From an uncultured Gemmatimonadales bacterium (GTDB taxonomy: Bacteria; Gemmatimonadota; Gemmatimonadetes; Palauibacterales; Palauibacteraceae): 64,000 bases of DNA. A program made the translations under genes and the position numbers. The number at the start of each line of letters is the position of its first letter. The stretch's first letter is position 1. Below, piece by piece: positions 1 to 64,000 of this stretch. Where the stretch lies: assembly GCA_963783385.1 (NCBI GenBank), contig CAWANJ010000009.1:672001-736000 (forward strand). Reading direction: 5' to 3'. The notes under the pieces are model-generated. The model was not told where the DNA came from. It saw nothing but the letters and a program-made list of their open reading frames with translations, and did no database searches.

Positions 1-1767
1 CGCCCAGCGTCCTCCAGCTCGCACAGCCACGCGCAGGCCATGCGCCACGGCTCGCGGATGGCGGCCTCGCCCCCGGGGAGCCGCACCGGCCAAAGGTGAC
101 CCACCCGCTCGGAGTCGGCGAGGTCTCCCAGCAGGAGCTCGCCGCCCCACACCGTTCCGTCCGTGCCGAACCCCGTGCCGTCGAAGATCGCCCCGAGGGC
201 CGGGCCCCGCTCCCCGTGCTCGGCCAGGCAGCCCACCAGGTGCGCGTGGTGGTGCTGGACGCCCACGAGCTCTGGGCCCGGGCGGCCAATCCCCCCGCGC
301 GCCGCCCGCTCCCTGGCGTAGCGCGTGGACAGGTACTCGGGATGCAGGTCGTGCACGATCACCTCGGGCTCGACCTCGAACAGCCGCTCCAGGTGGGCGA
401 TGCCCTCCTCGTAGGAGAGGAGCGTCTCGTAGTTCTCGAGGTCGCCGATGTGCGGGCCCACCCAGATCCGGCCGCCCCGGGCCAGCGAGAAGGTGTTCTT
501 GAGGTGCGCGCCGCACGCCACCAGCGGACGAGGCGTCGGCACCGGGAGCTCGGCCGGGGCCGGCACGAAGCCCCTCGAGCGCCGCAACATCATCGGACGT
601 CGTTCGCCCATCACGGTCACGACGCGCATCACGGAGTCGTCGGTGCGCGTCTCGATGGGCCGATCGTTCAGCAGGAAGAGGTCGGCGATGTCGGCCAGCC
701 GCCGCAGGGCTTCCTCGTCGCGGTAGCAGATGGGCTCGTGCGAGACGTTGCCGCTCGTCATGACGAGCGGCACGCCTGCGTCGGCCAGCAGCAGATGGTG
801 GAGCGGCGAATACGGAAGCAGCACGCCCAGGTCGTGGTGCCCGGGCGCCACCGCCTCGGCCACGGCCGCCCCCTCCCGCCTCCGGGCCAGCACGATGGGC
901 CGCTCGATGCCGGCGAGGAGCGCGGCCTCCTCCTCGCCCAGCTCGACCAGCTCGCGCGCCGCATCCAGGTCCGGGACCATGAGCGCGAACGGCTTGTCCT
1001 CCCGGTGTTTGCGGCCCCTGAGCCGCGCCACGACCGCTTCATCGTCGGCCCGGCAGGCCAGGTGGAAGCCCGCCCAGGCCCTTCACGGCCACGATGGCGC
1101 CCTCGAGCAGGGCGCTCGACCGCCGCCTCGACGGGGTCGCGGGCCTCGCCGGCGGGCACCGCTCGGCCGGCCGCGTCGGTCAGGAGTCACCGACGGACCG
1201 CAATCCGGGCAGGCGTTGGGCTGGGCGTGGAAGCGCCGGTTCGACGGGGTCCTCGTACTCGGCCCGGCAGGCGCTCGCACATCACGAACGAGGCCATCGT
1301 CGTCTGCGGACGATCGTACGGGATTCCGCGCACGATGGTGAACCGCGGGCCCGCAGTTCGTGCAGTTGATGAACGGGTAGCGGTAGCGGCGGTCGGCGGG
1401 GTCGAACAGCTCGCGTAGACAGTCCGTCGCAGGTGGCCGTATCGGGCGAGACCTGCGCCGTGGGCGCTCCGCCCGGATCGCTCGACCGGATCTCGAACCG
1501 GCGGGCGGCCTCGGGGGCCAGGTCCCGGAACTCGAGTCGCTCGATGCGGGCCAGGGGCGGCGCCTCGGCCGGCAGGCGCTCGACGAAGCGGCCGACGGCC
1601 CCGGCGATCCCTCGACCTCGATCTGCACGCCGCGTGCGTCGTTCAGGACCCAGCCCGCCAGTTCGAGCTCCGCGGCCAGCCGGTACACGTAGGGCCGGAA
1701 CCCCACGCCCTGCACGGTGCCCGTCCACGCGTACGGCAACGACGCGGAGGTCGACGAAGTCGCTCAT
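1..1767 (-). CDS. hypF: carbamoyltransferase HypF ([NiFe]-hydrogenase maturation); runs off the window; several frameshifts
   Basis: Motifs across frames: [80 protein letters not shown]; ATG at 1767. Confidence 0.92.
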
Positions 1768-1854
1768 AGGGGAAAACGTAGCTGGGTCCCGCCGCTCGGG
1801 CACCGGCCGTGGATCGTACCCGGCGCCACCGGGCACCGCGGCTCCGCGGCCGTC

Positions 1855-2492
1855 TCACGCCTCCGCGGCTCCGTCGACCGACCGGAGGCGGCGGAGGACC
1901 GTCCGCGGGAACGGCCGCCGCCCGCTCCCGTCCGGGAGCAGGTGGTCCTCGGGAAGGCTCAGCGTCCTGTCGACGAGCTTGTCGATCCCCTCCACCGTGA
2001 TCGCGAGCTGCCCGGTGTCGAGCACCTCGATCCAGCCGTGCTGCCGCATGTACCAGAGGGGAAACTGGAGGTGCTCGTTCGGGACGCCCAGCATGCGCTC
2101 GAGCGTGAGGACCCCCATCCCGCCCGACTCCGGGTCCCGCCTGCCGCTCCACGTAGAGCAGCGACAGGACCGCGTGCAGCGTCCGGCGGTCCTCCTCCCG
2201 GCCATCCGCGGCCGACTGCTGGTCGTAGATCTTCCACTGCAGCGTCCGCACCTCGTCGTAGGTCACGTCGTAGGCGGCCCGACGCTCCGGATCCGACAGC
2301 ACCTCGTAGGCGGCGTGCACCCGGCCGAACTTTTCACTGTCGCCCGTGGCCGCGTTGTCCGGGTGGTAGCGCTTGGCCAGGAGCCGGTAACACGCGTTCG
2401 ACCGTCTCCGCGCCGGCGCGAGGGCTCAGCTGCAGGACTTCGTAGTGGTCGACGAACGGCTGCTCCAAATCAGCCTCCTGGATCGAGGACAT
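1855..2492 (-). CDS. J-domain (DnaJ domain) protein with C-terminal winged-helix-like region; 2 apparent frameshifts
   Basis: [24 protein letters not shown] (HPD motif), [16 protein letters not shown]; C-terminus lies in ORF 1855..2205. Confidence 0.8.
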
Positions 2493-2519
2493 GTGCGCGA
2501 GTGGGGACGACCGGTCCAG

Positions 2520-2603
2520 TGCCGGAGGTGGGATTCGAACCCACAAGGGCTTTCGCCCAACGGATTTTGAGTCCGTCGCGTATGCCAGTTCCGCCACTCC
2601 GGC
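2520..2603 (-). tRNA. tRNA-Leu(CAA), CCA not encoded
   Basis: GCCGGAG acceptor stem, anticodon arm ACGGA-CTCAAAA-TCCGT, long variable arm GGGCGAAAGCCC, T-loop GTTCGAATC. Confidence 0.97.
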
Positions 2604-2803
2604 GCCGCGCCGCCGCCGGAGCGGGGGCCGCGACGGCCCGCCTGTCGGCGGACCGCACCCCGAAGATAGAGGCCCGACCCCGCGTCCACACCCCCGCTCC
2701 GACGGACCGCCGGACCGCTTCCCGGAGCGTGGGGGCGGTCCGGGTACACTTCATACGTTTGACAGCATTTCTGTATAGTTGTAATAAAGTACGATCGCTG
2801 TAT

Positions 2804-5800
2804 TCATATGATGCTCTTTCTAGTCACGATCCACCGGTAGGCGACCGGGATGGCGACCAGCACGAACAGGGTGCTGGACAGGAGGCCGCCGATCGTGGCC
2901 AGGGCGAGCGCGTTCCAGATGTTCGAGTCCTGGCTCCCGGCGAACAGGACGAGCGGCAGGAGGCCGAGGACCGTCGTGGCTGTGGTCATGAGGATGGGGC
3001 GCACCCGCTCCAGCGTGCCGCGCAGGATGGCCTCGCGGGTGCCCAGCCCCTCCCGCTCCCGGAGCTCCCCGATGTGGTAGACGACCAGGATGGCGTTGTT
3101 CACCACGATCCCGGTCATCATGATCGTCCCAATGTAGGCCGTGCGCGTGAACGAGGCGTCCGTGTAGAAGAAGACGAGGAACACCCCGATGAGGGCGAGC
3201 GGCAGGGTGAGGAGCACCACGAAGGGCGCCGCCAGCGACTCGAACAGGGCGGCCGTGGTCATGTAGATGAGGAGCACGGCGAAGCCGAGGGCCAGGTAGA
3301 CCTCGCCCTTCTGCTCCGAGGAGAGCCGGAAGGGCTCCTGCTTCTCGATCCGGTAGCCGGGCGGGAGCCGCATCGCGTCCAGCACCGCGTCCCGCTCCAC
3401 GTCGCCGAGCTTGCGGGGTCCGCGGAACTCCCACGCCACGGTGCGCCGGTACTGCTGGTCCTCGCGGACGATCCGCGCCAGGACCTCCTGCCGCCGCACG
3501 GTGGCCACGTCCCCCACATCGGCCTCGCGGCTCCCCGCCCCCCTCACCCGCAGCCCTTCCAGCCCCCGGACGTCGAGGTCCTGGTAGCCGGCCAGCTTCA
3601 CCTCGAGCGGGTACTCCCGGTCCCCCACGTGCACCTGTCCCCCCAGGGCGCCCCCCGGCGCGCTCCCGCTCACGTCGGCGCTCACGTAGTCGAGGAGGTC
3701 CTTCACGGACAGCCCGTAGCCGGCCAGGGCCGCGCGGCGCGGCGCGAGGGCGTACTCGAAGGCCCTGTCCTGCTCGTACCAGGCGCCGCTCGAGTTGGGA
3801 TCCACGTTGCGGATGCGGCTGAAGTGCTTCAGCCGCGCGGCGAGCTGGTCGGCGTAGTCCCGGAGGGCCAGGTAGTTGTAGCCGTACAGGTTCACCGAGT
3901 AGTTGGGGGGAGAGCCGCCGCCCCCGTAGAAGCTGGGCCCGTAGCCGTATACCCGGACGTCCACGCCGGAGAAGCCGTAGCTGTAGGCCACCATGCGCTG
4001 CTTGATGGCCACCGGCACCTGCGTGCGCTCCAGCGCCTTCGGGAAGGTGACCTTGATGAAGGCGTACTGGGGAAGGACGGTCGTCTCGTACCGCTTCACC
4101 TCGGGGAGCGTGGCGAGCTTCGCCTCGAACGAGCGGGTCAGCGCGTCGGTCCGCTCCAGGCCGGCTCCGCGCGGGAAGGTGATCTGGATCGAGATGTACG
4201 TCTGCTGGCCGAAGTAGCTGCTCCAGGTGATGCCCCGGGTGACGTGCGCGTCGAACAGCTTCCAGCTCCCCCACAGCGCCCCCGCGCACACGAGCACGAC
4301 CAGAACGGGGTGGTCCAGGGCCCCGGAGAGGAGCGCCCGGTAGCCGCGCACGTAGAAGGGAGAGGGCCGCCGGCCGGCCGGGCGCGGCGCGCCCTCGGCG
4401 CGCTCGTGCCTCCCGCCGCGTCGCGCCCGCCGCCCCGGTCGGGCCGGCCGTAGCCGTGCCGGGCGCCACGTCCCTCGCCGCGCTCCCCCGCCCTTCCCTC
4501 CAGCCTCCCAGCCGCGCCGCCATGGCGGGCACGAAGGTGAAGGCCACGAACAGGCTGGCCACGATCGAGAAGCCGACGGCGAAGGCGAGCGGCACGTAGT
4601 AGAGCCGGAGCTCCCCCTGCAGGAACAGGAAGGGGACGAGCACGATGGCCGTGGTGGCGGTGGAGGCGACCACGGGGAGGACGACCTGCCGGGCGCCCCG
4701 GATGGCCGCCTCGAGCCTCCCCTCTCCCGCCTCGCGCCGGCGCTCGACGTTCTCCAGCACCACGATGCCGTTGTCGACCACCAGCCCGAAGCCCCACGCC
4801 AGTCCGGCCAGGGTGAGGACGTTGAGGGAGAAGCCTCCCAGGTAGAGGCCGTTGACGGCGGCCAGCACGCTGAACGCGATCGTCCCGAACACGGTGAGCA
4901 CCGCCCCCAGCGAGCGCAGGAACAGCATGAGGACGAGGAAGATCACCGCGGCCGCGGCCAGCGCGCGCAGCCGGAGGTCGGAGAGCTGCGCCTTGATGTC
5001 CTGGCTCTGGTCCTGGTCCAGCTCCAGCGAGGCCCCGGGCGGGAGGAGCGTCGCGGAGCGAGTCCACCTCCGCCTTGACCCGGTCGGCCACGTCGATGGC
5101 GTTGGAGCCCGCCTGCCGGCCCACCTGGAGCGAGACGGTGGGCTGTCCGTCGATCCGGTGGTAGCTGGTGGCCGGCTCCTCCTCGAGGCGCACGCGCCCG
5201 ATGTCCCGGAGGCGCACGGCTCCCTGCGGGCGCGGGAGGACGACCAGCTCCTCGAGGTCGGCGACCGAGGCCGCGCGGGAGCGGATCGACAGGTCCAGGC
5301 GCCGGCCGGAGAGCACGACCGAGCCGGCCGGGCGGGCCTGGTCCAGGGCCAGGAGGCGGGAGCGCACCGCATCGGGCGTGAGCCCGTAGCCGGCCAGCCG
5401 GTCGGGGTCCAGCTCGACGGACAGCACCCGCCGGCGCCCCCCGGTCACCCGGGCGAAGGAGACGCCGTCCATGGACAGGAGCCGCGGCCGGACCTGGTCG
5501 CGCACGGCCTCGGCCAGGCGGGTGGCCGTGTAGGGCCCCCGGACCTGCCAGGAGAGGAAGGGCCGGGTCTGCTGGGAGAACTCGTCCGGCACGTAGGGCT
5601 CGACCGAGGTCGATGGCCCCGGCCGGGAGCTCGTCGTGGAGCGCGGCGACCCGTTCGCCCATGTCGAGCCGCGCGAACTCCATGCGGGTGCCGCGCGCGA
5701 ACTGCACGTCGATCTGGGCCGACGACCCGGTGCCCCGCGGGTCGGCCCGCGAGGTCGAGGTCACCTTGCGCACCCCACCCACCTGCTGGGCCGCCTCCTC

Positions 5801-5995
5801 CAGCGGCGCGGTGACCTGCGACTCGAGCAGCTCCGGCGAGGCGCCCGCCCAGCTCGCGGTCACGGTGAGGCGCGGGTAGCTCACCTCGGGCAGGAGCTCG
5901 ATCGGGATGAGCCGGAAGCTGTAGGCGCCCAGCGCCAGGAGGGCCGCGTACAGCGCCGCCGTGGCCACCGGCCGCCGGACCGAGAGCTCGATCAC
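2804..5995 (-). CDS. RND efflux permease (AcrB/AcrD/AcrF family), second copy; ~3 frameshifts
   Basis: N-terminus MIELSVRRPVAT..LLPEVSYPRL; TM4 GLVVDNGIVVLENV; GIVVNNAILVV; ERVRPILMTT; spread over ORFs 4943..5995, 4138..5592, 2820..5372, 2804..4351. Confidence 0.9.
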
Positions 5996-6010
5996 GCGTG
6001 AGCCTGGCGG

Positions 6011-9000
6011 TCACGCACGGGAGCCATCGGCCGGACCGGCCGGGCCGGCGGCGACACCCGTGGGGGCCACGCCCTCCCCCCGCCCCGCCACCAGCGAGTA
6101 GACGACCGGCACCACGATCAGGGTGAGGAGGGTCGAGGCGGTGAGCCCGCCGATCACGGCCACGGCGAGGGGCGCCCGCAGGTCCGCCCCGGCGCCCCAG
6201 CCGAGCGCCATGGGGAGGAGCCCGAACACCGTGGTCACCGTGGTCATGACGATGGGCCGCAGCCGCAGCCGGCCCGCCTCGAGGATGGCCGCCCGCAGGG
6301 TGAGCCCGGCGGAGCGCCGCTGGTTGATGAAGTCCACCTTGACGATGGCATCGTTCACCACGATGCCGATGAGGATCACGAGCCCGATGCCGCTCATCAC
6401 GTTGAGCCCGTCGCGGGCCACCCACAGGGCCGGCACCGCCCCGATGGCGGCCAGCGGCACGGCGATGAGCACGACGAGGGGCTGGCGCACCGACTCGAAC
6501 TGGGCGGCGAGGATGAGGTAGACGAGGAGGAGGGCGAGCCCGAACGCGAACAGGAGGGAGCGGAAGCTCGCGCGCATCTCCTCGTTCTCTCCCCCACCCG
6601 CACGCTGATCCCGGACGGAGCGTGCAGGCTCGCCAATCGGCTCCGTGCCTCCCCCACCGCGCGCGACAGCCCCGTCCCGGTCACGTCGGCCAGGACCTGG
6701 ACCGTACGCGCCTGGCCGTCGTGACGGATCTCGACCGGCGCGTAGTCGCGGTGCGCCCGCACCAGGGCCGAGAGCGGCACGCCTCCCACCGTGAGGCCGA
6801 GCACGTCGGGGAGGTCGGTGCGCGCGGCGGCCGGAAGCACCACCCGGATCCCGATCTTGCGGGAGAACTCGCTGTAGGGCCGGGTGGTCTGCGCGCCCCG
6901 CAGGTAGGCCTCCACCTGGTCGGCCACCTGGCGCACGGTGAGCCCGTAGCGGGCCACCGCGTCCCGGTCGATGTCGACGGCCAGCTCGGGCTGGGTGCGG
7001 CGAAGGTCGACGCGCGGGTCCGCGAAGTGCGGGCTCCCGGCCAGCCGCGCCCGCGCCGACTCGGCCACGGCCACGAGCTCGTCCAGCCGCTCGCCCTTCA
7101 CCTGGACGGCCAGGTCCGCCTCGCCGGCGCCCAGCGCCCGCCCCAGCGAGCTGGCCCGGCCCGTCTCGAAGGACACGTAGCGCGGGTCGACGCCGGCCGC
7201 CGCGATCCGGCGCCGCACCGAGGCCACGACGTCGCGGGCGGGCGGAGCCCCGGAGGCGAGCTGCACCTCGAGGGCCGCCGTGCTCACGCCGGACAGCTCG
7301 GTGGCCGCGACCTCGGAGCTCCGGGCCCGGCCGACCCGGGAGAACACGCTCTCGACTCCCCTCGTGTCCCGAAGGACGCCCTCGATGCGGGCCGCCGTCC
7401 TCGACGTCACCGGGAGGGGCGTGCCGGTCGGGAGCTGGAGGTCGACGCGGAAGGCGCCCTCGTTCACCCGCGGCATGAGGCTGCGCGGCAGCGTCTCCCC
7501 CAGCAGCACGGCCGCCACCAGGAGGCCGGCCGTCCAGCCGAGGACGACGCCGCGGTGCTCGAGCGACCACTCCAGGGCCGCCTCGTACCGGGCCGCGAAG
7601 CGGCGAAAGCGCCGGTCGAACGCCTCGAACACCGGCCTGGTGACCCGCGAGACGGCTCGCCCCGACGCATGGAACAGCTCCCGGTAGCTGTCCCGCACCG
7701 ACCCGCCCACGAAGCGGAGGCCGCGTGCGGCGGCCCGGCCCGCCGCATCGCTCCATCGCGCCACGACGCGGATCCCCCGGAAGATGCGTCCCCCCGGCGC
7801 GGGGAGCCGGCCCGGGGGCGGCGACCCGCCGCCCCCGGCGCTGCCGGCCGGCGGCGGCACGGGAGTTCCCGCCGTCTCCCGCGTCCCGGCACGACCGGCC
7901 GACCCCGGCCGCCCCGTCCGCGGGGCGGCCGCTCGCCGAACCGGGCCGCCATCACCGGGAGGAGGGTGAGGGCCACCAGGAGGGAGGCGAGGAGCGAGAA
8001 GGCCACGGCCAGCGACAGGTCGCCGAACAGCGCCCCCGCCACCCCCTTCACGTACAGGACCGGCCCGAACACGGCCACCGTGGTCAGCGTGGAGGCCGTG
8101 ATGGCGCCGGCCACCTCGCTGGCCCCGCGCGAGGCCGCCCGGCTGGGCGCCGGCCCCCTCCTCCTCCCGGTGCCGGAACACGTTTTCCAGCACGACGATC
8201 GAGTTGTCGACCAGCATCCCGACCCCGAGCGCCAGGCCGCCCAGCGACATGACGTTGAGGCTCACGTTCGCGAAATAGCACAGCGCGAACGCGGCCAGCA
8301 CCGAGATCGGGATCGAGAGGCCGATGGCCACCGGGTAGCGGGGATCCCGCAGGAACAGGAACAGGACCAGGAAGGCGAGCAGCCCGCCGAGGAGGAGCGA
8401 CTGCACCACGTTGGAGATCGCCTGGCGGATGAACACCGCCTGGCTCGAGGCCACGGTCAGGTGGATCCCCGGGATACTCGGAGCGGAGCTGGTCCAGCGT
8501 GGCCCGCACCTGGCCCGCCACCCGCACCGTGTTGGTGCCCGACTCCTTGTAGACCTGGAGGCCGATGGCCGGCTGGCCGTCGAAGCGCGACACCGTCTGC
8601 GCGTCGGCCACCGTGTCGAGCACGGTGGCCACCTGGTCGAGCCGCACCGCGGCCGGCGTCCCCGCGGAGCCGCCCCGGCCGCCGCTTCCCGGCCGGCCGC
8701 TCCCCGCCGCGCCGCTCCCGCGGCCCGCGGCTCCGCCTCCGGGCCCTCCCTCCGGGCCCACGGTCACCTCACGGAGCTGGTCCACGTCGGTGAACTGGCC
8801 CACGGTGCGCAGGCTGTACTGGAAGCGGCCCCGCCGGATCATGCCGCCGGGGGCGCTGTAGTTGGCCTGGTCCAGCGCGCTCGTGATGTCGGAGAGCGAC
8901 AGGCCGTGCGCCTGGAGGCGGCCTGGATCCACCACGACCCGGAGCTCCCGCTCGGGCGCCCCCGTCACGGCCGCCAGCGCCACCCCGTCCAGCTGCTCGA

Positions 9001-9487
9001 GGCGCCGCTTGAGCACCGTCTCGGAGAGCTGCGCCAGCGGCTCCAGCCCCTCGCCGGTGACCGCCACCGTGAGGATCGGGTCGCTGGTCGGGTCCGAGGT
9101 GAGGATGTCGGGCCGGTCGGCCGTCTCGGGGAGCGAGTTCCGGAGGTCCTCGAGCTGCTCGCGCACGTGCAGGGCGGCGAATTCCATGTCCGTCCCCCAC
9201 CCGAACTGGAGCCGCACGAGGGACTGGCCCTCGCGGGAGGTCGAGGTGACCCGGCGCACGCCCGGCACCCGGCCCAGCTGCTCCTCGATCGGGTCGGTCA
9301 CGTAGCGCTCCACCTCCGTCGGACCCGCCCCCCGGTAGGTGGTCCACACCGACAGCGTCGGGAAGGCGATGTCGGGGAGGAGGTCGATCGGGAGGCGCAC
9401 GAAGGAGACGATCCCGAGGACGGCCACGGCCACGTAGAACATCGACGTGGCCACCGGCCGCCGGATGGAGAGCTCCGGGAGGCTCAC
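6011..9487 (-). CDS. RND efflux permease (AcrB/AcrD/AcrF family), first copy; ~4 frameshifts
   Basis: GTG overlaps the TolC stop; LSIRRPVAT..LPIDLLPDIAFP; GMLVDNSIVVLENV; GIVVNDAIVKVD; RLRPIVMTT. Confidence 0.9.
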
Positions 9488-10875
9488 CGGCCGCCGCCCA
9501 CCAGCGCCTCGAGCCTGGCCCACGCCACCCGCGCGTCGTGGAGCTCCTGGGCGACGGCACGGTCGGCCGAGGTGGCCTGGTCGATCACCGACTGGAGTTC
9601 GATGAAGTTGAGCGTGCCCAGACGGAACTGTTCCCGGGCCAGCGCGACCCGCTGGCGCGACAGTTCGGCCACCTGTCGCTGGAGCCCCAGCCGATCCTGC
9701 CGGCGCTTGACCTCGGCCACCAGGTTCCGCACGTCCCGCTCGATCTCGTGGGACTTCTGGGCGTGGCTGGCCAGGGCCTGGTTCTCCGCCACGGCGGCCT
9801 GGGCGGCCTGCTGGTGGCGCGTAAAGCCGTTGAACAGGTTCCAGCGCGCCGACACGAAGAAGCCGTTGCTGTGGTCGCTGGGATTGAACGTGAAGAAGCT
9901 TCCCGACGGACCCAGCGCCTCGGAGCGCGAAAGATCGAGGCCCACGCTGATCGTGGGCAGGTACTGGCTGCGCGCCGACCACTCCCTGGAACTGGCGGCC
10001 GCTGCGTCGGCCTTGAAGGCGAGCAACGCCGGGTTCTCGCCGAGCGCCCGCCGAACGAGCGCGTCCGCATCGAGGGAATCGGCGTCCGGCAGCGAGCCGA
10101 CGTCGTGGAGGGCGATGCCCACGGGCAGCGTCCCGGGTCGACCCATGTCCACTTCCAGCTTCCTGACCGCGTCGCGGGCCGCACCGCGCGCGTCGGCCAA
10201 CGCCAGCTCCGCCTGACGCACCTGGACCTGCGCTCCGAGCAGATCGCTGCGGTCCACGGCTGCGATCTGGTACCGCCTCCGCGTCACGTCGAGGTCCTGG
10301 CGGCGCGCCTCAAGCTGGGCGGCCGCCATGTCGGCCAATCGCTGCTCGAGCAGGGCGGCGAAGTAGGACTGCTTCACGGTCGAGACCGCCGTCCGCTCCG
10401 CGTCAGTGAGCCGGAGTCCGGCGGCCCGACCCTCCGAGGCCGTCGCCCCGAGCTCGGCGAACCGTCGTCCACCCCGCAGGAGGTCCAGGCTGAACGAGAG
10501 ACCCTGGGAAGAGAACTGGGTCACCGAACTCACGTTCTGGGCGACCCGCCCCGGCACGCCAAGAGAGTCCTGGAAGGTCGCCCTCGTGGCACTGGTGCGA
10601 CTCAGCCTCAGATCGGCGGTGGCCGTCGGCAGGAACGCCCCCCATGCGGCCAGGCGGTCGGCGGCGGCACCGGACAGTGCGGCGCGCTTCGAGGCAATGT
10701 CGGGACTCTTCTGCAGCGCCCCCTGGATGGCGGCGCCCAGGGTCAGCGTGTCGGCGGGCGCCGAGCCCGAGTCGGCCACCGTCGGGGCCAGGCCCGGCGT
10801 ACCTTGCTGAGCGCTCACCGGCGCCGACAGGAGGAGGAGCGCGAGCCACGGCGCCACGGCGCTCCTCCTGGTCAT
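9484..10875 (-). CDS. TolC-family outer membrane efflux protein
   Basis: Signal peptide MTRRSAVAPWLALLLLSAPVSA; LTLGAAIQGALQKSP; two OEP-like repeats (AFLPT/QYLPT); ATGA overlap with the adaptor gene. Confidence 0.88.
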   Translation of the reverse strand: MTRRSAVAPWLALLLLSAPVSAQQGTPGLAPTVADSGSAPADTLTLGAAIQGALQKSPDIASKRAALSGAAADRLAAWGAFLPTATADLRLSRTSATRATFQDSLGVPGRVAQNVSSVTQFSSQGLSFSLDLLRGGRRFAELGATASEGRAAGLRLTDAERTAVSTVKQSYFAALLEQRLADMAAAQLEARRQDLDVTRRRYQIAAVDRSDLLGAQVQVRQAELALADARGAARDAVRKLEVDMGRPGTLPVGIALHDVGSLPDADSLDADALVRRALGENPALLAFKADAAAASSREWSARSQYLPTISVGLDLSRSEALGPSGSFFTFNPSDHSNGFFVSARWNLFNGFTRHQQAAQAAVAENQALASHAQKSHEIERDVRNLVAEVKRRQDRLGLQRQVAELSRQRVALAREQFRLGTLNFIELQSVIDQATSADRAVAQELHDARVAWARLEALVGGGR

Positions 10876-12212
10876 CGGCCAGCTCCGCTTGCGGCGCTCC
10901 GCCTGCCTCCACTGGCCGTGCTCCGGTCGCCGTCGGCGGCCGCGGTCGGACCACCTCCCCCGGCCGCCGTCCGGCCCGGTGCGCCAGCCGTCGCCCCACC
11001 ACCCCCGATCACCAGGCTGTCGGCGTTGGTGAGCCGCACCTTGGCGTCGTGCACCAGCGTCTCCTGCCCCTCGGTGAGCACGATCTCGCCGGGCGCCAGC
11101 ATCTCCTGGTTCGTGCCGGGCTCGGGCGGGAGGATCTCCACGTAGCGGTCGTTGGTGAGGCCCGTGTGCACGTACTTCCACTCGGCGCGGCCCGTGGCGC
11201 TCCCCGAGTCGTCGGGGGCGAACACGAACACCACGTCGCGCCGGTCTCGCTCCACCACCGCCTCGCGCGGCACGAACGTGCGCCCCGCGTACAGCTCGCC
11301 CGCGATTCGCACGCTCGCCGACATGCCGGGGACGATATGGGCGCGCGGGTTCTCGAGCCGCACCGTGACCCGCGCCGTGCGGCTGTCGGGATCGACCACC
11401 GGATTCACGGTGAGGAGGCGGCCGTGGAAGGTCTCGCCCGGCAGGGCCGAGAAGGTGGCCGTCGCCTCGCGGCCGGGCGCCAGGTGGGGGAGGTCGGTCT
11501 CCAGGACCCCGACCTCGACGTCGACCTCCGAGAGGTCGAGGACGGCGGCCACCGAGTCCCCCTGCCCCACGCGCGCCCCCGCCTGCACGGCCAGCCCCGC
11601 CACCATGCCCCGGAAGGGCGCCCGCAAGGTCGTGTGCTCGAGCTTGTAGCGCGCCTTGGCCACCTGGACCACCGCCCCGGCCAGGCCGCTCCGGATGCGG
11701 GCCTGCCGCCGCCGCTCTCGCCGCAGCGAGTCGTTCTGCATCTGCTCGTCGAACAGGGTCCGGTTCAGGTAGTCGGCCGCCGCCTTGGCGCTGTCCGCCT
11801 CCGCCTGCTCCAGGTCGAGCGCGTAGGTGGTCGTGTCGAGCCGCGCCAGCACCGCGCCCGCGGGGACGGCCTCTCCCTCCCGCACCGGCACCGCCAGCAC
11901 CTGGCCCTCGACCTGTTCGGTGCGGATCGTGGCCGACCGCCGCGGCTCGGCGCGCCCGTCCGCCTTCACCCACTCCACGAACGTGTCCTTCCGCACGGCT
12001 CCCCCGCGCACCGGCACGGCCACGTCGGCCGCGAACGCCGAGGAGGCGGCCTCCGAGCGGATGGCGGCCTTGACCGAGTCGGACCCGGAGGCGGCGTCCG
12101 TGCTGTCGGCGGCCGCGCCGGAAGCGCCGGCCCGGATCCGCCACAGCACGCCGCCCAGCAGGAGGACGAACACCAGGGTGACGACGAGCGCGACGACGTG
12201 GCGTGTCTTCAT
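10872..12212 (-). CDS. RND periplasmic adaptor (membrane fusion protein)
   Basis: N-terminal TM; VREGEAVPAGAVLARLD; TTLRAPFRGMV; VNPVVDPDSRT; PGMSASV. Confidence 0.92.
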   Translation of the reverse strand: MKTRHVVALVVTLVFVLLLGGVLWRIRAGASGAAADSTDAASGSDSVKAAIRSEAASSAFAADVAVPVRGGAVRKDTFVEWVKADGRAEPRRSATIRTEQVEGQVLAVPVREGEAVPAGAVLARLDTTTYALDLEQAEADSAKAAADYLNRTLFDEQMQNDSLRRERRRQARIRSGLAGAVVQVAKARYKLEHTTLRAPFRGMVAGLAVQAGARVGQGDSVAAVLDLSEVDVEVGVLETDLPHLAPGREATATFSALPGETFHGRLLTVNPVVDPDSRTARVTVRLENPRAHIVPGMSASVRIAGELYAGRTFVPREAVVERDRRDVVFVFAPDDSGSATGRAEWKYVHTGLTNDRYVEILPPEPGTNQEMLAPGEIVLTEGQETLVHDAKVRLTNADSLVIGGGGATAGAPGRTAAGGGGPTAAADGDRSTASGGRRSAASGAGR

Positions 12213-12287
12213 GGGCGGCGTCCCATCGTGGGGTCGGCTAGCAGGTCGGCTCGAACCTCGAACGTCCACGGAATCTTCAAGAATCCC

Positions 12288-13532
12288 TCATCGTGGGGGC
12301 GAGCCCGCCCCCCGGTCCAGGGTCATGACGACCACGTACGGGACCCCGAGATCGTCCGTGATCACCGTCACGATGCGGTCGCCGGTCACGACCGTCGTCC
12401 AGGGCTTCATCTCCACGGGAGGATGCAGGGCGCCCAGGTATGCTCCACGAGGGTTGAACAGGTCCCACGCCGGCGTCGCTCCTGCCTCCTGGAATGGCCG
12501 CACCCACAGGTAGCCGGCGCTGTCGACCAGGAGGTTCCGGATGGCGGGTTTGTGGTCCGGGATCTGGTCCGGATGGACCGTCCCGCCCTGCTTCGTGAAG
12601 TAGGCCAGTCTCGCGATGGCGCTGTCCCGCTCGCTGCCGCTGACCGGGACCGCCCGGTAATCCCGGTCGATCTCCCGGAGGGTGTCGCCGGCGGGTCCGA
12701 TCTCGACCAGCCGGTACGGGGACCCGAGACCGATCCACAGGTGCCCGCCCGGGCCGACCGTCCAGCTGGCCCTGGGGGCAAACGGCACATCCACCGAGGT
12801 CATGCCCACCACCTTCCCTCCCGACCGGACCGTGTGCGTCCAGGGCGCCAGCCCGCCAGGCCGGCTCGGCATGGGCAGCGTGTCCACCGGCGTCAGGGCG
12901 CTGTCCTCGATGACGATGCCCTGGCTGTCGACGCTGAACCCGGTGAAGATGGCCTGAAACCATCGTGAGCCGCCGAAGAAGCCGCACCGACACGGGAAGA
13001 AGGAGCTATGGGCCTGGTGCTCGGAAACGACCCTGCCGGCGGTGTCGAAGACCGTGATCCGTGTGTTCTTCGGGTCCATGACCCACATGCGTCCGGCGGG
13101 GCCCCGGGAGATCCCGGTGAGGGCCTTGAACTCCCCGGGCCCTCCGCCCTCGTGTCCGACGGTCCGGACGAAGCTCCCGTCCGGGTCGAACACGCGGACC
13201 TCCTTCGCCTGCCCGTCGGCCACCCACACGCGCCCCAGGGGATCGAGCGCGAGGCCGATCACTCGGCCGAAGGAAGCCGGCGTCCCGCCCTCGCGGCTGC
13301 CGATCCGGGCCAGGACCCGGACCTGCCAGGCGCTGTCGAGGTCCGTGATGCCGCGGGCCGGATTCCGGACGACGATGCGGCCGGACGGGAGGGTATCGAT
13401 CCGGGCCCTCCGCGTGGAACCGGTTCCACCGGCGCAGGCGGTACCGACCAGCGACGCGAGGAGGAGCGGCAGGAGACGCGTCACGCTCCCCGGTCGGCGG
13501 ACACCGGCGGCGCTCGAGGTCTCCGCGCTCAT
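12288..13532 (-). CDS. 6-bladed beta-propeller (NHL-like) lipoprotein
   Basis: Lipobox-like GTAC; LDPLGRVWVADGQ; GHEGGGPGEF; C-terminal DDLGVPYVVV. Confidence 0.82.
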   Translation of the reverse strand: MSAETSSAAGVRRPGSVTRLLPLLLASLVGTACAGGTGSTRRARIDTLPSGRIVVRNPARGITDLDSAWQVRVLARIGSREGGTPASFGRVIGLALDPLGRVWVADGQAKEVRVFDPDGSFVRTVGHEGGGPGEFKALTGISRGPAGRMWVMDPKNTRITVFDTAGRVVSEHQAHSSFFPCRCGFFGGSRWFQAIFTGFSVDSQGIVIEDSALTPVDTLPMPSRPGGLAPWTHTVRSGGKVVGMTSVDVPFAPRASWTVGPGGHLWIGLGSPYRLVEIGPAGDTLREIDRDYRAVPVSGSERDSAIARLAYFTKQGGTVHPDQIPDHKPAIRNLLVDSAGYLWVRPFQEAGATPAWDLFNPRGAYLGALHPPVEMKPWTTVVTGDRIVTVITDDLGVPYVVVMTLDRGAGSPPR

Positions 13533-14823
13533 CGAGCGTCCTTCTTCACCCAGGGGTAGAGGACGACCCTCTGCACACCGAGATCGTCCCGGGTGCGGCC
13601 CAGGACGAAATCCGGTCCCACCTGCAGGACGTGGAGGCCCGCCGGGGCCGTGGCCACCGCGACCAGCGAGCCGTCGGGCGCGAGGACGATCCAGCGGCCG
13701 ACGCCCTCCGGGTCGGGGCTCGACTCCTTCACCCACACGTCCCCCGAGGCGCCGACCTTCAGGTCCGCGAAGGCGGGAAGCGTGTGACGGGGCGTGGCTT
13801 TCCGGATGTGCTCGACCACCTGTTTGGCGAAGCGGCTACCCGCCGCACCGGGCATCTGGCTCAGCTCCCGCTTGACGTCCGCGATGCGCCGCTTCCGCTG
13901 CGCCGAGATCTGCCGATCGGTCACGGCCCTCGGCGCCCGGTCCATGCGGATCCGCACGCGCAGCTTCCCGCCGGGATCGAGCGCGTCGAACTTCCAGCGG
14001 GCATCGTCTCCAACGTAGACGCGTTCTCCGGCGGCGGCCACATGCGAGGCTCGCCCGAACAGCACCGCATTGGCCTGGAAGGTGCCGTTCGGATGGCTCA
14101 CCTCGGTCTCCCGCCCGGGCACCGAAATGAGCGTGTCGGGGGCCGACGATCCGGCCGAGCGGAGAAGCACGGCCTCGGTGTCCCGGTGGACGCCGTCGGC
14201 GGCGCTCATCATCGCCTGCGGCGAGATTCCCGCGCTCGTCGCCACGCGATCGCCGTCCACGACGCCATACAGCTGAGCCAGGCTCATCGTCCCCGATGCC
14301 GAGTGGAGCGTGAAGCCTCCCGCGAACGCGCCCGCCGACGTGAACAGGACGAGGTGGAGGGCGAGGGGGTCCCAGGCGCGACCGTGTCCCCGGGCAACAT
14401 GACCAGCTTCTGCAGGGCCCGGAATTCTTGCGGACCGCTGCCCTTCCCTCCCGCCGTCCACAGGTGGCGTCCCCTCGCGTCGAACGCCCGCAGCTCGCCC
14501 GCCTGGCCGTCCGCCACGACCACGCCGCCGTCCGGCAGACGGACGGCGTCGACGACCCGGCCGAACGCCTGCGGTCCGCCCCCCTCCGCCTTGCCCAGCC
14601 GGAGCGCCGGCTCATCCGCGACCGTCCATTCCGGAAGGTGCGGGGCGGACTTCGAGGCACCGGCGAGCCCGTACGGCACCGGATCCGTGACCAGCGTCAC
14701 GCCCGCGCTGTCCCGGCGCGTGGCGGTCGCGACCCCGGAGGCGTCGCTCTCGCCGCCGCAGGCCACGAGAGAGCCCAGCGCGCTGACGGCGAGGAGCGCG
14801 GCCACGCGAGACCCCGCCCTCAC
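13529..14823 (-). CDS. 6-bladed beta-propeller lipoprotein; frameshift ~14380
   Basis: LVACGG lipobox; RRDSAGVTLV; GGKGSGPQEF; C-terminal DDLGVQRVVLY; GTG preceded by GGGGAG; stop overlaps the next ATG. Confidence 0.78.
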
Positions 14824-14953
14824 GACGCTCCCCGCACGACCCGGTACTTCGTGACCCAATGGATGTCGAGCGGGCCCCTGCTCACGGCGGCGATCGGGCC
14901 ACCCGGGAGAAACGTCCCGGGCCGAGGGGGGTCGGCCCGAAGGGTGCCTGGTA

Positions 14954-16211
14954 CACCTGCTCGGAAGTTCGATCACGTATGTTACGCTGCGAGGCGCGCG
15001 TGAGCGTCGTAGCGAGCCAGGAGCTGGTCGAGGTCGGCGCGGGTGAACCTCCAGTCGGAGGGACGAGCGACGGCCTCGTGATGCTCCTGAAAGCCGAGGA
15101 GGCGCTCGCGAGCGGCCTCGAAGCAGGTGCAGTCGTCAGGTGTCCAGGCTTTGCGCGCGACCACGGAGAAGTAGATCTCGATTTGGTTGAGCCAGCTGGC
15201 ATGAACGGGCAAATGCACGAGGTGCAGAGGAGGCCAGCGGCTCTCCAAGCGCTCGATCGCACGCCGGCCGCGATGGATGCCGCCGTTGTCGACGATCCAG
15301 AAGACGCGGTGTGCCCAAATGCAGGGCTCCTCGAGCATGACGTGGGCCACCAGCCGGTCGAAGGTCTCGATGGTCGAGCGGGGGGGACCACGTGGCCGAA
15401 GAGACGGGCCTGGTGAACATCCCAGGCGGCCTGATAGGCACAGGTGCCGTGACGCCGATACTCGTGTTCGACGCGCATCGGGCGGCCCGGCCCCGGTGGC
15501 GTCGAGGGGTGGCGCCGCTCGCGGATCTGGAGCTGGGTCTTCTCGTCGGCGCTCAAGACGAAGTCCGCCTCGCCCAGGGGCTCACCCTGCCACCTGCGGT
15601 GCTGGAGGTCGAGCACAACGGCGGCCTTCTCAGCGAACCGGGGATCGCGAGGGAAGATCCACCTCGCCGGCTCCACGGCCGGATCGCATCCGCATCGAGC
15701 CAGCGCCAGATCGTCGAGCCGGAGATCTCGGCCACAATCCCCTGGCGCAGCACCTCGCGCCGGAGCTCTTCTCGGCTCCACCTCGAGAGGGGCCGGCCCG
15801 ACGCGGCCGGCAGGCTGCAGGCCAGCGCCTTGACCTCACACACGATCCGAGGGGGAAGAACCCGGGGGGCGTCCCCGGCGCGGCTTCTCCTCCAGCCCGG
15901 CCATGCGCCGTTGGTAGAACCGCTTCCGCCACTTGCTCGCCACCTCCCGGGGGAGGTCCAGTCGCTCTCCGATTGCTTTGTTCTCCAAGCCCTCGGCCGC
16001 GAGCAGGATGATCTTGGCCCTCACGACATCCCGATACGGCAACGTATACCGGCGGCTCCGCCGCTCCAGGGTCTCCCTCTCCTCCCGCGTCAGATCAATG
16101 GTGTACGGGCTTTTCCGCGGCATCGTCCCCTCCACCCTGAGTGTGAGGAAGCGATACCGCCGAGCCCCTGGTTGCGCCAGATCTATACGTGATCATACTT
16201 GTGGCAACGCG
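14954..16211 (-). mobile_element. IS630-family insertion sequence
   Basis: Imperfect 30-nt inverted repeats including the flanking TA: GTACacctgctcggAAGTtcGATCACGTAT (14951-14980) vs the reverse complement of 16185-16214; TA on both sides; transposase inside. Confidence 0.88.
14982..16123 (-). CDS. IS630-family transposase, split over several frames
   Basis: HTH part RAKIILLAAEG..KWRKRF; DDE segments SADEKTQLQ, VDNGGIH, HASWLNQIEIYFS. Confidence 0.9.
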
Positions 16212-16307
16212 TACCAGATACTCTCCCTGCGGCGACAGGACGTCGATCGGCCCGGGAGTGCCGCGACCGATGACCTTCCGCTGGATCCACACCGTGCCGT
16301 CCGGCGC

Positions 16308-16609
16308 AGGGTAGTCTTGCTATGCTTCGTTTGGTCAAGAACACCATCAAACGCAAAACCCAGCAATTCGATTTGCCGGCGCTCTTGTCGTGTCGGCCGC
16401 CGGTTCAGAATCAAACGCACAGCATCTGGATCTTTCACTTTCAACCCCTGCCACATCAGCATATTGGGGTCGCAACTCAGGCACCTAGCCGGATCATAGA
16501 GCACGACAATTGTGGAATCGTCAGAAACGAGATCGCGCACCGTCGTGCCCGAGACCAGGAGCGGCTCAGAACGACTGCAACCGCATATGCACACTCCAGC
16601 GACGAGCAC
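16308..16609 (-). pseudogene. truncated putative lipoprotein with CxxC (thioredoxin-like)
   Basis: VLVAGVCICGCS signal/lipobox-like; VVLYDPARCLSC; runs into the orphan propeller 3' end at ~16308; start uncertain. Confidence 0.45.
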
Positions 16610-16642
16610 CCACAGGCCCCGTCTGGATCCAGAATGCCGCGA

Positions 16643-17716
16643 TCATCGACTGCCGTCGGTCGAAAAGACAAAGACCCTCTCACCGTTGTCCGCCATCACG
16701 AAGAACCGACCTCCGTGGTCATCCACCGTCAAGGCCCCGGGAGACGACACCCCATGAAGGCTCAGGCGCCCATCGAGATGGCCTGTCCCGGAGGCGAACT
16801 GCCATACGATGGCGGAGTCGGCGTCCGGCGAGCTCAAGAGCCAGACCTCCTCGTCCTTCTCGGCGAGCTCGAGATCGGCGAAGAGTCGGTAGGGATGTAT
16901 CCGTCGGGGATTCGGCTCGTTCAGGTTCTGGGCCCTGTACGCTTCCAAGAGCTTCGTGAACAACGGATCGTCCAGCGTCGTCCCCCAAACCAGCGTCGAA
17001 TCGCGCGAGTACTTCCTCAACCACCCGGCGCCCAGAGAGGCGACGTACACATCTTCCGAGGCGTCCTGTGCTACCAGCACGTTGTTGGCGAACAGCTGGG
17101 GCAACTCGTGACGGGCCACCTCGCGCTTGAGATCCGTCGGAGAGAGGGGAAGAGGAAGCGGCGGTACAGGTACCAGACTGCCCAGTCTCCCGGTGGAGTC
17201 ATGGAGTGTGAGCAAATGGCCGTCGAATCCGCCTGTAGGGTTGAGCACCATACCCGTCGGGCCCAGCGCCGTGTTGGTTGAATAGGCACGAGCCTCGAGG
17301 GGAAAAGAACGGCCATCCGCGCAGTTCGAGGACACGAGGAGGATACGGCCATTCCCACTGTCGACGATCCAGAGGCGATCACCCAGGACTTCCAGGGCCG
17401 TGGGACTGCGTACTTCGTTCGGTCCAGACCCGGTCGCACAGATGACCCGCGAACTCCGCGTGGCCAGATCGATACGGATGATCCTGCTGCCGACACCATC
17501 AGCAACGAACAAGGCTCTACGAGCGGGCCACAGGACCATGTCAGCCGCGAACCCGAGCCACAGTTTCGGGGGCAGTTGAAGGCTATCGACCGGGAAGATC
17601 ACCTCGGTGGAAGGTGAAGGAGCGGGTGGCGGCCGTCGCCCCTGGCACCCGACCAAGGCTATCGGCAGCAGAAGGAGACGAAGGCGCAGGGGTAGGTGTC
17701 TCGTCCTGCGCCTCAC
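16643..17716 (-). CDS. divergent 6-bladed beta-propeller lipoprotein (lower GC)
   Basis: LLLLPIALVGC lipobox; LFVADGVGSRI; GSGPNEVRSPT; LWIVDSGNGRI; uninterrupted ORF; GTG 17716 is the likely start. Confidence 0.75.
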   Translation of the reverse strand: MRRRTRHLPLRLRLLLLPIALVGCQGRRPPPAPSPSTEVIFPVDSLQLPPKLWLGFAADMVLWPARRALFVADGVGSRIIRIDLATRSSRVICATGSGPNEVRSPTALEVLGDRLWIVDSGNGRILLVSSNCADGRSFPLEARAYSTNTALGPTGMVLNPTGGFDGHLLTLHDSTGRLGSLVPVPPLPLPLSPTDLKREVARHELPQLFANNVLVAQDASEDVYVASLGAGWLRKYSRDSTLVWGTTLDDPLFTKLLEAYRAQNLNEPNPRRIHPYRLFADLELAEKDEEVWLLSSPDADSAIVWQFASGTGHLDGRLSLHGVSSPGALTVDDHGGRFFVMADNGERVFVFSTDGSR

Positions 17717-17919
17717 AGGTTCCGGTAGCTGCGAGTCGGCAGCCGTAGGGCATGGGCGAAGCGGTGTTCGAAACAGCCGGGCTGCCTCGTATGGGTCGCG
17801 AGAGAATTCCTCATTCGGCACTGCACGCCCACTCGCACGATGGGTCTGCAGCGCCCGATCTCAAGCCGCCATCTCCATGCCCCGAACGTGATTCGATCCC
17901 ACAAACTTCCACGATTTTG

Positions 17920-17949
17920 ATTCTAATCCCTCCCAACGATTGTCGTCAA
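17920..17949 (-). promoter_or_regulatory. sigma70-type promoter of the low-GC cassette
   Basis: TTGACG (17949-17944)-N18-TAGAAT (17925-17920). Confidence 0.6.
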
Positions 17950-17959
17950 GCCCTCGACA

Positions 17960-18061
17960 GATCGAGCCGCTCCACCCCGGACGCGCTTCCCTCCCGCCGC
18001 AGACTCCGAAGGTCGTCGCGCCGAAGGAGAGGAGCGCGACCGTCCACGACCAAGCCCTCAT
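17960..18061 (-). pseudogene. truncated 5' end of another lipoprotein gene
   Basis: ATGA overlap with the upstream stop; MRAWSWTVALLSFGATTFGVCGG resembles the array signal peptides, then runs into lower-GC sequence. Confidence 0.4.
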
Positions 18062-19246
18062 GAGGCCGAGCGCTCGATCCGGTACTCCGTGACCCGTTCC
18101 ACGCCGAGCGAGTCCTTGGCCACGGCCGCCACCCGCCGACCGGGGAGGAAGGCGCCCGGCAGCGGCGTGCCCGCCGGCAGCGTGCCCAGGTACTCTCCCT
18201 GCGGCGAGAGGACGTCGATCGGCCCGTGCGCGTCGCGCCCAACGACCTTGCGCTCGATCCACACCGAGCCGTCCGGGGCGAGCGCCAGCTTGGCGATGAC
18301 GGGGATGGAGGACTGCGGCGCCCGCCTTGCTCACCACCTCGTCCGCCTTGCACACCCGGGGGCTCCCTCCCCCGACCCCGATGGGCAGGCCGTCACCGAG
18401 GTCGCGGCGGGCCAGCGCCTCGCTGGCCGGCCGGGGCCGGATGTCGCGGCGGTACGAGGCCACCAGCGAGTCGCCGCGGAACCGGTCTACGACATATTCG
18501 GCGCCGTCCGTCGCCACGACCTCGTCGCCGCGGCCGGCCCACCGGATGCGCGGGGTGAACACCGGTTGCATTCGAAGGCCGATCCCGCAGCTCGTGAACA
18601 TGGCCACCGGAGGGCAAGCCGAGGCTCTTGCGGGCCAGCTCCGTCGTGTCCCGTCCCGCGACGCGCAGGAGGCGACGGACCACCGAGTCACGCCGCGTCA
18701 CGTCCTGGAACACGCCCACGAACCCCCTCGGCGTCGCCATCGGGGCTCCCCACGCGAAGATGGACAGGTGGCGGGAGGGGAGCGGCTCGCCCGACGGAGC
18801 GTAGCCGACGAACCCCTGGAAGCGCTCGTCGTAGACCCGGACCGACCCGTCCGGCCGCACGGTGATCGAGAAGGGCATGGAGAGCTCGCCGGGACCCTGC
18901 CCGGCCTCCCCCTCGGTGCGCACCAGGTCGCCCCTTCGGGCCGAAGACGACGACCCGTTTGTTCCCCTCATCCAGCACGTACAGGTCGCCCGCCGAGTCC
19001 GCCCCCAGCCCCGCCACCTGGAAGAACGACTCGGGTCCCGACTCGGCCCCTCCCACCGTGAACAGCGGCTTCAGGGTCCAGGCGAGGGGCCGGTCCGCGC
19101 CGGACGTTGCGCACGATCGCGACGCCGGCGGAGTCGGTGCGGGCGGAGGTCGCCGACCCGCCGTCCGATCCGCCACACGCGCTGCCGAGCACGCCGAGGC
19201 TGGCGAGGCCGATTGCCGCGAGCACGGCTGTACTCCGGATCCGCAT
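18058..19246 (-). CDS. 6-bladed beta-propeller lipoprotein; several frameshifts
   Basis: MRIRSTAVLAAIGLASLGVLGSACGG; RTDSAGVAIV; DSAGDLYVLDEGN; GEAGQGPGEL; C-terminal DSLGVERVTEY. Confidence 0.8.
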
Positions 19247-19439
19247 GGGCACGATCCCGCAGGAGGGGACGGCTTGTCCGGGAGATTCGGAAAAAAATGG
19301 GTGGACTGCGGGGGGACCGGCAAGCGGACGGCCGCCCCGGGGCGGCGATGGGTCGGGCCGATTCGGGCGGACCGGCGGGGAGGGCACCCGGAGCCGATCC
19401 GCCCGCGCCGGAGTCAGGCGGAGATCGTCGGAGGAGCGC

Positions 19440-19842
19440 TCAGGAGGCGGGAGCCGGCTTCTCCGCCCGCGTCCGACTCCGCAGCGCCCGGAGCCCGAAC
19501 CACAGCAGGAGGGACGACGCCAAGCACGAGAAAGCCGAAGATGCTCGTGGTGAGCGAGACCTTGAGGCCGCCCCACAGGAGCGCCGGCTGGACCCCGCCC
19601 CGCGCGGTCACGCGCTCGGCCACGTTCGCCATCATGGCCCAGCCGACCAGCGTGCCGAGGACGCCCAGCACGGCGCCCAGTCCTCCCCAGGCGAGCACGA
19701 TCCCGGGCTCGGCCTCCGCCGCGCCGCGGCCCCGGCCGGCCCACATCTTCCACCCCTCCTGCGCGGCCGCGCCCACCACGAGGACCGCCGTGCCGAGGAT
19801 CGGCCACATCATCACGCCTCCGTCCCTGAACCACTCACTCAT
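19440..19842 (-). CDS. small MotA/TolQ/ExbB-like membrane protein; probable frameshift near the C-terminus
   Basis: MSEWFRDGGVMMWPI; LGVLGTLVGW; LWGGLKVSLTTSIFG. Confidence 0.65.
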
Positions 19843-20653
19843 CGGATGTCTCCTTCGGTAGAGGTTCGAAGCTCGCGAGCCCCGCGCGGGACCGGGCGAG
19901 AGCCCGATGCCGTCCGCCAGGGCTTCCCGCACCGCGTCGCGCGCCCGCTCGACCGCCCGGGCCCGCCGCCGGAGCAGGAGCCACACGCCGGCGAGCACCA
20001 GGGCCGACGTGAGCCCCAGGGCGCCCAGGCCCGCCGCCTTCGCGATCCCGTGCCACAGGGCCGTCCGGCCCCGTGCGGCCGTGCTCCGCGGCGCCGGCGA
20101 TCCCGGCCAGGACGACCAGAGCGCCCAGCGCGCTCGTCGTGAGGCAGGCCATGGCCAGGCCCGGCAGGACGCGGAGGCTGGCGACGGGGTGGGCCGTGAT
20201 CCGGCGCGGCCGCACGAACAGCGCGAGGCCGTGCGCCAGGCCCGCCCCCGCTCCCAGCCCCGCCAGGGCGAGGACCGCCCACGTCCACGGGGACGGCTCG
20301 GCGGCCACGGGGGACCGCCACACCGCGTAGGCGCCCACCGCCGCCGCGAGCGCCGCCACCAGCACGACGAGGGCGCTCTCCAGCCGGTGCGCCCCCGCGC
20401 CCGCCACCCGGTCCAGCACTCCCGCCATCCGGGAGCCGTGCGTCCGGCCCATCTCGGCCAGCACCTCCGGGGAGGCGCCCAGGAGGCGCACGGCGCGCTC
20501 GCGCGCCTCCTCCTCGTCCAGCCCCCGCTCCCGGTAGCTGCGGTAGAGGTCCTCGAGGTCGGAGGCCATCTCGAGCAGGATCCGGGAGCGGCGCGGCTCC
20601 GGGACCCGGAGCCCGGCCTCAGCCCTCCGCAGGACGCGCTCGAAGACTTCCAC
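19839..20653 (-). CDS. membrane protein with N-terminal HAAS/permease-prefix-like helical domain; frameshifted
   Basis: GGAGG RBS + GTG; RRSRILLEMASDLEDLYRSYRERGLDEEEARERAVRLLG followed by ~4 hydrophobic segments. Confidence 0.65.
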
Positions 20654-20982
20654 GCCTGACCTCCTCGAGGATGTCCATGAGCCGGTCGAACACGGCCGAC
20701 AGGCTGCCCGCCTCCTCCCCCAGCTGGCGCCGCCCCGCCGCCGTGAGGTGATACTCCTTCCGGCGGCGGCCTTCCTCCGTCCACCGACCCTCGATGGCGC
20801 CCTCCTTCTCCAGCCGGTGGAGGATCGGGTACAGGGTCCCGTGCTGGAGCTCGAACGCTCCCCGGGTGTCCTGCTCGACGTCGAGCGCGATCTGGTAGCC
20901 GTGCTTCGGCCTCCTCCCGGAGGCTCGACAGCACCAGCAGCTCGTTGATGCGGCGACCGACGGTCTGCGTGTCCAGCGACAC
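20619..20982 (-). CDS. PadR-family transcriptional regulator; frameshift ~20910
   Basis: INELLVLSSL, KHGYQIALDVEQ, HGTLYPILHRLEKEGAI, RRKEYHLTAAGR. Confidence 0.88.
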
Positions 20983-21014
20983 CGGGCTCCCTCCCGTTGG
21001 TGAGAGGATCTTTA

Positions 21015-21052
21015 TATAGATCATCTATACTATGGTGCGTTCCGGGCGTCAA
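21015..21052 (-). promoter_or_regulatory. padR promoter with overlapping palindromic operator
   Basis: TTGACG (21052-21047)-N17-TATAGA; perfect inverted repeat TATAGAT-C-ATCTATA at 21015-21029. Confidence 0.65.
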
Positions 21053-21188
21053 CCCGGGTCGGACTAGGGCTCCGGGCACGGAAAAGGACGGGGGTGGAGG
21101 AGCGCGGCAGGCGGCGCGGAATGACCGCGGGGGGCAACCACGGGGAGACCGAGGCGCTCCACGGCGAGGTGGAGCCGACACGCGAGAG

Positions 21189-21259
21189 AGGCGCCGTCCG
21201 GATTCGAACCGGAGTAGGGGGCTTTGCAGGCCCCTGCCTAGCCACTCGGCCACGGCGCC
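21189..21259 (-). tRNA. tRNA-Cys(GCA), CCA not encoded
   Basis: GGCGCCG acceptor stem, anticodon arm GGGGC-CTGCAAA-GCCCC, T-loop GTTCGAATC, U discriminator. Confidence 0.97.
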
Positions 21260-21450
21260 GTCCCGTACAGGGTAGGACGACGGGCGCGCCGCGAAAAGCC
21301 CGGTGCGATCGTCACGCGCGCGGGTCCGGCCGCCTGTCGCGGGCGCGCCGGCGCGCCTATACTGCCCGCTCGGGCGGTCCGGCCGGGCTGCGGGCTCCAC
21401 CGCCGGCCGCCCCCGATGACGCCGAGCCCGCCCCGTCCGAGCCGGAGCCT

Positions 21451-23043
21451 CGTGCCCGCCCAGTTCGGTTTCACGAACTCACGCGCCCGACGCGCCGCCG
21501 CACGCTGTTCCTCGTGGCCGGCACGCTCGCGGCGCTGCGGGTCGCTCCGGCCGCCGCCCAGAACGTCACGGCCCGCACGGTCACCGCCCAGATCCCGAAG
21601 CATGGCGAGCTGTGGATCGAGGTGGCGCCGGTCTTCCAGGGGTGGGACGAGCACTTCGGCGCCCACGGCGGCCGGGTGCCCCTCGCCGACGCCTACGACG
21701 GGCCTCTCGCCTCCCGGCTGTTCCCCGGTCCCGAGGCCGTGGCCGCCGATCTCAACGTCGATGCGTCGGCGCTCGGCTACACGGACGTGGCCGCCGACCA
21801 GGCCTCGCTCGGCACGCTCCACATGGGAGAGCTGAACCGGGAGATGCGGGTGATTCTCCTCCGGCTGGAGGTCGGCTTCCTGGACCGCTTCTCGATCGAG
21901 GCCTCGCTGCCGGTCGTGTGGACCAAGGCCGAGCCCTTCTTCGGGTTCGACTCGGCCGGCGCCACCGTGCTCTCGGGCTCGAACGCCATCCAGAACCCCG
22001 TCCAGTTCTTCGGCGGCCTCGGCGGCGCCCGCGACACGCTGGCCGCCCGGCTCCAGGCCGGAAGCATCCCCGGTAGCCAGCAGGCCCAGGCGCAGGCGCT
22101 CATCGCGACCTCGACGGCGTTCCTGGAGGCCATCCAGCGGCGGATCATCACGGGCGATCTCCTGCCACTGGCCACCACGACCGCCGGACAGCAGCTCCTG
22201 GCCTACTACGCGAGCCTCCAGCAGCAGTTCGGCTCGTTCGGCCTCCAGTCTCCTGACTTGAGCCTGCCGGACGTGGCCACGTCGGCCGACCTGCACGGCT
22301 GGTTCGGCGGCGCCTTTCTCCAGGGGGAGCCGCTGGGGGCGACGGTCCGCAGCTGGACCGCCGGCGAGATCGAGGTCGGCGCCCGGTTCTCCCTGCTGGA
22401 CGGCTACCGGCCCGACTCCCTCGCGGGAGGAATCGAGCTCCGCACCACGGCCGGGCTTCTCACGCGGCTGGCGCTTCGGGGCTCCGGATCCCTGCCTTAC
22501 CAGGTCCCGGGCGACTTCGTGGGCGTCCCGGTCGGCGACGGGCAGCGCGACGTGGCCCTCAGCCTGTACCAGGACGTCCGGATCGGGCACGCCTTCGAGC
22601 TGAACGCCGCGGCGACCTACGGCGTGCAGATGGCCGACCAGCTCGAGCTTCGGCTCCACCCGCCGGGCCAACCCTTCGCCACGCCGGGCACGGCGGTGCA
22701 GGTGGACCGGAACCTGGGCGACTACATCCGGCTCCGGCTCGCCCCCCACTTCGCCCTGGATCCGCACGTCATGGTGGGCGTCGAGTACCGCTACTGGCAC
22801 AAGGCGGCCGACCACTACCGGCTGACAGGCGGCGGAACGAACGGGGCCGCGGCCATCCTCGCGACTCTATCGGCACAGACCCGGCACCGCCTGGGGGTGG
22901 CGGCCACCTACCGGCCCGGGGGCGCCGAATCGGGGGCCGAACTCGGCTTCGTCTACCAGGTCGCCATCGGCGGCAAAGGGGTGACGACGCCGGTGGCCGA
23001 CCTGGCCACCTTCCACATCCGGGTGCCCGCCCACATCTTCTAG
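21451..23043 (+). CDS. hypothetical secreted/outer-membrane protein; start uncertain
   Basis: Long ORF with signal-like RRRTLFLVAGTLAALRVAPAAAQ, amphipathic strand-like segments, terminal Phe. Confidence 0.7.
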   Translation, partial: RARPVRFHELTRPTRRRTLFLVAGTLAALRVAPAAAQNVTARTVTAQIPKHGELWIEVAPVFQGWDEHFGAHGGRVPLADAYDGPLASRLFPGPEAVAADLNVDASALGYTDVAADQASLGTLHMGELNREMRVILLRLEVGFLDRFSIEASLPVVWTKAEPFFGFDSAGATVLSGSNAIQNPVQFFGGLGGARDTLAARLQAGSIPGSQQAQAQALIATSTAFLEAIQRRIITGDLLPLATTTAGQQLLAYYASLQQQFGSFGLQSPDLSLPDVATSADLHGWFGGAFLQGEPLGATVRSWTAGEIEVGARFSLLDGYRPDSLAGGIELRTTAGLLTRLALRGSGSLPYQVPGDFVGVPVGDGQRDVALSLYQDVRIGHAFELNAAATYGVQMADQLELRLHPPGQPFATPGTAVQVDRNLGDYIRLRLAPHFALDPHVMVGVEYRYWHKAADHYRLTGGGTNGAAAILATLSAQTRHRLGVAATYRPGGAESGAELGFVYQVAIGGKGVTTPVADLATFHIRVPAHIF

Positions 23044-24701
23044 GCTACGCCGAGCAGCTCCCGGGCGTGACGCCGGGCCACGCCGCTCTCCGGATCGCCG
23101 CCCAGCATGCGTGCCAGCTCCTCGATGCGCTCCTCGCCCTCCAACCGCCGGACGCGGGTGGCGGCCTTGCCGGCCACCGATCCCTTCTCGACCCGCACGT
23201 GAGCGTCGGCCCGGGCCGCGATCTGCGGCAGGTGGGTGATCACGAACACCTGGTGCTCGCGGGCCACCGCCGCCAGCCGCTCGGCGACCCGGTGTGCCAC
23301 CTCGCCTCCGACCCCGGCGTCGATCTCGTCGAACACCAGCGTGGGAATCCGATCGCCTCGCACGAGGACCGTCTTGAGCGCGAGCATCAGGCGGCTGAGC
23401 TCGCCCCCGGAGGCGATCCGATCCAGGGGTCCCGGGTCGAACCCCGGGTTCAGCGACACGAGGAACTCGACGTCCTCCGCACCGGCCGGCCCGGGCTCCG
23501 CGCGCGGCTCGAACGCCACGCGGAAGACGCCACCCTCCATCCCGAGCTCGGCGAGGAGAGGCGCCACGGCCTCCTCCAGCCGGGCCGCTCCCTCGAGACG
23601 TCGCTTCGTGAGCCCTTCGGCCCGCCGCCGCCGCTCCCCACCGAGCTCCCGCTCCCGGCCCTCCAGCTCCCTCAGTCGCTCATCGGAGCTCTCGAGCGCG
23701 TCCAGTTCCGCCCGGGCGGCACGCCCCTGCTCGATCACGTCCTCGACGGTGTCCCCATACTTGCGGACGAGGCGGAAGACGAGGTCGAGGCGAGAGCGCA
23801 CCCGCTCGAGCCGGGCCGGATCGTGGTCCACGGAGTCCCGGTAGCGGGCCAGCTCGCGCCCCAGCTCCTCCACGGAGGCCAGCCCCGAGTCCAGGAGCGC
23901 CTCCATGGGGGCGGCGTCCGGGTCGATCCGGAGCAGCTCCCTGAGCGGGCGGCGCAGCTGGCCCAGCCGGTCGACCACCGAGGCCTCGTCCTCGTACACG
24001 GACTCGTGCAGCCCTCCGGACAGCTCGAGGAGCTCCTCGGAGTGCTCCAACCGGCGGGCTTCACCCCGCAGTGCCTCCTCCTCGCCGCTCTCGAGCCGCG
24101 CCTTCTCGATCTCCTCGGTCTTAAATCGCAGCCAGTCGGCGCGCTCCGCCGCCTCCCGGGCTCGCGTGCGCACCTCCTCCGCCTCGGATCGCACGTCCGA
24201 CAGGGCCCGGTGCGCTTCTCCCACCGCGGTGACCGCATCCTCGGCACCCGCGAAGGCATCGAGCAGGTGCCGCTGCTCCGCCCGGCGCAGGAGCCTCTGG
24301 TGCTCATGCTGGCCGTGCAGCTCCACCAGGGAAGCGCCCAGCTCCCAGATGAGGCTGGCGGTGACGGGCGAGCCGTTGGCCCAGGCGCGGTTCCGTCCCT
24401 CTCGCTGGACCTCGCGCCGGAGGATTAGCCACCCGTCCTCGACCTCGATCCCGGCGTCGGAGCAGCGTTCGAGCACCTCGGGACGGCCGCTGACGTCGAA
24501 AGCCGCCTCGACCCGCGCCCGCTCCTCTCCGGACCGCACGTCCTCCGAGGAAGCCCGCTCGCCCAGGAGGAGGGAGAGCGCACCCACGATGAGGGACTTC
24601 CCCGCCCCCGTCTCCCCGGTCAGGGCCGTGAGGCCGGGCCCCAGCTCGAGGGTCAGGTCGTCGATGACCGCGTAGTTCTGGACGCGGAGCTCTCTCAGCA
24701 C
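23040..24701 (-). CDS. recN: DNA repair protein RecN
   Basis: LTGETGAGKS, LHGQHEHQ, ASGGELSR, FDEIDAGVGG, ITHLPQIA. Confidence 0.97.
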   Translation of the reverse strand: MLRELRVQNYAVIDDLTLELGPGLTALTGETGAGKSLIVGALSLLLGERASSEDVRSGEERARVEAAFDVSGRPEVLERCSDAGIEVEDGWLILRREVQREGRNRAWANGSPVTASLIWELGASLVELHGQHEHQRLLRRAEQRHLLDAFAGAEDAVTAVGEAHRALSDVRSEAEEVRTRAREAAERADWLRFKTEEIEKARLESGEEEALRGEARRLEHSEELLELSGGLHESVYEDEASVVDRLGQLRRPLRELLRIDPDAAPMEALLDSGLASVEELGRELARYRDSVDHDPARLERVRSRLDLVFRLVRKYGDTVEDVIEQGRAARAELDALESSDERLRELEGRERELGGERRRRAEGLTKRRLEGAARLEEAVAPLLAELGMEGGVFRVAFEPRAEPGPAGAEDVEFLVSLNPGFDPGPLDRIASGGELSRLMLALKTVLVRGDRIPTLVFDEIDAGVGGEVAHRVAERLAAVAREHQVFVITHLPQIAARADAHVRVEKGSVAGKAATRVRRLEGEERIEELARMLGGDPESGVARRHARELLGVA

Positions 24702-24767
24702 GTCTTCACCCGGAATTGTGGTGGGCGCCCCCGGCACCCGACGCTGTCACGCGACTTCAACGCGGTC

Positions 24768-25661
24768 TCAGCGATCCCGCGGTCGTACATCGCCCCAGCG
24801 CAGCTTCCGCCGGAGCACCGAGAAGAAGCTCTGGCCCGGGAAGCGGATGAGTCGGACCGGCCGCTCGGAGCGGCCCGCCTCGACCCGGTCGCCGACCTCG
24901 AGGTCGCTGCCCACCTGCCCGTCTACCGTGACGATCGTCTCGGCGCTGTGCGGGCACACCTCGATCGTCACCCGGCCATCGGCCGGGATCACCACCGGCC
25001 GAACCGCGAGCGTGTGCGGGGAGATCGGGGTGGCCACCAGGGCGTCCAGCGTCGGGACCAGGACCGGCCCCCCGGCCGACAGGCTGTAGGCGGTCGAGCC
25101 CGTGGGGGTCGACACGATGATCCCGTCGGCGCTGTACTGGGCGACCTCCTCGCCGTCCGACCACAGCCGCAGCGTGATGAGCCGCGCGAACCCGCTCTTG
25201 TGGACGACCACGTCGTTGAGCGCGTAGTAGCCCGGCGGGCCCGACTCGCTCCCGGAGCGCACCACGGTCACGTCCAGGGCCAGCCGCTCCTCGATCTCGT
25301 ACTCGCCGGCCACGAGGCGGCCGAGCATGCGCTCGAGGCTCTCCGAGGGACCGGCGGTCATGAAACCCAGCCGGCCCAGGTTGCACCCCACGACCGGCAC
25401 CTCGCGCGGTCCCGCCCGCCGGGCGCCGCTGAGCAGCGTCCCGTCGCCGCCCAGCGTGAGGAGCACGTCCAGCCCCTCCCAGGCGTCCTCGAGGTTGGCC
25501 ACCCCCTCCACGCCGAGCTCCTCCCGAGCGATTCGCGCCGTCTCCTCCCCCAGGGCCACCTCGGCGCCGAGATCGTCGGCGCTCCGGAGCAGCCGCTCGA
25601 GGACCTCGGTCATCTCCCGGTGCTCGGCGTTGCCGAGCACGCCCAACCTGAAACCGCTCAT
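24768..25661 (-). CDS. nadK: NAD(+) kinase
   Basis: LGGDGTLL, NLGRLGFM, ALNDVV, ADGIIVSTPTGSTAYSLSAGGP. Confidence 0.96.
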   Translation of the reverse strand: MSGFRLGVLGNAEHREMTEVLERLLRSADDLGAEVALGEETARIAREELGVEGVANLEDAWEGLDVLLTLGGDGTLLSGARRAGPREVPVVGCNLGRLGFMTAGPSESLERMLGRLVAGEYEIEERLALDVTVVRSGSESGPPGYYALNDVVVHKSGFARLITLRLWSDGEEVAQYSADGIIVSTPTGSTAYSLSAGGPVLVPTLDALVATPISPHTLAVRPVVIPADGRVTIEVCPHSAETIVTVDGQVGSDLEVGDRVEAGRSERPVRLIRFPGQSFFSVLRRKLRWGDVRPRDR

Positions 25662-26602
25662 CGGCGTCGCTCCACCACGAGCTCCGCCAGGAGCTCCAGC
25701 TCGCGGGTGTCCTCGAGGCCGGCCAGCTCCCGCCGCGCCACGCCGGCCAGCTCGCGGCTCACCTGCTCGGACGCCTCCAGCCCGAGCACGGACGGGTAGG
25801 TGGCCTTGCCGAGCGCCACGTCCCTGCCGCTCGTCTTGCCGATCTCCGCCTCTTCGCCCGTGACGTCCAGGATGTCGTCGACCGCCTGGAAGGCGAGCCC
25901 GAGGGCTACCCCGAACCGCCCCAGTCGCTCGACGACCTTTTCGGGCGCGCGGGCCGCGACCGCTCCCATGCGCACCGATGCCGCCATGAGGGCGGCCGTC
26001 TTGCCGCGATGGATCCGCTCGAGCTCCTCCCGGGTGGTGGCGCGGCCCTCCGCCCGCAGGTCGAGGAGCTGGCCGCCCACCATACCCCCCGCCCCCGCCG
26101 CGTCCGCCAGGATCGAGAGGAGGCGGCGGGCGCGGATGGGCTCGAGGCCCAGCGCCCCGGCGGCCCGCCACACGGTTCGGGCGGCCATCGGCATGAGCCC
26201 GGCCCCGGCGAGGACGGCCGCCGGGGTACCGAAGCGAACGTGCACCGTGGGCCGGCCGCGGCGTAGCACGTCGTCGTCCATGCAGGGGAGATCGTCGTGC
26301 ACCAGGGAGTAGGCGTGGACGAGCTCCACGCTGCAGGCCAGAGCGGCCGCCGGATCGCCTTCGGTCGGCGCTGCTGCCGCCTCCCCACCCGCGGCGCGCC
26401 ACGCCGCCAGGAGCAGCAGCGGGCGGAGCCGTTTGCCGGGGCCGAGAACGGCATACCGCACCGGGCTGGCCACGGCGTCGGAAACGCCCCTCAGCTCGCG
26501 GTCGAGCACCACGGGAAGCGCCGCCGCCACGCGCGCGCCCAGCGCCGTGAGCTCGGGGCCGGGGCGCCGCGTGCCCAGGGCCTCAGTCACCGCCATCGCC
26601 AT
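25658..26602 (-). CDS. ispA: polyprenyl diphosphate synthase
   Basis: GKRLRPLL, SLVHDDLPCMDDDVLRRG, GQLLDL, KTAAL, FQAVDDILD. Confidence 0.93.
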   Translation of the reverse strand: MAMAVTEALGTRRPGPELTALGARVAAALPVVLDRELRGVSDAVASPVRYAVLGPGKRLRPLLLLAAWRAAGGEAAAAPTEGDPAAALACSVELVHAYSLVHDDLPCMDDDVLRRGRPTVHVRFGTPAAVLAGAGLMPMAARTVWRAAGALGLEPIRARRLLSILADAAGAGGMVGGQLLDLRAEGRATTREELERIHRGKTAALMAASVRMGAVAARAPEKVVERLGRFGVALGLAFQAVDDILDVTGEEAEIGKTSGRDVALGKATYPSVLGLEASEQVSRELAGVARRELAGLEDTRELELLAELVVERRR

Positions 26603-26855
26603 CGGCGGCCTCTCCCGCCGGGAGGTCGAAGTCCACGGTGGCCAGCTCCCCCGATGCATTCTCGATGAGCTCCTCCACCACGCCGCGGGCGTCGTCCAGG
26701 AGGCGGCTGGCCGTGCGCAGGTGGGAGACGCCCGTCTCGAACATCTCGAGGGCCTCGTCCAGCGACAGCTCCTCGCGGTCGAGCCGCGCCACGATGCGCT
26801 CCAGCTCTTCCAGCGCCGCCTCGAACTCCGACGTGCGCGACGGCTCCTCAGCCAC
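26583..26855 (-). CDS. xseB: exodeoxyribonuclease VII small subunit
   Basis: FEAALEELERIVARLD..LDEALEMFETG; between xseA and ispA. Confidence 0.93.
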   Translation of the reverse strand: MAEEPSRTSEFEAALEELERIVARLDREELSLDEALEMFETGVSHLRTASRLLDDARGVVEELIENASGELATVDFDLPAGEAADGDGGD

Positions 26856-28270
26856 CCGTCTCCTCCTCCGTCATCGTTTCGGTCCCCTCCACGGTGCACG
26901 CGACCCGGCCATCCACGACCCGGAGCCGGAAGCGGTCCCCCTGCCGGAAATCCGCCAGGCGGCGCAGCACCCGCCCGTCGCCGGCCAGTGGCACGGCGTA
27001 CCCGCGGCGCAGGGTGCCGAGCGGACTCAGGGCATCCAGCCGCCCCCCGAGTCCCTCGAGCCGACCCGCCAGCCGTTCCAGCCTGCGGTCCATCCCGCCC
27101 AGGAGGCGGTCGGCGGCCCGCCGCGCCCGCTCCTCGCCCCGGACCGTACGCTGGCGGAGGCCCGACACCAGCCGGTCGCCGAGCTTGCGCAGGTCGGCGC
27201 GCAGGACCCGGCCGTCCGGGACCACCAGCTCGCCCGCCGCCGAGGGGGTCGGGGCGCGCACGTCGGCCACCAGGTCGGTGATCGTGACGTCGATCTCGTG
27301 CCCCACCGCGGAGATCACCGGGACGGGACAGGCCGCCACCGCCCTGGCCACGGCCTCCTCGTTGAAGCACCACAGGTCTTCGACCGACCCACCGCCGCGC
27401 GTGACCACGATGACCTCGACCCGACCGTCCCGCACGAGGCGGTCCAGGGCCCGGACGATCTCGCCGGCGGCCTCCTCGCCCTGCACCCGGCAGTCCGACA
27501 CCAGGAGCTCCGTCCACGGCGCCCGCCGGCGAACGACCGTGATCACGTCGCGCAGCGCGGCTCCCGTGCGGGAGGTGACCACGCCCACCCGGAGCGGCAC
27601 GCGCGGCAGGGGCCGCTTTCGCGCCTCCTCGAGGAGCCCTTCGGCGGCCAGCTTCCGCTTGAGGCGTTCGAAAGCGAGGCGCCACAGCCCCTCACCGCGC
27701 GCCTCCAGCTTGCGCACGATGAGCTGATAAGAGCCCCGCGCCTCGTACAGCGACACCTCGCCGAAGCCGAGGACCTCCATCCCTTCCTCGGGGTCGGTCG
27801 GCAGGCGGCGGGCGTCACTCCGCCACAGGACGCAGGAGATCTGGGCCTCCTCGTCACGGAGGCTGAAATAGCAGTGGCCCGAGCTCACCCGCCGCCAGTT
27901 GGCCACCTCGCCCACGACCCACAGGGACGGAAAGCTCTCCTCCAGGATCCGCCGCGCGGCCGCATTGAGGGCCGAGACCGAGACCGGCGACTGGCGCGAC
28001 GAGCCGGGCGGACCGGGAAGCTCCGGGGACGTGGGGGTCCGGTCGGGTCCGGGGGTCTCGGCGGATCCGGTCGGGGGATGCGCCCCAGCTCGGACCCGAC
28101 GCCTCCGCAGTCTCCGTGCCCGCGGGCCGCTCGGCAGGGTCGGCTGCATCCGCGCCCGGGCCGTTCGTCGCCCGAGCTCCGGCCTCCGCCTCCTCCGGCG
28201 ACCCGCCGAACAGCGAGATCTGCGTCTCGGTCCCCTCTCCCGTGGACCGGGACTCGCGGTCCGCCGTCAC
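26848..28270 (-). CDS. xseA: exodeoxyribonuclease VII large subunit with N-terminal extension (frameshift ~28090)
   Basis: WVVGEVAN, SGHCYFSLRD, RGGGSVEDLWCFNEE, SAVGHEID, RAPTPSAA; GTG 28270 overlaps the folD stop. Confidence 0.93.
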
Positions 28271-29187
28271 GCGCCCCCGGCCGGCGACGCCGCCCCGACG
28301 GTGCGGCCCGCGGCCCGGCGGGCCGCCGTCAGCGTGTTCTTGAGGAGCATGGCGATGGTCATCGGCCCGACGCCCCCGGGGACCGGCGTGATCCAGCCCG
28401 CCCTCGTCCGCACCTCGTCGAACGCCACGTCCCCGACCAGGCGGTAGCCCTTATCGGCCGAGGAATCCTCCACCCGGTTCACGCCCACGTCGATGACCAC
28501 GGCACCCTCGCGCACCATGTCCGCCGTGATGAGCTCCGGGCGTCCCACGGCGGCCACCAGGAGCTCGGCCTCGCGGGCGACCGCGGCCAGGTCCCGGGTG
28601 CGGCTGTGGGCGATCGTCACCGTCGCGTTGGCGAACGGCTCGCGTTGGAGGAGGATGGAGGCCAGCGGCCGGCCCACCAGGTTCGAGCGTCCCACGATCA
28701 CGGCACGCCGTCCCTCCGGGTCGAAGCCGATGCGCCGCAGCAGCTCCTGCACGCCGGCCGGCGTGCAGGGTCGGATGGCGGCGGGGTCCCCGAGGGCCAG
28801 GCGGCCCACGTTCACGGGATGGAGTCCATCCACGTCCTTCTCGGGCCGCACCCGCTCCACGATCGCCTTCTCGTCCAGGCCCTCGGGCAGCGGGAGCTGC
28901 ACGAGGATCCCGTGGACGTCCGGGTCGGCGTTGAGCTCGTCCACCACCACCTCGAGCTCGGCCTGGCGCGTGTCGGCGGGCAGCTTGATGTCGCGGGCCT
29001 CGATGCCCGCCTCCTCGCAGGCGCGCGTCTTCATGCGCACGTACACCTGGGAGGCGGGGTCCTCTCCCACCAGCACCACGGCCAGTCCGGGCCGCGTTCC
29101 GGTCGCCGTCAGCTCCGCCGTCCCCTCGGCCACCTCCCGCCGCACGTCCCGCGCGACGGCCCTGCCGTCGATCAGCTCTGCCGTCAT
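28267..29187 (-). CDS. folD: methylenetetrahydrofolate dehydrogenase/cyclohydrolase
   Basis: GILVQLPLP, KDVDGLHP, PCTPAG, GRSNLVGRP, TPVPGGVGPMT. Confidence 0.98.
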   Translation of the reverse strand: MTAELIDGRAVARDVRREVAEGTAELTATGTRPGLAVVLVGEDPASQVYVRMKTRACEEAGIEARDIKLPADTRQAELEVVVDELNADPDVHGILVQLPLPEGLDEKAIVERVRPEKDVDGLHPVNVGRLALGDPAAIRPCTPAGVQELLRRIGFDPEGRRAVIVGRSNLVGRPLASILLQREPFANATVTIAHSRTRDLAAVAREAELLVAAVGRPELITADMVREGAVVIDVGVNRVEDSSADKGYRLVGDVAFDEVRTRAGWITPVPGGVGPMTIAMLLKNTLTAARRAAGRTVGAASPAGGA

Positions 29188-29200
29188 CTCTCCCCTGTCT

Positions 29201-30763
29201 CTATCGGGCGAAGTCGACCGCCCGCGTCTCGCGGACGACGACCACCTTGATCTGCCCCGGATACTGGAGCTCCTCCTCGATGGTGCGCGCCGTCTTCTCC
29301 GACAGCTCCGCCATCTCCTCGTCGGTGATCCGGTCGGGCATGACCATGACGCGGATCTCGCGGCCGGCCTGGATCGCGTACACCTTCTCCACCCCCTCGA
29401 AGGAGGCCGCGATCGCCTCCAGCTTCTCTAGCCGCTTCACGTAGTGCTCGAAGGACTCCCGACGGGCGCCCGGTCGCGCGCCCGAGATCGCGTCGGCCGC
29501 CGTGACCAGGAAGCTCTCCGGGTAGCGGGCCGGCTCCTCGTCGTGGTGGGCGCGGATGGCGTTCAGGACCTGGTCCGGCTCCCCGTAGCGCCTGGCCACC
29601 TCGTAGCCCAGCTCGACGTGGCTCCCCTCCTGCTCGTGGCTGAGCGCCTTGCCGATGTCGTGCAGGAGACCCATGCGCTTGGTCATCTGCATGTCCAGGC
29701 CGAGCTCGGCCGCCATGTTGGCGGCCAGCAGCGCCACCTCCCGGGCGTGCTGCAGCTGGTTCTGGCCGTAGCTGGTCCGGTAGCGCAGGTGCCCGAGCAG
29801 GTCCACGAGGTGCGGGTTCACGTCGTGGATGCCGAGCTCGTAGAGGACCTCCTCGGCGGCCTCCCGCATGGAGTCGTCGACGTCGCCCTTCGCCTTCTCC
29901 GCCACCTCCTCGATGCGGCCGGGGTGAATGCGTCCGTCGGCCACCAGGCGCTCCATGGCCAGGCGGGCGATCTCCCGCCGGATCGGGTCGAAGGAGGAGA
30001 GGATCACGGCCTCGGGCGTGTCGTCCACGACCACGTCCACGCCGGTGATGGCCTCGAAGGCCCGGATGTTCCGGCCCTCGCGGCCGATGATGCGGCCCTT
30101 CATGTCGTCGCTGGGGAGGGCGACGACGCTCACGGTGGTCTCCGAGGAGTGGTCCACGGCGAGCTTCTCGATGGCCATCGAGATGATCTTACGGGCCTCG
30201 CGCTCCGCGTCCCGGCGAGCCCCCTCCCTGAGCTCGCGCACGTGCTGTGCGGCTTCGGCGCGGGCCTCGTCCTCCAGGCGGGAGATCAGCATCGTGCGGG
30301 CTTCCTCGGCCGTCAGCCCGGCCAGGGCCTCCAGGCGTTTCTGGGCCTCGGACTCGCGGTTCTCCACGGAGCTGGCCCGGGTCTCCAGGGCTTCCTCGCG
30401 CTCCTCGAGCTTCTGGAGGCGCTCCTCCTGGCGCGTCTGGCGCTCGTCGAGGAGCTCGAGCTTGCGCTCGAGCATGCGCTCGCGCTCGTCGAGCCGGTTC
30501 TCGGCCCGCTCCAGCTCGCCGCGCCGGTCACGGGCCTCCGCCTCGAGCCCCTCCTTGAGCCGGTAGATCTCCTCGCGGCCGGCCAGCTCGGCCTCACGGC
30601 GGATGCTGGTGGCCTCCCGGGTCGCGGCCTCGACCAGGTCCTTCGCCTCGTCTTCGGCCGCGCCACGACGGCGCCGGGCGAGTCCGCCCGCCCACAGGCG
30701 GCCCAGGATCAGCCCGGCGACGAGCGCGGCCACCAGGATGAGGAGGATCCACTGGACGCTCAT
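29201..30763 (-). CDS. rny: ribonuclease Y
   Basis: N-terminal TM + coiled coil, KH MKGRIIGREGRNIR, HD LLHDIGKA. Confidence 0.97.
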   Translation of the reverse strand: MSVQWILLILVAALVAGLILGRLWAGGLARRRRGAAEDEAKDLVEAATREATSIRREAELAGREEIYRLKEGLEAEARDRRGELERAENRLDERERMLERKLELLDERQTRQEERLQKLEEREEALETRASSVENRESEAQKRLEALAGLTAEEARTMLISRLEDEARAEAAQHVRELREGARRDAEREARKIISMAIEKLAVDHSSETTVSVVALPSDDMKGRIIGREGRNIRAFEAITGVDVVVDDTPEAVILSSFDPIRREIARLAMERLVADGRIHPGRIEEVAEKAKGDVDDSMREAAEEVLYELGIHDVNPHLVDLLGHLRYRTSYGQNQLQHAREVALLAANMAAELGLDMQMTKRMGLLHDIGKALSHEQEGSHVELGYEVARRYGEPDQVLNAIRAHHDEEPARYPESFLVTAADAISGARPGARRESFEHYVKRLEKLEAIAASFEGVEKVYAIQAGREIRVMVMPDRITDEEMAELSEKTARTIEEELQYPGQIKVVVVRETRAVDFAR

Positions 30764-30822
30764 AGCGCGGTTCCCCGAATCTATGAAAAAGACGGCCGCT
30801 TGCCGGTCTCCGGCTTCCCTCG

Positions 30823-30982
30823 TGATGCTGCGGCTCGATCCCGGATACGAAAACAGCCGGCGGAATCGATGACCCCGCCGGCCGTGGTCTCGCGCATGGT
30901 GTCGCCAGCCGTCGTACCGTGGCGATCTATAGTGTCTGGATCCCGCGAGGGTCCCTGCCGCGCCGGCGAAGCCGCATCATCA
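30823..30982 (-). ncRNA. ssrS: 6S RNA (SsrS); ends approximate
   Basis: Between zapA and rny; 5' TGATGATGCGGCTTCG pairs with 3' CGAGCCGCAGCATCA, closing a ~160-nt rod with an internal bubble region. Confidence 0.72.
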
Positions 30983-31038
30983 ACCTTCAAGTTGCCTGCG
31001 GCGCGGGCCCCCCGCAAGCGCACCGGAACGGCGCGGGT

Positions 31039-31338
31039 TCAGCCCTCCAGCGCCTCCTCGATCCGGCTCCGGAGCTCGGAGGCGCGGGCCGCGGTGCGCG
31101 CATCCTGCCGCCGCGTGTGGTAGCGCAGACGGAAGAGCTCATCGGTGATCTCGAGCGCGGCCAGGATGGCGGCACGGTGCGGCTCGGAGACCCGGCTCTG
31201 GAGGTGGGCCTCCCGGATGGCCTCGTCCACGTACCGCGCGCAGGCCCTGGTGTACTCCTCGTCGGCCTCGGACCGGAGCGTATACTCGTCGCCGAAGATC
31301 TCGACCCTGACCGAGCTCTTGGCCGCCTCGTCGCTCAT
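31039..31338 (-). CDS. zapA: cell division protein ZapA
   Basis: VRVEIFGDEYTL..ARYVDEAI..AILAALEITDELF. Confidence 0.92.
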   Translation of the reverse strand: MSDEAAKSSVRVEIFGDEYTLRSEADEEYTRACARYVDEAIREAHLQSRVSEPHRAAILAALEITDELFRLRYHTRRQDARTAARASELRSRIEEALEG

Positions 31339-31694
31339 GCCTCGTCCTCCATGAGGATGAGACGGCTCCGGATCCGCTGCGCGCGCTCGCGGCTCTCCTC
31401 GATCACCTGCCGCAGGCTACGGTTTTCGTCGGCTATCTCCTGGAGGCGAACCGCGATCTCTTCCGCGGCCATGCCCTCCAGGTCGGCGCCCTCCAGCGCA
31501 TCGGCCAGGCTGCGCTCGGTCGACTCGGCCCGTTCGGCCCGGGCCCGGAGCTCCACGTACGCCTCCAGCAGCCGCTCGACGGCCGCGCCGAGGCTGTGCA
31601 GCTCGGATTCGGGGTCGGGTCGACCCTCCCTGCGGCGCTCGGCCGCGGGGGGCGCGGGAGCCGTCTCCGGTTCAGGCCGATCGGACGCGGGCAT
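31335..31694 (-). CDS. coiled-coil protein, ZapB-like
   Basis: Heptad-rich ORF between pheT and zapA with overlapping start/stop codons. Confidence 0.65.
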   Translation of the reverse strand: MPASDRPEPETAPAPPAAERRREGRPDPESELHSLGAAVERLLEAYVELRARAERAESTERSLADALEGADLEGMAAEEIAVRLQEIADENRSLRQVIEESRERAQRIRSRLILMEDEA

Positions 31695-34119
31695 CGCAGC
31701 GCTCCTCGAGTCGGTGGATGATCTGCTTCAGCGCGCTCTCCACCTCCGCGTCTTCCAGCGTACGGTCCCGCGCCCGGAAGCGAAAGCGGAAGGCCAGGCT
31801 CCGCCGTCCGCCCTCGACACCCTCACCCTCGTAGACGTCGAACAGCCGCACATCCTCGAGCCACTCCGGCGCGGCTTCCCGGATGACCGCTTCGACCTCG
31901 GCGGCCCGGGTGCTCGCCGGCACCGCCAGGGCCAGGTCGCGGGGTACCGCCGGGAAGGTCGAGAGCGGATGGTACGGCGTCGGAGACGGAAGCTCGACGG
32001 CCTCGAGCCTGAACTCGAGCGCCCACACGGCCTCCGCCCATGGCGGCGCGTCGACGGCCTCCCGCCGCACGCGGCCGGCCCATCCGATCCGCCCCACCGG
32101 GCCCACCAGCTCGAACCGCTCCGCACCGAGCCATCGCGCCGCCCCGAAGCGCCCCAGCGCCGGCGCGTCCTCCCCGGCAGTGGGCGGAAGCGGCTGCAGC
32201 GTCGCGCCGCACAGCCCGGACGCCACCTCCTCGGCCACCCCCTTGAGGTCCCACATGTCCACCGCGGCAGGCTCGTCGGACCAGTGCGGCGGCCGGCGCC
32301 GACCCGTGAGCAGCGCCGCGACGCGAAGCTCCTCCGCCACGGGCACCTCGCCCGACTCGTCCTCGGCACGCCGGCGGAACACCGTGCCGATCTCGTAGAG
32401 CCGCACATCGCCGGTCCCGCGCGCCCAGTTGTGCTCGAGGCGGCGCAGGAGGACCGGCACCAGCGCTCCGCGCAGGAACCCTTCCTCCGCGGAGATCGGA
32501 TGGAGGAGCTCGACGGGCCGCTCCGCGTCGGCCTCGGACCGGGCCACCAGGCTCGAGCTCCTCGCCTCCAGCAGGCCGCGCGCCTCCAGCAGCCTCCGGA
32601 CCCGGTCGCTCCGCTCGAAGGACGGATCGTCGGGCACCACCGAGGGCCGGGTGGGGCGGGTGGCCGAGGGGAATCGCTCGTAGCCGTGCCGGCGCGCCAC
32701 CTCTTCGATGAGGTCCACCTCCCGCCGGATGTCCCCTTCCCGCCAGCCCGGGATCCGGAAGGCCAGGCCCCCGGTCTCGTCGCGCTCGAAGCCGATCGGC
32801 GCCAGCAGGCCCTCGATCGTCCCGGCGTCGAGGGCCAGGCCGAGGACACGCTGGACGCGCTCCGGACGCAGCGGCACCACGGTCCTCGGCCCCGGCAGCT
32901 CCCCGACGCGGACGGCCCCAGCCTCCGCGTTCCCTCCCGCCGTGGCCAGGATGAGCCGCACGCAGCGCGCGAGCGCCGCCTCGCCGCCCCGGCGGTCCAC
33001 GCCGCGCTCGAATCGGTAGGAGGCATCGGTGCTCAGCTCCAGCGAGCGCGCGGTGTGACGTGTGTGGGAAGGGTCGAACCACGCGCACTCCAAAAACACG
33101 TCGGTCGTCCCGGCCGTCACCTCGCTCTCCTCCCCACCCATCACTCCGGCCACCGCCACGGGCCCCTCTCGGTCCGCGATCACCGTGGCCAGCGGCTCGA
33201 GCGCGCGCTCCACGCCATCCAGCGTGCGGAGCCGCTCCCCGGACCGGGCCGCGCGCACGCCGATGCGCCCGCCCCGGATCCGGGCCAGGTCGAAGGCGTG
33301 CAACGGCTGGTTCAGCTCCCGCAGCACGTAGTTGGTGGCGTCGACCACGTTGTTGATGGGACGGGCCCCGACGGCGCGGAGCCTGGCCTGCAGCCAGGCG
33401 GGCGACGGCTTCACCTCCACGCCGCGGACCACGGCCCCGAGGTACCGACCGCAGCGTGCCGCGTCCTCGATCTCCACCGTCACGCCCCCGGCGCTCGCCG
33501 TCTCGGGGCCGTCGCGCCACGTCGGCTCCCAGTCGGCGCCCTCCACCGGCGGGACCCGGAGCGCCAGGCCCTGCTCGGCCGCGAGCTCCCGGGCCACGCC
33601 CACGTGGCACGCCAGGTCCACCCGGTTGGGGGTGATCTCCAGCTCGAGCGCCGCGTCCGGAAGGTCGAAGGCCTGCACCAGCGGGGTGCCCGGCTCGAGT
33701 CCGTCCGGAAGCCGGAGGATCCCGGACGCATCGGATCCCAGGGCAAGCTCGCGCTCCGAGCACAGCATTCCGTGGCTGGTGACCCCCCGGATGGCCCGCT
33801 CCTCGATGCGCAGCCCCCCCGGAAGCGTGGAGCCCGGCGCGATGAAGGGATACAGCCCCCCCTCGTGGATCACGGGGGCTCCACACACCACCTCCACCGG
33901 CGTCTCGCCGGCGTCCACCAGGCAGAGGCTGAGCCGGTCCGCGTCGGGATGCTCGCGGAGCTCCAGCACCCGCGCCACCCGGATGTCCTCGAGGCCTCGT
34001 CCCACCGGCACGATCTCCTCGACGCCGGTGACGGCCATGGCCAGCCGGTCGGCGACCTCCTCGGCCGTGCCCTGGAGCCCCGGCACGAGCTGCCGCAGCC
34101 AGTTCAGCGAGACGCGCAC
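31672..34119 (-). CDS. pheT: phenylalanine-tRNA ligase beta subunit
   Basis: MRVSLNWL, HPDADRL, TPNRVD, INNVVDATNYVL, FERGVD, FDVYEG. Confidence 0.98.
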   Translation of the reverse strand: MRVSLNWLRQLVPGLQGTAEEVADRLAMAVTGVEEIVPVGRGLEDIRVARVLELREHPDADRLSLCLVDAGETPVEVVCGAPVIHEGGLYPFIAPGSTLPGGLRIEERAIRGVTSHGMLCSERELALGSDASGILRLPDGLEPGTPLVQAFDLPDAALELEITPNRVDLACHVGVARELAAEQGLALRVPPVEGADWEPTWRDGPETASAGGVTVEIEDAARCGRYLGAVVRGVEVKPSPAWLQARLRAVGARPINNVVDATNYVLRELNQPLHAFDLARIRGGRIGVRAARSGERLRTLDGVERALEPLATVIADREGPVAVAGVMGGEESEVTAGTTDVFLECAWFDPSHTRHTARSLELSTDASYRFERGVDRRGGEAALARCVRLILATAGGNAEAGAVRVGELPGPRTVVPLRPERVQRVLGLALDAGTIEGLLAPIGFERDETGGLAFRIPGWREGDIRREVDLIEEVARRHGYERFPSATRPTRPSVVPDDPSFERSDRVRRLLEARGLLEARSSSLVARSEADAERPVELLHPISAEEGFLRGALVPVLLRRLEHNWARGTGDVRLYEIGTVFRRRAEDESGEVPVAEELRVAALLTGRRRPPHWSDEPAAVDMWDLKGVAEEVASGLCGATLQPLPPTAGEDAPALGRFGAARWLGAERFELVGPVGRIGWAGRVRREAVDAPPWAEAVWALEFRLEAVELPSPTPYHPLSTFPAVPRDLALAVPASTRAAEVEAVIREAAPEWLEDVRLFDVYEGEGVEGGRRSLAFRFRFRARDRTLEDAEVESALKQIIHRLEERCDARVRSA

Positions 34120-34135
34120 GCTCGGCCCCGGCCGC

Positions 34136-35179
34136 TCAGGTGGAGGCGAACTGGCGCAGGAAGCGCACGTCGCCCTCGTGCAGGAGACGGAGGTCCGGGA
34201 TCCCGTGCCGCAGGAGCGCCATCCGACCCGGGCCCATGCCGAAGGCGTAGCCGGTGTAGCGCTCCGGGTCGTAGCCCACGGCCTCGAACACCGCCGGGTC
34301 GACCATGCCCGAGCCCATGATCTCGATCCAGCCCGTCCCCTTGCACGTCGCGCAGCCCGAGCCCCCGCAGATCGTGCAGCTCACCTCCACCTGGGCCGAG
34401 GGCTCCGTGAACGGGAAGAAGTCGGGGCGGAAGCGCGTGCGGGCGTCCGGTCCGAAGAAGCGCCGGACGAAGTGCTCGATCGTGGAGCGGAACTCGACGA
34501 AGTCGACGCCCTCGTCCACCGCGAGGCCCTCGATCTGGTCGAAGACCGCGGCGTGGGAGGCGTCGATGGACTCGCGCCGGTAGCACACGCCCGGCACCAC
34601 CACCCGCACCGGAGGTTCGTGGGTCTGCATGGTCCTCGCCTGGACGGGCGAGGTGTGGGTGCGCAGGACGACGCCGTCCTCGAGATAGAAGGTGTCGTGC
34701 ACGTCGGCCGCGGGGTGGTCGAGCGGGATGTTGAGGGCGGTGAAGTTGTACCACTCGGTCTCCACCTCGGGACCCCGCACCCGCGTGAATCCGAGCTCAC
34801 GGAAGATGTCGCAGATCTCGTCGATGACGGCCGTGACCGGATGGGAGCCCCCCTGCCAGGCGGTCCGGCCGGGCAGGCTCAGGTCGCGCTCGGCCGCCGC
34901 TCGGGCGCTCTCCCTAAGCCGCAGCTCCGCGGCGCGCGCCTCGTGCGCCTCCTCGAGGACGCGCTTGACCGCGTTGCCCTTCTGTCCGACCGGGCGGCGT
35001 TGATCGGCCGGCAGCGATCCGATCTGTCCCAGCACCGCGGCGACACCGCCGCTACGCCCCAGGAAGCGGACGCGCGCCGCCTCCAGCTCGTCGGGGTGGG
35101 CGGCGTCCCGGAGGGCGGCCAACCCCTCCTCCTCGATGGCCGCGAGCCGCTCGAGGAGGGGGCTCCCCCCCTCGCTCAA
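34136..35179 (-). CDS. pheS: phenylalanine-tRNA ligase alpha subunit
   Basis: [27 protein letters not shown], CxxCxGxGCxxC, GYAFGMG. Confidence 0.98.
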
Positions 35180-35532
35180 CCGATGTGCTCGGCGGCGATG
35201 CGGGCCAGCTCGGCGAAGGCCTCGGGCTCGCGCACGGCCAGGTCCGCCAGAACCTTGCGATTCAGCTTGATATCAGCGGTCTTCAGTCCATTGATGAAGC
35301 GGGAATAGGACAGACCGTTCTGCCGCGCGGCGGCGTTGATCCGGATGATCCACAGGCGTCGGAAGTCCCGCTTCCTCCGCCGGCGATCGCGGTAGGCGTA
35401 CTGCCAGCCACGCTCGACGGCGTTCTTGGCAGGACGGTATAGCTTGGAGCGGCCGCCGAAGTAGCCCTTGGCCTCCTCGAGGACCTTCTTTCGGCGCTTG
35501 TTGCGCGCCACGTTGGTCTTCACGCGCGGCAT
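35176..35532 (-). CDS. rplT: 50S ribosomal protein L20
   Basis: [24 protein letters not shown]. Confidence 0.99.
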
Positions 35533-35533
35533 G

Positions 35534-35731
35534 TCAGCCCCCCGCCAGCAGGCGGCGCACGCGCTTCTCGTCGGCCTTGGACACCAGGGTCGAGTGGCGC
35601 AGACGGCGCTTCCGCTTGGTCGTCTTCTTGGTCAGGATGTGGCTCTTGTACGCCCGGTTCCGCCGGTACTTGCCGCTTCCGGTCTTCTTGAAGCGCTTCG
35701 CGGCCGAACGGTTGGTCTTCATCTTCGGCAT
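35534..35731 (-). CDS. rpmI: 50S ribosomal protein L35
   Basis: [27 protein letters not shown]. Confidence 0.99.
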
Positions 35732-35771
35732 GATCGCGTCCTCTGTGGTCCGATCTCTCGTCCGCGCCGCA

Positions 35772-36283
35772 TCAACGGCGCGGGGCCAGCACGAGGCTCA
35801 TGTTCCGGCCCTCGTGGCTCACGCCCGAATCCACCACGGCCAGCTCCTCGAGCTCCGTCCGGATCCGGTCCAGGAGCCGATGCCCGAACTCCGGGCGCGT
35901 CACTTCTCGGCCCCGCAACATGACCGTGAACTTGACCCGGTCGCCCGCGGCCAGGAACTCGCGGGTCCGGCGCAGCTTCACGCTCAGGTCGTGCTCGTCG
36001 ATGGCCGGGCGGAGCTTCACCTCCTTGACGTGCACGACGCGCTGCTTGCGGCGCGACCCCTGCTCTTCCGCGCCAGCGCGTACTTGTACTTCCCGTAGTC
36101 CATGATCCGGCACACCGGGGGCCGGGCGTCCGGCGCCACCTCGACCAGGTCCAGGCCACGCTCTTCGGCCATGGACCGGGCCTCCTCGGTGGGCAGCACA
36201 CCGACCTGGGCGCCCGTCTCGTCGACCAGCCGCACGGAGCTGATCCGGATCGCGTCGTTGACGCGGAGCTCGCCCTGGCTCAA
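35772..36283 (-). CDS. infC: translation initiation factor IF-3; TTG start; frameshift ~36065
   Basis: [57 protein letters not shown]. Confidence 0.95.
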
Positions 36284-36349
36284 CTGGACCTCGCGGCCGC
36301 CAACCGTTCGCCGCCGGGGCCCGGCGGCCACGCTGCGCCCGACGGCACG

Positions 36350-36499
36350 AAAAAACCCGGTTCGGCAGAGCCGACCGGGTGCAGTCACGGCGAGGCGACC
36401 GCGCCCCGCGCGCTCGCCTCGTCCCCTGCGACCCGGTGGCCACGCCCGCCCGCGGGCGCGCCGAAAGGTGGGAGCCTCCGCTCCACTTGCCTCGTTGTG
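36350..36499 (-). promoter_or_regulatory. infC-rpmI-rplT leader with terminator/antiterminator (putative L20 leader)
   Basis: Terminator ACCCGGTCGGC-TCT-GCCGAACCGGGT-TTTTT (36380-36350); upstream ACCGGGTCGCAG (36437-36426) can pair with CTGCACCCGGT. Confidence 0.7.
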
Positions 36500-36505
36500 C
36501 AGGAG

Positions 36506-36534
36506 AAGCTAGGCAATGCGGCCCCGGTCGTCAA
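36506..36534 (-). promoter_or_regulatory. sigma70-type promoter for infC
   Basis: TTGACG-N17-TAGCTT. Confidence 0.65.
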
Positions 36535-36738
36535 TCGCGGACTCGGCCGGCGGGACCCCACTTCTCGCGCTCCGGCACGACGTTCGCGGGGCAGGTCGGG
36601 CCCGCGTGGCGCGTGGCGGAGGCAGGCCTCGCCGCCGGCGACTCGGACCTCGACTCGACGCACGATGCCCCGTGCCCTACACTGGGCAGCCGCGCGGCGC
36701 ACACAGGACCACACCACGGGAAGGGAGCGAGGGGAACC

Positions 36739-37440
36739 GTGAAGGGATCCAGGATACCCACGATCGTCGCCACCGTCGTCGTATGTCTCGTCGTGGCAGC
36801 GGGAGCCATCTGGCTGTTCATGATCTCCGGGACGTTCAACGTGGCGGCCTCCTCGCCCACGTCGGGCCTGGAGCGCTGGGTGCTCAACACGGTCCGCAGC
36901 CACTCCATCGAGCGGCGGGCGAAGAACCTGACCGTCCCCGACCTCGACGACACTACCCGCATCCGCCAGGGCTTCATCCACTACCGCGAAGCGTGCGTGG
37001 ACTGCCACGGCGTGCCAGGCAAGGGCCGGGAGGAGTTCGCCTCGGACATGAACCCCCGGCCTCCGCGCTTCTTCCGCACTCCCGAGGACCTGGCCCGCAT
37101 GCGGGCCCGCCGGCAGCAGCTGGAGGCCGGGGGAGGAGAAGCCGGAGAGGGCCGACGCCCCGGCGGGGGCGCGGACCGTGAGGCGCGCGAGACCCGGGAG
37201 AACCAGCACAATTTCTGGAAGATCAAGAACGGCATCGAGATGACCGGGATGCCCGCCTTCGGCGGCTCCCACTCCGACGAAGAGATCTGGGACATGGTAG
37301 CTTTCGTGAACCGGCTGCGCCGGGGCATGACCGCCGCCCAGTACGACTCCCTGGTGGCCACGACCCCCGCCGAGAGCGCCGAGGAGCACGAGCACGAGCA
37401 TCCCAGGGACGGAGCGAACGGGGAGCCCTCGGGCGGCTGA
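36739..37440 (+). CDS. membrane-anchored monoheme cytochrome c
   Basis: N-terminal TM; CVDCHG; MNPRPP; FWKIKNGIEMTGMPAFG; EEIWDMVAFV. Confidence 0.88.
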   Translation: MKGSRIPTIVATVVVCLVVAAGAIWLFMISGTFNVAASSPTSGLERWVLNTVRSHSIERRAKNLTVPDLDDTTRIRQGFIHYREACVDCHGVPGKGREEFASDMNPRPPRFFRTPEDLARMRARRQQLEAGGGEAGEGRRPGGGADREARETRENQHNFWKIKNGIEMTGMPAFGGSHSDEEIWDMVAFVNRLRRGMTAAQYDSLVATTPAESAEEHEHEHPRDGANGEPSGG

Positions 37441-37485
37441 GCCGCCCCGGATCGCGGGCCTCCCGGGCTCTTCCCGGGAGCCCGC

Positions 37486-39429
37486 TCAGGCCGGGGCCAG
37501 CGCCCGGCTCTCGACCTCCCGCGCGACGCGCTCCACGAAGTCCTCCACCGACATGACCTGCTGCTTCTTCTCGGCCCCGCGGGCCCGGACCGCGACGGTG
37601 CCGGCCTCCACCTCGCGGGCTCCCACCACCAGCAGGTAGGGGATCTTCTGCAGCTCGCCGTCCCGCACGCGGTAGCTGAGCGTGTCGGAGCGAGCGTCGA
37701 TCTCGGCCCGGATCCCGGCCGCCTTGAGCGCCCGCACGACCTCGCCGGCCGCCTCCTCCTGATCCTCGGTGATCGGGATCACCCGCGCCTGGACGGGTGC
37801 CAGCCACGTCGGAAACGCCCCGCCGAAGTGCTCGATGAGCACGCCCGTGAACCGCTCCAGGGTCCCGAAGATGGCGCGGTGGATCATGACCGGCCGGTGC
37901 GGCGCGTTGTCCGGGCCGATGAACTCCAGCTCGAAGCGCTCGGGCAGGTTGAAGTCCAGCTGGATCGTGGCGCCCTGCCACTCGCGGCCGATGGCGTCGC
38001 GAAACTTGATGTCGATCTTGGGCCCGTAGAAGGCTCCGCCCCCCTCGTCGAGGCCGTAGTCGGCGCCCGCCCGCTCCAGCGCCTGCCGGAGGGCGGCTTC
38101 CGCCCGGTCCCAGACCTCGTCGGCGCCGATCCGGTTCTCGGGCCGGGTGGAGAGGTCGAAGCGGTACTCGAGACCCAGCGTGCCCATCACCGTGTCGACC
38201 AGGTCCAGGCAGGTGAAGATCTCGTCCTCCACCTGATCGGGCGTGCAGAACAGGTGCCCATCGTCCATGGTCAGCATGCGGACGCGCAGGAGCCCGTGCA
38301 GGGTGCCCGAGCGCTCGTACCGGTACACGTTGGCGATCTCCGACAGGCGGAGCGGCAGGTCCCGGTAGCTCCGCTGCCGCGAGGCGTAGATCAGGATGTG
38401 CCCCGGGCAGTTCATGGGCTTGACGCGGTAGGCCTCGCCCTCGCCCTCCCCCTGCATACGCGGGAACATGTTCTCGGCGTAGGTCTGCAGGTGACCGGAG
38501 CGCGCGAACAGCTTCTCGCTGGTCACGTGCGGCGTGAACACGAAGTCGTAGTCCTGAGCCGCCAGGAGGTCCTCGATCCAGCGGCGCAGGTGGAGCTGCA
38601 CCGTAGCCCCCTTGGGATGCCAGAACACGAGCCCGGCCCCGGCGTCCTCCTCGATGCTGAACAGGTCGAGCTCCTGGCCCAGCTTGCGGTGGTCCCGCTT
38701 ACGGGCCTCCTCGAGCCGGTGCAGGTGCTCCTCGAGCGCGGCTTCCGTATAGAAGGCCGTGCCGTAGATGCGCTGCAGCATGGGCCGGTGCTCGTCGCCT
38801 CTCCAGTAGGCACCGGCGGCCGACAGGAGCCGGAAGTGCCGCACCTCGCCCGTACGCGGCACGTGAGGTCCCCGGCACAGGTCCACAAACTCGCCGTCCC
38901 GGTAGATCGAGATCGTCTCGTCCTCGGGGATCTCCGCGAGCCGCTCGAGCTTGTAGGGATCCCCCTCGAACAGCGCGCGCGCCTCCTCGCGGCCGACCTC
39001 CTGCCGCTCCATGGCGAGGTCGGCCTCGACCACCTCCCGCATGGCGGCCTCGATGCGCTCGAGGTCCTCCGGGGTGAACGGCTCCGGGACGTCGAAGTCG
39101 TAGTAGAACCCTTCCTCGATGGGCGGACCGAACCCGATCCCGGCGTCCGGGTGGAGCTCCCGCACCGCCGAGGCCAGCACGTGGGCCGCCGTGTGCCGCA
39201 GGACGTACAGCGCGTCCGCGCTGTTGTCGTCCCGGGTGACGATGGAGACGCGAGCTCCGTCGGGCAGATCCCGACCCAGGTCCCGGAGCTCGCCATCGGC
39301 CTTCGCCGCCACCGCGTCGCGGGCCAGGCCCGGCCCGATCGAGGCGGCCAGGTCCGCGGCCGTGGAACCGGCAGGAAGCTCCTTCGTGGAGCCGTCGGGG
39401 AGGGTGATCGTGATCGTCTGGTCGCTCAT
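37486..39429 (-). CDS. thrS: threonine-tRNA ligase
   Basis: TGS domain, LRHTAAHVLA, DLCRGPH, RDHRKLG, KPMNCP, FYGPKID. Confidence 0.99.
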   Translation of the reverse strand: MSDQTITITLPDGSTKELPAGSTAADLAASIGPGLARDAVAAKADGELRDLGRDLPDGARVSIVTRDDNSADALYVLRHTAAHVLASAVRELHPDAGIGFGPPIEEGFYYDFDVPEPFTPEDLERIEAAMREVVEADLAMERQEVGREEARALFEGDPYKLERLAEIPEDETISIYRDGEFVDLCRGPHVPRTGEVRHFRLLSAAGAYWRGDEHRPMLQRIYGTAFYTEAALEEHLHRLEEARKRDHRKLGQELDLFSIEEDAGAGLVFWHPKGATVQLHLRRWIEDLLAAQDYDFVFTPHVTSEKLFARSGHLQTYAENMFPRMQGEGEGEAYRVKPMNCPGHILIYASRQRSYRDLPLRLSEIANVYRYERSGTLHGLLRVRMLTMDDGHLFCTPDQVEDEIFTCLDLVDTVMGTLGLEYRFDLSTRPENRIGADEVWDRAEAALRQALERAGADYGLDEGGGAFYGPKIDIKFRDAIGREWQGATIQLDFNLPERFELEFIGPDNAPHRPVMIHRAIFGTLERFTGVLIEHFGGAFPTWLAPVQARVIPITEDQEEAAGEVVRALKAAGIRAEIDARSDTLSYRVRDGELQKIPYLLVVGAREVEAGTVAVRARGAEKKQQVMSVEDFVERVAREVESRALAPA

Positions 39430-39540
39430 CGCATACCCGTCGATGATCCGTGATGTGAGTCGGCCCGGGCGTCGGCGACGCCCGGGCCGGAGAACCTAGG
39501 CCCGCCGACGGCCCGCCGAAAGCGGCGGGCCGTCCGCGGA

Positions 39541-40068
39541 TCAGGGCTTCTTCAGGATGCCGTAGCGAACCACGGCCCCCTGCGCGTTGGTCACCACCCA
39601 CACCTTGGCGCCGACCTGGTCTGCCAGCCCGCTCGAAACGGAGTTCAGGGGCACGTCCTGCCCGCCCTCGGTTCGCAGGAAGAAGTCCCCGGCGTCCGAG
39701 CGGCGCAGGTAGCCTACCGTGGGCGTGTCGCCGTCCACGGACAGGACGGTGTAGCCGGAGGCCCGCAGGTCAGGCCCCATGGCCTGGCCGCGGGAGGCGG
39801 AGTCGATGACGCCCACGACCCGGACGCGGGCACCGACCAGGCGGCTGATCTCGCTCTCGTACGGACCGACGATCCGCACCGTGCCGGACGAGTCCTCCAC
39901 GATCGTGCGCACGAACGGCGTGTTACCCACCTGGCGCACGCTGCCGCTCACCGTGTCGGCTGCCGTGCTGTCGGCCGAGCCGGACTCCACGCGCACGTGG
40001 CGCGCGCAGGCCAGCGGCCCCCCGGTCGCGAGGAGTAGCACGAGCGCCGTCCGAGCCGTCCTGTTCAT
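39541..40068 (-). CDS. hypothetical lipoprotein
   Basis: GGAGG RBS; signal ending LAC; two short beta-rich repeats (LVGARVRVVG / QVGAKVWVV). Confidence 0.7.
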   Translation of the reverse strand: MNRTARTALVLLLATGGPLACARHVRVESGSADSTAADTVSGSVRQVGNTPFVRTIVEDSSGTVRIVGPYESEISRLVGARVRVVGVIDSASRGQAMGPDLRASGYTVLSVDGDTPTVGYLRRSDAGDFFLRTEGGQDVPLNSVSSGLADQVGAKVWVVTNAQGAVVRYGILKKP

Positions 40069-40141
40069 GCGCGCCTCCTGTCGCCGAGTGAGGGAGTGGC
40101 CACACGCCCCGAGCCGTCCGGCGCTCGGCCGCCCATCAGGT

Positions 40142-42064
40142 CTACTGGGTTCGCACCACCGTGACCTGGGCCGCCGCCGAGCCGGGCAAGGCCCCGCCCG
40201 TGGGGTCGGTGAGCCGCAGCTCGAAGATGGGGACCGAGCTGGCGGCGCTGAACTCGAAGTACTTCTCCGCGCTCCCCTTCACGTCGAACGAGACGGTGTC
40301 GGCCACGAACCCGCGGCTCGTCACCGCGAGCGGATAGGGCTGCTGGAACTCCGGGTTCTGTCCCGTGCCGCTGTTGTTGTGCAGACCCAGATACAGGTCC
40401 CGCAGGTCCCAGGTCGGCAGGTCCTGCTGGCTGGACGCGAGCGACACCCCGATGTCGTCCACGTCCGGCATGATCGAGAAGTCGGCCAGCAGCTCCGGCC
40501 AGGTCACCTGCTGGCCCGTCATGTCCGCGATCGCGCCGATGACGTCGTCGATGCCCGCCTGGTGCGCCGATCCGCCGCTGGCAAGCCGCTGGAAGAGGGC
40601 CTGCTCGTCGCTCCCCGGGATCGCGCCGCTGCCGGACGGCCCGAAGTGATCCCCGAGCCAGCGCAGGAACACCCAGGCGAAGCCCCGCATCTCCAGCGAG
40701 GGGATGCCGCCCGGGTCCTTGTCCGTGACCACGGTCTGCGTGCCCGACGGGTTCATGAAGTAGCGGGCCAGCCGGCCGAAGTCGTCCAGGAAGAAGGTAT
40801 TGAACACGTCCGTCTGGGTCTCGGTGGTCCCGATGGGCGCCGGGGCGCTGCCGGTCACGTCGCTGAAGGTGAGGTTGTTCCGCACGCCGTGCCCGCCGGC
40901 CGCCAGCCCCACGATCTCCTCGGCCACGTGGGACAGTCCCTCGTCCAGCCACACGTCGTTGAGGTCGTTGAAGGTGCCGTCGGACTTGATGATCCGGTCC
41001 TCGGCCCCCAGCAGATGCTGGAACTCGTGCGAGCTCACGCTGCGGGCGTTCTCCTTGGCCCGAGTGATCGACACCGCGTCGCTGAAGTCACCGTTGGGAT
41101 CCGGCGCCAGCAGGTACAGCATCTCGGCCTCGTTGCTGGTCGGGCAGGTGCCCGCCGTCTGCGACCCGGCCGTCGAGCTCGCGTCGCGTCGCGCGAGGTC
41201 CGTGGGGATGAAGAAGCCGCCGATGAAGGTCTGGGAGCCCTTGGAGGTGAGCGCGTTCACCTCCCTGGTGAACAGCACGATCACGTGCCCATTGTTGTCG
41301 ATGTCACCCGGCCCGCCGAAGTAGGCGCTGTCGATGGCGAAGATGTAGTTGTCGAACTCGTCGGCGAGCTGCTGGTAGTCGGTGACCGAGAAGTCGGCGG
41401 TGTTGCCCGTGTCGGCCACGAAGACGGCCCGCTGGCCGACCTTTTCGACCACCGCCGTGATCCGGCTGTCCTTCGTGGTGTCACAGGTGATGCTGAGGTC
41501 GGTCTTCTGCACCGGGTAGTTGAAGTGCAGCGTGTCCCCCAACGCGGGGGCTGTGGCGGCGCGGAGAGCGAAGGCCGGTCCCCTGCCCCCGGCGCCGGGT
41601 CGCGCCGGCTGCAGTGGATGGCTGCGCAGGTAGGCCCGGATGTTGAGCCGCAGCCTGAGCTCCATCACATCGCGCTGCGCCCAGCGTTGGGCGAGATCGG
41701 ACGAAAGGCGTGGCGTCGCCGCGTACCGCGGACGAACGTCCGCCGAGCCCGAGCCCGAGGCCGAGGTGACCAGCTTCATGGAGGTGGAGGCCGTGGTCTG
41801 GGACGCGCTCTGCACGGCGAGCCGGTACTCCCGGGCCCCGCTGGCCGCCGGGAACTGCAGCTTGAGGATTTTGCCGTCCGCCGTCACCGTCTGACCCTGT
41901 CCGAGGGCCAGATCGAGGTTGACGGCGGTGCTGTCGCCCGCCGGTGGGGGAGCCGTCGTGCCGCCGCCGCAGCCGACCAGGAGGGCCGCGAAGCCCACGA
42001 AGATCGCCGCACGCGCGGGAGCCCGCCCAGGGCTCCCCGTGCCCATCGTCCGCTTGCTTGCCAT
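40142..42064 (-). CDS. lipoprotein zinc metallopeptidase (gluzincin-type)
   Basis: LVGCGG lipobox; HEFQH + WLDEGLSHVAEE; DIDNNG. Confidence 0.78.
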   Translation of the reverse strand: MASKRTMGTGSPGRAPARAAIFVGFAALLVGCGGGTTAPPPAGDSTAVNLDLALGQGQTVTADGKILKLQFPAASGAREYRLAVQSASQTTASTSMKLVTSASGSGSADVRPRYAATPRLSSDLAQRWAQRDVMELRLRLNIRAYLRSHPLQPARPGAGGRGPAFALRAATAPALGDTLHFNYPVQKTDLSITCDTTKDSRITAVVEKVGQRAVFVADTGNTADFSVTDYQQLADEFDNYIFAIDSAYFGGPGDIDNNGHVIVLFTREVNALTSKGSQTFIGGFFIPTDLARRDASSTAGSQTAGTCPTSNEAEMLYLLAPDPNGDFSDAVSITRAKENARSVSSHEFQHLLGAEDRIIKSDGTFNDLNDVWLDEGLSHVAEEIVGLAAGGHGVRNNLTFSDVTGSAPAPIGTTETQTDVFNTFFLDDFGRLARYFMNPSGTQTVVTDKDPGGIPSLEMRGFAWVFLRWLGDHFGPSGSGAIPGSDEQALFQRLASGGSAHQAGIDDVIGAIADMTGQQVTWPELLADFSIMPDVDDIGVSLASSQQDLPTWDLRDLYLGLHNNSGTGQNPEFQQPYPLAVTSRGFVADTVSFDVKGSAEKYFEFSAASSVPIFELRLTDPTGGALPGSAAAQVTVVRTQ

Positions 42065-42209
42065 GGCTCCCCTTTCCCGGTCGCGGGTCCCGGCCTCTGG
42101 TCGAAGACGAAGTCCGAGCGGCCTCCGTCACCCGTCCCACCAACGGCTTGGCTACCTCCATTGGGCAACGAAAGGTCCCCCTGAAGGCGTTCCTCGATTC
42201 CCGAAACGC

Positions 42210-42238
42210 GGAGAGCCCGGCACGAGGCCGGGCTCTCC
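42210..42238 (-). terminator. hairpin terminator after groEL
   Basis: 12-bp perfect stem GGAGAGCCCGGC/GCCGGGCTCTCC; weak U tract. Confidence 0.55.
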
Positions 42239-42302
42239 ACATTCCAGCGACGGGCCAGCCACACGGGCATCGGGCCCGGCAGCCACCCCGGACGGGCGGG
42301 TT

Positions 42303-44417
<2,115 letters not shown>

Positions 44418-44435
44418 TCATCCTCTCGTCCCTTG

Positions 44436-44462
44436 CTAGCACTCCTTCTCGATGAGTGCTAA
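44436..44462 (-). promoter_or_regulatory. CIRCE element (HrcA operator)
   Basis: TTAGCACTC-N9-GAGTGCTAG, one mismatch to consensus, 50 nt upstream of groES. Confidence 0.93.
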
Positions 44463-44784
44463 AGAGACGGTCTGAAAAAACGGGAACCGGGCCCGGACGG
44501 GCTCTCGATCCCACACGGATTGGTTGGTGCACTATGCATGCCAGCCGAAACGCCCCGCAGCGGGCCCCATCCGGCCCCCCCGGGGCTGCCAGCCTGACGC
44601 TATCCTGTCACAATGACGCGCGCCGGCGGCCGCCGCGACCGATTCCGCCCTGAAACCGGGGGCGACCCGGGCTCGTAGGGAGGTGTGCGGGCCGGAGGAT
44701 CCGGCACGCCACTTGAGAGGATGGATCGAGCACTGGAACCCGTGGTGCCGCGACGCGGCGCCGGAGCGGGACGAGGAGGAATCG

Positions 44785-44985
44785 ATGATCCGTGCGCTGC
44801 TGATGCTGTTCGTGGTGGGAGTCGTGGGCATGGTGGCCGTGGGGCTGCTGCTCGGGATCCTCCTGCCCCTGGCCCTGGTGGCGATCAAGGTCGCCCTGGT
44901 GCTCCTGGTCGGGTACTTCATCCTGCGGCTGGTACGGCCGGACCTGGCGGAGAAGTACCGCTCGCGCCTGCAGAACGGGAGCTGA
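44785..44985 (+). CDS. small two-TM membrane protein
   Basis: GAGGAGGA RBS; 66 aa, very hydrophobic, basic tail. Confidence 0.65.
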   Translation: MIRALLMLFVVGVVGMVAVGLLLGILLPLALVAIKVALVLLVGYFILRLVRPDLAEKYRSRLQNGS

Positions 44986-44998
44986 TGCGGGCCGCGCC

Positions 44999-45811
44999 TC
45001 AGGGCGCCGCCAGCTCCCGGTCCGCCAGGGCCAGCCCGATCAGGGTGAGGTGGGGCTCGATCCGCTGCACGCTTCGGCAGTGGGGGGCGAGTAGCCCCAC
45101 CAGCCCGCCGGTCGCGACGACCAGGGGGTCCTCGGGCCCCCACTCCTCCAGGATGCGCCGTACCAGCCCGTCGATCCCGTCCACGATCGAGTAGAACACG
45201 CCCGAGCTCAGGCAGGCCTCCGTGCGGCGGCCGATGACGACGGGAGGAGCGGCGATCTCCACCTGGGGAAGCCTGGACGCCGCTTCCGTGAGCCACTCGA
45301 GGCCGGCGCGCGGACCCGGCGCGATGACCCCGCCAAGGAAGACCCCACCGGCCGTGATGCAGTCGAACGTCGTCGCCGTGCCCAGGTCCACGATCACCGT
45401 GTCACGACCATACAGACGCGCGGCCGCCAGCGTGTTCACGATCCGATCGGCGCCCACGCCCGCCGGGTCGTCCACGTCGAGACGAATGGGCAGGCTGGTG
45501 CGCGCGTCCACGGCGACCAGCGACAGGCCCAGAGACTCGCACGCCCGCTTCCAGACCCTGTCCATCACGGGCACCACGCAGGCCATGACCCCGCGGCACA
45601 GGGGCCCGTCGGAGGGCGACAGGGATCGATCCAGGAACCCCTGCAGGACGAAGGCATGCTCATCGGCCGTGCGGCGCCGGTCGGTGGCGAGCCGCCAGGC
45701 GTGCACCGGCCGGAGCTCGGCTCCAGCCTCGTTCGGCTCCGCGGCCGGGTCCAGCTCGTGGAACAGACCGAGCACGGTCTCGGTGTTCCCGACGTCGACG
45801 GTCAGGATCAC
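44999..45811 (-). CDS. coaX: type III pantothenate kinase
   Basis: DVGNT, GADRIVN, VDLGTATTFD, GGVIAPG, ATGG. Confidence 0.95.
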   Translation of the reverse strand: MILTVDVGNTETVLGLFHELDPAAEPNEAGAELRPVHAWRLATDRRRTADEHAFVLQGFLDRSLSPSDGPLCRGVMACVVPVMDRVWKRACESLGLSLVAVDARTSLPIRLDVDDPAGVGADRIVNTLAAARLYGRDTVIVDLGTATTFDCITAGGVFLGGVIAPGPRAGLEWLTEAASRLPQVEIAAPPVVIGRRTEACLSSGVFYSIVDGIDGLVRRILEEWGPEDPLVVATGGLVGLLAPHCRSVQRIEPHLTLIGLALADRELAAP

Positions 45812-46614
45812 GACTCGGCCTCCACGCTCACCCGCGTCAGGCGCCGCAGGGCGCCTCGGTCGGGACGGAACAGGATCGCGCCGTCCGGCGCGATCCCCAC
45901 GCACGTCCCGGCGAGCCTCTCGCCGCCGTCCAGGGGCGTGACTCCGACGCGGCGGTCGCGGAGCCAGTCGAAGCGATCCGCCAGCGACAGCAGGGTGGCA
46001 TCGAGCCGCTCCGGGGCCCGCGGCACGAACGCCTCCAGTCCCGCGATCACCACGTCGGCGGTCTCCTCGAGCGGCACGTCCCTGTCGAGGACCGTCTCGA
46101 GCGACGTGGCGCGGTTCCGGAGGCCACGCGGGGCTCCACCCTTGAGCGGCGCCACGTTGACCCCCGTGCCGATCACCAGGAAACGGATCCCCTCATCGCC
46201 CCACACGGCCTCGCTGAGGATGCCGCCGACCTTGCGATCGTCGGCCATGAGGTCGTTGGGCCACTTGAGCGCGGGCCTCAGACCCTCGAATCGGCGCTCC
46301 AGCTCCCGTACGATCCCCAGTCCGGCCAGCAGCGGCAGGAGCTCGGGATTCTCCACGCGGCCCGGACGGAACACCATGCTGAGGTAGAGCCCGCCGGCCG
46401 GCGAGTGCCACGAGCGCCCCGCCCGGCCCCGTCCTCCCTTCTGCTCCCGCGCCAGGACGATCGTGCCCGCGGGCGCGCCTCCGTCGGCGAGCTCCCGGGC
46501 CAGGTCGTTGGTCGAGTCCACCGCACCATACAGGTGGACGTCCTCGCGGTCCCAGCGTTTCCGGAGCTCCGCGGCCGACAGACCGGCCCACGTCTTCGCC
46601 TTCCTTGTCGTCAT
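45808..46614 (-). CDS. birA: biotin-[acetyl-CoA-carboxylase] ligase (no HTH)
   Basis: DSTND, QKGGRGRAGRSW, KWPND, KVGGIL, GTGVN. Confidence 0.95.
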   Translation of the reverse strand: MTTRKAKTWAGLSAAELRKRWDREDVHLYGAVDSTNDLARELADGGAPAGTIVLAREQKGGRGRAGRSWHSPAGGLYLSMVFRPGRVENPELLPLLAGLGIVRELERRFEGLRPALKWPNDLMADDRKVGGILSEAVWGDEGIRFLVIGTGVNVAPLKGGAPRGLRNRATSLETVLDRDVPLEETADVVIAGLEAFVPRAPERLDATLLSLADRFDWLRDRRVGVTPLDGGERLAGTCVGIAPDGAILFRPDRGALRRLTRVSVEAES

Positions 46615-47477
46615 CCGGCCTCCACCAGCAGAGACAGATCGAGGGCGGGCGCGGAGTGGGTGAGAGCCCCGACCGAGACCAGGTCCACGCCGGTCTCCGC
46701 CACCGCCCGCACCGTGGCGAGGTCGACCCCTCCGGATGCCTCGAGGAGGGGCCGTGGGGCGGGGCGCCGCCGGACCCGCTCCACCGCGCTCCGCAGCCAT
46801 GAGGGGTCCATGTTGTCCAGCAGGATCCGGTCCGGCGCTCCCGGGAGGACCTCCTCGAGCTCTTCGAGCGAGGTGACCTCGATCTCCACCTGGAGGCCTT
46901 CGCGTCCGGCCGGAGCGCGAACGCGTTCCAGGGCCTCCCCGATTCCGCCGGCCGCCCGGATGTGGTTCTCCTTGATGAGCACCATGTCGTACAGGCCCAG
47001 GCGGTGGTTCACGGCCCCACCCGCCGCCGTGGCGGCCTTCTCCAGGATCCTCCAGCCCGGGGTGGTCTTGCGGGTGTCCGTCACCCTGCATCCGGTACCG
47101 CGGACCGCCTCCACGAACCGGGCGGTCAGCGTGGCGATCCCTGACAGGCGGGCGAGGAAGTTGAGGGCCGTACGCTCGGCCGTGAGCACGCCCCCGAGTG
47201 GACCGCTCACGGTCATCACCGACTCGTTCGCGCCGACCGCCTGCCCATCCTCACGCTCCCAGCGCAGCTCCAGGGCCGGCTCCACCGCGAGGAAGGCCGC
47301 CCCGGCGACCCGCGTGCCCGCCACGACGCCGGGCTCCCGGGCCACGATGCGGGCCCGACCCCGAAGATGTTCCGGGACCGTCCATGCCGTGGTGCGATCC
47401 CCGTCGCCGATGTCCTCCGCGAGCGCGGCGGCCACCAGGTCGTCGGGGCCGAGCGGCCCGCGCGGCGCGTCCGTCAC
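46611..47477 (-). CDS. nadC: nicotinate-nucleotide diphosphorylase
   Basis: ERTALNFL, DTRKTTPG, HRLGLYD, KENH, LLDNM, EASGG. Confidence 0.97.
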   Translation of the reverse strand: MTDAPRGPLGPDDLVAAALAEDIGDGDRTTAWTVPEHLRGRARIVAREPGVVAGTRVAGAAFLAVEPALELRWEREDGQAVGANESVMTVSGPLGGVLTAERTALNFLARLSGIATLTARFVEAVRGTGCRVTDTRKTTPGWRILEKAATAAGGAVNHRLGLYDMVLIKENHIRAAGGIGEALERVRAPAGREGLQVEIEVTSLEELEEVLPGAPDRILLDNMDPSWLRSAVERVRRRPAPRPLLEASGGVDLATVRAVAETGVDLVSVGALTHSAPALDLSLLVEAG

Positions 47478-48709
47478 CCCGCCTCTCCGCGCCCGGGCTC
47501 CGCCCCGGTTTCCGCCGCGGGCTCCCGCGTCCCGTTCCCGCCCGGCTCGCCGGGGTAGGTCCCCCGGGTCCGGCCCCCGCCGCCGGCCATGACCTCCGCG
47601 TAGAAGGCTTCGTACAGGGGCACGATGCGGTCCGCCGCGAAACGGCCCGCCGCCCGCTCCCGCGCGGCGTTCGAGGTCCGGATCCACAGGTCGCCGTCCT
47701 CGAGAACGCGGATCCCGCTCGCGGCCATGGCATCCACGGCACCCACCGGATGGAGCCATCCCGTGACGCCATCCTCGAGCACCTCGTCGAGGCCGCTCCC
47801 GGCCGAGCCCACGACGGGGACGCCGCTCGCCTGCGCCTCCAGCGCCACGAGCCCGAACGACTCCTCCTCGCTGGGCAGGAGGAAGAGATCGGCGCAGGAG
47901 AGGAGCTCGGCCACCGACTCCAGCTTGCCCAGGAACATCGTCCGGTCGGTCACGCCCTCGTGCTCGGCCACCTGGACGGCGGTGGCGCGTTCCGGACCGT
48001 CTCCGATGAGCACGAGACGGGACGGAACCCTGGCCTGGATGCGCGCGAACACCCGGACCACGTCGTCCACCCGTTTCACCTTGCGGAAGTTGGAGATGTG
48101 CATCACCAGCCGCTCTCCGGCACGCACCAGGTCACCCCGGTGACAGGGGGTGTTCTCACGATCGTAACGGGACGGGTCGATGAAGTTCGGGACGACCTGG
48201 ATGCGGCGGCCGTCGCAGCCGAAGGCGTCCAGCGTGCGCCGCTTGAGGTGCTCGGACACGGCCGTCAGGCCGTCGGAGCGCTCGATCGAGAACCGGGTGA
48301 TCGGCTCGAACGAAGGGTCCTGGCCCACGAGCGTGATGTCGGTTCCGTGAAGCGTCGTGATGATCTTCACGTCCCGCCCGTCCGCCCGGAGCATCTCGCG
48401 CGCGACCCAGGCGCTGGTGGCGTGCGGTACGGCGTAGTGGACGTGCAGGAGATCGAGGGCATGGTCGAGCGTGACCCGGTGCAGGGCCACGGCCAGCGCC
48501 AGGGAGTACGGAGGGTACTCGAACAGCGGGTAGGGCATCATCTCCACCTCGTGGAAGAAGACGCCCGGGCGAAAGCTGGTCAGCCGGAAGGGCTGCGCAT
48601 AGGAGACGAAGTGCACCTCGTGCCCCCGACGCGCGAGCTCGAGACCGAGCTCGGTAGCCACCGCCCCCGATCCCCCGTACGTCGGATAACAGGTGATACC
48701 GACCTTCAT
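47474..48709 (-). CDS. bshA: N-acetyl-alpha-D-glucosaminyl L-malate synthase
   Basis: MKVGITCYPTYGGSGAVATELG, HVHYAVPHA, TTLHGTD, HISNFRKVKR, ESFGLVALEA. Confidence 0.95.
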   Translation of the reverse strand: MKVGITCYPTYGGSGAVATELGLELARRGHEVHFVSYAQPFRLTSFRPGVFFHEVEMMPYPLFEYPPYSLALAVALHRVTLDHALDLLHVHYAVPHATSAWVAREMLRADGRDVKIITTLHGTDITLVGQDPSFEPITRFSIERSDGLTAVSEHLKRRTLDAFGCDGRRIQVVPNFIDPSRYDRENTPCHRGDLVRAGERLVMHISNFRKVKRVDDVVRVFARIQARVPSRLVLIGDGPERATAVQVAEHEGVTDRTMFLGKLESVAELLSCADLFLLPSEEESFGLVALEAQASGVPVVGSAGSGLDEVLEDGVTGWLHPVGAVDAMAASGIRVLEDGDLWIRTSNAARERAAGRFAADRIVPLYEAFYAEVMAGGGGRTRGTYPGEPGGNGTREPAAETGAEPGRGEAG

Positions 48710-49018
48710 CCGTCCTCCCACCGACCCTTCGATCCCGCTCGTGCCGCGCCCCGAGGCGGGCGCCGCAACCTCGCATGGCGTGCAACTTCGCCCGCCGGCC
48801 CCCGGTCGTCCAGCCGTCGGCGCGCCGCGGCCTCGCGTCCCGAGCCGGTGCTCGCCCGGTGGGCCCGGCCGGCGTCCCGTCGCGGCGCGGCTTGCCCTCC
48901 GCGACGCGAATCGCCATCGTTTTTCACGAAATTCGCGGCCTCGTCGGCTCCTGGATGGGAGGCCGCTTCCAGCCGGCGGCCTCCCCGGGCGGCCGGCCCA
49001 TACGCCGGAGCGAGCGTC

Positions 49019-49561
49019 ATGTCCCGATACCGCGTCCCAACCGCCCTTCCCACCCTCCTCCTGCTCGGGCTCCTCCTCGCTCCGACCACGCCCTCCCTCG
49101 CCCAGGTGCCGGGGGGCCGGCCGGGAGAGCAGCTGTCGCGCTTCAGGGCGGGCCTGGCACGGGTGCGGGCCGAGGCGATGGTCACCATCTCGCGCCAACT
49201 GGCCCGGTGGCAGGACGACTGGACCAACGACGACGCCGGCGCCCTGGCCGGGCAGTACGCGGACAGCGCCCACATCCAGCTCGTTCCGGGCGGTCCGATG
49301 ATCGAGGGAAGGAAGGCGATCGAGGCGACGTACCAGGACATGCTCGCGCAGGTGGGCTCGATGAGCCTGCAGATCCGGGACTTCGACGCGGGAGAGAACC
49401 TGGCTTTCGTGCTCGGCGACTATCGCTACGACGATGCCGGCGGACGCACCGAGCGCGGCACCTTCGTGATGTCTCTGCGTCGGCTGAGCCACGACCGGTG
49501 GCGCATCCACTCGCAGATGTTCGCGCCGGCCACCCGCGACACGGCCGCCGACGGAGGCTAG
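49019..49561 (+). CDS. secreted NTF2/SnoaL-like (DUF4440-like) protein
   Basis: Signal peptide; DAGALAGQYADSA, IEGRKAI, DRWRIHSQ. Confidence 0.7.
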   Translation: MSRYRVPTALPTLLLLGLLLAPTTPSLAQVPGGRPGEQLSRFRAGLARVRAEAMVTISRQLARWQDDWTNDDAGALAGQYADSAHIQLVPGGPMIEGRKAIEATYQDMLAQVGSMSLQIRDFDAGENLAFVLGDYRYDDAGGRTERGTFVMSLRRLSHDRWRIHSQMFAPATRDTAADGG

Positions 49562-50540
49562 GACCCGCCGCGCGCGTCCGCCGCCGCACGCCAGTCCGCC
49601 GCCACCCGGGCCACCAGCTCTCCGGTCGGCCGCCCGGCATCCAGCCGCACGGCGCCCCCGGGGAGCTGGTGCCGGAACCAGGTCCGCTGCCGCCGCGCGT
49701 ACTGCCACGTCAGCGTCGTCACGGCCTCGATCACCTCCGCGGCGTCGCACTCCCCGCGCACCAGCCGCGCGACCTCCGGGTAGCCGAGCGCGCTGAGGGC
49801 CGGGTCCCCCTCCCTGGCTCCGGCGTCCAGGAGCCGTCGGACCTCCGCGGGCCAGCCGCCCTCGACCAGCCGCCGCGTGCGCGCCCGGATCCTCTCCCGG
49901 AGCATCGCCGGAGGAAGCTCGAGCGCGAACACCAGGAGGGGCAGCGGAGGGGCCTCCGGGTCGCCGTGCGCCTGCCACCAGGTGACCGGTCGACCGGCGA
50001 GGAGGGCCAGCTCGAGGGTGCGGGCGCAGCGCTGCGGGTCGAGGGCGTCCAGCGTGCGGGACAGATCCGGGTCGAGCCGGGCGGTCCAGCGCTGCAGCTC
50101 ACCCGGGGAGCGGGCTTCCAGCCACCCGCGCAGGGACTCGCGCCGACCGGCGTCCATGGGCGGCTCGCGGAACACCGGGTCGGTGAGCGCGGCCAGGAAG
50201 AAGCCGGTCCCGCCCGCCAGGATCGGCACGCGTCCCCGAGCCCGGATCCCCTCGATCCACCCGCGCGCCAGCCGCGAGAAGCGGCCGGCGGAGTAGCGCT
50301 CGCCCGGATCCAGGAAGGCGACCCCGTGATGGGGCACCGCCTCCCGCTGCGCCGGAATGGGCGCCGCCGTCCCCACCTCGAGGCCGCGGTACGCCTGGCG
50401 GCTGTCCACGGAGACCACCTCGCCACCGAGCGCCTCCGCCACGGCCACCGCGAGCTCGCTCTTGCCGGTCGCCGTGGGGCCGACGAGGGCGAGCCCGACC
50501 GGTAAGGCGCCGCCGGTGCGCGCGCGGCTCGGCACGTCCC

Positions 50541-50544
<4 letters not shown>
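49558..50544 (-). CDS. miaA: tRNA dimethylallyltransferase
   Basis: GPTATGKS, SVDSRQAY, GGTGFF, YARRQRTWF. Confidence 0.96.
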
Positions 50545-52358
<1,814 letters not shown>

Positions 52359-52518
52359 GCGGAAAGGGACCTTCGCTGTTCGGGTCGGGGGATGGATCCT
52401 GCCGGGTCAGGGGCGGACCCGTCGCACCCGCGCCGACCGGCGGCGCCGAAGCTACTTCCGGAGCCCGTTCGCCTCAACCGGACGTACCCCTCACCGGCCG
52501 CCTCCGCCGATCGGCGCC

Positions 52519-53781
52519 TCAGGCCAGGAAGTACCGGAGCACCTCGAACAGGCCCACCGCCAGGGCTCCAGCGACCGGGAGCGTCACGATCCACGAGTTC
52601 ACGATCCGTACGACCATCCGCAGGTTGATCGCCGCCAGCCCCCGGGCCAGCCCCACCCCGATCACCGCTCCCACGAGCGTGTGCGTCGTCGAGACTGGAA
52701 GGCCCATGCGCGAGGCGACGAGCACGGTGGTGGCGGCTCCGAACTCGGCGCTGAAGCCGCGGGTGGGCGTGAGCTCGGTAATCGCACCGCCCACCGTGGC
52801 GATGACCTTGTAGCCCCAGGTGGCCAGGCCCACCACGATCCCGATCCCGCCCACGACCAGAATCCACTCGGGCACCGGGACGTTCGGGGGCAACGACCCG
52901 AGGGAGTGGATCTGTACGACGGCGGCCGCCGGGCCCACGGCGTTGGCCACGTCGTTGGCCCCGTGCGCGAACGCTACGTAGCAGGCCGTGATGACCTGGA
53001 GCCGGCCGAACACCCGCTCCACGTAGGCGAAGGGCCGTTCCGGCTCCTGCCATCCCCGCTCGATGAGGGCTTTCGCCATCAGGAAGGCGAGGCCCGCCAG
53101 GACCGCCGCCACACCCACGACCGACCACCACGGGGGCGAGGTGATGATGTGGCCCAGGACCTTGTAGATGAAGCTCAGGACCAGCAGGAACACCACCGCA
53201 CCGACCAGGTGCGGGCCCAGCCTGCGGGTCGCGCCCACGGGATCCTCCTGCCTGAGGATCCCGTAGGAGACGAACATGAACATCCCCGCCGCGACCATGG
53301 CGCCCAGCACCGGGGAGAGGACCCAGCTGGCCGAGACCTTGGCGACCACGCCCCAGCGCACCGAGTGACTCCCCACCGAGACCAGCGCGAACCCGACCAG
53401 GGCGCCCACGATCGAGTGGGTCGTCGACACCGGGAGCCCCAGGCTCGTGGCCAGCTGCAACCACAGGCCCGCCGCCAGGAGTGCGGAGACCATACCGAGC
53501 AGGAGGATGCGCGGTCCCTCGGAGCCAAGGATGGGGCTGTCGGTGGCGAACGCCGACGTGTCCAGGATGCCGGTGCGGATGGTCTCGGTCACGTGGGTCC
53601 CGACCAGCGAGGCACCGGCGAACTCGAAGATCCCGGCCAGCACCACGGCCGCGGTCAGGCTCAACGCCCCCGAGCCCACCGAGGTCCCCATGGCGTTGGC
53701 CACGTCGTTGGCCCCGATATTCCACGCCATGTAGGCGGCCGAGACCAGCCCGATCACCAGGGCCAGGGTCGAAGTGCTCAC
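52519..53781 (-). CDS. PiT-family inorganic phosphate transporter
   Basis: GANDVANA twice, PVSTTH twice. Confidence 0.95.
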   Translation of the reverse strand: MSTSTLALVIGLVSAAYMAWNIGANDVANAMGTSVGSGALSLTAAVVLAGIFEFAGASLVGTHVTETIRTGILDTSAFATDSPILGSEGPRILLLGMVSALLAAGLWLQLATSLGLPVSTTHSIVGALVGFALVSVGSHSVRWGVVAKVSASWVLSPVLGAMVAAGMFMFVSYGILRQEDPVGATRRLGPHLVGAVVFLLVLSFIYKVLGHIITSPPWWSVVGVAAVLAGLAFLMAKALIERGWQEPERPFAYVERVFGRLQVITACYVAFAHGANDVANAVGPAAAVVQIHSLGSLPPNVPVPEWILVVGGIGIVVGLATWGYKVIATVGGAITELTPTRGFSAEFGAATTVLVASRMGLPVSTTHTLVGAVIGVGLARGLAAINLRMVVRIVNSWIVTLPVAGALAVGLFEVLRYFLA

Positions 53782-53788
53782 GCGCCCC

Positions 53789-54463
53789 TCACCGGCGGTG
53801 GACCATCATGCGGAGGAGGTCCCCCGTGTTCTCCGCGTGGTTGGCGATCCGGCCCAGGACGTTCAGCGTCCGCATCCACAGGAAGACGGACACGGGGTCC
53901 AGACCGTCTGCCTCGTCCAGGAGCGCCCGCGTCACCGTCCGCTGCCGCTTGTCGGCCTCCCACTCCTGCTGGTTCACCTCGGCCACCATCTCCAGCACCC
54001 GGTCCACCTCGGGCCCGCCGAAGGACGCCTCGAACAGGTCCACCAGCTCCGAGCCGGCCTGGACGAGGAGCTCGCTCGTCCTGATGACCTGGTCGGCGAA
54101 GTCCCGGATCATGGGCTTGAGGGTCTCGGGCGTCGGCCGAGGCCGGAAGGTGAGCATGACCGCCAGGTCCTCGGTGGCGTCCGCGATGGCGTCCTGCTCC
54201 TTCAGGTAGGAGAGCAGGTCTCCGCGGTCCACGGGGAGGAAGAGGAACTTGGGCAGGTGGTCGCGGATCTCGTTCTTCTGGATGTCCGCCTTGTGCTCCC
54301 GACGGGAGATCTCCTCGTACAGATCCTCGCAGCGGGCCCAGTCCTCGTCGAGGTAAGCGTCCAGCACCGGACGTACGAGCTCGACGGTCTCGTGGACCCG
54401 TTTGGTGTGCTCGACCAGGGGACCGAACGGCGAAGTTCCGAACAGCTGGTGGATCGTGCGCAT
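53789..54463 (-). CDS. DUF47/PhoU-like phosphate transport regulator
   Basis: LFGTSPF, EHKAD, PVDRGDLL, QDAIAD, IANHAEN; upstream of pit. Confidence 0.9.
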   Translation of the reverse strand: MRTIHQLFGTSPFGPLVEHTKRVHETVELVRPVLDAYLDEDWARCEDLYEEISRREHKADIQKNEIRDHLPKFLFLPVDRGDLLSYLKEQDAIADATEDLAVMLTFRPRPTPETLKPMIRDFADQVIRTSELLVQAGSELVDLFEASFGGPEVDRVLEMVAEVNQQEWEADKRQRTVTRALLDEADGLDPVSVFLWMRTLNVLGRIANHAENTGDLLRMMVHRR

Positions 54464-54510
54464 GACGTCACCTCCTCTCGGCGGTCCGGAGGCCCGACGC
54501 GGCTACCGAC

Positions 54511-55296
54511 TCAGCCCGACAGCTCCCGAAGTCCGTAGAACGTTCGCGCGGCGGCGCGCGTGGAGGCCGCCACCTGGTCGGCTCCCTCCCCTCGCAGCCG
54601 GGCCACGGCGCGGCAGGTGTGCACCAGAAAGGCCGGCTCGTTCCGGTGGCCCCGCTCCGGCACGGGGGCCAGGTAGGGGCTATCGGTCTCGATGAGGAGC
54701 CGGTCGCCCGGCACCCGGGCCACCCGCTCCGCCCCCTCGAAGCTCCGGAAAGTGACGATGCCGGAGAAGGAAACGTACCAGCCCGCCTCGAGGGCCGCGT
54801 CCAGGAGGGCGTCGCCCCCCGTAAAGCAGTGGAGGACGCCGGCCAGGTCACGGCCCAGGTCCCGGAGCAGCGCAGCCGTGTCCTCGTCCGCCTCCCGGCT
54901 GTGCACCACCACCGGGAGGCCGCACCGGCCGGCCAGCTCCACCTGGGCGCGGAAGGCGGTCCGCTGCGCATCGCGGGACGCGTGGTCGTAGTGGTAGTCG
55001 AGGCCGGTCTCGCCGATGGCGACCACCTCGGGCCGGCCGGCCAGCCGGTCCAGGTCGGCGAGGACGTCGTCGCCGAACCGGTCGGCCTCGTGGGGGTGCA
55101 GCCCGACGGTGGCCCGGATCCCCGAATGAGACTCCGCGATCCCGCAGGCCTCGGCCGCGTCCTCGGGCGTGGTCCCGACCGTGACCATCTCCTCGACGCC
55201 GGCGGACCGCGCCGAAGCGAGGACGGCCTCCAGCTCGGCGAGGAGTCGCTCGTCCGTGAGGTGGAGGTGCGAGTCGAAGAGGCGCGCCGGCGTCAC
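54511..55296 (-). CDS. tatD: TatD-family hydrolase
   Basis: DSHLH, GLHPH, GETGLDY, HSRE, HCF, ETDSPYLAP. Confidence 0.95.
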   Translation of the reverse strand: MTPARLFDSHLHLTDERLLAELEAVLASARSAGVEEMVTVGTTPEDAAEACGIAESHSGIRATVGLHPHEADRFGDDVLADLDRLAGRPEVVAIGETGLDYHYDHASRDAQRTAFRAQVELAGRCGLPVVVHSREADEDTAALLRDLGRDLAGVLHCFTGGDALLDAALEAGWYVSFSGIVTFRSFEGAERVARVPGDRLLIETDSPYLAPVPERGHRNEPAFLVHTCRAVARLRGEGADQVAASTRAAARTFYGLRELSG

Positions 55297-55300
55297 CCTG

Positions 55301-56209
55301 CTACGCGCTCGCCTCCCGGCGGCGGTACCAGTTCTCGATCTCGAGGAGCACCGGGGAGGCCACGAAGATTGAGGAGAAGGTCCCGATGCCGATCCCGAGG
55401 ATGAGGACGAGCGCGAAGGGCCGGATCACGTCGCCCCCGAAGATGAACAGCGCGATCAGGGTGGCCAGCGTGGTGCCGCTGGTGAGGATCGTGCGCGGCA
55501 GCGTCTCGTTGATGCTCCGGTTCAGCGTCTGGACGTAATCTTCCTTGCGCTTCCCCTTGAAATTCTCGCGCATGCGGTCGAACACGATGATCGTGTCGTT
55601 CAGCGAGTAGCCCACGATGGTGAGCACGGCCGCCACCGTGGCCAGCGTGATGTCCACGTTGAAGGCCGAGATGAAGCCGAAGGTGATGATGATGTCGTGG
55701 GCGGTCGCGACGACCGCCGCCACGCCGAAGCGCCACTCGAACCGGAACGCCAGGTAGATCAGGGTCAGCCCGAAGGCGATGAGGATCGCCTCGAGCGCCT
55801 TGCGCTGCAGCTCGTTGCCCACCTTGGGCCCCACCGCCTCGGTACGGACCACCTGGTAGTCCTTCCCGAACGTGCCCGTCAAAGCGTTGCGCAGGTCCTC
55901 GCCCACATCCTTCTGCGAGGTCGCCTGGAAGCTGGGCAGGCGGATGACGTACTCGTTGCTGGTCCCGAACTGCTGGATCTGGGCCTCGCCACCGCCCAGC
56001 CCGGAGATGGCGCCACGCACGGCCCCCACGCTGGTGGCCGAGTCGAAGCGGACCTGCATGAGCGTGCCGCCCGTGAAGTCCACCCCGTAGTGGAGCCCGT
56101 GGTGGACGAACAGGAAGAAGCCTCCCATCAGGATCAGGGCGGCGGAGAAGATGTACGCCCGCCGCCGGATTCCGAGGAAGTCGTAGTGCGCGTTCTTGAA
56201 CAGTCTCAT
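55301..56209 (-). CDS. secF: protein translocase subunit SecF
   Basis: GVDFTGGT, VGPKVG, GYSLNDTIIVFDR. Confidence 0.97.
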   Translation of the reverse strand: MRLFKNAHYDFLGIRRRAYIFSAALILMGGFFLFVHHGLHYGVDFTGGTLMQVRFDSATSVGAVRGAISGLGGGEAQIQQFGTSNEYVIRLPSFQATSQKDVGEDLRNALTGTFGKDYQVVRTEAVGPKVGNELQRKALEAILIAFGLTLIYLAFRFEWRFGVAAVVATAHDIIITFGFISAFNVDITLATVAAVLTIVGYSLNDTIIVFDRMRENFKGKRKEDYVQTLNRSINETLPRTILTSGTTLATLIALFIFGGDVIRPFALVLILGIGIGTFSSIFVASPVLLEIENWYRRREASA

Positions 56210-56242
56210 GGCGTCCCGGCTGTGACCTGTCCTGTGTTCCGC

Positions 56243-57930
56243 CTAGATGCTGACCGGCTCGCCGGTCTTGTGGCGCTCGAGGTAGATCATGAAGAAGGTG
56301 CGCGTGACGAACACGGCCGTGAAGAACGACGCCACGATCCCGATCGACAGCGTGACCGCGAAGCCCTGCACGGGACCGGTTCCGAATTGGAACAGGATGA
56401 CGGCCGTGATCAGGGTGGTCAGGTTCGAGTCCACGATGGCCGACATGGCCTCCTGGAAACCCGCCTCGACCGCGGTCCGCGCCGATTTCCCGCGATCCAG
56501 CTCTTCCCGCACGCGTTCGAAGATCAGCACGTTGGCATCCACCGCCATCCCCACCGACAGGATGAGGCCCGCGATCCCGGGCAGCGTCAGCGTGGCCTTG
56601 AGGCCCGCCAGGCCGCCGAGGACGAGCAGGATGTAGACGGCCAGCGCGCACACGGCCATGAACCCCGCCACCCGGTAGTAACCGACCATGATGAAGATGA
56701 CCGCGACGATGCCGATCGCGAAGGCGAGCTTGCCCTTGTGAATCGAGTCGGCGCCCAGCGAGGGCCCGACCGTACGCTCCTCGACGATCTTGATCTTCAC
56801 GGGCAGGGCGCCGGCCCGCAGCACGAGGGCCAGGTCCTGGGCCTCCTGCAGCTTGGACCCGGTGCCCATCTCGATCTGGGCCCGGCGGCTCAGGGTCTGC
56901 TTGATGACCGGTGCGCTCTGCACCTTGCCGTCCAGGACGATGGCCATGAAGTCACCGACGTGGCGGCTGGTGCCGCGCTCGAACATGCGGGCGCCCCGCC
57001 GGGTCATCGTGAAGGGGACGACAGGCTGGTTGTAGGTGGGATCGCGCGTGGCGGGCCCGGCGTCGGCCAGCTGGTCGCCGGTCACCAGGTCCTGCTTCTC
57101 GAGCACGTAGAGCGGCAGGTAGCTGTTGCCGCCCTCGCCCACCGGGCTGGCGCCCCACGCCAGGTCCGTGTTCCGGGGCAGGGCCTTCTGGACCCCCGGC
57201 AGGGCCAGGTACTTCTGGACGGTGGGCACGTCCTGCTGCGCCACCAGGAACTCTCCCGGCGTGCCCGACTCGAGGAGGAGCGCGCTCAGCGGGCGGAGCG
57301 AGGTGCCCGCGGTGTCCGAGGAAGCCGCGGCGGCGGTGTCCGCATTCGCCGTGTCGGCGATGGCCTGGCCGGACGTGTCGGAGGCGGCGCCCGTGTCCGC
57401 CGCGCCGCCCTTCAGGATCTGCTCCAGGCCTGGCTGCTTGGCGCTGGCCGACTCCCCTGCCAGACCCGGTGTGCCCAGGTTCTGGGGGCCGAGGGTGTCG
57501 ACGATCGCCCGGTCCAGCCGGGACAGGTTGCGCCGGAACTCGTCCCCGCTCTTGACGATCTTGAACTCCAGGAAGGCCGTCTTCTCGATGACCTCCTTGG
57601 CGCGCTCCGGGTTCTCGATCCCGGCCAGCTCGATGATGATGCGGTCGTTGCCCGCCTTCTGGATGGTGGGCTCCCGGACGCCGAACTGGTTGATCCGGTT
57701 GCGGATCGTGGTCAGGGTGCGATCGATGGCGTCGGCGCGCTGCTGCGCATCCAGGGTGCCGTTGGGGTCGTCGATCTCGACGGCCAGATGCATCCCCCCT
57801 GGAGGTCCAGCCCCAGATTGATGGGGGAGATCTCCTTCCCGTCGGGCCCATGCTTGGGCACCAGTGCCCACACGCACACCAGGAGGAGGGCGCCGATGAG
57901 GACGATACGTCCCTTGATCGTGCTCAGCAT
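56243..57930 (-). CDS. secD: protein translocase subunit SecD; frameshift in the G6 run ~57795
   Basis: LGLDLQGG|MHL, LRAGALP, VGPSLG, MAVDANVLIFER. Confidence 0.96.
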
Positions 57931-58042
57931 CTCACGTCGAAGCTCGGTTCACGGCATCGCGGCCGGTACCCCGCCGCACCAGAAACTCGGCAAGCTATGG
58001 GGGGACGGAGGCCGATGAAAGAGGCGAGTCCGGGGCGGCGGA

Positions 58043-59338
58043 TCAGCGGCGACGCCGGCCCCGGCTGAGGCGCGACCGCGGGCGCGACGCTTCCGGCTCC
58101 TCGGCCGCGGCGGCCGCCAGCGGTTCGACCGAGGGCTCGAACCCCTCGACCGCGCGGCGCTCGATGGGCTCGCCGGTCAGCTTCTCGATGTCGCGCACCA
58201 TCAACCACTCGTGTGGAGACATGAGGGTGATGGCGTCGCCGGTCTCGTCGGCGCGGGCCGTGCGGCCGACCCGGTGCACGTAGTCCCGCGGATCTTCGGG
58301 CACATCGAAGTTGACCACGTGCTTGATGCCGCGAATGTCGAGCCCGCGGGCCGCCACGTTGGTGGCCACCATGATGCGCGTCTTCCCGTCGCGGAAGTCC
58401 TGGAGTGTCCCGGTGCGCTCGGCCTGGGAGCGTCCCCCGTGCAGGTCCTCCACCGACAGCCCCTGGTCCCGGAGGTAGTCGGCCAGGTAGCTGGCCGTGT
58501 CGCGCCGGCGCGTGAACACGAGGATCTGGCCCTCCGTGCGGCTCTCGAGCAGGTGGAGCAGAAGCTCGTGCTTCTCGGCGCGGTCCACGGGATGGATGAC
58601 CTCGTCGATCCCCTCGGCCGCCTTCTCGAGCCCCACCTGGACCCGCACCGGCTCCCGCATGACCTGGTGGGCCAGGTAGAGGATCGCGTTGGGGATGGTG
58701 GCCGAGAACAAGAAGGTCTGCCGGGAGGAGGGGGTCTCCGCCACGATGCGGCGGACGTCGTCGATGAAGCCCATGTCGAGCATCCGGTCGGCCTCGTCGA
58801 GGACGAGCACCTCGATGCTCCCCAGGTCCGCCGTGCCCCGCTCCACGTGATCGAGGAGCCGGCCCGGCGTGGCGACCAGAATGTCGCATCCCCACTCGAG
58901 GGCCCGGATCTCGGGTCCGATCGGGACGCCTCCGTGCACGACGGTCGACTCGATCGAGGTCGTGGCGGCGTAACCACGGATAGCCCGCTCGACCTGCTGT
59001 GCCAGCTCCCGCGTCGGGGTCACGACCAGGCCTCGGAGCGTGCCCTGGTCCACCTCGTTCTCCGCGAGGCGTTCGATCATCGGCAGGGAGAAGGCGGCCG
59101 TCTTCCCGGTGCCCGTCTGCGCGGAGCCGAGTACATCACGGCCCTCGAGGGCGGGAGGGATCGCCCCGCGCTGGATGGCGGTCGGCTCCACGTAGCCCAA
59201 CCGGTCGAGGGCCTCCAGTGCCCGTGTCGACAGGCCGAGAGAGTCGAAGCCCGGCAACGGCTCCTCGCGTGGCGCGTCCTTCATTTCGGTCGGTGCCTCT
59301 GCGTCCGTGTCCGTGTCGGTTTCCGTTTGCATATCCAT
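58043..59338 (-). CDS. DEAD-box RNA helicase (RhlE-like)
   Basis: PTAIQ, AQTGTGKT, PTRELA, DEADRM, SAT, ARGLD, HRVGRTAR. Confidence 0.96.
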   Translation of the reverse strand: MDMQTETDTDTDAEAPTEMKDAPREEPLPGFDSLGLSTRALEALDRLGYVEPTAIQRGAIPPALEGRDVLGSAQTGTGKTAAFSLPMIERLAENEVDQGTLRGLVVTPTRELAQQVERAIRGYAATTSIESTVVHGGVPIGPEIRALEWGCDILVATPGRLLDHVERGTADLGSIEVLVLDEADRMLDMGFIDDVRRIVAETPSSRQTFLFSATIPNAILYLAHQVMREPVRVQVGLEKAAEGIDEVIHPVDRAEKHELLLHLLESRTEGQILVFTRRRDTASYLADYLRDQGLSVEDLHGGRSQAERTGTLQDFRDGKTRIMVATNVAARGLDIRGIKHVVNFDVPEDPRDYVHRVGRTARADETGDAITLMSPHEWLMVRDIEKLTGEPIERRAVEGFEPSVEPLAAAAAEEPEASRPRSRLSRGRRRR

Positions 59339-59501
59339 CGTCCTGGAATCGCTTCCGTCAGGCCGCGAGCCCAGTACGTGGCCGACGCGGCGTCGTCTCT
59401 GCTACCTCTTCTACCATCGTTCCGGCGGAGGGCTACCCTGCCCGCCCGCCGTGGATCCGGGCCCCGGGGACCGGCGACCCGTCCATCGTCGGCGGACGGC
59501 C

Positions 59502-60131
59502 TTACCTCTCTCCCTGTTCAAGGGCCCGGAGCTCGCGCTCCAGCTCCGCGGCCACGCGCCCGTCGGCCGTGGCGCGCTCCCGCACTTCGCGGAGGGTCTG
59601 CAGGGCCTCAGGGCGACCGTCGCGCGCCGCCAGCCGACGCGCCAGCAGGATGGCGAGGCCGGGATCCGGATCGCGGTCCAGGAAGCCGCGGAGCGCCTCG
59701 ATCACGTCATCGTGGGCTGCCTCGTCCGCGCCCGCGGGCGCCCCGGTCCGCGCCTCCACGTAGGCCCGCAGGCTCGCCCGGGCCTCCGCCACCAGCCCCA
59801 TGTCGAGCTGGAGCTCGGCCAGTCGCCGCAATGGCTCCGGGTCGTCCGGATACACCCGGACGACCTTCTCCCAGACGGCGACGGCGTTGACCATGAGGCC
59901 GAGCTCCCGGTACAGCTCGGCGGCGCCCCGGTACCATTCCATCGCGTCGACCGATCGCCCGGCCCGAAAGTGCAGGTCGGCGATCCTCAGGTACAACGTG
60001 GGCTCGGGCATCGCATCCGGATCGCGCAGGGAGGCACGCAGCGCCTCGTCGTAGAGCGCGAGGGCGCGATCGTAATCTCCCGCCGACTCGAGCCGGCGAG
60101 CCTCGGATTTCAGCTGCGTCTCGGATTTCAT
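59502..60131 (-). CDS. TPR-like helical repeat protein
   Basis: AGDYDRALALY, LYLRIADLH, LRRLAELQLDMG. Confidence 0.7.
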   Translation of the reverse strand: MKSETQLKSEARRLESAGDYDRALALYDEALRASLRDPDAMPEPTLYLRIADLHFRAGRSVDAMEWYRGAAELYRELGLMVNAVAVWEKVVRVYPDDPEPLRRLAELQLDMGLVAEARASLRAYVEARTGAPAGADEAAHDDVIEALRGFLDRDPDPGLAILLARRLAARDGRPEALQTLREVRERATADGRVAAELERELRALEQGER

Positions 60132-60289
60132 TCCGGGGCGGTCCGTGAAAAGTCCACCGAGCGTCGGGCCGCTGGACGGCTGCCGCGACCGGACGGCGAC
60201 ATCGCGTCTGCCCCGTCCGATCCTGCCATGCCACTCTTGTATTTACGACATCGTGCGTGTCTTGGGAACCGTCGTCCCCTCGGGGAGGA

Positions 60290-60363
60290 TGGGCCCGCCG
60301 GGATTCGAACCCGGGACCTTGGAATTATGAGTTCCCTGCTCTGACCAGCTGAGCTACGGGCCC
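60290..60363 (-). tRNA. tRNA with CAT anticodon, probably tRNA-Ile2 (lysidine)
   Basis: GGGCCCG acceptor stem with a paired 1:72, loop CTCATAA, no GGG/CCC initiator stem; Ile2 versus Met is inferred. Confidence 0.9.
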
Positions 60364-60578
60364 CCGGCGACCGGCGTCGCCGCGACGCCATCATACGGGG
60401 GCCGTGGAGCGATGTCGACCGCCTCCGGCTCGCCCCCGGTGAGAGCCGGCCCGCGGGGGACGATGCTTGCGCCGGCCCCGAACGGGCGGTAGCGATACGT
60501 CCTCGCGCCATCCCCGTGCCGCCAAGGAGCGACCGCATGCGCGCCTCACCGTCCCCGGACGTCCGGGCCTAACCCGCC

Positions 60579-61982
60579 GTGTTCCTGGGCCGCAGCCCGT
60601 GGGAGCTCCTCGGCCAGGGGGCGTCCGACCGCCGCCGGTCGCTCCCGGCGACCCAGCTCTTCCTGCTCTCCTTCGCCGGGCTCATCCTGTTCGGAACGCT
60701 GGGCCTCCTCGTCCTGCCCGGCCTGTACACGGGTCCCCGGCTCGGCGTCGTGGACGCCCTGTTCACCTCGACGAGCGCGGTGTGCGTCACCGGGCTCATC
60801 GTGGTCGACACGGCCACCTACTTCACCCCCCTGGGACAGGCGTGGATCGCCCTCCTCATCCAGCTCGGCGGCCTGGGCATCCTCACCTTCACGACGCTGG
60901 TGATCTCGCTCCTGGGGCGGCGCGCCAGCCTCGGAGCCGAAGAGGCGGCCGGGGGGCACGCGTCGGCCTTCCGGCACCTGGATCCGAGGACGCTGGTGCG
61001 GGCCGTCGTGATCTCGACCCTCATCCTGGAGGGGACGGGCGCCGCCATCCTGTGGGTGGACTGGGCGGGTCGGATGGGCTGGCTCCACGCCCTGTGGCCG
61101 GCCGTGTTCCACGCGATCTCGGCCTTCTGCAACGCCGGCTTCTCGGTGTTCTCCGACTCCCTGGTCGGCCTGCGCACCTCGCCGGTGACGCTGCTCACGG
61201 TGTCGGGGCTCATCGTCCTCGGCGGGATCGGCTTCGTGGTGATGACGGACATGCACGCCCGCCACCTGCGCGGGAGAACGGACCGCCTCTCGACGCATAC
61301 CCGCCTCGCCCTGCTCACCACCGCCGTGCTCCTGGTCGGCTCCACGATCCTGTTCCTCGTGTTCGAGTCCGGGCACGCGCTCCGCGGGCTGGGGTGGACC
61401 GACAAGCTGACCAACGCCTGGTTCATGGCGGCCACCCCCAGGACGGCCGGGTTCAACACGGTGAACTACGACACGGTCTCGAACCCCTCCCTGTTCCTCA
61501 CGATCGTGCTCATGATCATCGGGGGCTCGCCCGGGTCGACCGCCGGGGGCCTCAAGACCACCACCGTCGCCCTCCTCCTCCTGGTGCTGTGGTCCCGCCT
61601 CAAGGGGCGCGACCACGTGTCCTTCATGGGCCGCACGATCCCCGACGAGACGCTGCAGCGGGCCACGGGCCTCACGATCGGGGGGCTGTCCATCCTGGCG
61701 GTGGCGGTCTTCTTCCTGTCGATGACCGAGCTGCCGGTGCAGGGACCCGCCGAGCGGGCCGGCTTCCTGCGACTCGTGTTCGAGGCGCACAGCGCTTTCG
61801 GCACGGTCGGCCTGTCGATGGGCGTCACCTCGACACTGACGAAGATGGGAAGGCTCATCATCATAGCATTGATGTACTTGGGACGTGTCGGTCCGCTGGC
61901 CGTGGCCTCGGCCATGGCGCTGGCCGGCGGCCGGGGCGGGCCGCGCTACCGCTACGCCCGCGAGGACGTGGTGATCGGATGA
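60579..61982 (+). CDS. TrkH/KtrB potassium uptake membrane subunit; start uncertain
   Basis: TSAVCVTGL, SAFCNAGF, PRTAGFN, GGSPGSTAGGLK, SAFGTVGLS. Confidence 0.95.
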   Translation: MFLGRSPWELLGQGASDRRRSLPATQLFLLSFAGLILFGTLGLLVLPGLYTGPRLGVVDALFTSTSAVCVTGLIVVDTATYFTPLGQAWIALLIQLGGLGILTFTTLVISLLGRRASLGAEEAAGGHASAFRHLDPRTLVRAVVISTLILEGTGAAILWVDWAGRMGWLHALWPAVFHAISAFCNAGFSVFSDSLVGLRTSPVTLLTVSGLIVLGGIGFVVMTDMHARHLRGRTDRLSTHTRLALLTTAVLLVGSTILFLVFESGHALRGLGWTDKLTNAWFMAATPRTAGFNTVNYDTVSNPSLFLTIVLMIIGGSPGSTAGGLKTTTVALLLLVLWSRLKGRDHVSFMGRTIPDETLQRATGLTIGGLSILAVAVFFLSMTELPVQGPAERAGFLRLVFEAHSAFGTVGLSMGVTSTLTKMGRLIIIALMYLGRVGPLAVASAMALAGGRGGPRYRYAREDVVIG

Positions 61983-62052
61983 TCGGACGGGGCGCGGCGG
62001 TCCGGTCGAACTGGAACCAGCGGGGCCCGTCGCGGTCCACCGAGGAGGACGC

Positions 62053-62724
62053 ATGCCGGCAATGAAGCGGTTCCTGGTGATCGGCCTGGGGCACTTCGGC
62101 TCGTGGGTGGCCCGGGCGCTCCACGCCCAGGGCCACGAGGTCATCGCGGTCGAGGAGCAGGGAGAACTGGTCGACCGACATGCCTCCATGGTGAGCCGGG
62201 GCGTGGTCGGGGACGCCACCGACCGCGAGCTCCTGCGCGAGATCGGAGCAGGCTCGGTGGACGCCGCCGTGATCAGCACCGGCGAGGACCTGGCTACCTC
62301 GATCCTGGCCACCCTCGCGCTCCGCGACATGGGCGTGAAGGACATCTTCGTGAAGGTGACCAGCCCGGAGGCGGCCCGCGCCCTGGAGGCGTTCCAGGTG
62401 AGGGAGACGATCTTCCCCGAACGGGAGGTCGCCTACCGACTGGCCCACCGCATCGCCTCGCAGACGGTGCTCGACTACCTGCCGCTCTCGGAGGGCTACT
62501 CGATCCAGGAGATCGCGATTCCCGACCGGTGGCTGGGGAAGACGCTCCGGGAGCTCGCCCTCCCCCAGCGCTACGGGATCCAGGTGGTGGCCGTATACGA
62601 CGTCCTGACCGACTCCATGCAGGTGGTTCCCGACGCCGAGAAGCCGCTCAAGGAATCGGACGTGGCCATCGTGGCGGGCCGGGACGAGCGGGTGGCCGAG
62701 GTGCTGGGCGAGAGCCCGGGCTGA
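62053..62724 (+). CDS. TrkA/KtrA potassium uptake regulatory subunit
   Basis: VIGLGHFG, GDATD, FPERE, TrkA-C LGKTLREL. Confidence 0.95.
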   Translation: MPAMKRFLVIGLGHFGSWVARALHAQGHEVIAVEEQGELVDRHASMVSRGVVGDATDRELLREIGAGSVDAAVISTGEDLATSILATLALRDMGVKDIFVKVTSPEAARALEAFQVRETIFPEREVAYRLAHRIASQTVLDYLPLSEGYSIQEIAIPDRWLGKTLRELALPQRYGIQVVAVYDVLTDSMQVVPDAEKPLKESDVAIVAGRDERVAEVLGESPG

Positions 62725-62736
62725 GCGGCGGGGCGC

Positions 62737-63378
62737 CTACTCCGTCCCGAACAGACGATCCCCGGCGTCCCCCAGGCCCGGGAGGATGTAGCCGTGCTCG
62801 TTCAGCTCCCGGTCCAGGGCCGCCGCGTACACCGGGACCTCCGGGTGCTCCTCGGCCAGCCGCGCGACGCCCTCCGGCGCGGCGACCACGCAGGCGAACC
62901 GGATCCCCCCGGCGCCCGAGCGCTTCAGGAAGCCAATGGCGGCGCTCGCCGAGCCGCCCGTGGCCAGCATGGGATCGACCACGATGAACTCCCGCTCGCC
63001 GGGATCGGGAGGGATCTTGAAGTAGTAGTCCACCGGCTCCAGCGACTCGTGCTCCCTCTGGATCCCAATGTGACCCACGCGCATGGTCGGAAGGATGCGC
63101 AGGAAGCCCTCGGTCATCCCGAGGCCGGCCCGCAGGATCGGGACGAGCACCAGTCGGTCTCCGTCCACCTCCTCGCCCGTCGTGCGCTCCAGCGGCGTCC
63201 TCACTTCGCGGCGCCGCGTGGGCAGGTCCGCCGTCACCTCGTAGGCCAGGAGCAGGGTGATCTCGTCCAGGAGCTCCTTGAACCGCTTCTTGGGCGTGGA
63301 CACGTCGCGAAGCAGCGTGACCTTGTGGCGCACGAGTGGGTGCTCGACCAGCCGGAAGCCCCGGTGCGGCCCGCTCAT
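62737..63378 (-). CDS. upp: uracil phosphoribosyltransferase
   Basis: HPLVRHK, PILRAGLGM, VDPMLATGGS, YILPGLGDAGDRLFGT. Confidence 0.97.
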   Translation of the reverse strand: MSGPHRGFRLVEHPLVRHKVTLLRDVSTPKKRFKELLDEITLLLAYEVTADLPTRRREVRTPLERTTGEEVDGDRLVLVPILRAGLGMTEGFLRILPTMRVGHIGIQREHESLEPVDYYFKIPPDPGEREFIVVDPMLATGGSASAAIGFLKRSGAGGIRFACVVAAPEGVARLAEEHPEVPVYAAALDRELNEHGYILPGLGDAGDRLFGTE

Positions 63379-64000
63379 GCCGCCGTCACCCGCACGTGCG
63401 GCTCGCCGGCCTCGAACCGGCCAATGACGGAGGCCTCGTATCCACGCGCCACGAGCGCCGCGGCGACGGCCTCGCCCGCGTCGGCGGGCACCGCCGCCAG
63501 CAGACCTCCCGACGTCTGCGCGTCGCACAGCAGCACCCGCCGCGCCTCGGCGACGCTCTCATCCCAGGTGGTGGCGCGCTCGGCGGCGGCCCGGTTCCGC
63601 CCGGTGCCACCCGGGATGAAGCCCTCCCCCGCCAGCTCCAGGGCCCCGGGGAGGAGCCGCGGCGACCCGGCCGCGACCGTAGCCCCCAGCCCTCCCGCAC
63701 GGCACATCTCGAGCAGGTGGCCGAGCAAGCCATACCCGGTCACGTCCGTGGCGGCATGCACCTCGAAGCCCCCCAGCGTCTCCATCGCATCCCGGTTCAG
63801 ACGCCGCATGGAGGCCACCGCCGCCTCCACCACCGGCACGGCGGCCTTCCCCATCTTGAGTGCCGTGGTCACGACGCCCGTCCCCAGGGCCTTGCCCAGC
63901 ACAATGGCATCGCCGGGCCGCGCCCCACCCTTCCGCCACACGGCATCGGGGTGAACCTCACCGAGCACGACGAGGCCGAACTTGGGCTCCGGGTCGTCGA
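63375..64000 (-). CDS. selD: selenide, water dikinase; 5' end outside the window
   Basis: DPEPKFGL, KALGTG, ATDVTGYGLLGH, DAQTSGGLL. Confidence 0.93.
   Translation of the reverse strand, partial: DDPEPKFGLVVLGEVHPDAVWRKGGARPGDAIVLGKALGTGVVTTALKMGKAAVPVVEAAVASMRRLNRDAMETLGGFEVHAATDVTGYGLLGHLLEMCRAGGLGATVAAGSPRLLPGALELAGEGFIPGGTGRNRAAAERATTWDESVAEARRVLLCDAQTSGGLLAAVPADAGEAVAAALVARGYEASVIGRFEAGEPHVRVTAA

Follow-up and report, generated by a model that had tools for sequence, protein, structure and literature searches.

The window, that is, the whole 64,000-nucleotide stretch of an uncultured Gemmatimonadales genome analyzed here, contains a block of genes that begins downstream of a tRNA-Cys(GCA) gene (21188..21259, minus strand; ARAGORN; Rfam RF00005, 61 bits) and ends at a tRNA-Leu(CAA) gene (2519..2603, minus strand; ARAGORN and Rfam). 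As an earlier, sequence-only reading had it, the whole block is encoded on the minus strand, with which GC3 phase analysis agrees throughout positions 1-21011, and the five stop/start overlaps listed in that reading are all present (ATGA at 19842/19839, 13532/13529 and 10875/10872; GTGA at 14823/14820 and 9487/9484). The two bounding tRNA genes, an IS630-like element and a low-GC stretch were absent from that reading. The tRNA-Cys gene marks the upstream boundary of a variable slot, which is preceded by the same tRNA-Cys in relatives.

At the upstream end of the block lies padR (20619..21024, minus strand; start at 21024 or at about 20982), which encodes a stand-alone PadR-like winged-helix protein (Pfam PF03551, cut-off 27; 81 bits for the window's gene, 84 bits for the clean copy at L036:3930-4331) and whose frame in the window is broken by one extra base at 20907. 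Beside a promoter-like TTGACG-17-TATAGA sits an AT-rich palindrome with perfect 7-nt arms, TATAGAT-N-ATCTATA (21015..21029), that is also present in L036, and different AT-rich palindromes occur upstream of padR in L037, L094 and L096; we consider the palindrome in the window a probable PadR operator. The next gene (19839..20653, minus strand; extra bases at 20064 and 19880) encodes a protein with an N-terminal perm_prefix_1 helical domain, putatively of HAAS type, followed by four transmembrane segments (HAAS-4TM), which is 270 aa long in clean copies. This protein scores 35.7 bits against perm_prefix_1 (NF038403; cut-off 30), and a Pfam scan of the window and clean copies gave no match to DUF1700 (HAAS). 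The L036 copy is 100% identical to P0008, a protein named at its source "permease prefix domain 1-containing protein".

A dyad of HAAS and PadR-like wHTH proteins has been described by Ravi et al. (mSystems 2024, PMC11237479), whose main text lists HAAS domains joined to 4-TM domains that are uncharacterised, or to FtsX/MacB permeases; the latter are the perm_prefix class, and our equation of perm_prefix_1 with HAAS is based on an FtsX-fused example in that text. The proposal that padR pairs with a membrane protein bearing such an N-terminal domain is supported by NF038403 and by the dyad as presented there. As in the main-text account of the dyad, a stand-alone PadR gene precedes a membrane protein with a multi-TM part, in which the perm_prefix_1 region would correspond to the N-terminal three-helix signalling domain, and padR is directly upstream of the HAAS-4TM gene wherever upstream DNA is present, such that the two genes co-migrate in all loci seen. 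The signature motif differs: alignment of the HAAS-4TM proteins shows S61 and P62 to be invariant and G59 nearly so, giving G-A-S-P in the window-type protein versus the GxP reported in the main text for the dyad. A further difference is a conserved third gene, whose ATG overlaps the stop of the HAAS-4TM gene (ATGA) and which encodes a MotA/ExbB-like protein of 133 aa in clean copies; the terms MotA, ExbB and TolQ occur nowhere in the main text of PMC11237479.

This third gene (19414..19842, minus strand; alignments A1 and A4), which in the window acquires a false C-terminus through an extra base at 19514, encodes a mini MotA/ExbB-like protein with three transmembrane segments (mini-ExbB). A profile of alignment A4 matched 13 MotA, TolQ, ExbB and PomA sequences among solved structures (E 6.7e-6 to 0.014; best values 6.7e-6 for MotA, 7.7e-5 for TolQ and 5.4e-4 for ExbB), with all four stator types represented between E 6.7e-6 and 2.8e-3, so that the MotA-like identity assigned by the sequence-only reading is upheld. 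The homology lies in a conserved TM2-TM3 hairpin, whose ..wGg.a.vlG.LGT.vG.. motif aligns to the solved structures, and the glutamate of TolQ (in GIAEAL) aligns with G-l-k-v-s-L of the mini protein, as in the GMGKAL of MotA. Scores against PF01618 are 16.5 bits for the clean copy and 12.9 bits for the window, under the gathering score of 22.9, and 24.8-45.5 bits for orthologs in other loci. Foldseek returned no match to the mini-ExbB model at E<=0.001, its top rows being mostly MotA, TolQ, ExbB and PomA at E values no lower than 0.1; in the Atlas, the nearest clusters consist of MotA_ExbB proteins of roughly 128 aa from Bacteroidota. Unlike the known stators, the protein is only 133 aa long and has no large cytoplasmic domain, and neither an ExbD/TolR/MotB partner (PF02472) nor a TonB/TolA gene was found in any locus with the three genes (hereafter, the trio), matches to PF02472 being confined to the distant Rhodothermales loci L068 and L069. 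A complex prediction pairing the TM region of HAAS-4TM (residues 80-245, A3) with mini-ExbB (A4) scored 0.00, which is evidence neither way.

Downstream of the trio is a row of propeller lipoprotein genes, all on the minus strand: P4 (18058..19238; 393 aa in L036, with signal MRIRSTA..LGSGC), the low-GC, propeller-like P3 (16643..17821), P2 (13529..14823; lipobox LVAC) and P1 (12288..13532; 414 aa, lipobox GTAC). Four full-length propeller genes had been claimed; P1 and P3 are indeed open, but in the window P2 lacks one base at 14379 and P4 carries five frameshifts, although P2 is intact in G003 and L036. The claim that three of them end in D[D/S]LGV was correct (P1 TDDLGV, P2 RDDLGV, P4 KDSLGV), P3 being the gene without this tail. 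L-x-x-C motifs follow hydrophobic stretches in P1-P4 and in P3b, as read by eye rather than by a predictor. P1 is a six-bladed DUF5128/NHL propeller by both Pfam and fold: it scores 30.6 bits against PF17170 (DUF5128; cut-off 22.9) and 22.7 bits against NHL, its AF2 model (pLDDT 86) matches NHL domains at E of about 1e-14 as well as BF0058 (4raa) in Foldseek, and a protein 94% identical to it is named "6-bladed beta-propeller" at its source. P4 scores 21 bits against NHL and 18.4 bits against DUF5128, the latter under the cut-off, and has 641 cluster representatives at E<=1e-30. Likeness to known DUF5128/NHL propellers such as BF0058 (PDB 4raa) thus extends to fold and weak sequence matches, with putative lipoprotein signal peptides; P1 differs by a helical insert at residues 299-314, and P2 and P3 by matching no Pfam model. 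A literature search reaching few subscription journals returned nothing on DUF5128, the permease prefix domain, Gemmatimonadota beta-propeller lipoproteins or NHL-lipoprotein/RND efflux operons.

The row is interrupted by an IS630-like element (about 14971..16194, minus strand; Pfam DDE_3, HTH_32 and HTH_23) with ends GATCACGTAT and ATACGTGATC, present as a single copy in the window's genome; in none of the copies seen is its transposase read in a single frame. The element splits a fifth, P4-like propeller gene (P5): a 3' remnant (14820..14970, minus strand), whose translation ...GPLDIHWVTKYRVVRGAS* resembles the P4 C-terminus and whose stop overlaps the P2 start (GTGA), lies on one side, and a 5' piece fused to a small lipoprotein-like ORF (16196..16642, minus strand) lies on the other. 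At this latter site, L036 has about 1.7 kb more DNA, including another NHL-like gene (P3b). The element is also found in G003, in L036 and on one contig of run X6. We dropped L009:3-1145 ("G003up") as a gene upstream of the element in G003, since it is most likely an antisense shadow of a DDE_Tnp_1_4 transposase, and a joint of 13209 to 16306 in runs X3 and X4 (side 30) was too weak to indicate a strain without P2 and the element. P3 lies in a low-GC stretch (about 16000-18000; 0.60-0.63), has a promoter-like site upstream (17949-17920), and is represented by an 80%-identical copy in a low-GC island on contig C1.

The remainder of the block is an RND efflux operon, again on the minus strand, that comprises a membrane fusion protein (MFP, 10872..12269; TIGR01730, 174 bits against a cut-off of 94.9; Pfam HlyD_D23) with a probable ATG near 12212, about 75 nt past the P1 stop, a TolC-like outer membrane factor (OMF, 9484..10875; Pfam OEP, 143 bits, with TIGR01844 and TIGR01845 under their cut-offs), RND permease A (6011..9487) and RND permease B (2804..5995). 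G003 and G001 have intact permease genes, which in the window are read in six and four pieces, respectively; both permeases are ACR_tran by Pfam and NCBIfam, as expected from the claim of two tandem RND permeases, and are HAE1-like with about 37% identity to each other. ACR_tran permeases, adaptor and OEP channel in one operon make this a tripartite HAE1 system. It resembles MdtABC-type pumps in having an adaptor and two tandem HAE1-like permeases, a pairing conserved across the window's family, but scores far under the MdtB and MdtC equivalog cut-offs (NF007798, 413 versus 1584; NF007905, 439 versus 1774) and places the OMF gene inside the operon, between adaptor and permeases. The conserved tandem pairing suggests that the operon probably works as a heteromeric pump.

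In the block, about 21 single-base indels, most of them +1 insertions, break RND-A (6593, 7906, 7935, 8140, 8474), RND-B (4400, 4423, 5051, 5613), P4 (19248, 19103, 18934, 18610, 18314), P2, padR, and the HAAS and MotA-like genes. Assembly error, rather than gene decay, is the most likely source of these indels, because they are missing from relatives, from a clean metagenome contig and from public assemblies made independently, and because a synthetase gene elsewhere in the genome is split as well. Among the matches listed, a correcting indel appears in public assemblies at 5051 and 6590 (three of four runs each), at 5611 and 4398 (two of four each), and at seven positions from 19105 to 19880 (two of four); against the error reading, the fourth run, X6, is without the correcting indels at the same places among the matches listed. 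Were the locus truly decaying in this strain, the mutations would be real and the pump, P2, P4 and the trio would be pseudogenes left after IS activity, a reading favored by the IS630 insertion and by the uneven spread of the indels, about 21 in 18 kb yet none in OMF, MFP and P1, which also speaks against assembly error as the best explanation. We nevertheless regard decay as very unlikely: most of the indels are single-base insertions, every shifted piece keeps its full GC3 signal, other assemblies have near-identical DNA free of these frameshifts, and the same 9-contig assembly has split genes elsewhere, namely two of its five other RND genes, one synthetase gene of the tRNA-synt_1 family, and hypF.

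The central claim of the sequence-only reading was that padR, the propellers and the RND genes form one system, and this is not supported, since the three are not co-conserved in relatives. PadR, HAAS-4TM and mini-ExbB occur together in L036/L061, L037, L038/L062, L042, L043, L045/46, L065 and others, and the trio was also recovered in all six further genomes, although L095 has, as its third gene, only an ORF of 136 aa without a tblastn match; HAAS-4TM is present in 15 of the 81 genomes of the order, and the trio was seen here only in Gemmatimonadota. Where the gene downstream of the trio is visible, it is a propeller in three of 18 loci, and the trio stands without propellers or RND genes in the other 15, followed instead by an IS, a tRNA-Ser, an ABC transporter, a peptidase or a convergent gene. 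In the complete genome G024, 375 kb separate the trio (4.086 Mb) from the MFP (4.460 Mb), and G013 has the trio on contig C3 and the propeller array with RND genes on C23. Orthologs of MFP-OMF-RND_A-RND_B (60-67% identity) are present in all seven same-family genomes examined downstream, the contig of the seventh ending before RND_B, and eight relatives show the order tRNA-Cys, Na_Ca_ex gene, MFP, with no PadR, MotA-like or propeller match. The propeller family occurs in at least 80 of the 81 genomes of the order, with at least 28 matches in the richest; the window's genome has 7 to 8 further copies in unrelated contexts, and the array differs even between 95-96%-identical strains, L036 having an extra gene.

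We therefore think it likely that the block consists of three separately inherited units that adjoin one another in a variable slot downstream of tRNA-Cys, with frameshifts that are assembly errors. These units would be a self-contained three-gene operon (padR, the HAAS/perm_prefix 4-TM gene and the 133-aa MotA/ExbB-like 3-TM gene); a strain-variable row of exported NHL-type six-bladed propeller lipoproteins, drawn from a many-copy family and presumably reshaped by the low-GC insertion and the IS630-like element; and a conserved tripartite RND efflux operon of adaptor, outer-membrane channel and two permeases. On this reading, the stop/start overlaps and the small distance from P1 to the MFP gene still make it probable that the pump is expressed together with P2 and P1 in the window's lineage, as a local arrangement that does not amount to a conserved system. 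Several observations count against such a modular reading: the whole block is co-oriented with little spacing between genes, which makes read-through into the pump genes plausible; propeller genes flank MFP/OMF operons in two other lineages; and two propeller paralogs elsewhere in the window's genome adjoin exporters, one an ABC-2 transporter and the other a PadR gene with an FtsX permease.

Alternatively, the block could be one regulated supra-operon confined to the window's genus, in which PadR/HAAS senses an envelope signal and derepresses propellers and RND pump together, the lipoproteins serving as periplasmic accessories of the exporter in substrate capture or shielding; this is the view of the sequence-only reading restricted to one lineage. 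In its favor, besides co-orientation, are the 4-nt overlaps of P5/P2 and P2/P1 and the gap of about 75 nt between the P1 stop and the MFP start. The window and L036 share the order trio, propeller(s), MFP, which G001 shows in reduced form, and propellers lie beside MFP/OMF in G013 (four upstream, one downstream of RND_B) and in G022 (right after the TolC gene). In G026, G024 and G022, other genes, some of them divergent, intervene between the MFP and propellers that lie 4-6 kb upstream, and these propellers were not counted as linked. We nonetheless consider a supra-operon unlikely, as the three parts are unlinked in most relatives, the IS and the low-GC insertion come between the trio and P2, a promoter-like site of its own precedes P3, and a genome with 10 to at least 28 propeller copies will not rarely have one beside an efflux operon by chance.

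The trio is best seen as a HAAS-PadR dyad of a modestly new type. Following the published HAAS-PadR model, PadR would repress its own promoter through the AT-rich palindrome, and the N-terminal helical domain of HAAS-4TM would hold or release PadR; the membrane part of HAAS-4TM, probably with the mini MotA/ExbB protein, would sense a membrane-linked signal that sets whether PadR is held or released. A bolder version takes the trio for an undescribed three-component membrane-signal switch, in which the minimal stator-like protein would make the HAAS sensor, and hence PadR release, responsive to membrane state (such as envelope stress or proton-motive force), and which in the window's genus would also gate the propellers and, by read-through, the RND pump; we hold this version to be unlikely.

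The envelope system that was claimed fails as a unit and thus has no place in a catalogue as one system, and the many single-base insertions in the window's assembly will yield false pseudogenes in any annotation. In the order, the six-bladed propeller lipoproteins form a paralog family that is large and changes fast. The HAAS-PadR dyad with a conserved third partner of the MotA/ExbB superfamily offers a small, tractable example for the proposed dyad model.

Read in the direction of transcription, the minus-strand genes between tRNA-Cys (21188-21259) and tRNA-Leu (2519-2603), the upstream-most and downstream-most elements of the block and likewise on the minus strand, comprise, judging by comparison with relatives, three units and not one. 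A regulatory trio consists of padR (20619-21024), a gene for a membrane protein of 270 aa that combines four TM helices with a perm_prefix_1/HAAS-type helical domain at its N-terminus (HAAS-4TM, 19839-20653), and a gene for a small three-TM MotA/ExbB-like protein (19414-19842). The propeller row opens with lipoprotein P4 (18058-19238) and with P3 (16643-17821), a propeller-like lipoprotein encoded by low-GC DNA. An IS630-like element (about 14971-16194) then divides a P4-like gene, P5: upstream of the element the 5' part of P5 is joined to a small lipoprotein-like ORF (16196-16642), and downstream lies the 3' part (14820-14970). Propeller lipoproteins P2 (13529-14823) and P1 (12288-13532) close the row. 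The pump operon encodes an RND adaptor (MFP, 10872-12269), a TolC-like channel (OMF, 9484-10875) and permeases RND_A (6011-9487) and RND_B (2804-5995). The codon-phase signal indicates that the window codes on the minus strand over positions 1 to about 21011, in a genome of about 71-72% G+C. All five 4-nt overlaps named in the sequence-only reading were found, and its D[D/S]LGV tails hold for P1 (TDDLGV), P2 (RDDLGV) and P4 (KDSLGV), P3 ending without one.

Pfam reads the window's two RND genes as four and six pieces in differing frames, and frames are also shifted in padR, the HAAS-4TM and MotA-like genes, P4 and P2; OMF, MFP and P1 have zero frameshift indels. With G003 (a same-genus genome, 96% identical) and L036 (a metagenome contig, 95-96% identical) as references, we placed about 21 unbalanced single-base indels, the majority being extra bases in the window; the RND frames are uninterrupted in G003 and in a second congener, G001. 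The block is covered by assemblies of four public runs, each from a different study. Among the matches listed, correcting indels at 5051 and at 6590 were each present in three of four runs, those at 5611, 19105, 19248, 19300, 19326, 19382, 19516 and 19880 in two of four, and a 22-base difference at 4398, equal in frame effect to a correcting indel, in two of four; in the fourth run, again among the matches listed, those indels were absent at the same positions. Two of the five other RND genes of the genome (nine contigs) are split, and a tRNA-synt_1 aminoacyl-tRNA synthetase family gene elsewhere lies in three reading frames. Because relatives are intact, public runs correct the frames and genes elsewhere in the genome are split too, the frameshifts are very probably consensus errors of the assembly. 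At the window's edge, hypF (6-1763, minus strand; acylphosphatase, zf-HYPF, Sua5/YrdC and HypF_C domains) is interrupted by an in-frame stop at 1083-1085 and carries about seven single-base insertions relative to G003 between 1071 and 1426, suggesting that assembly errors cluster locally here. The TolC-like gene (9500-10900) and the IS630-like element (15000-16199) are 99.8-100% identical to G003 and their flanking genes about 96%, a near-identity that suggests recent strain exchange or cross-assembly of metagenome bins.

The pump is a conventional tripartite exporter of an already known kind. Its two permeases share about 37% identity, always occur as a pair and, by analogy with MdtBC, probably assemble into a mixed trimer; its equivalog scores are far under the cut-offs, placing it outside the MdtBC orthologous group. 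Orthologs of all four genes (60-67% identity) were present in 7/7 same-family genomes examined downstream, RND_B being lost to a contig end in one, and the four-gene operon in one of three sister-family genomes. A survey from MFP homologs yielded 19 loci in relatives. Eight genomes of other genera share the order divergent conserved 649-aa gene, tRNA-Cys, Na/Ca-exchanger gene (PF01699) and MFP, and these loci gave zero matches to PadR, MotA-like or propeller proteins. In G001, tRNA-Cys is followed by the MotA-like gene, a 210-aa propeller remnant and MFP, padR and the HAAS gene being absent from this interval, and in G013 four propeller genes lie upstream of MFP and one downstream of RND_B. 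Divergent from the window's tRNA-Cys, a plus-strand gene (21300-23043) encodes a 580-650-aa protein that is conserved (33-65% identity), and likewise divergent from tRNA-Cys, in most family relatives, with zero Pfam or NCBIfam matches. In G005 and G011 (loci L027 and L028), which represent two genera, the slot between tRNA-Cys/Na_Ca_ex and MFP spans about 8.5 kb and holds a second tRNA-Leu(CAA), plus a BlaI-like repressor and an M56-TonB_C-Plug gene in the former and a TonB-dependent receptor in the latter; with such cargo, the slot is a recurrent insertion site.

P1 is predicted to form a six-bladed NHL-type propeller (pLDDT 86), and Foldseek matched this model to NHL domains and to BF0058, an exported protein of Bacteroides. 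The family numbers at least 837 proteins at E<=1e-5 in a word-indexed search, many named '6-bladed beta-propeller', with 641 cluster representatives for P4 at E<=1e-30; matches occur in 80 of 81 genomes of the order, with a maximum of 28 per genome. Seven or eight further copies in the window's genome have contexts unrelated to RND pumps, and two of them adjoin other exporters. P1 is 26-28% identical to P2 or P4, and the array members are old paralogs, save P5 and P3: the disrupted P5 resembles P4, and an 80%-identical copy of P3 lies on contig C1, within an island of 57-60% G+C. At the corresponding position L036 has a further NHL-like gene of low G+C. The array is therefore a fast-changing set with no fixed component list. 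The island itself (C1:756000-769000, L029) encodes an N6 methylase, two TIR/ThsB-like proteins, DUF3800, Nmad2, a 5-hmdU DNA kinase-like protein and MazG_C, followed by a DDE transposase, and looks like a defence and DNA-modification island. In each of the three copies seen (window 14971-16194; G003; L036:10433-11644), the IS630-like transposase is spread over two or three reading frames and an in-frame stop follows its HTH part; the element, single-copy in the window's genome, is either decayed or in need of recoding.

The proposal of one unified envelope system did not survive these comparisons: besides the eight genomes whose MFP loci gave zero PadR, MotA-like or propeller matches, the gene after the trio is a propeller gene in only three of the 18 loci where it is visible (L036/L061, of the window's lineage; L037; L042), the other 15 having an IS element, tRNA-Ser, ABC transporter, peptidase M16 gene or convergent gene. 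Co-conservation in relatives, on which the proposal had been staked beforehand, is absent: in G024, a complete genome, HAAS-4TM and the MFP operon are 375 kb apart, and G013 has HAAS-4TM mid-contig on C3 and the propeller array and pump on C23. P2 and P1 probably form one unit of transcription and translation, which may read through into the MFP gene, so that both may be made with the pump in the window's lineage; that trio, propellers and pump are one regulated system restricted to this lineage seems unlikely.

The trio, as a separate unit, recurs in metagenome and genome contigs with the MotA-like gene directly 3' of the HAAS-4TM gene, itself 3' of padR. An HAAS-4TM profile search found padR and the HAAS gene together in 6/6 further genomes, with the third gene matched by tblastn in five; the HAAS gene of the sixth (L095) is followed only by an ORF of fitting size, 136 aa. 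Of 81 genomes sampled across the order, 15 encode an HAAS-4TM protein, representing 8 of 28 genera, and the MotA-like family is small (7 clusters, word-indexed search). Two Gemmatimonadota records (L043, L066) place the trio within a cluster of 12-15 tRNA genes.

Profile evidence supports the PadR, HAAS-like and MotA-like assignments made from sequence. PadR matches Pfam at 81-84 bits, and its partner's N-terminus exceeds the cut-off for NCBIfam perm_prefix_1, a name also borne in the source record of a protein 100% identical to the L036 HAAS gene product. The pairing fits the proposed HAAS-PadR dyad, whose description lists fusions to uncharacterised 4-TM domains and FtsX/MacB permeases (Ravi et al., 2024; PMC11237479). 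The trio's third gene goes unmentioned in the main text of that paper, where MotA, ExbB and TolQ have zero occurrences. In clean form its product has 133 aa and three helices; a profile of 19 family members matches the TM2-TM3 hairpin of solved MotA, TolQ, ExbB and PomA (E 6.7e-6 to 0.014). More distant orthologs pass the Pfam MotA_ExbB cut-off, the window's protein falling under it, and the closest Atlas clusters are MotA_ExbB proteins of about 128 aa from Bacteroidota. No ExbD/TolR gene was found alongside at the trio loci. A perfect AT-rich palindrome lies just upstream of padR, overlapping a promoter-like site, and other AT-rich palindromes occupy this position in other loci. The trio is a version of the proposed dyad that this main text does not describe, in which a signal would pass from the membrane part to PadR, and PadR would regulate its own gene through the palindrome.
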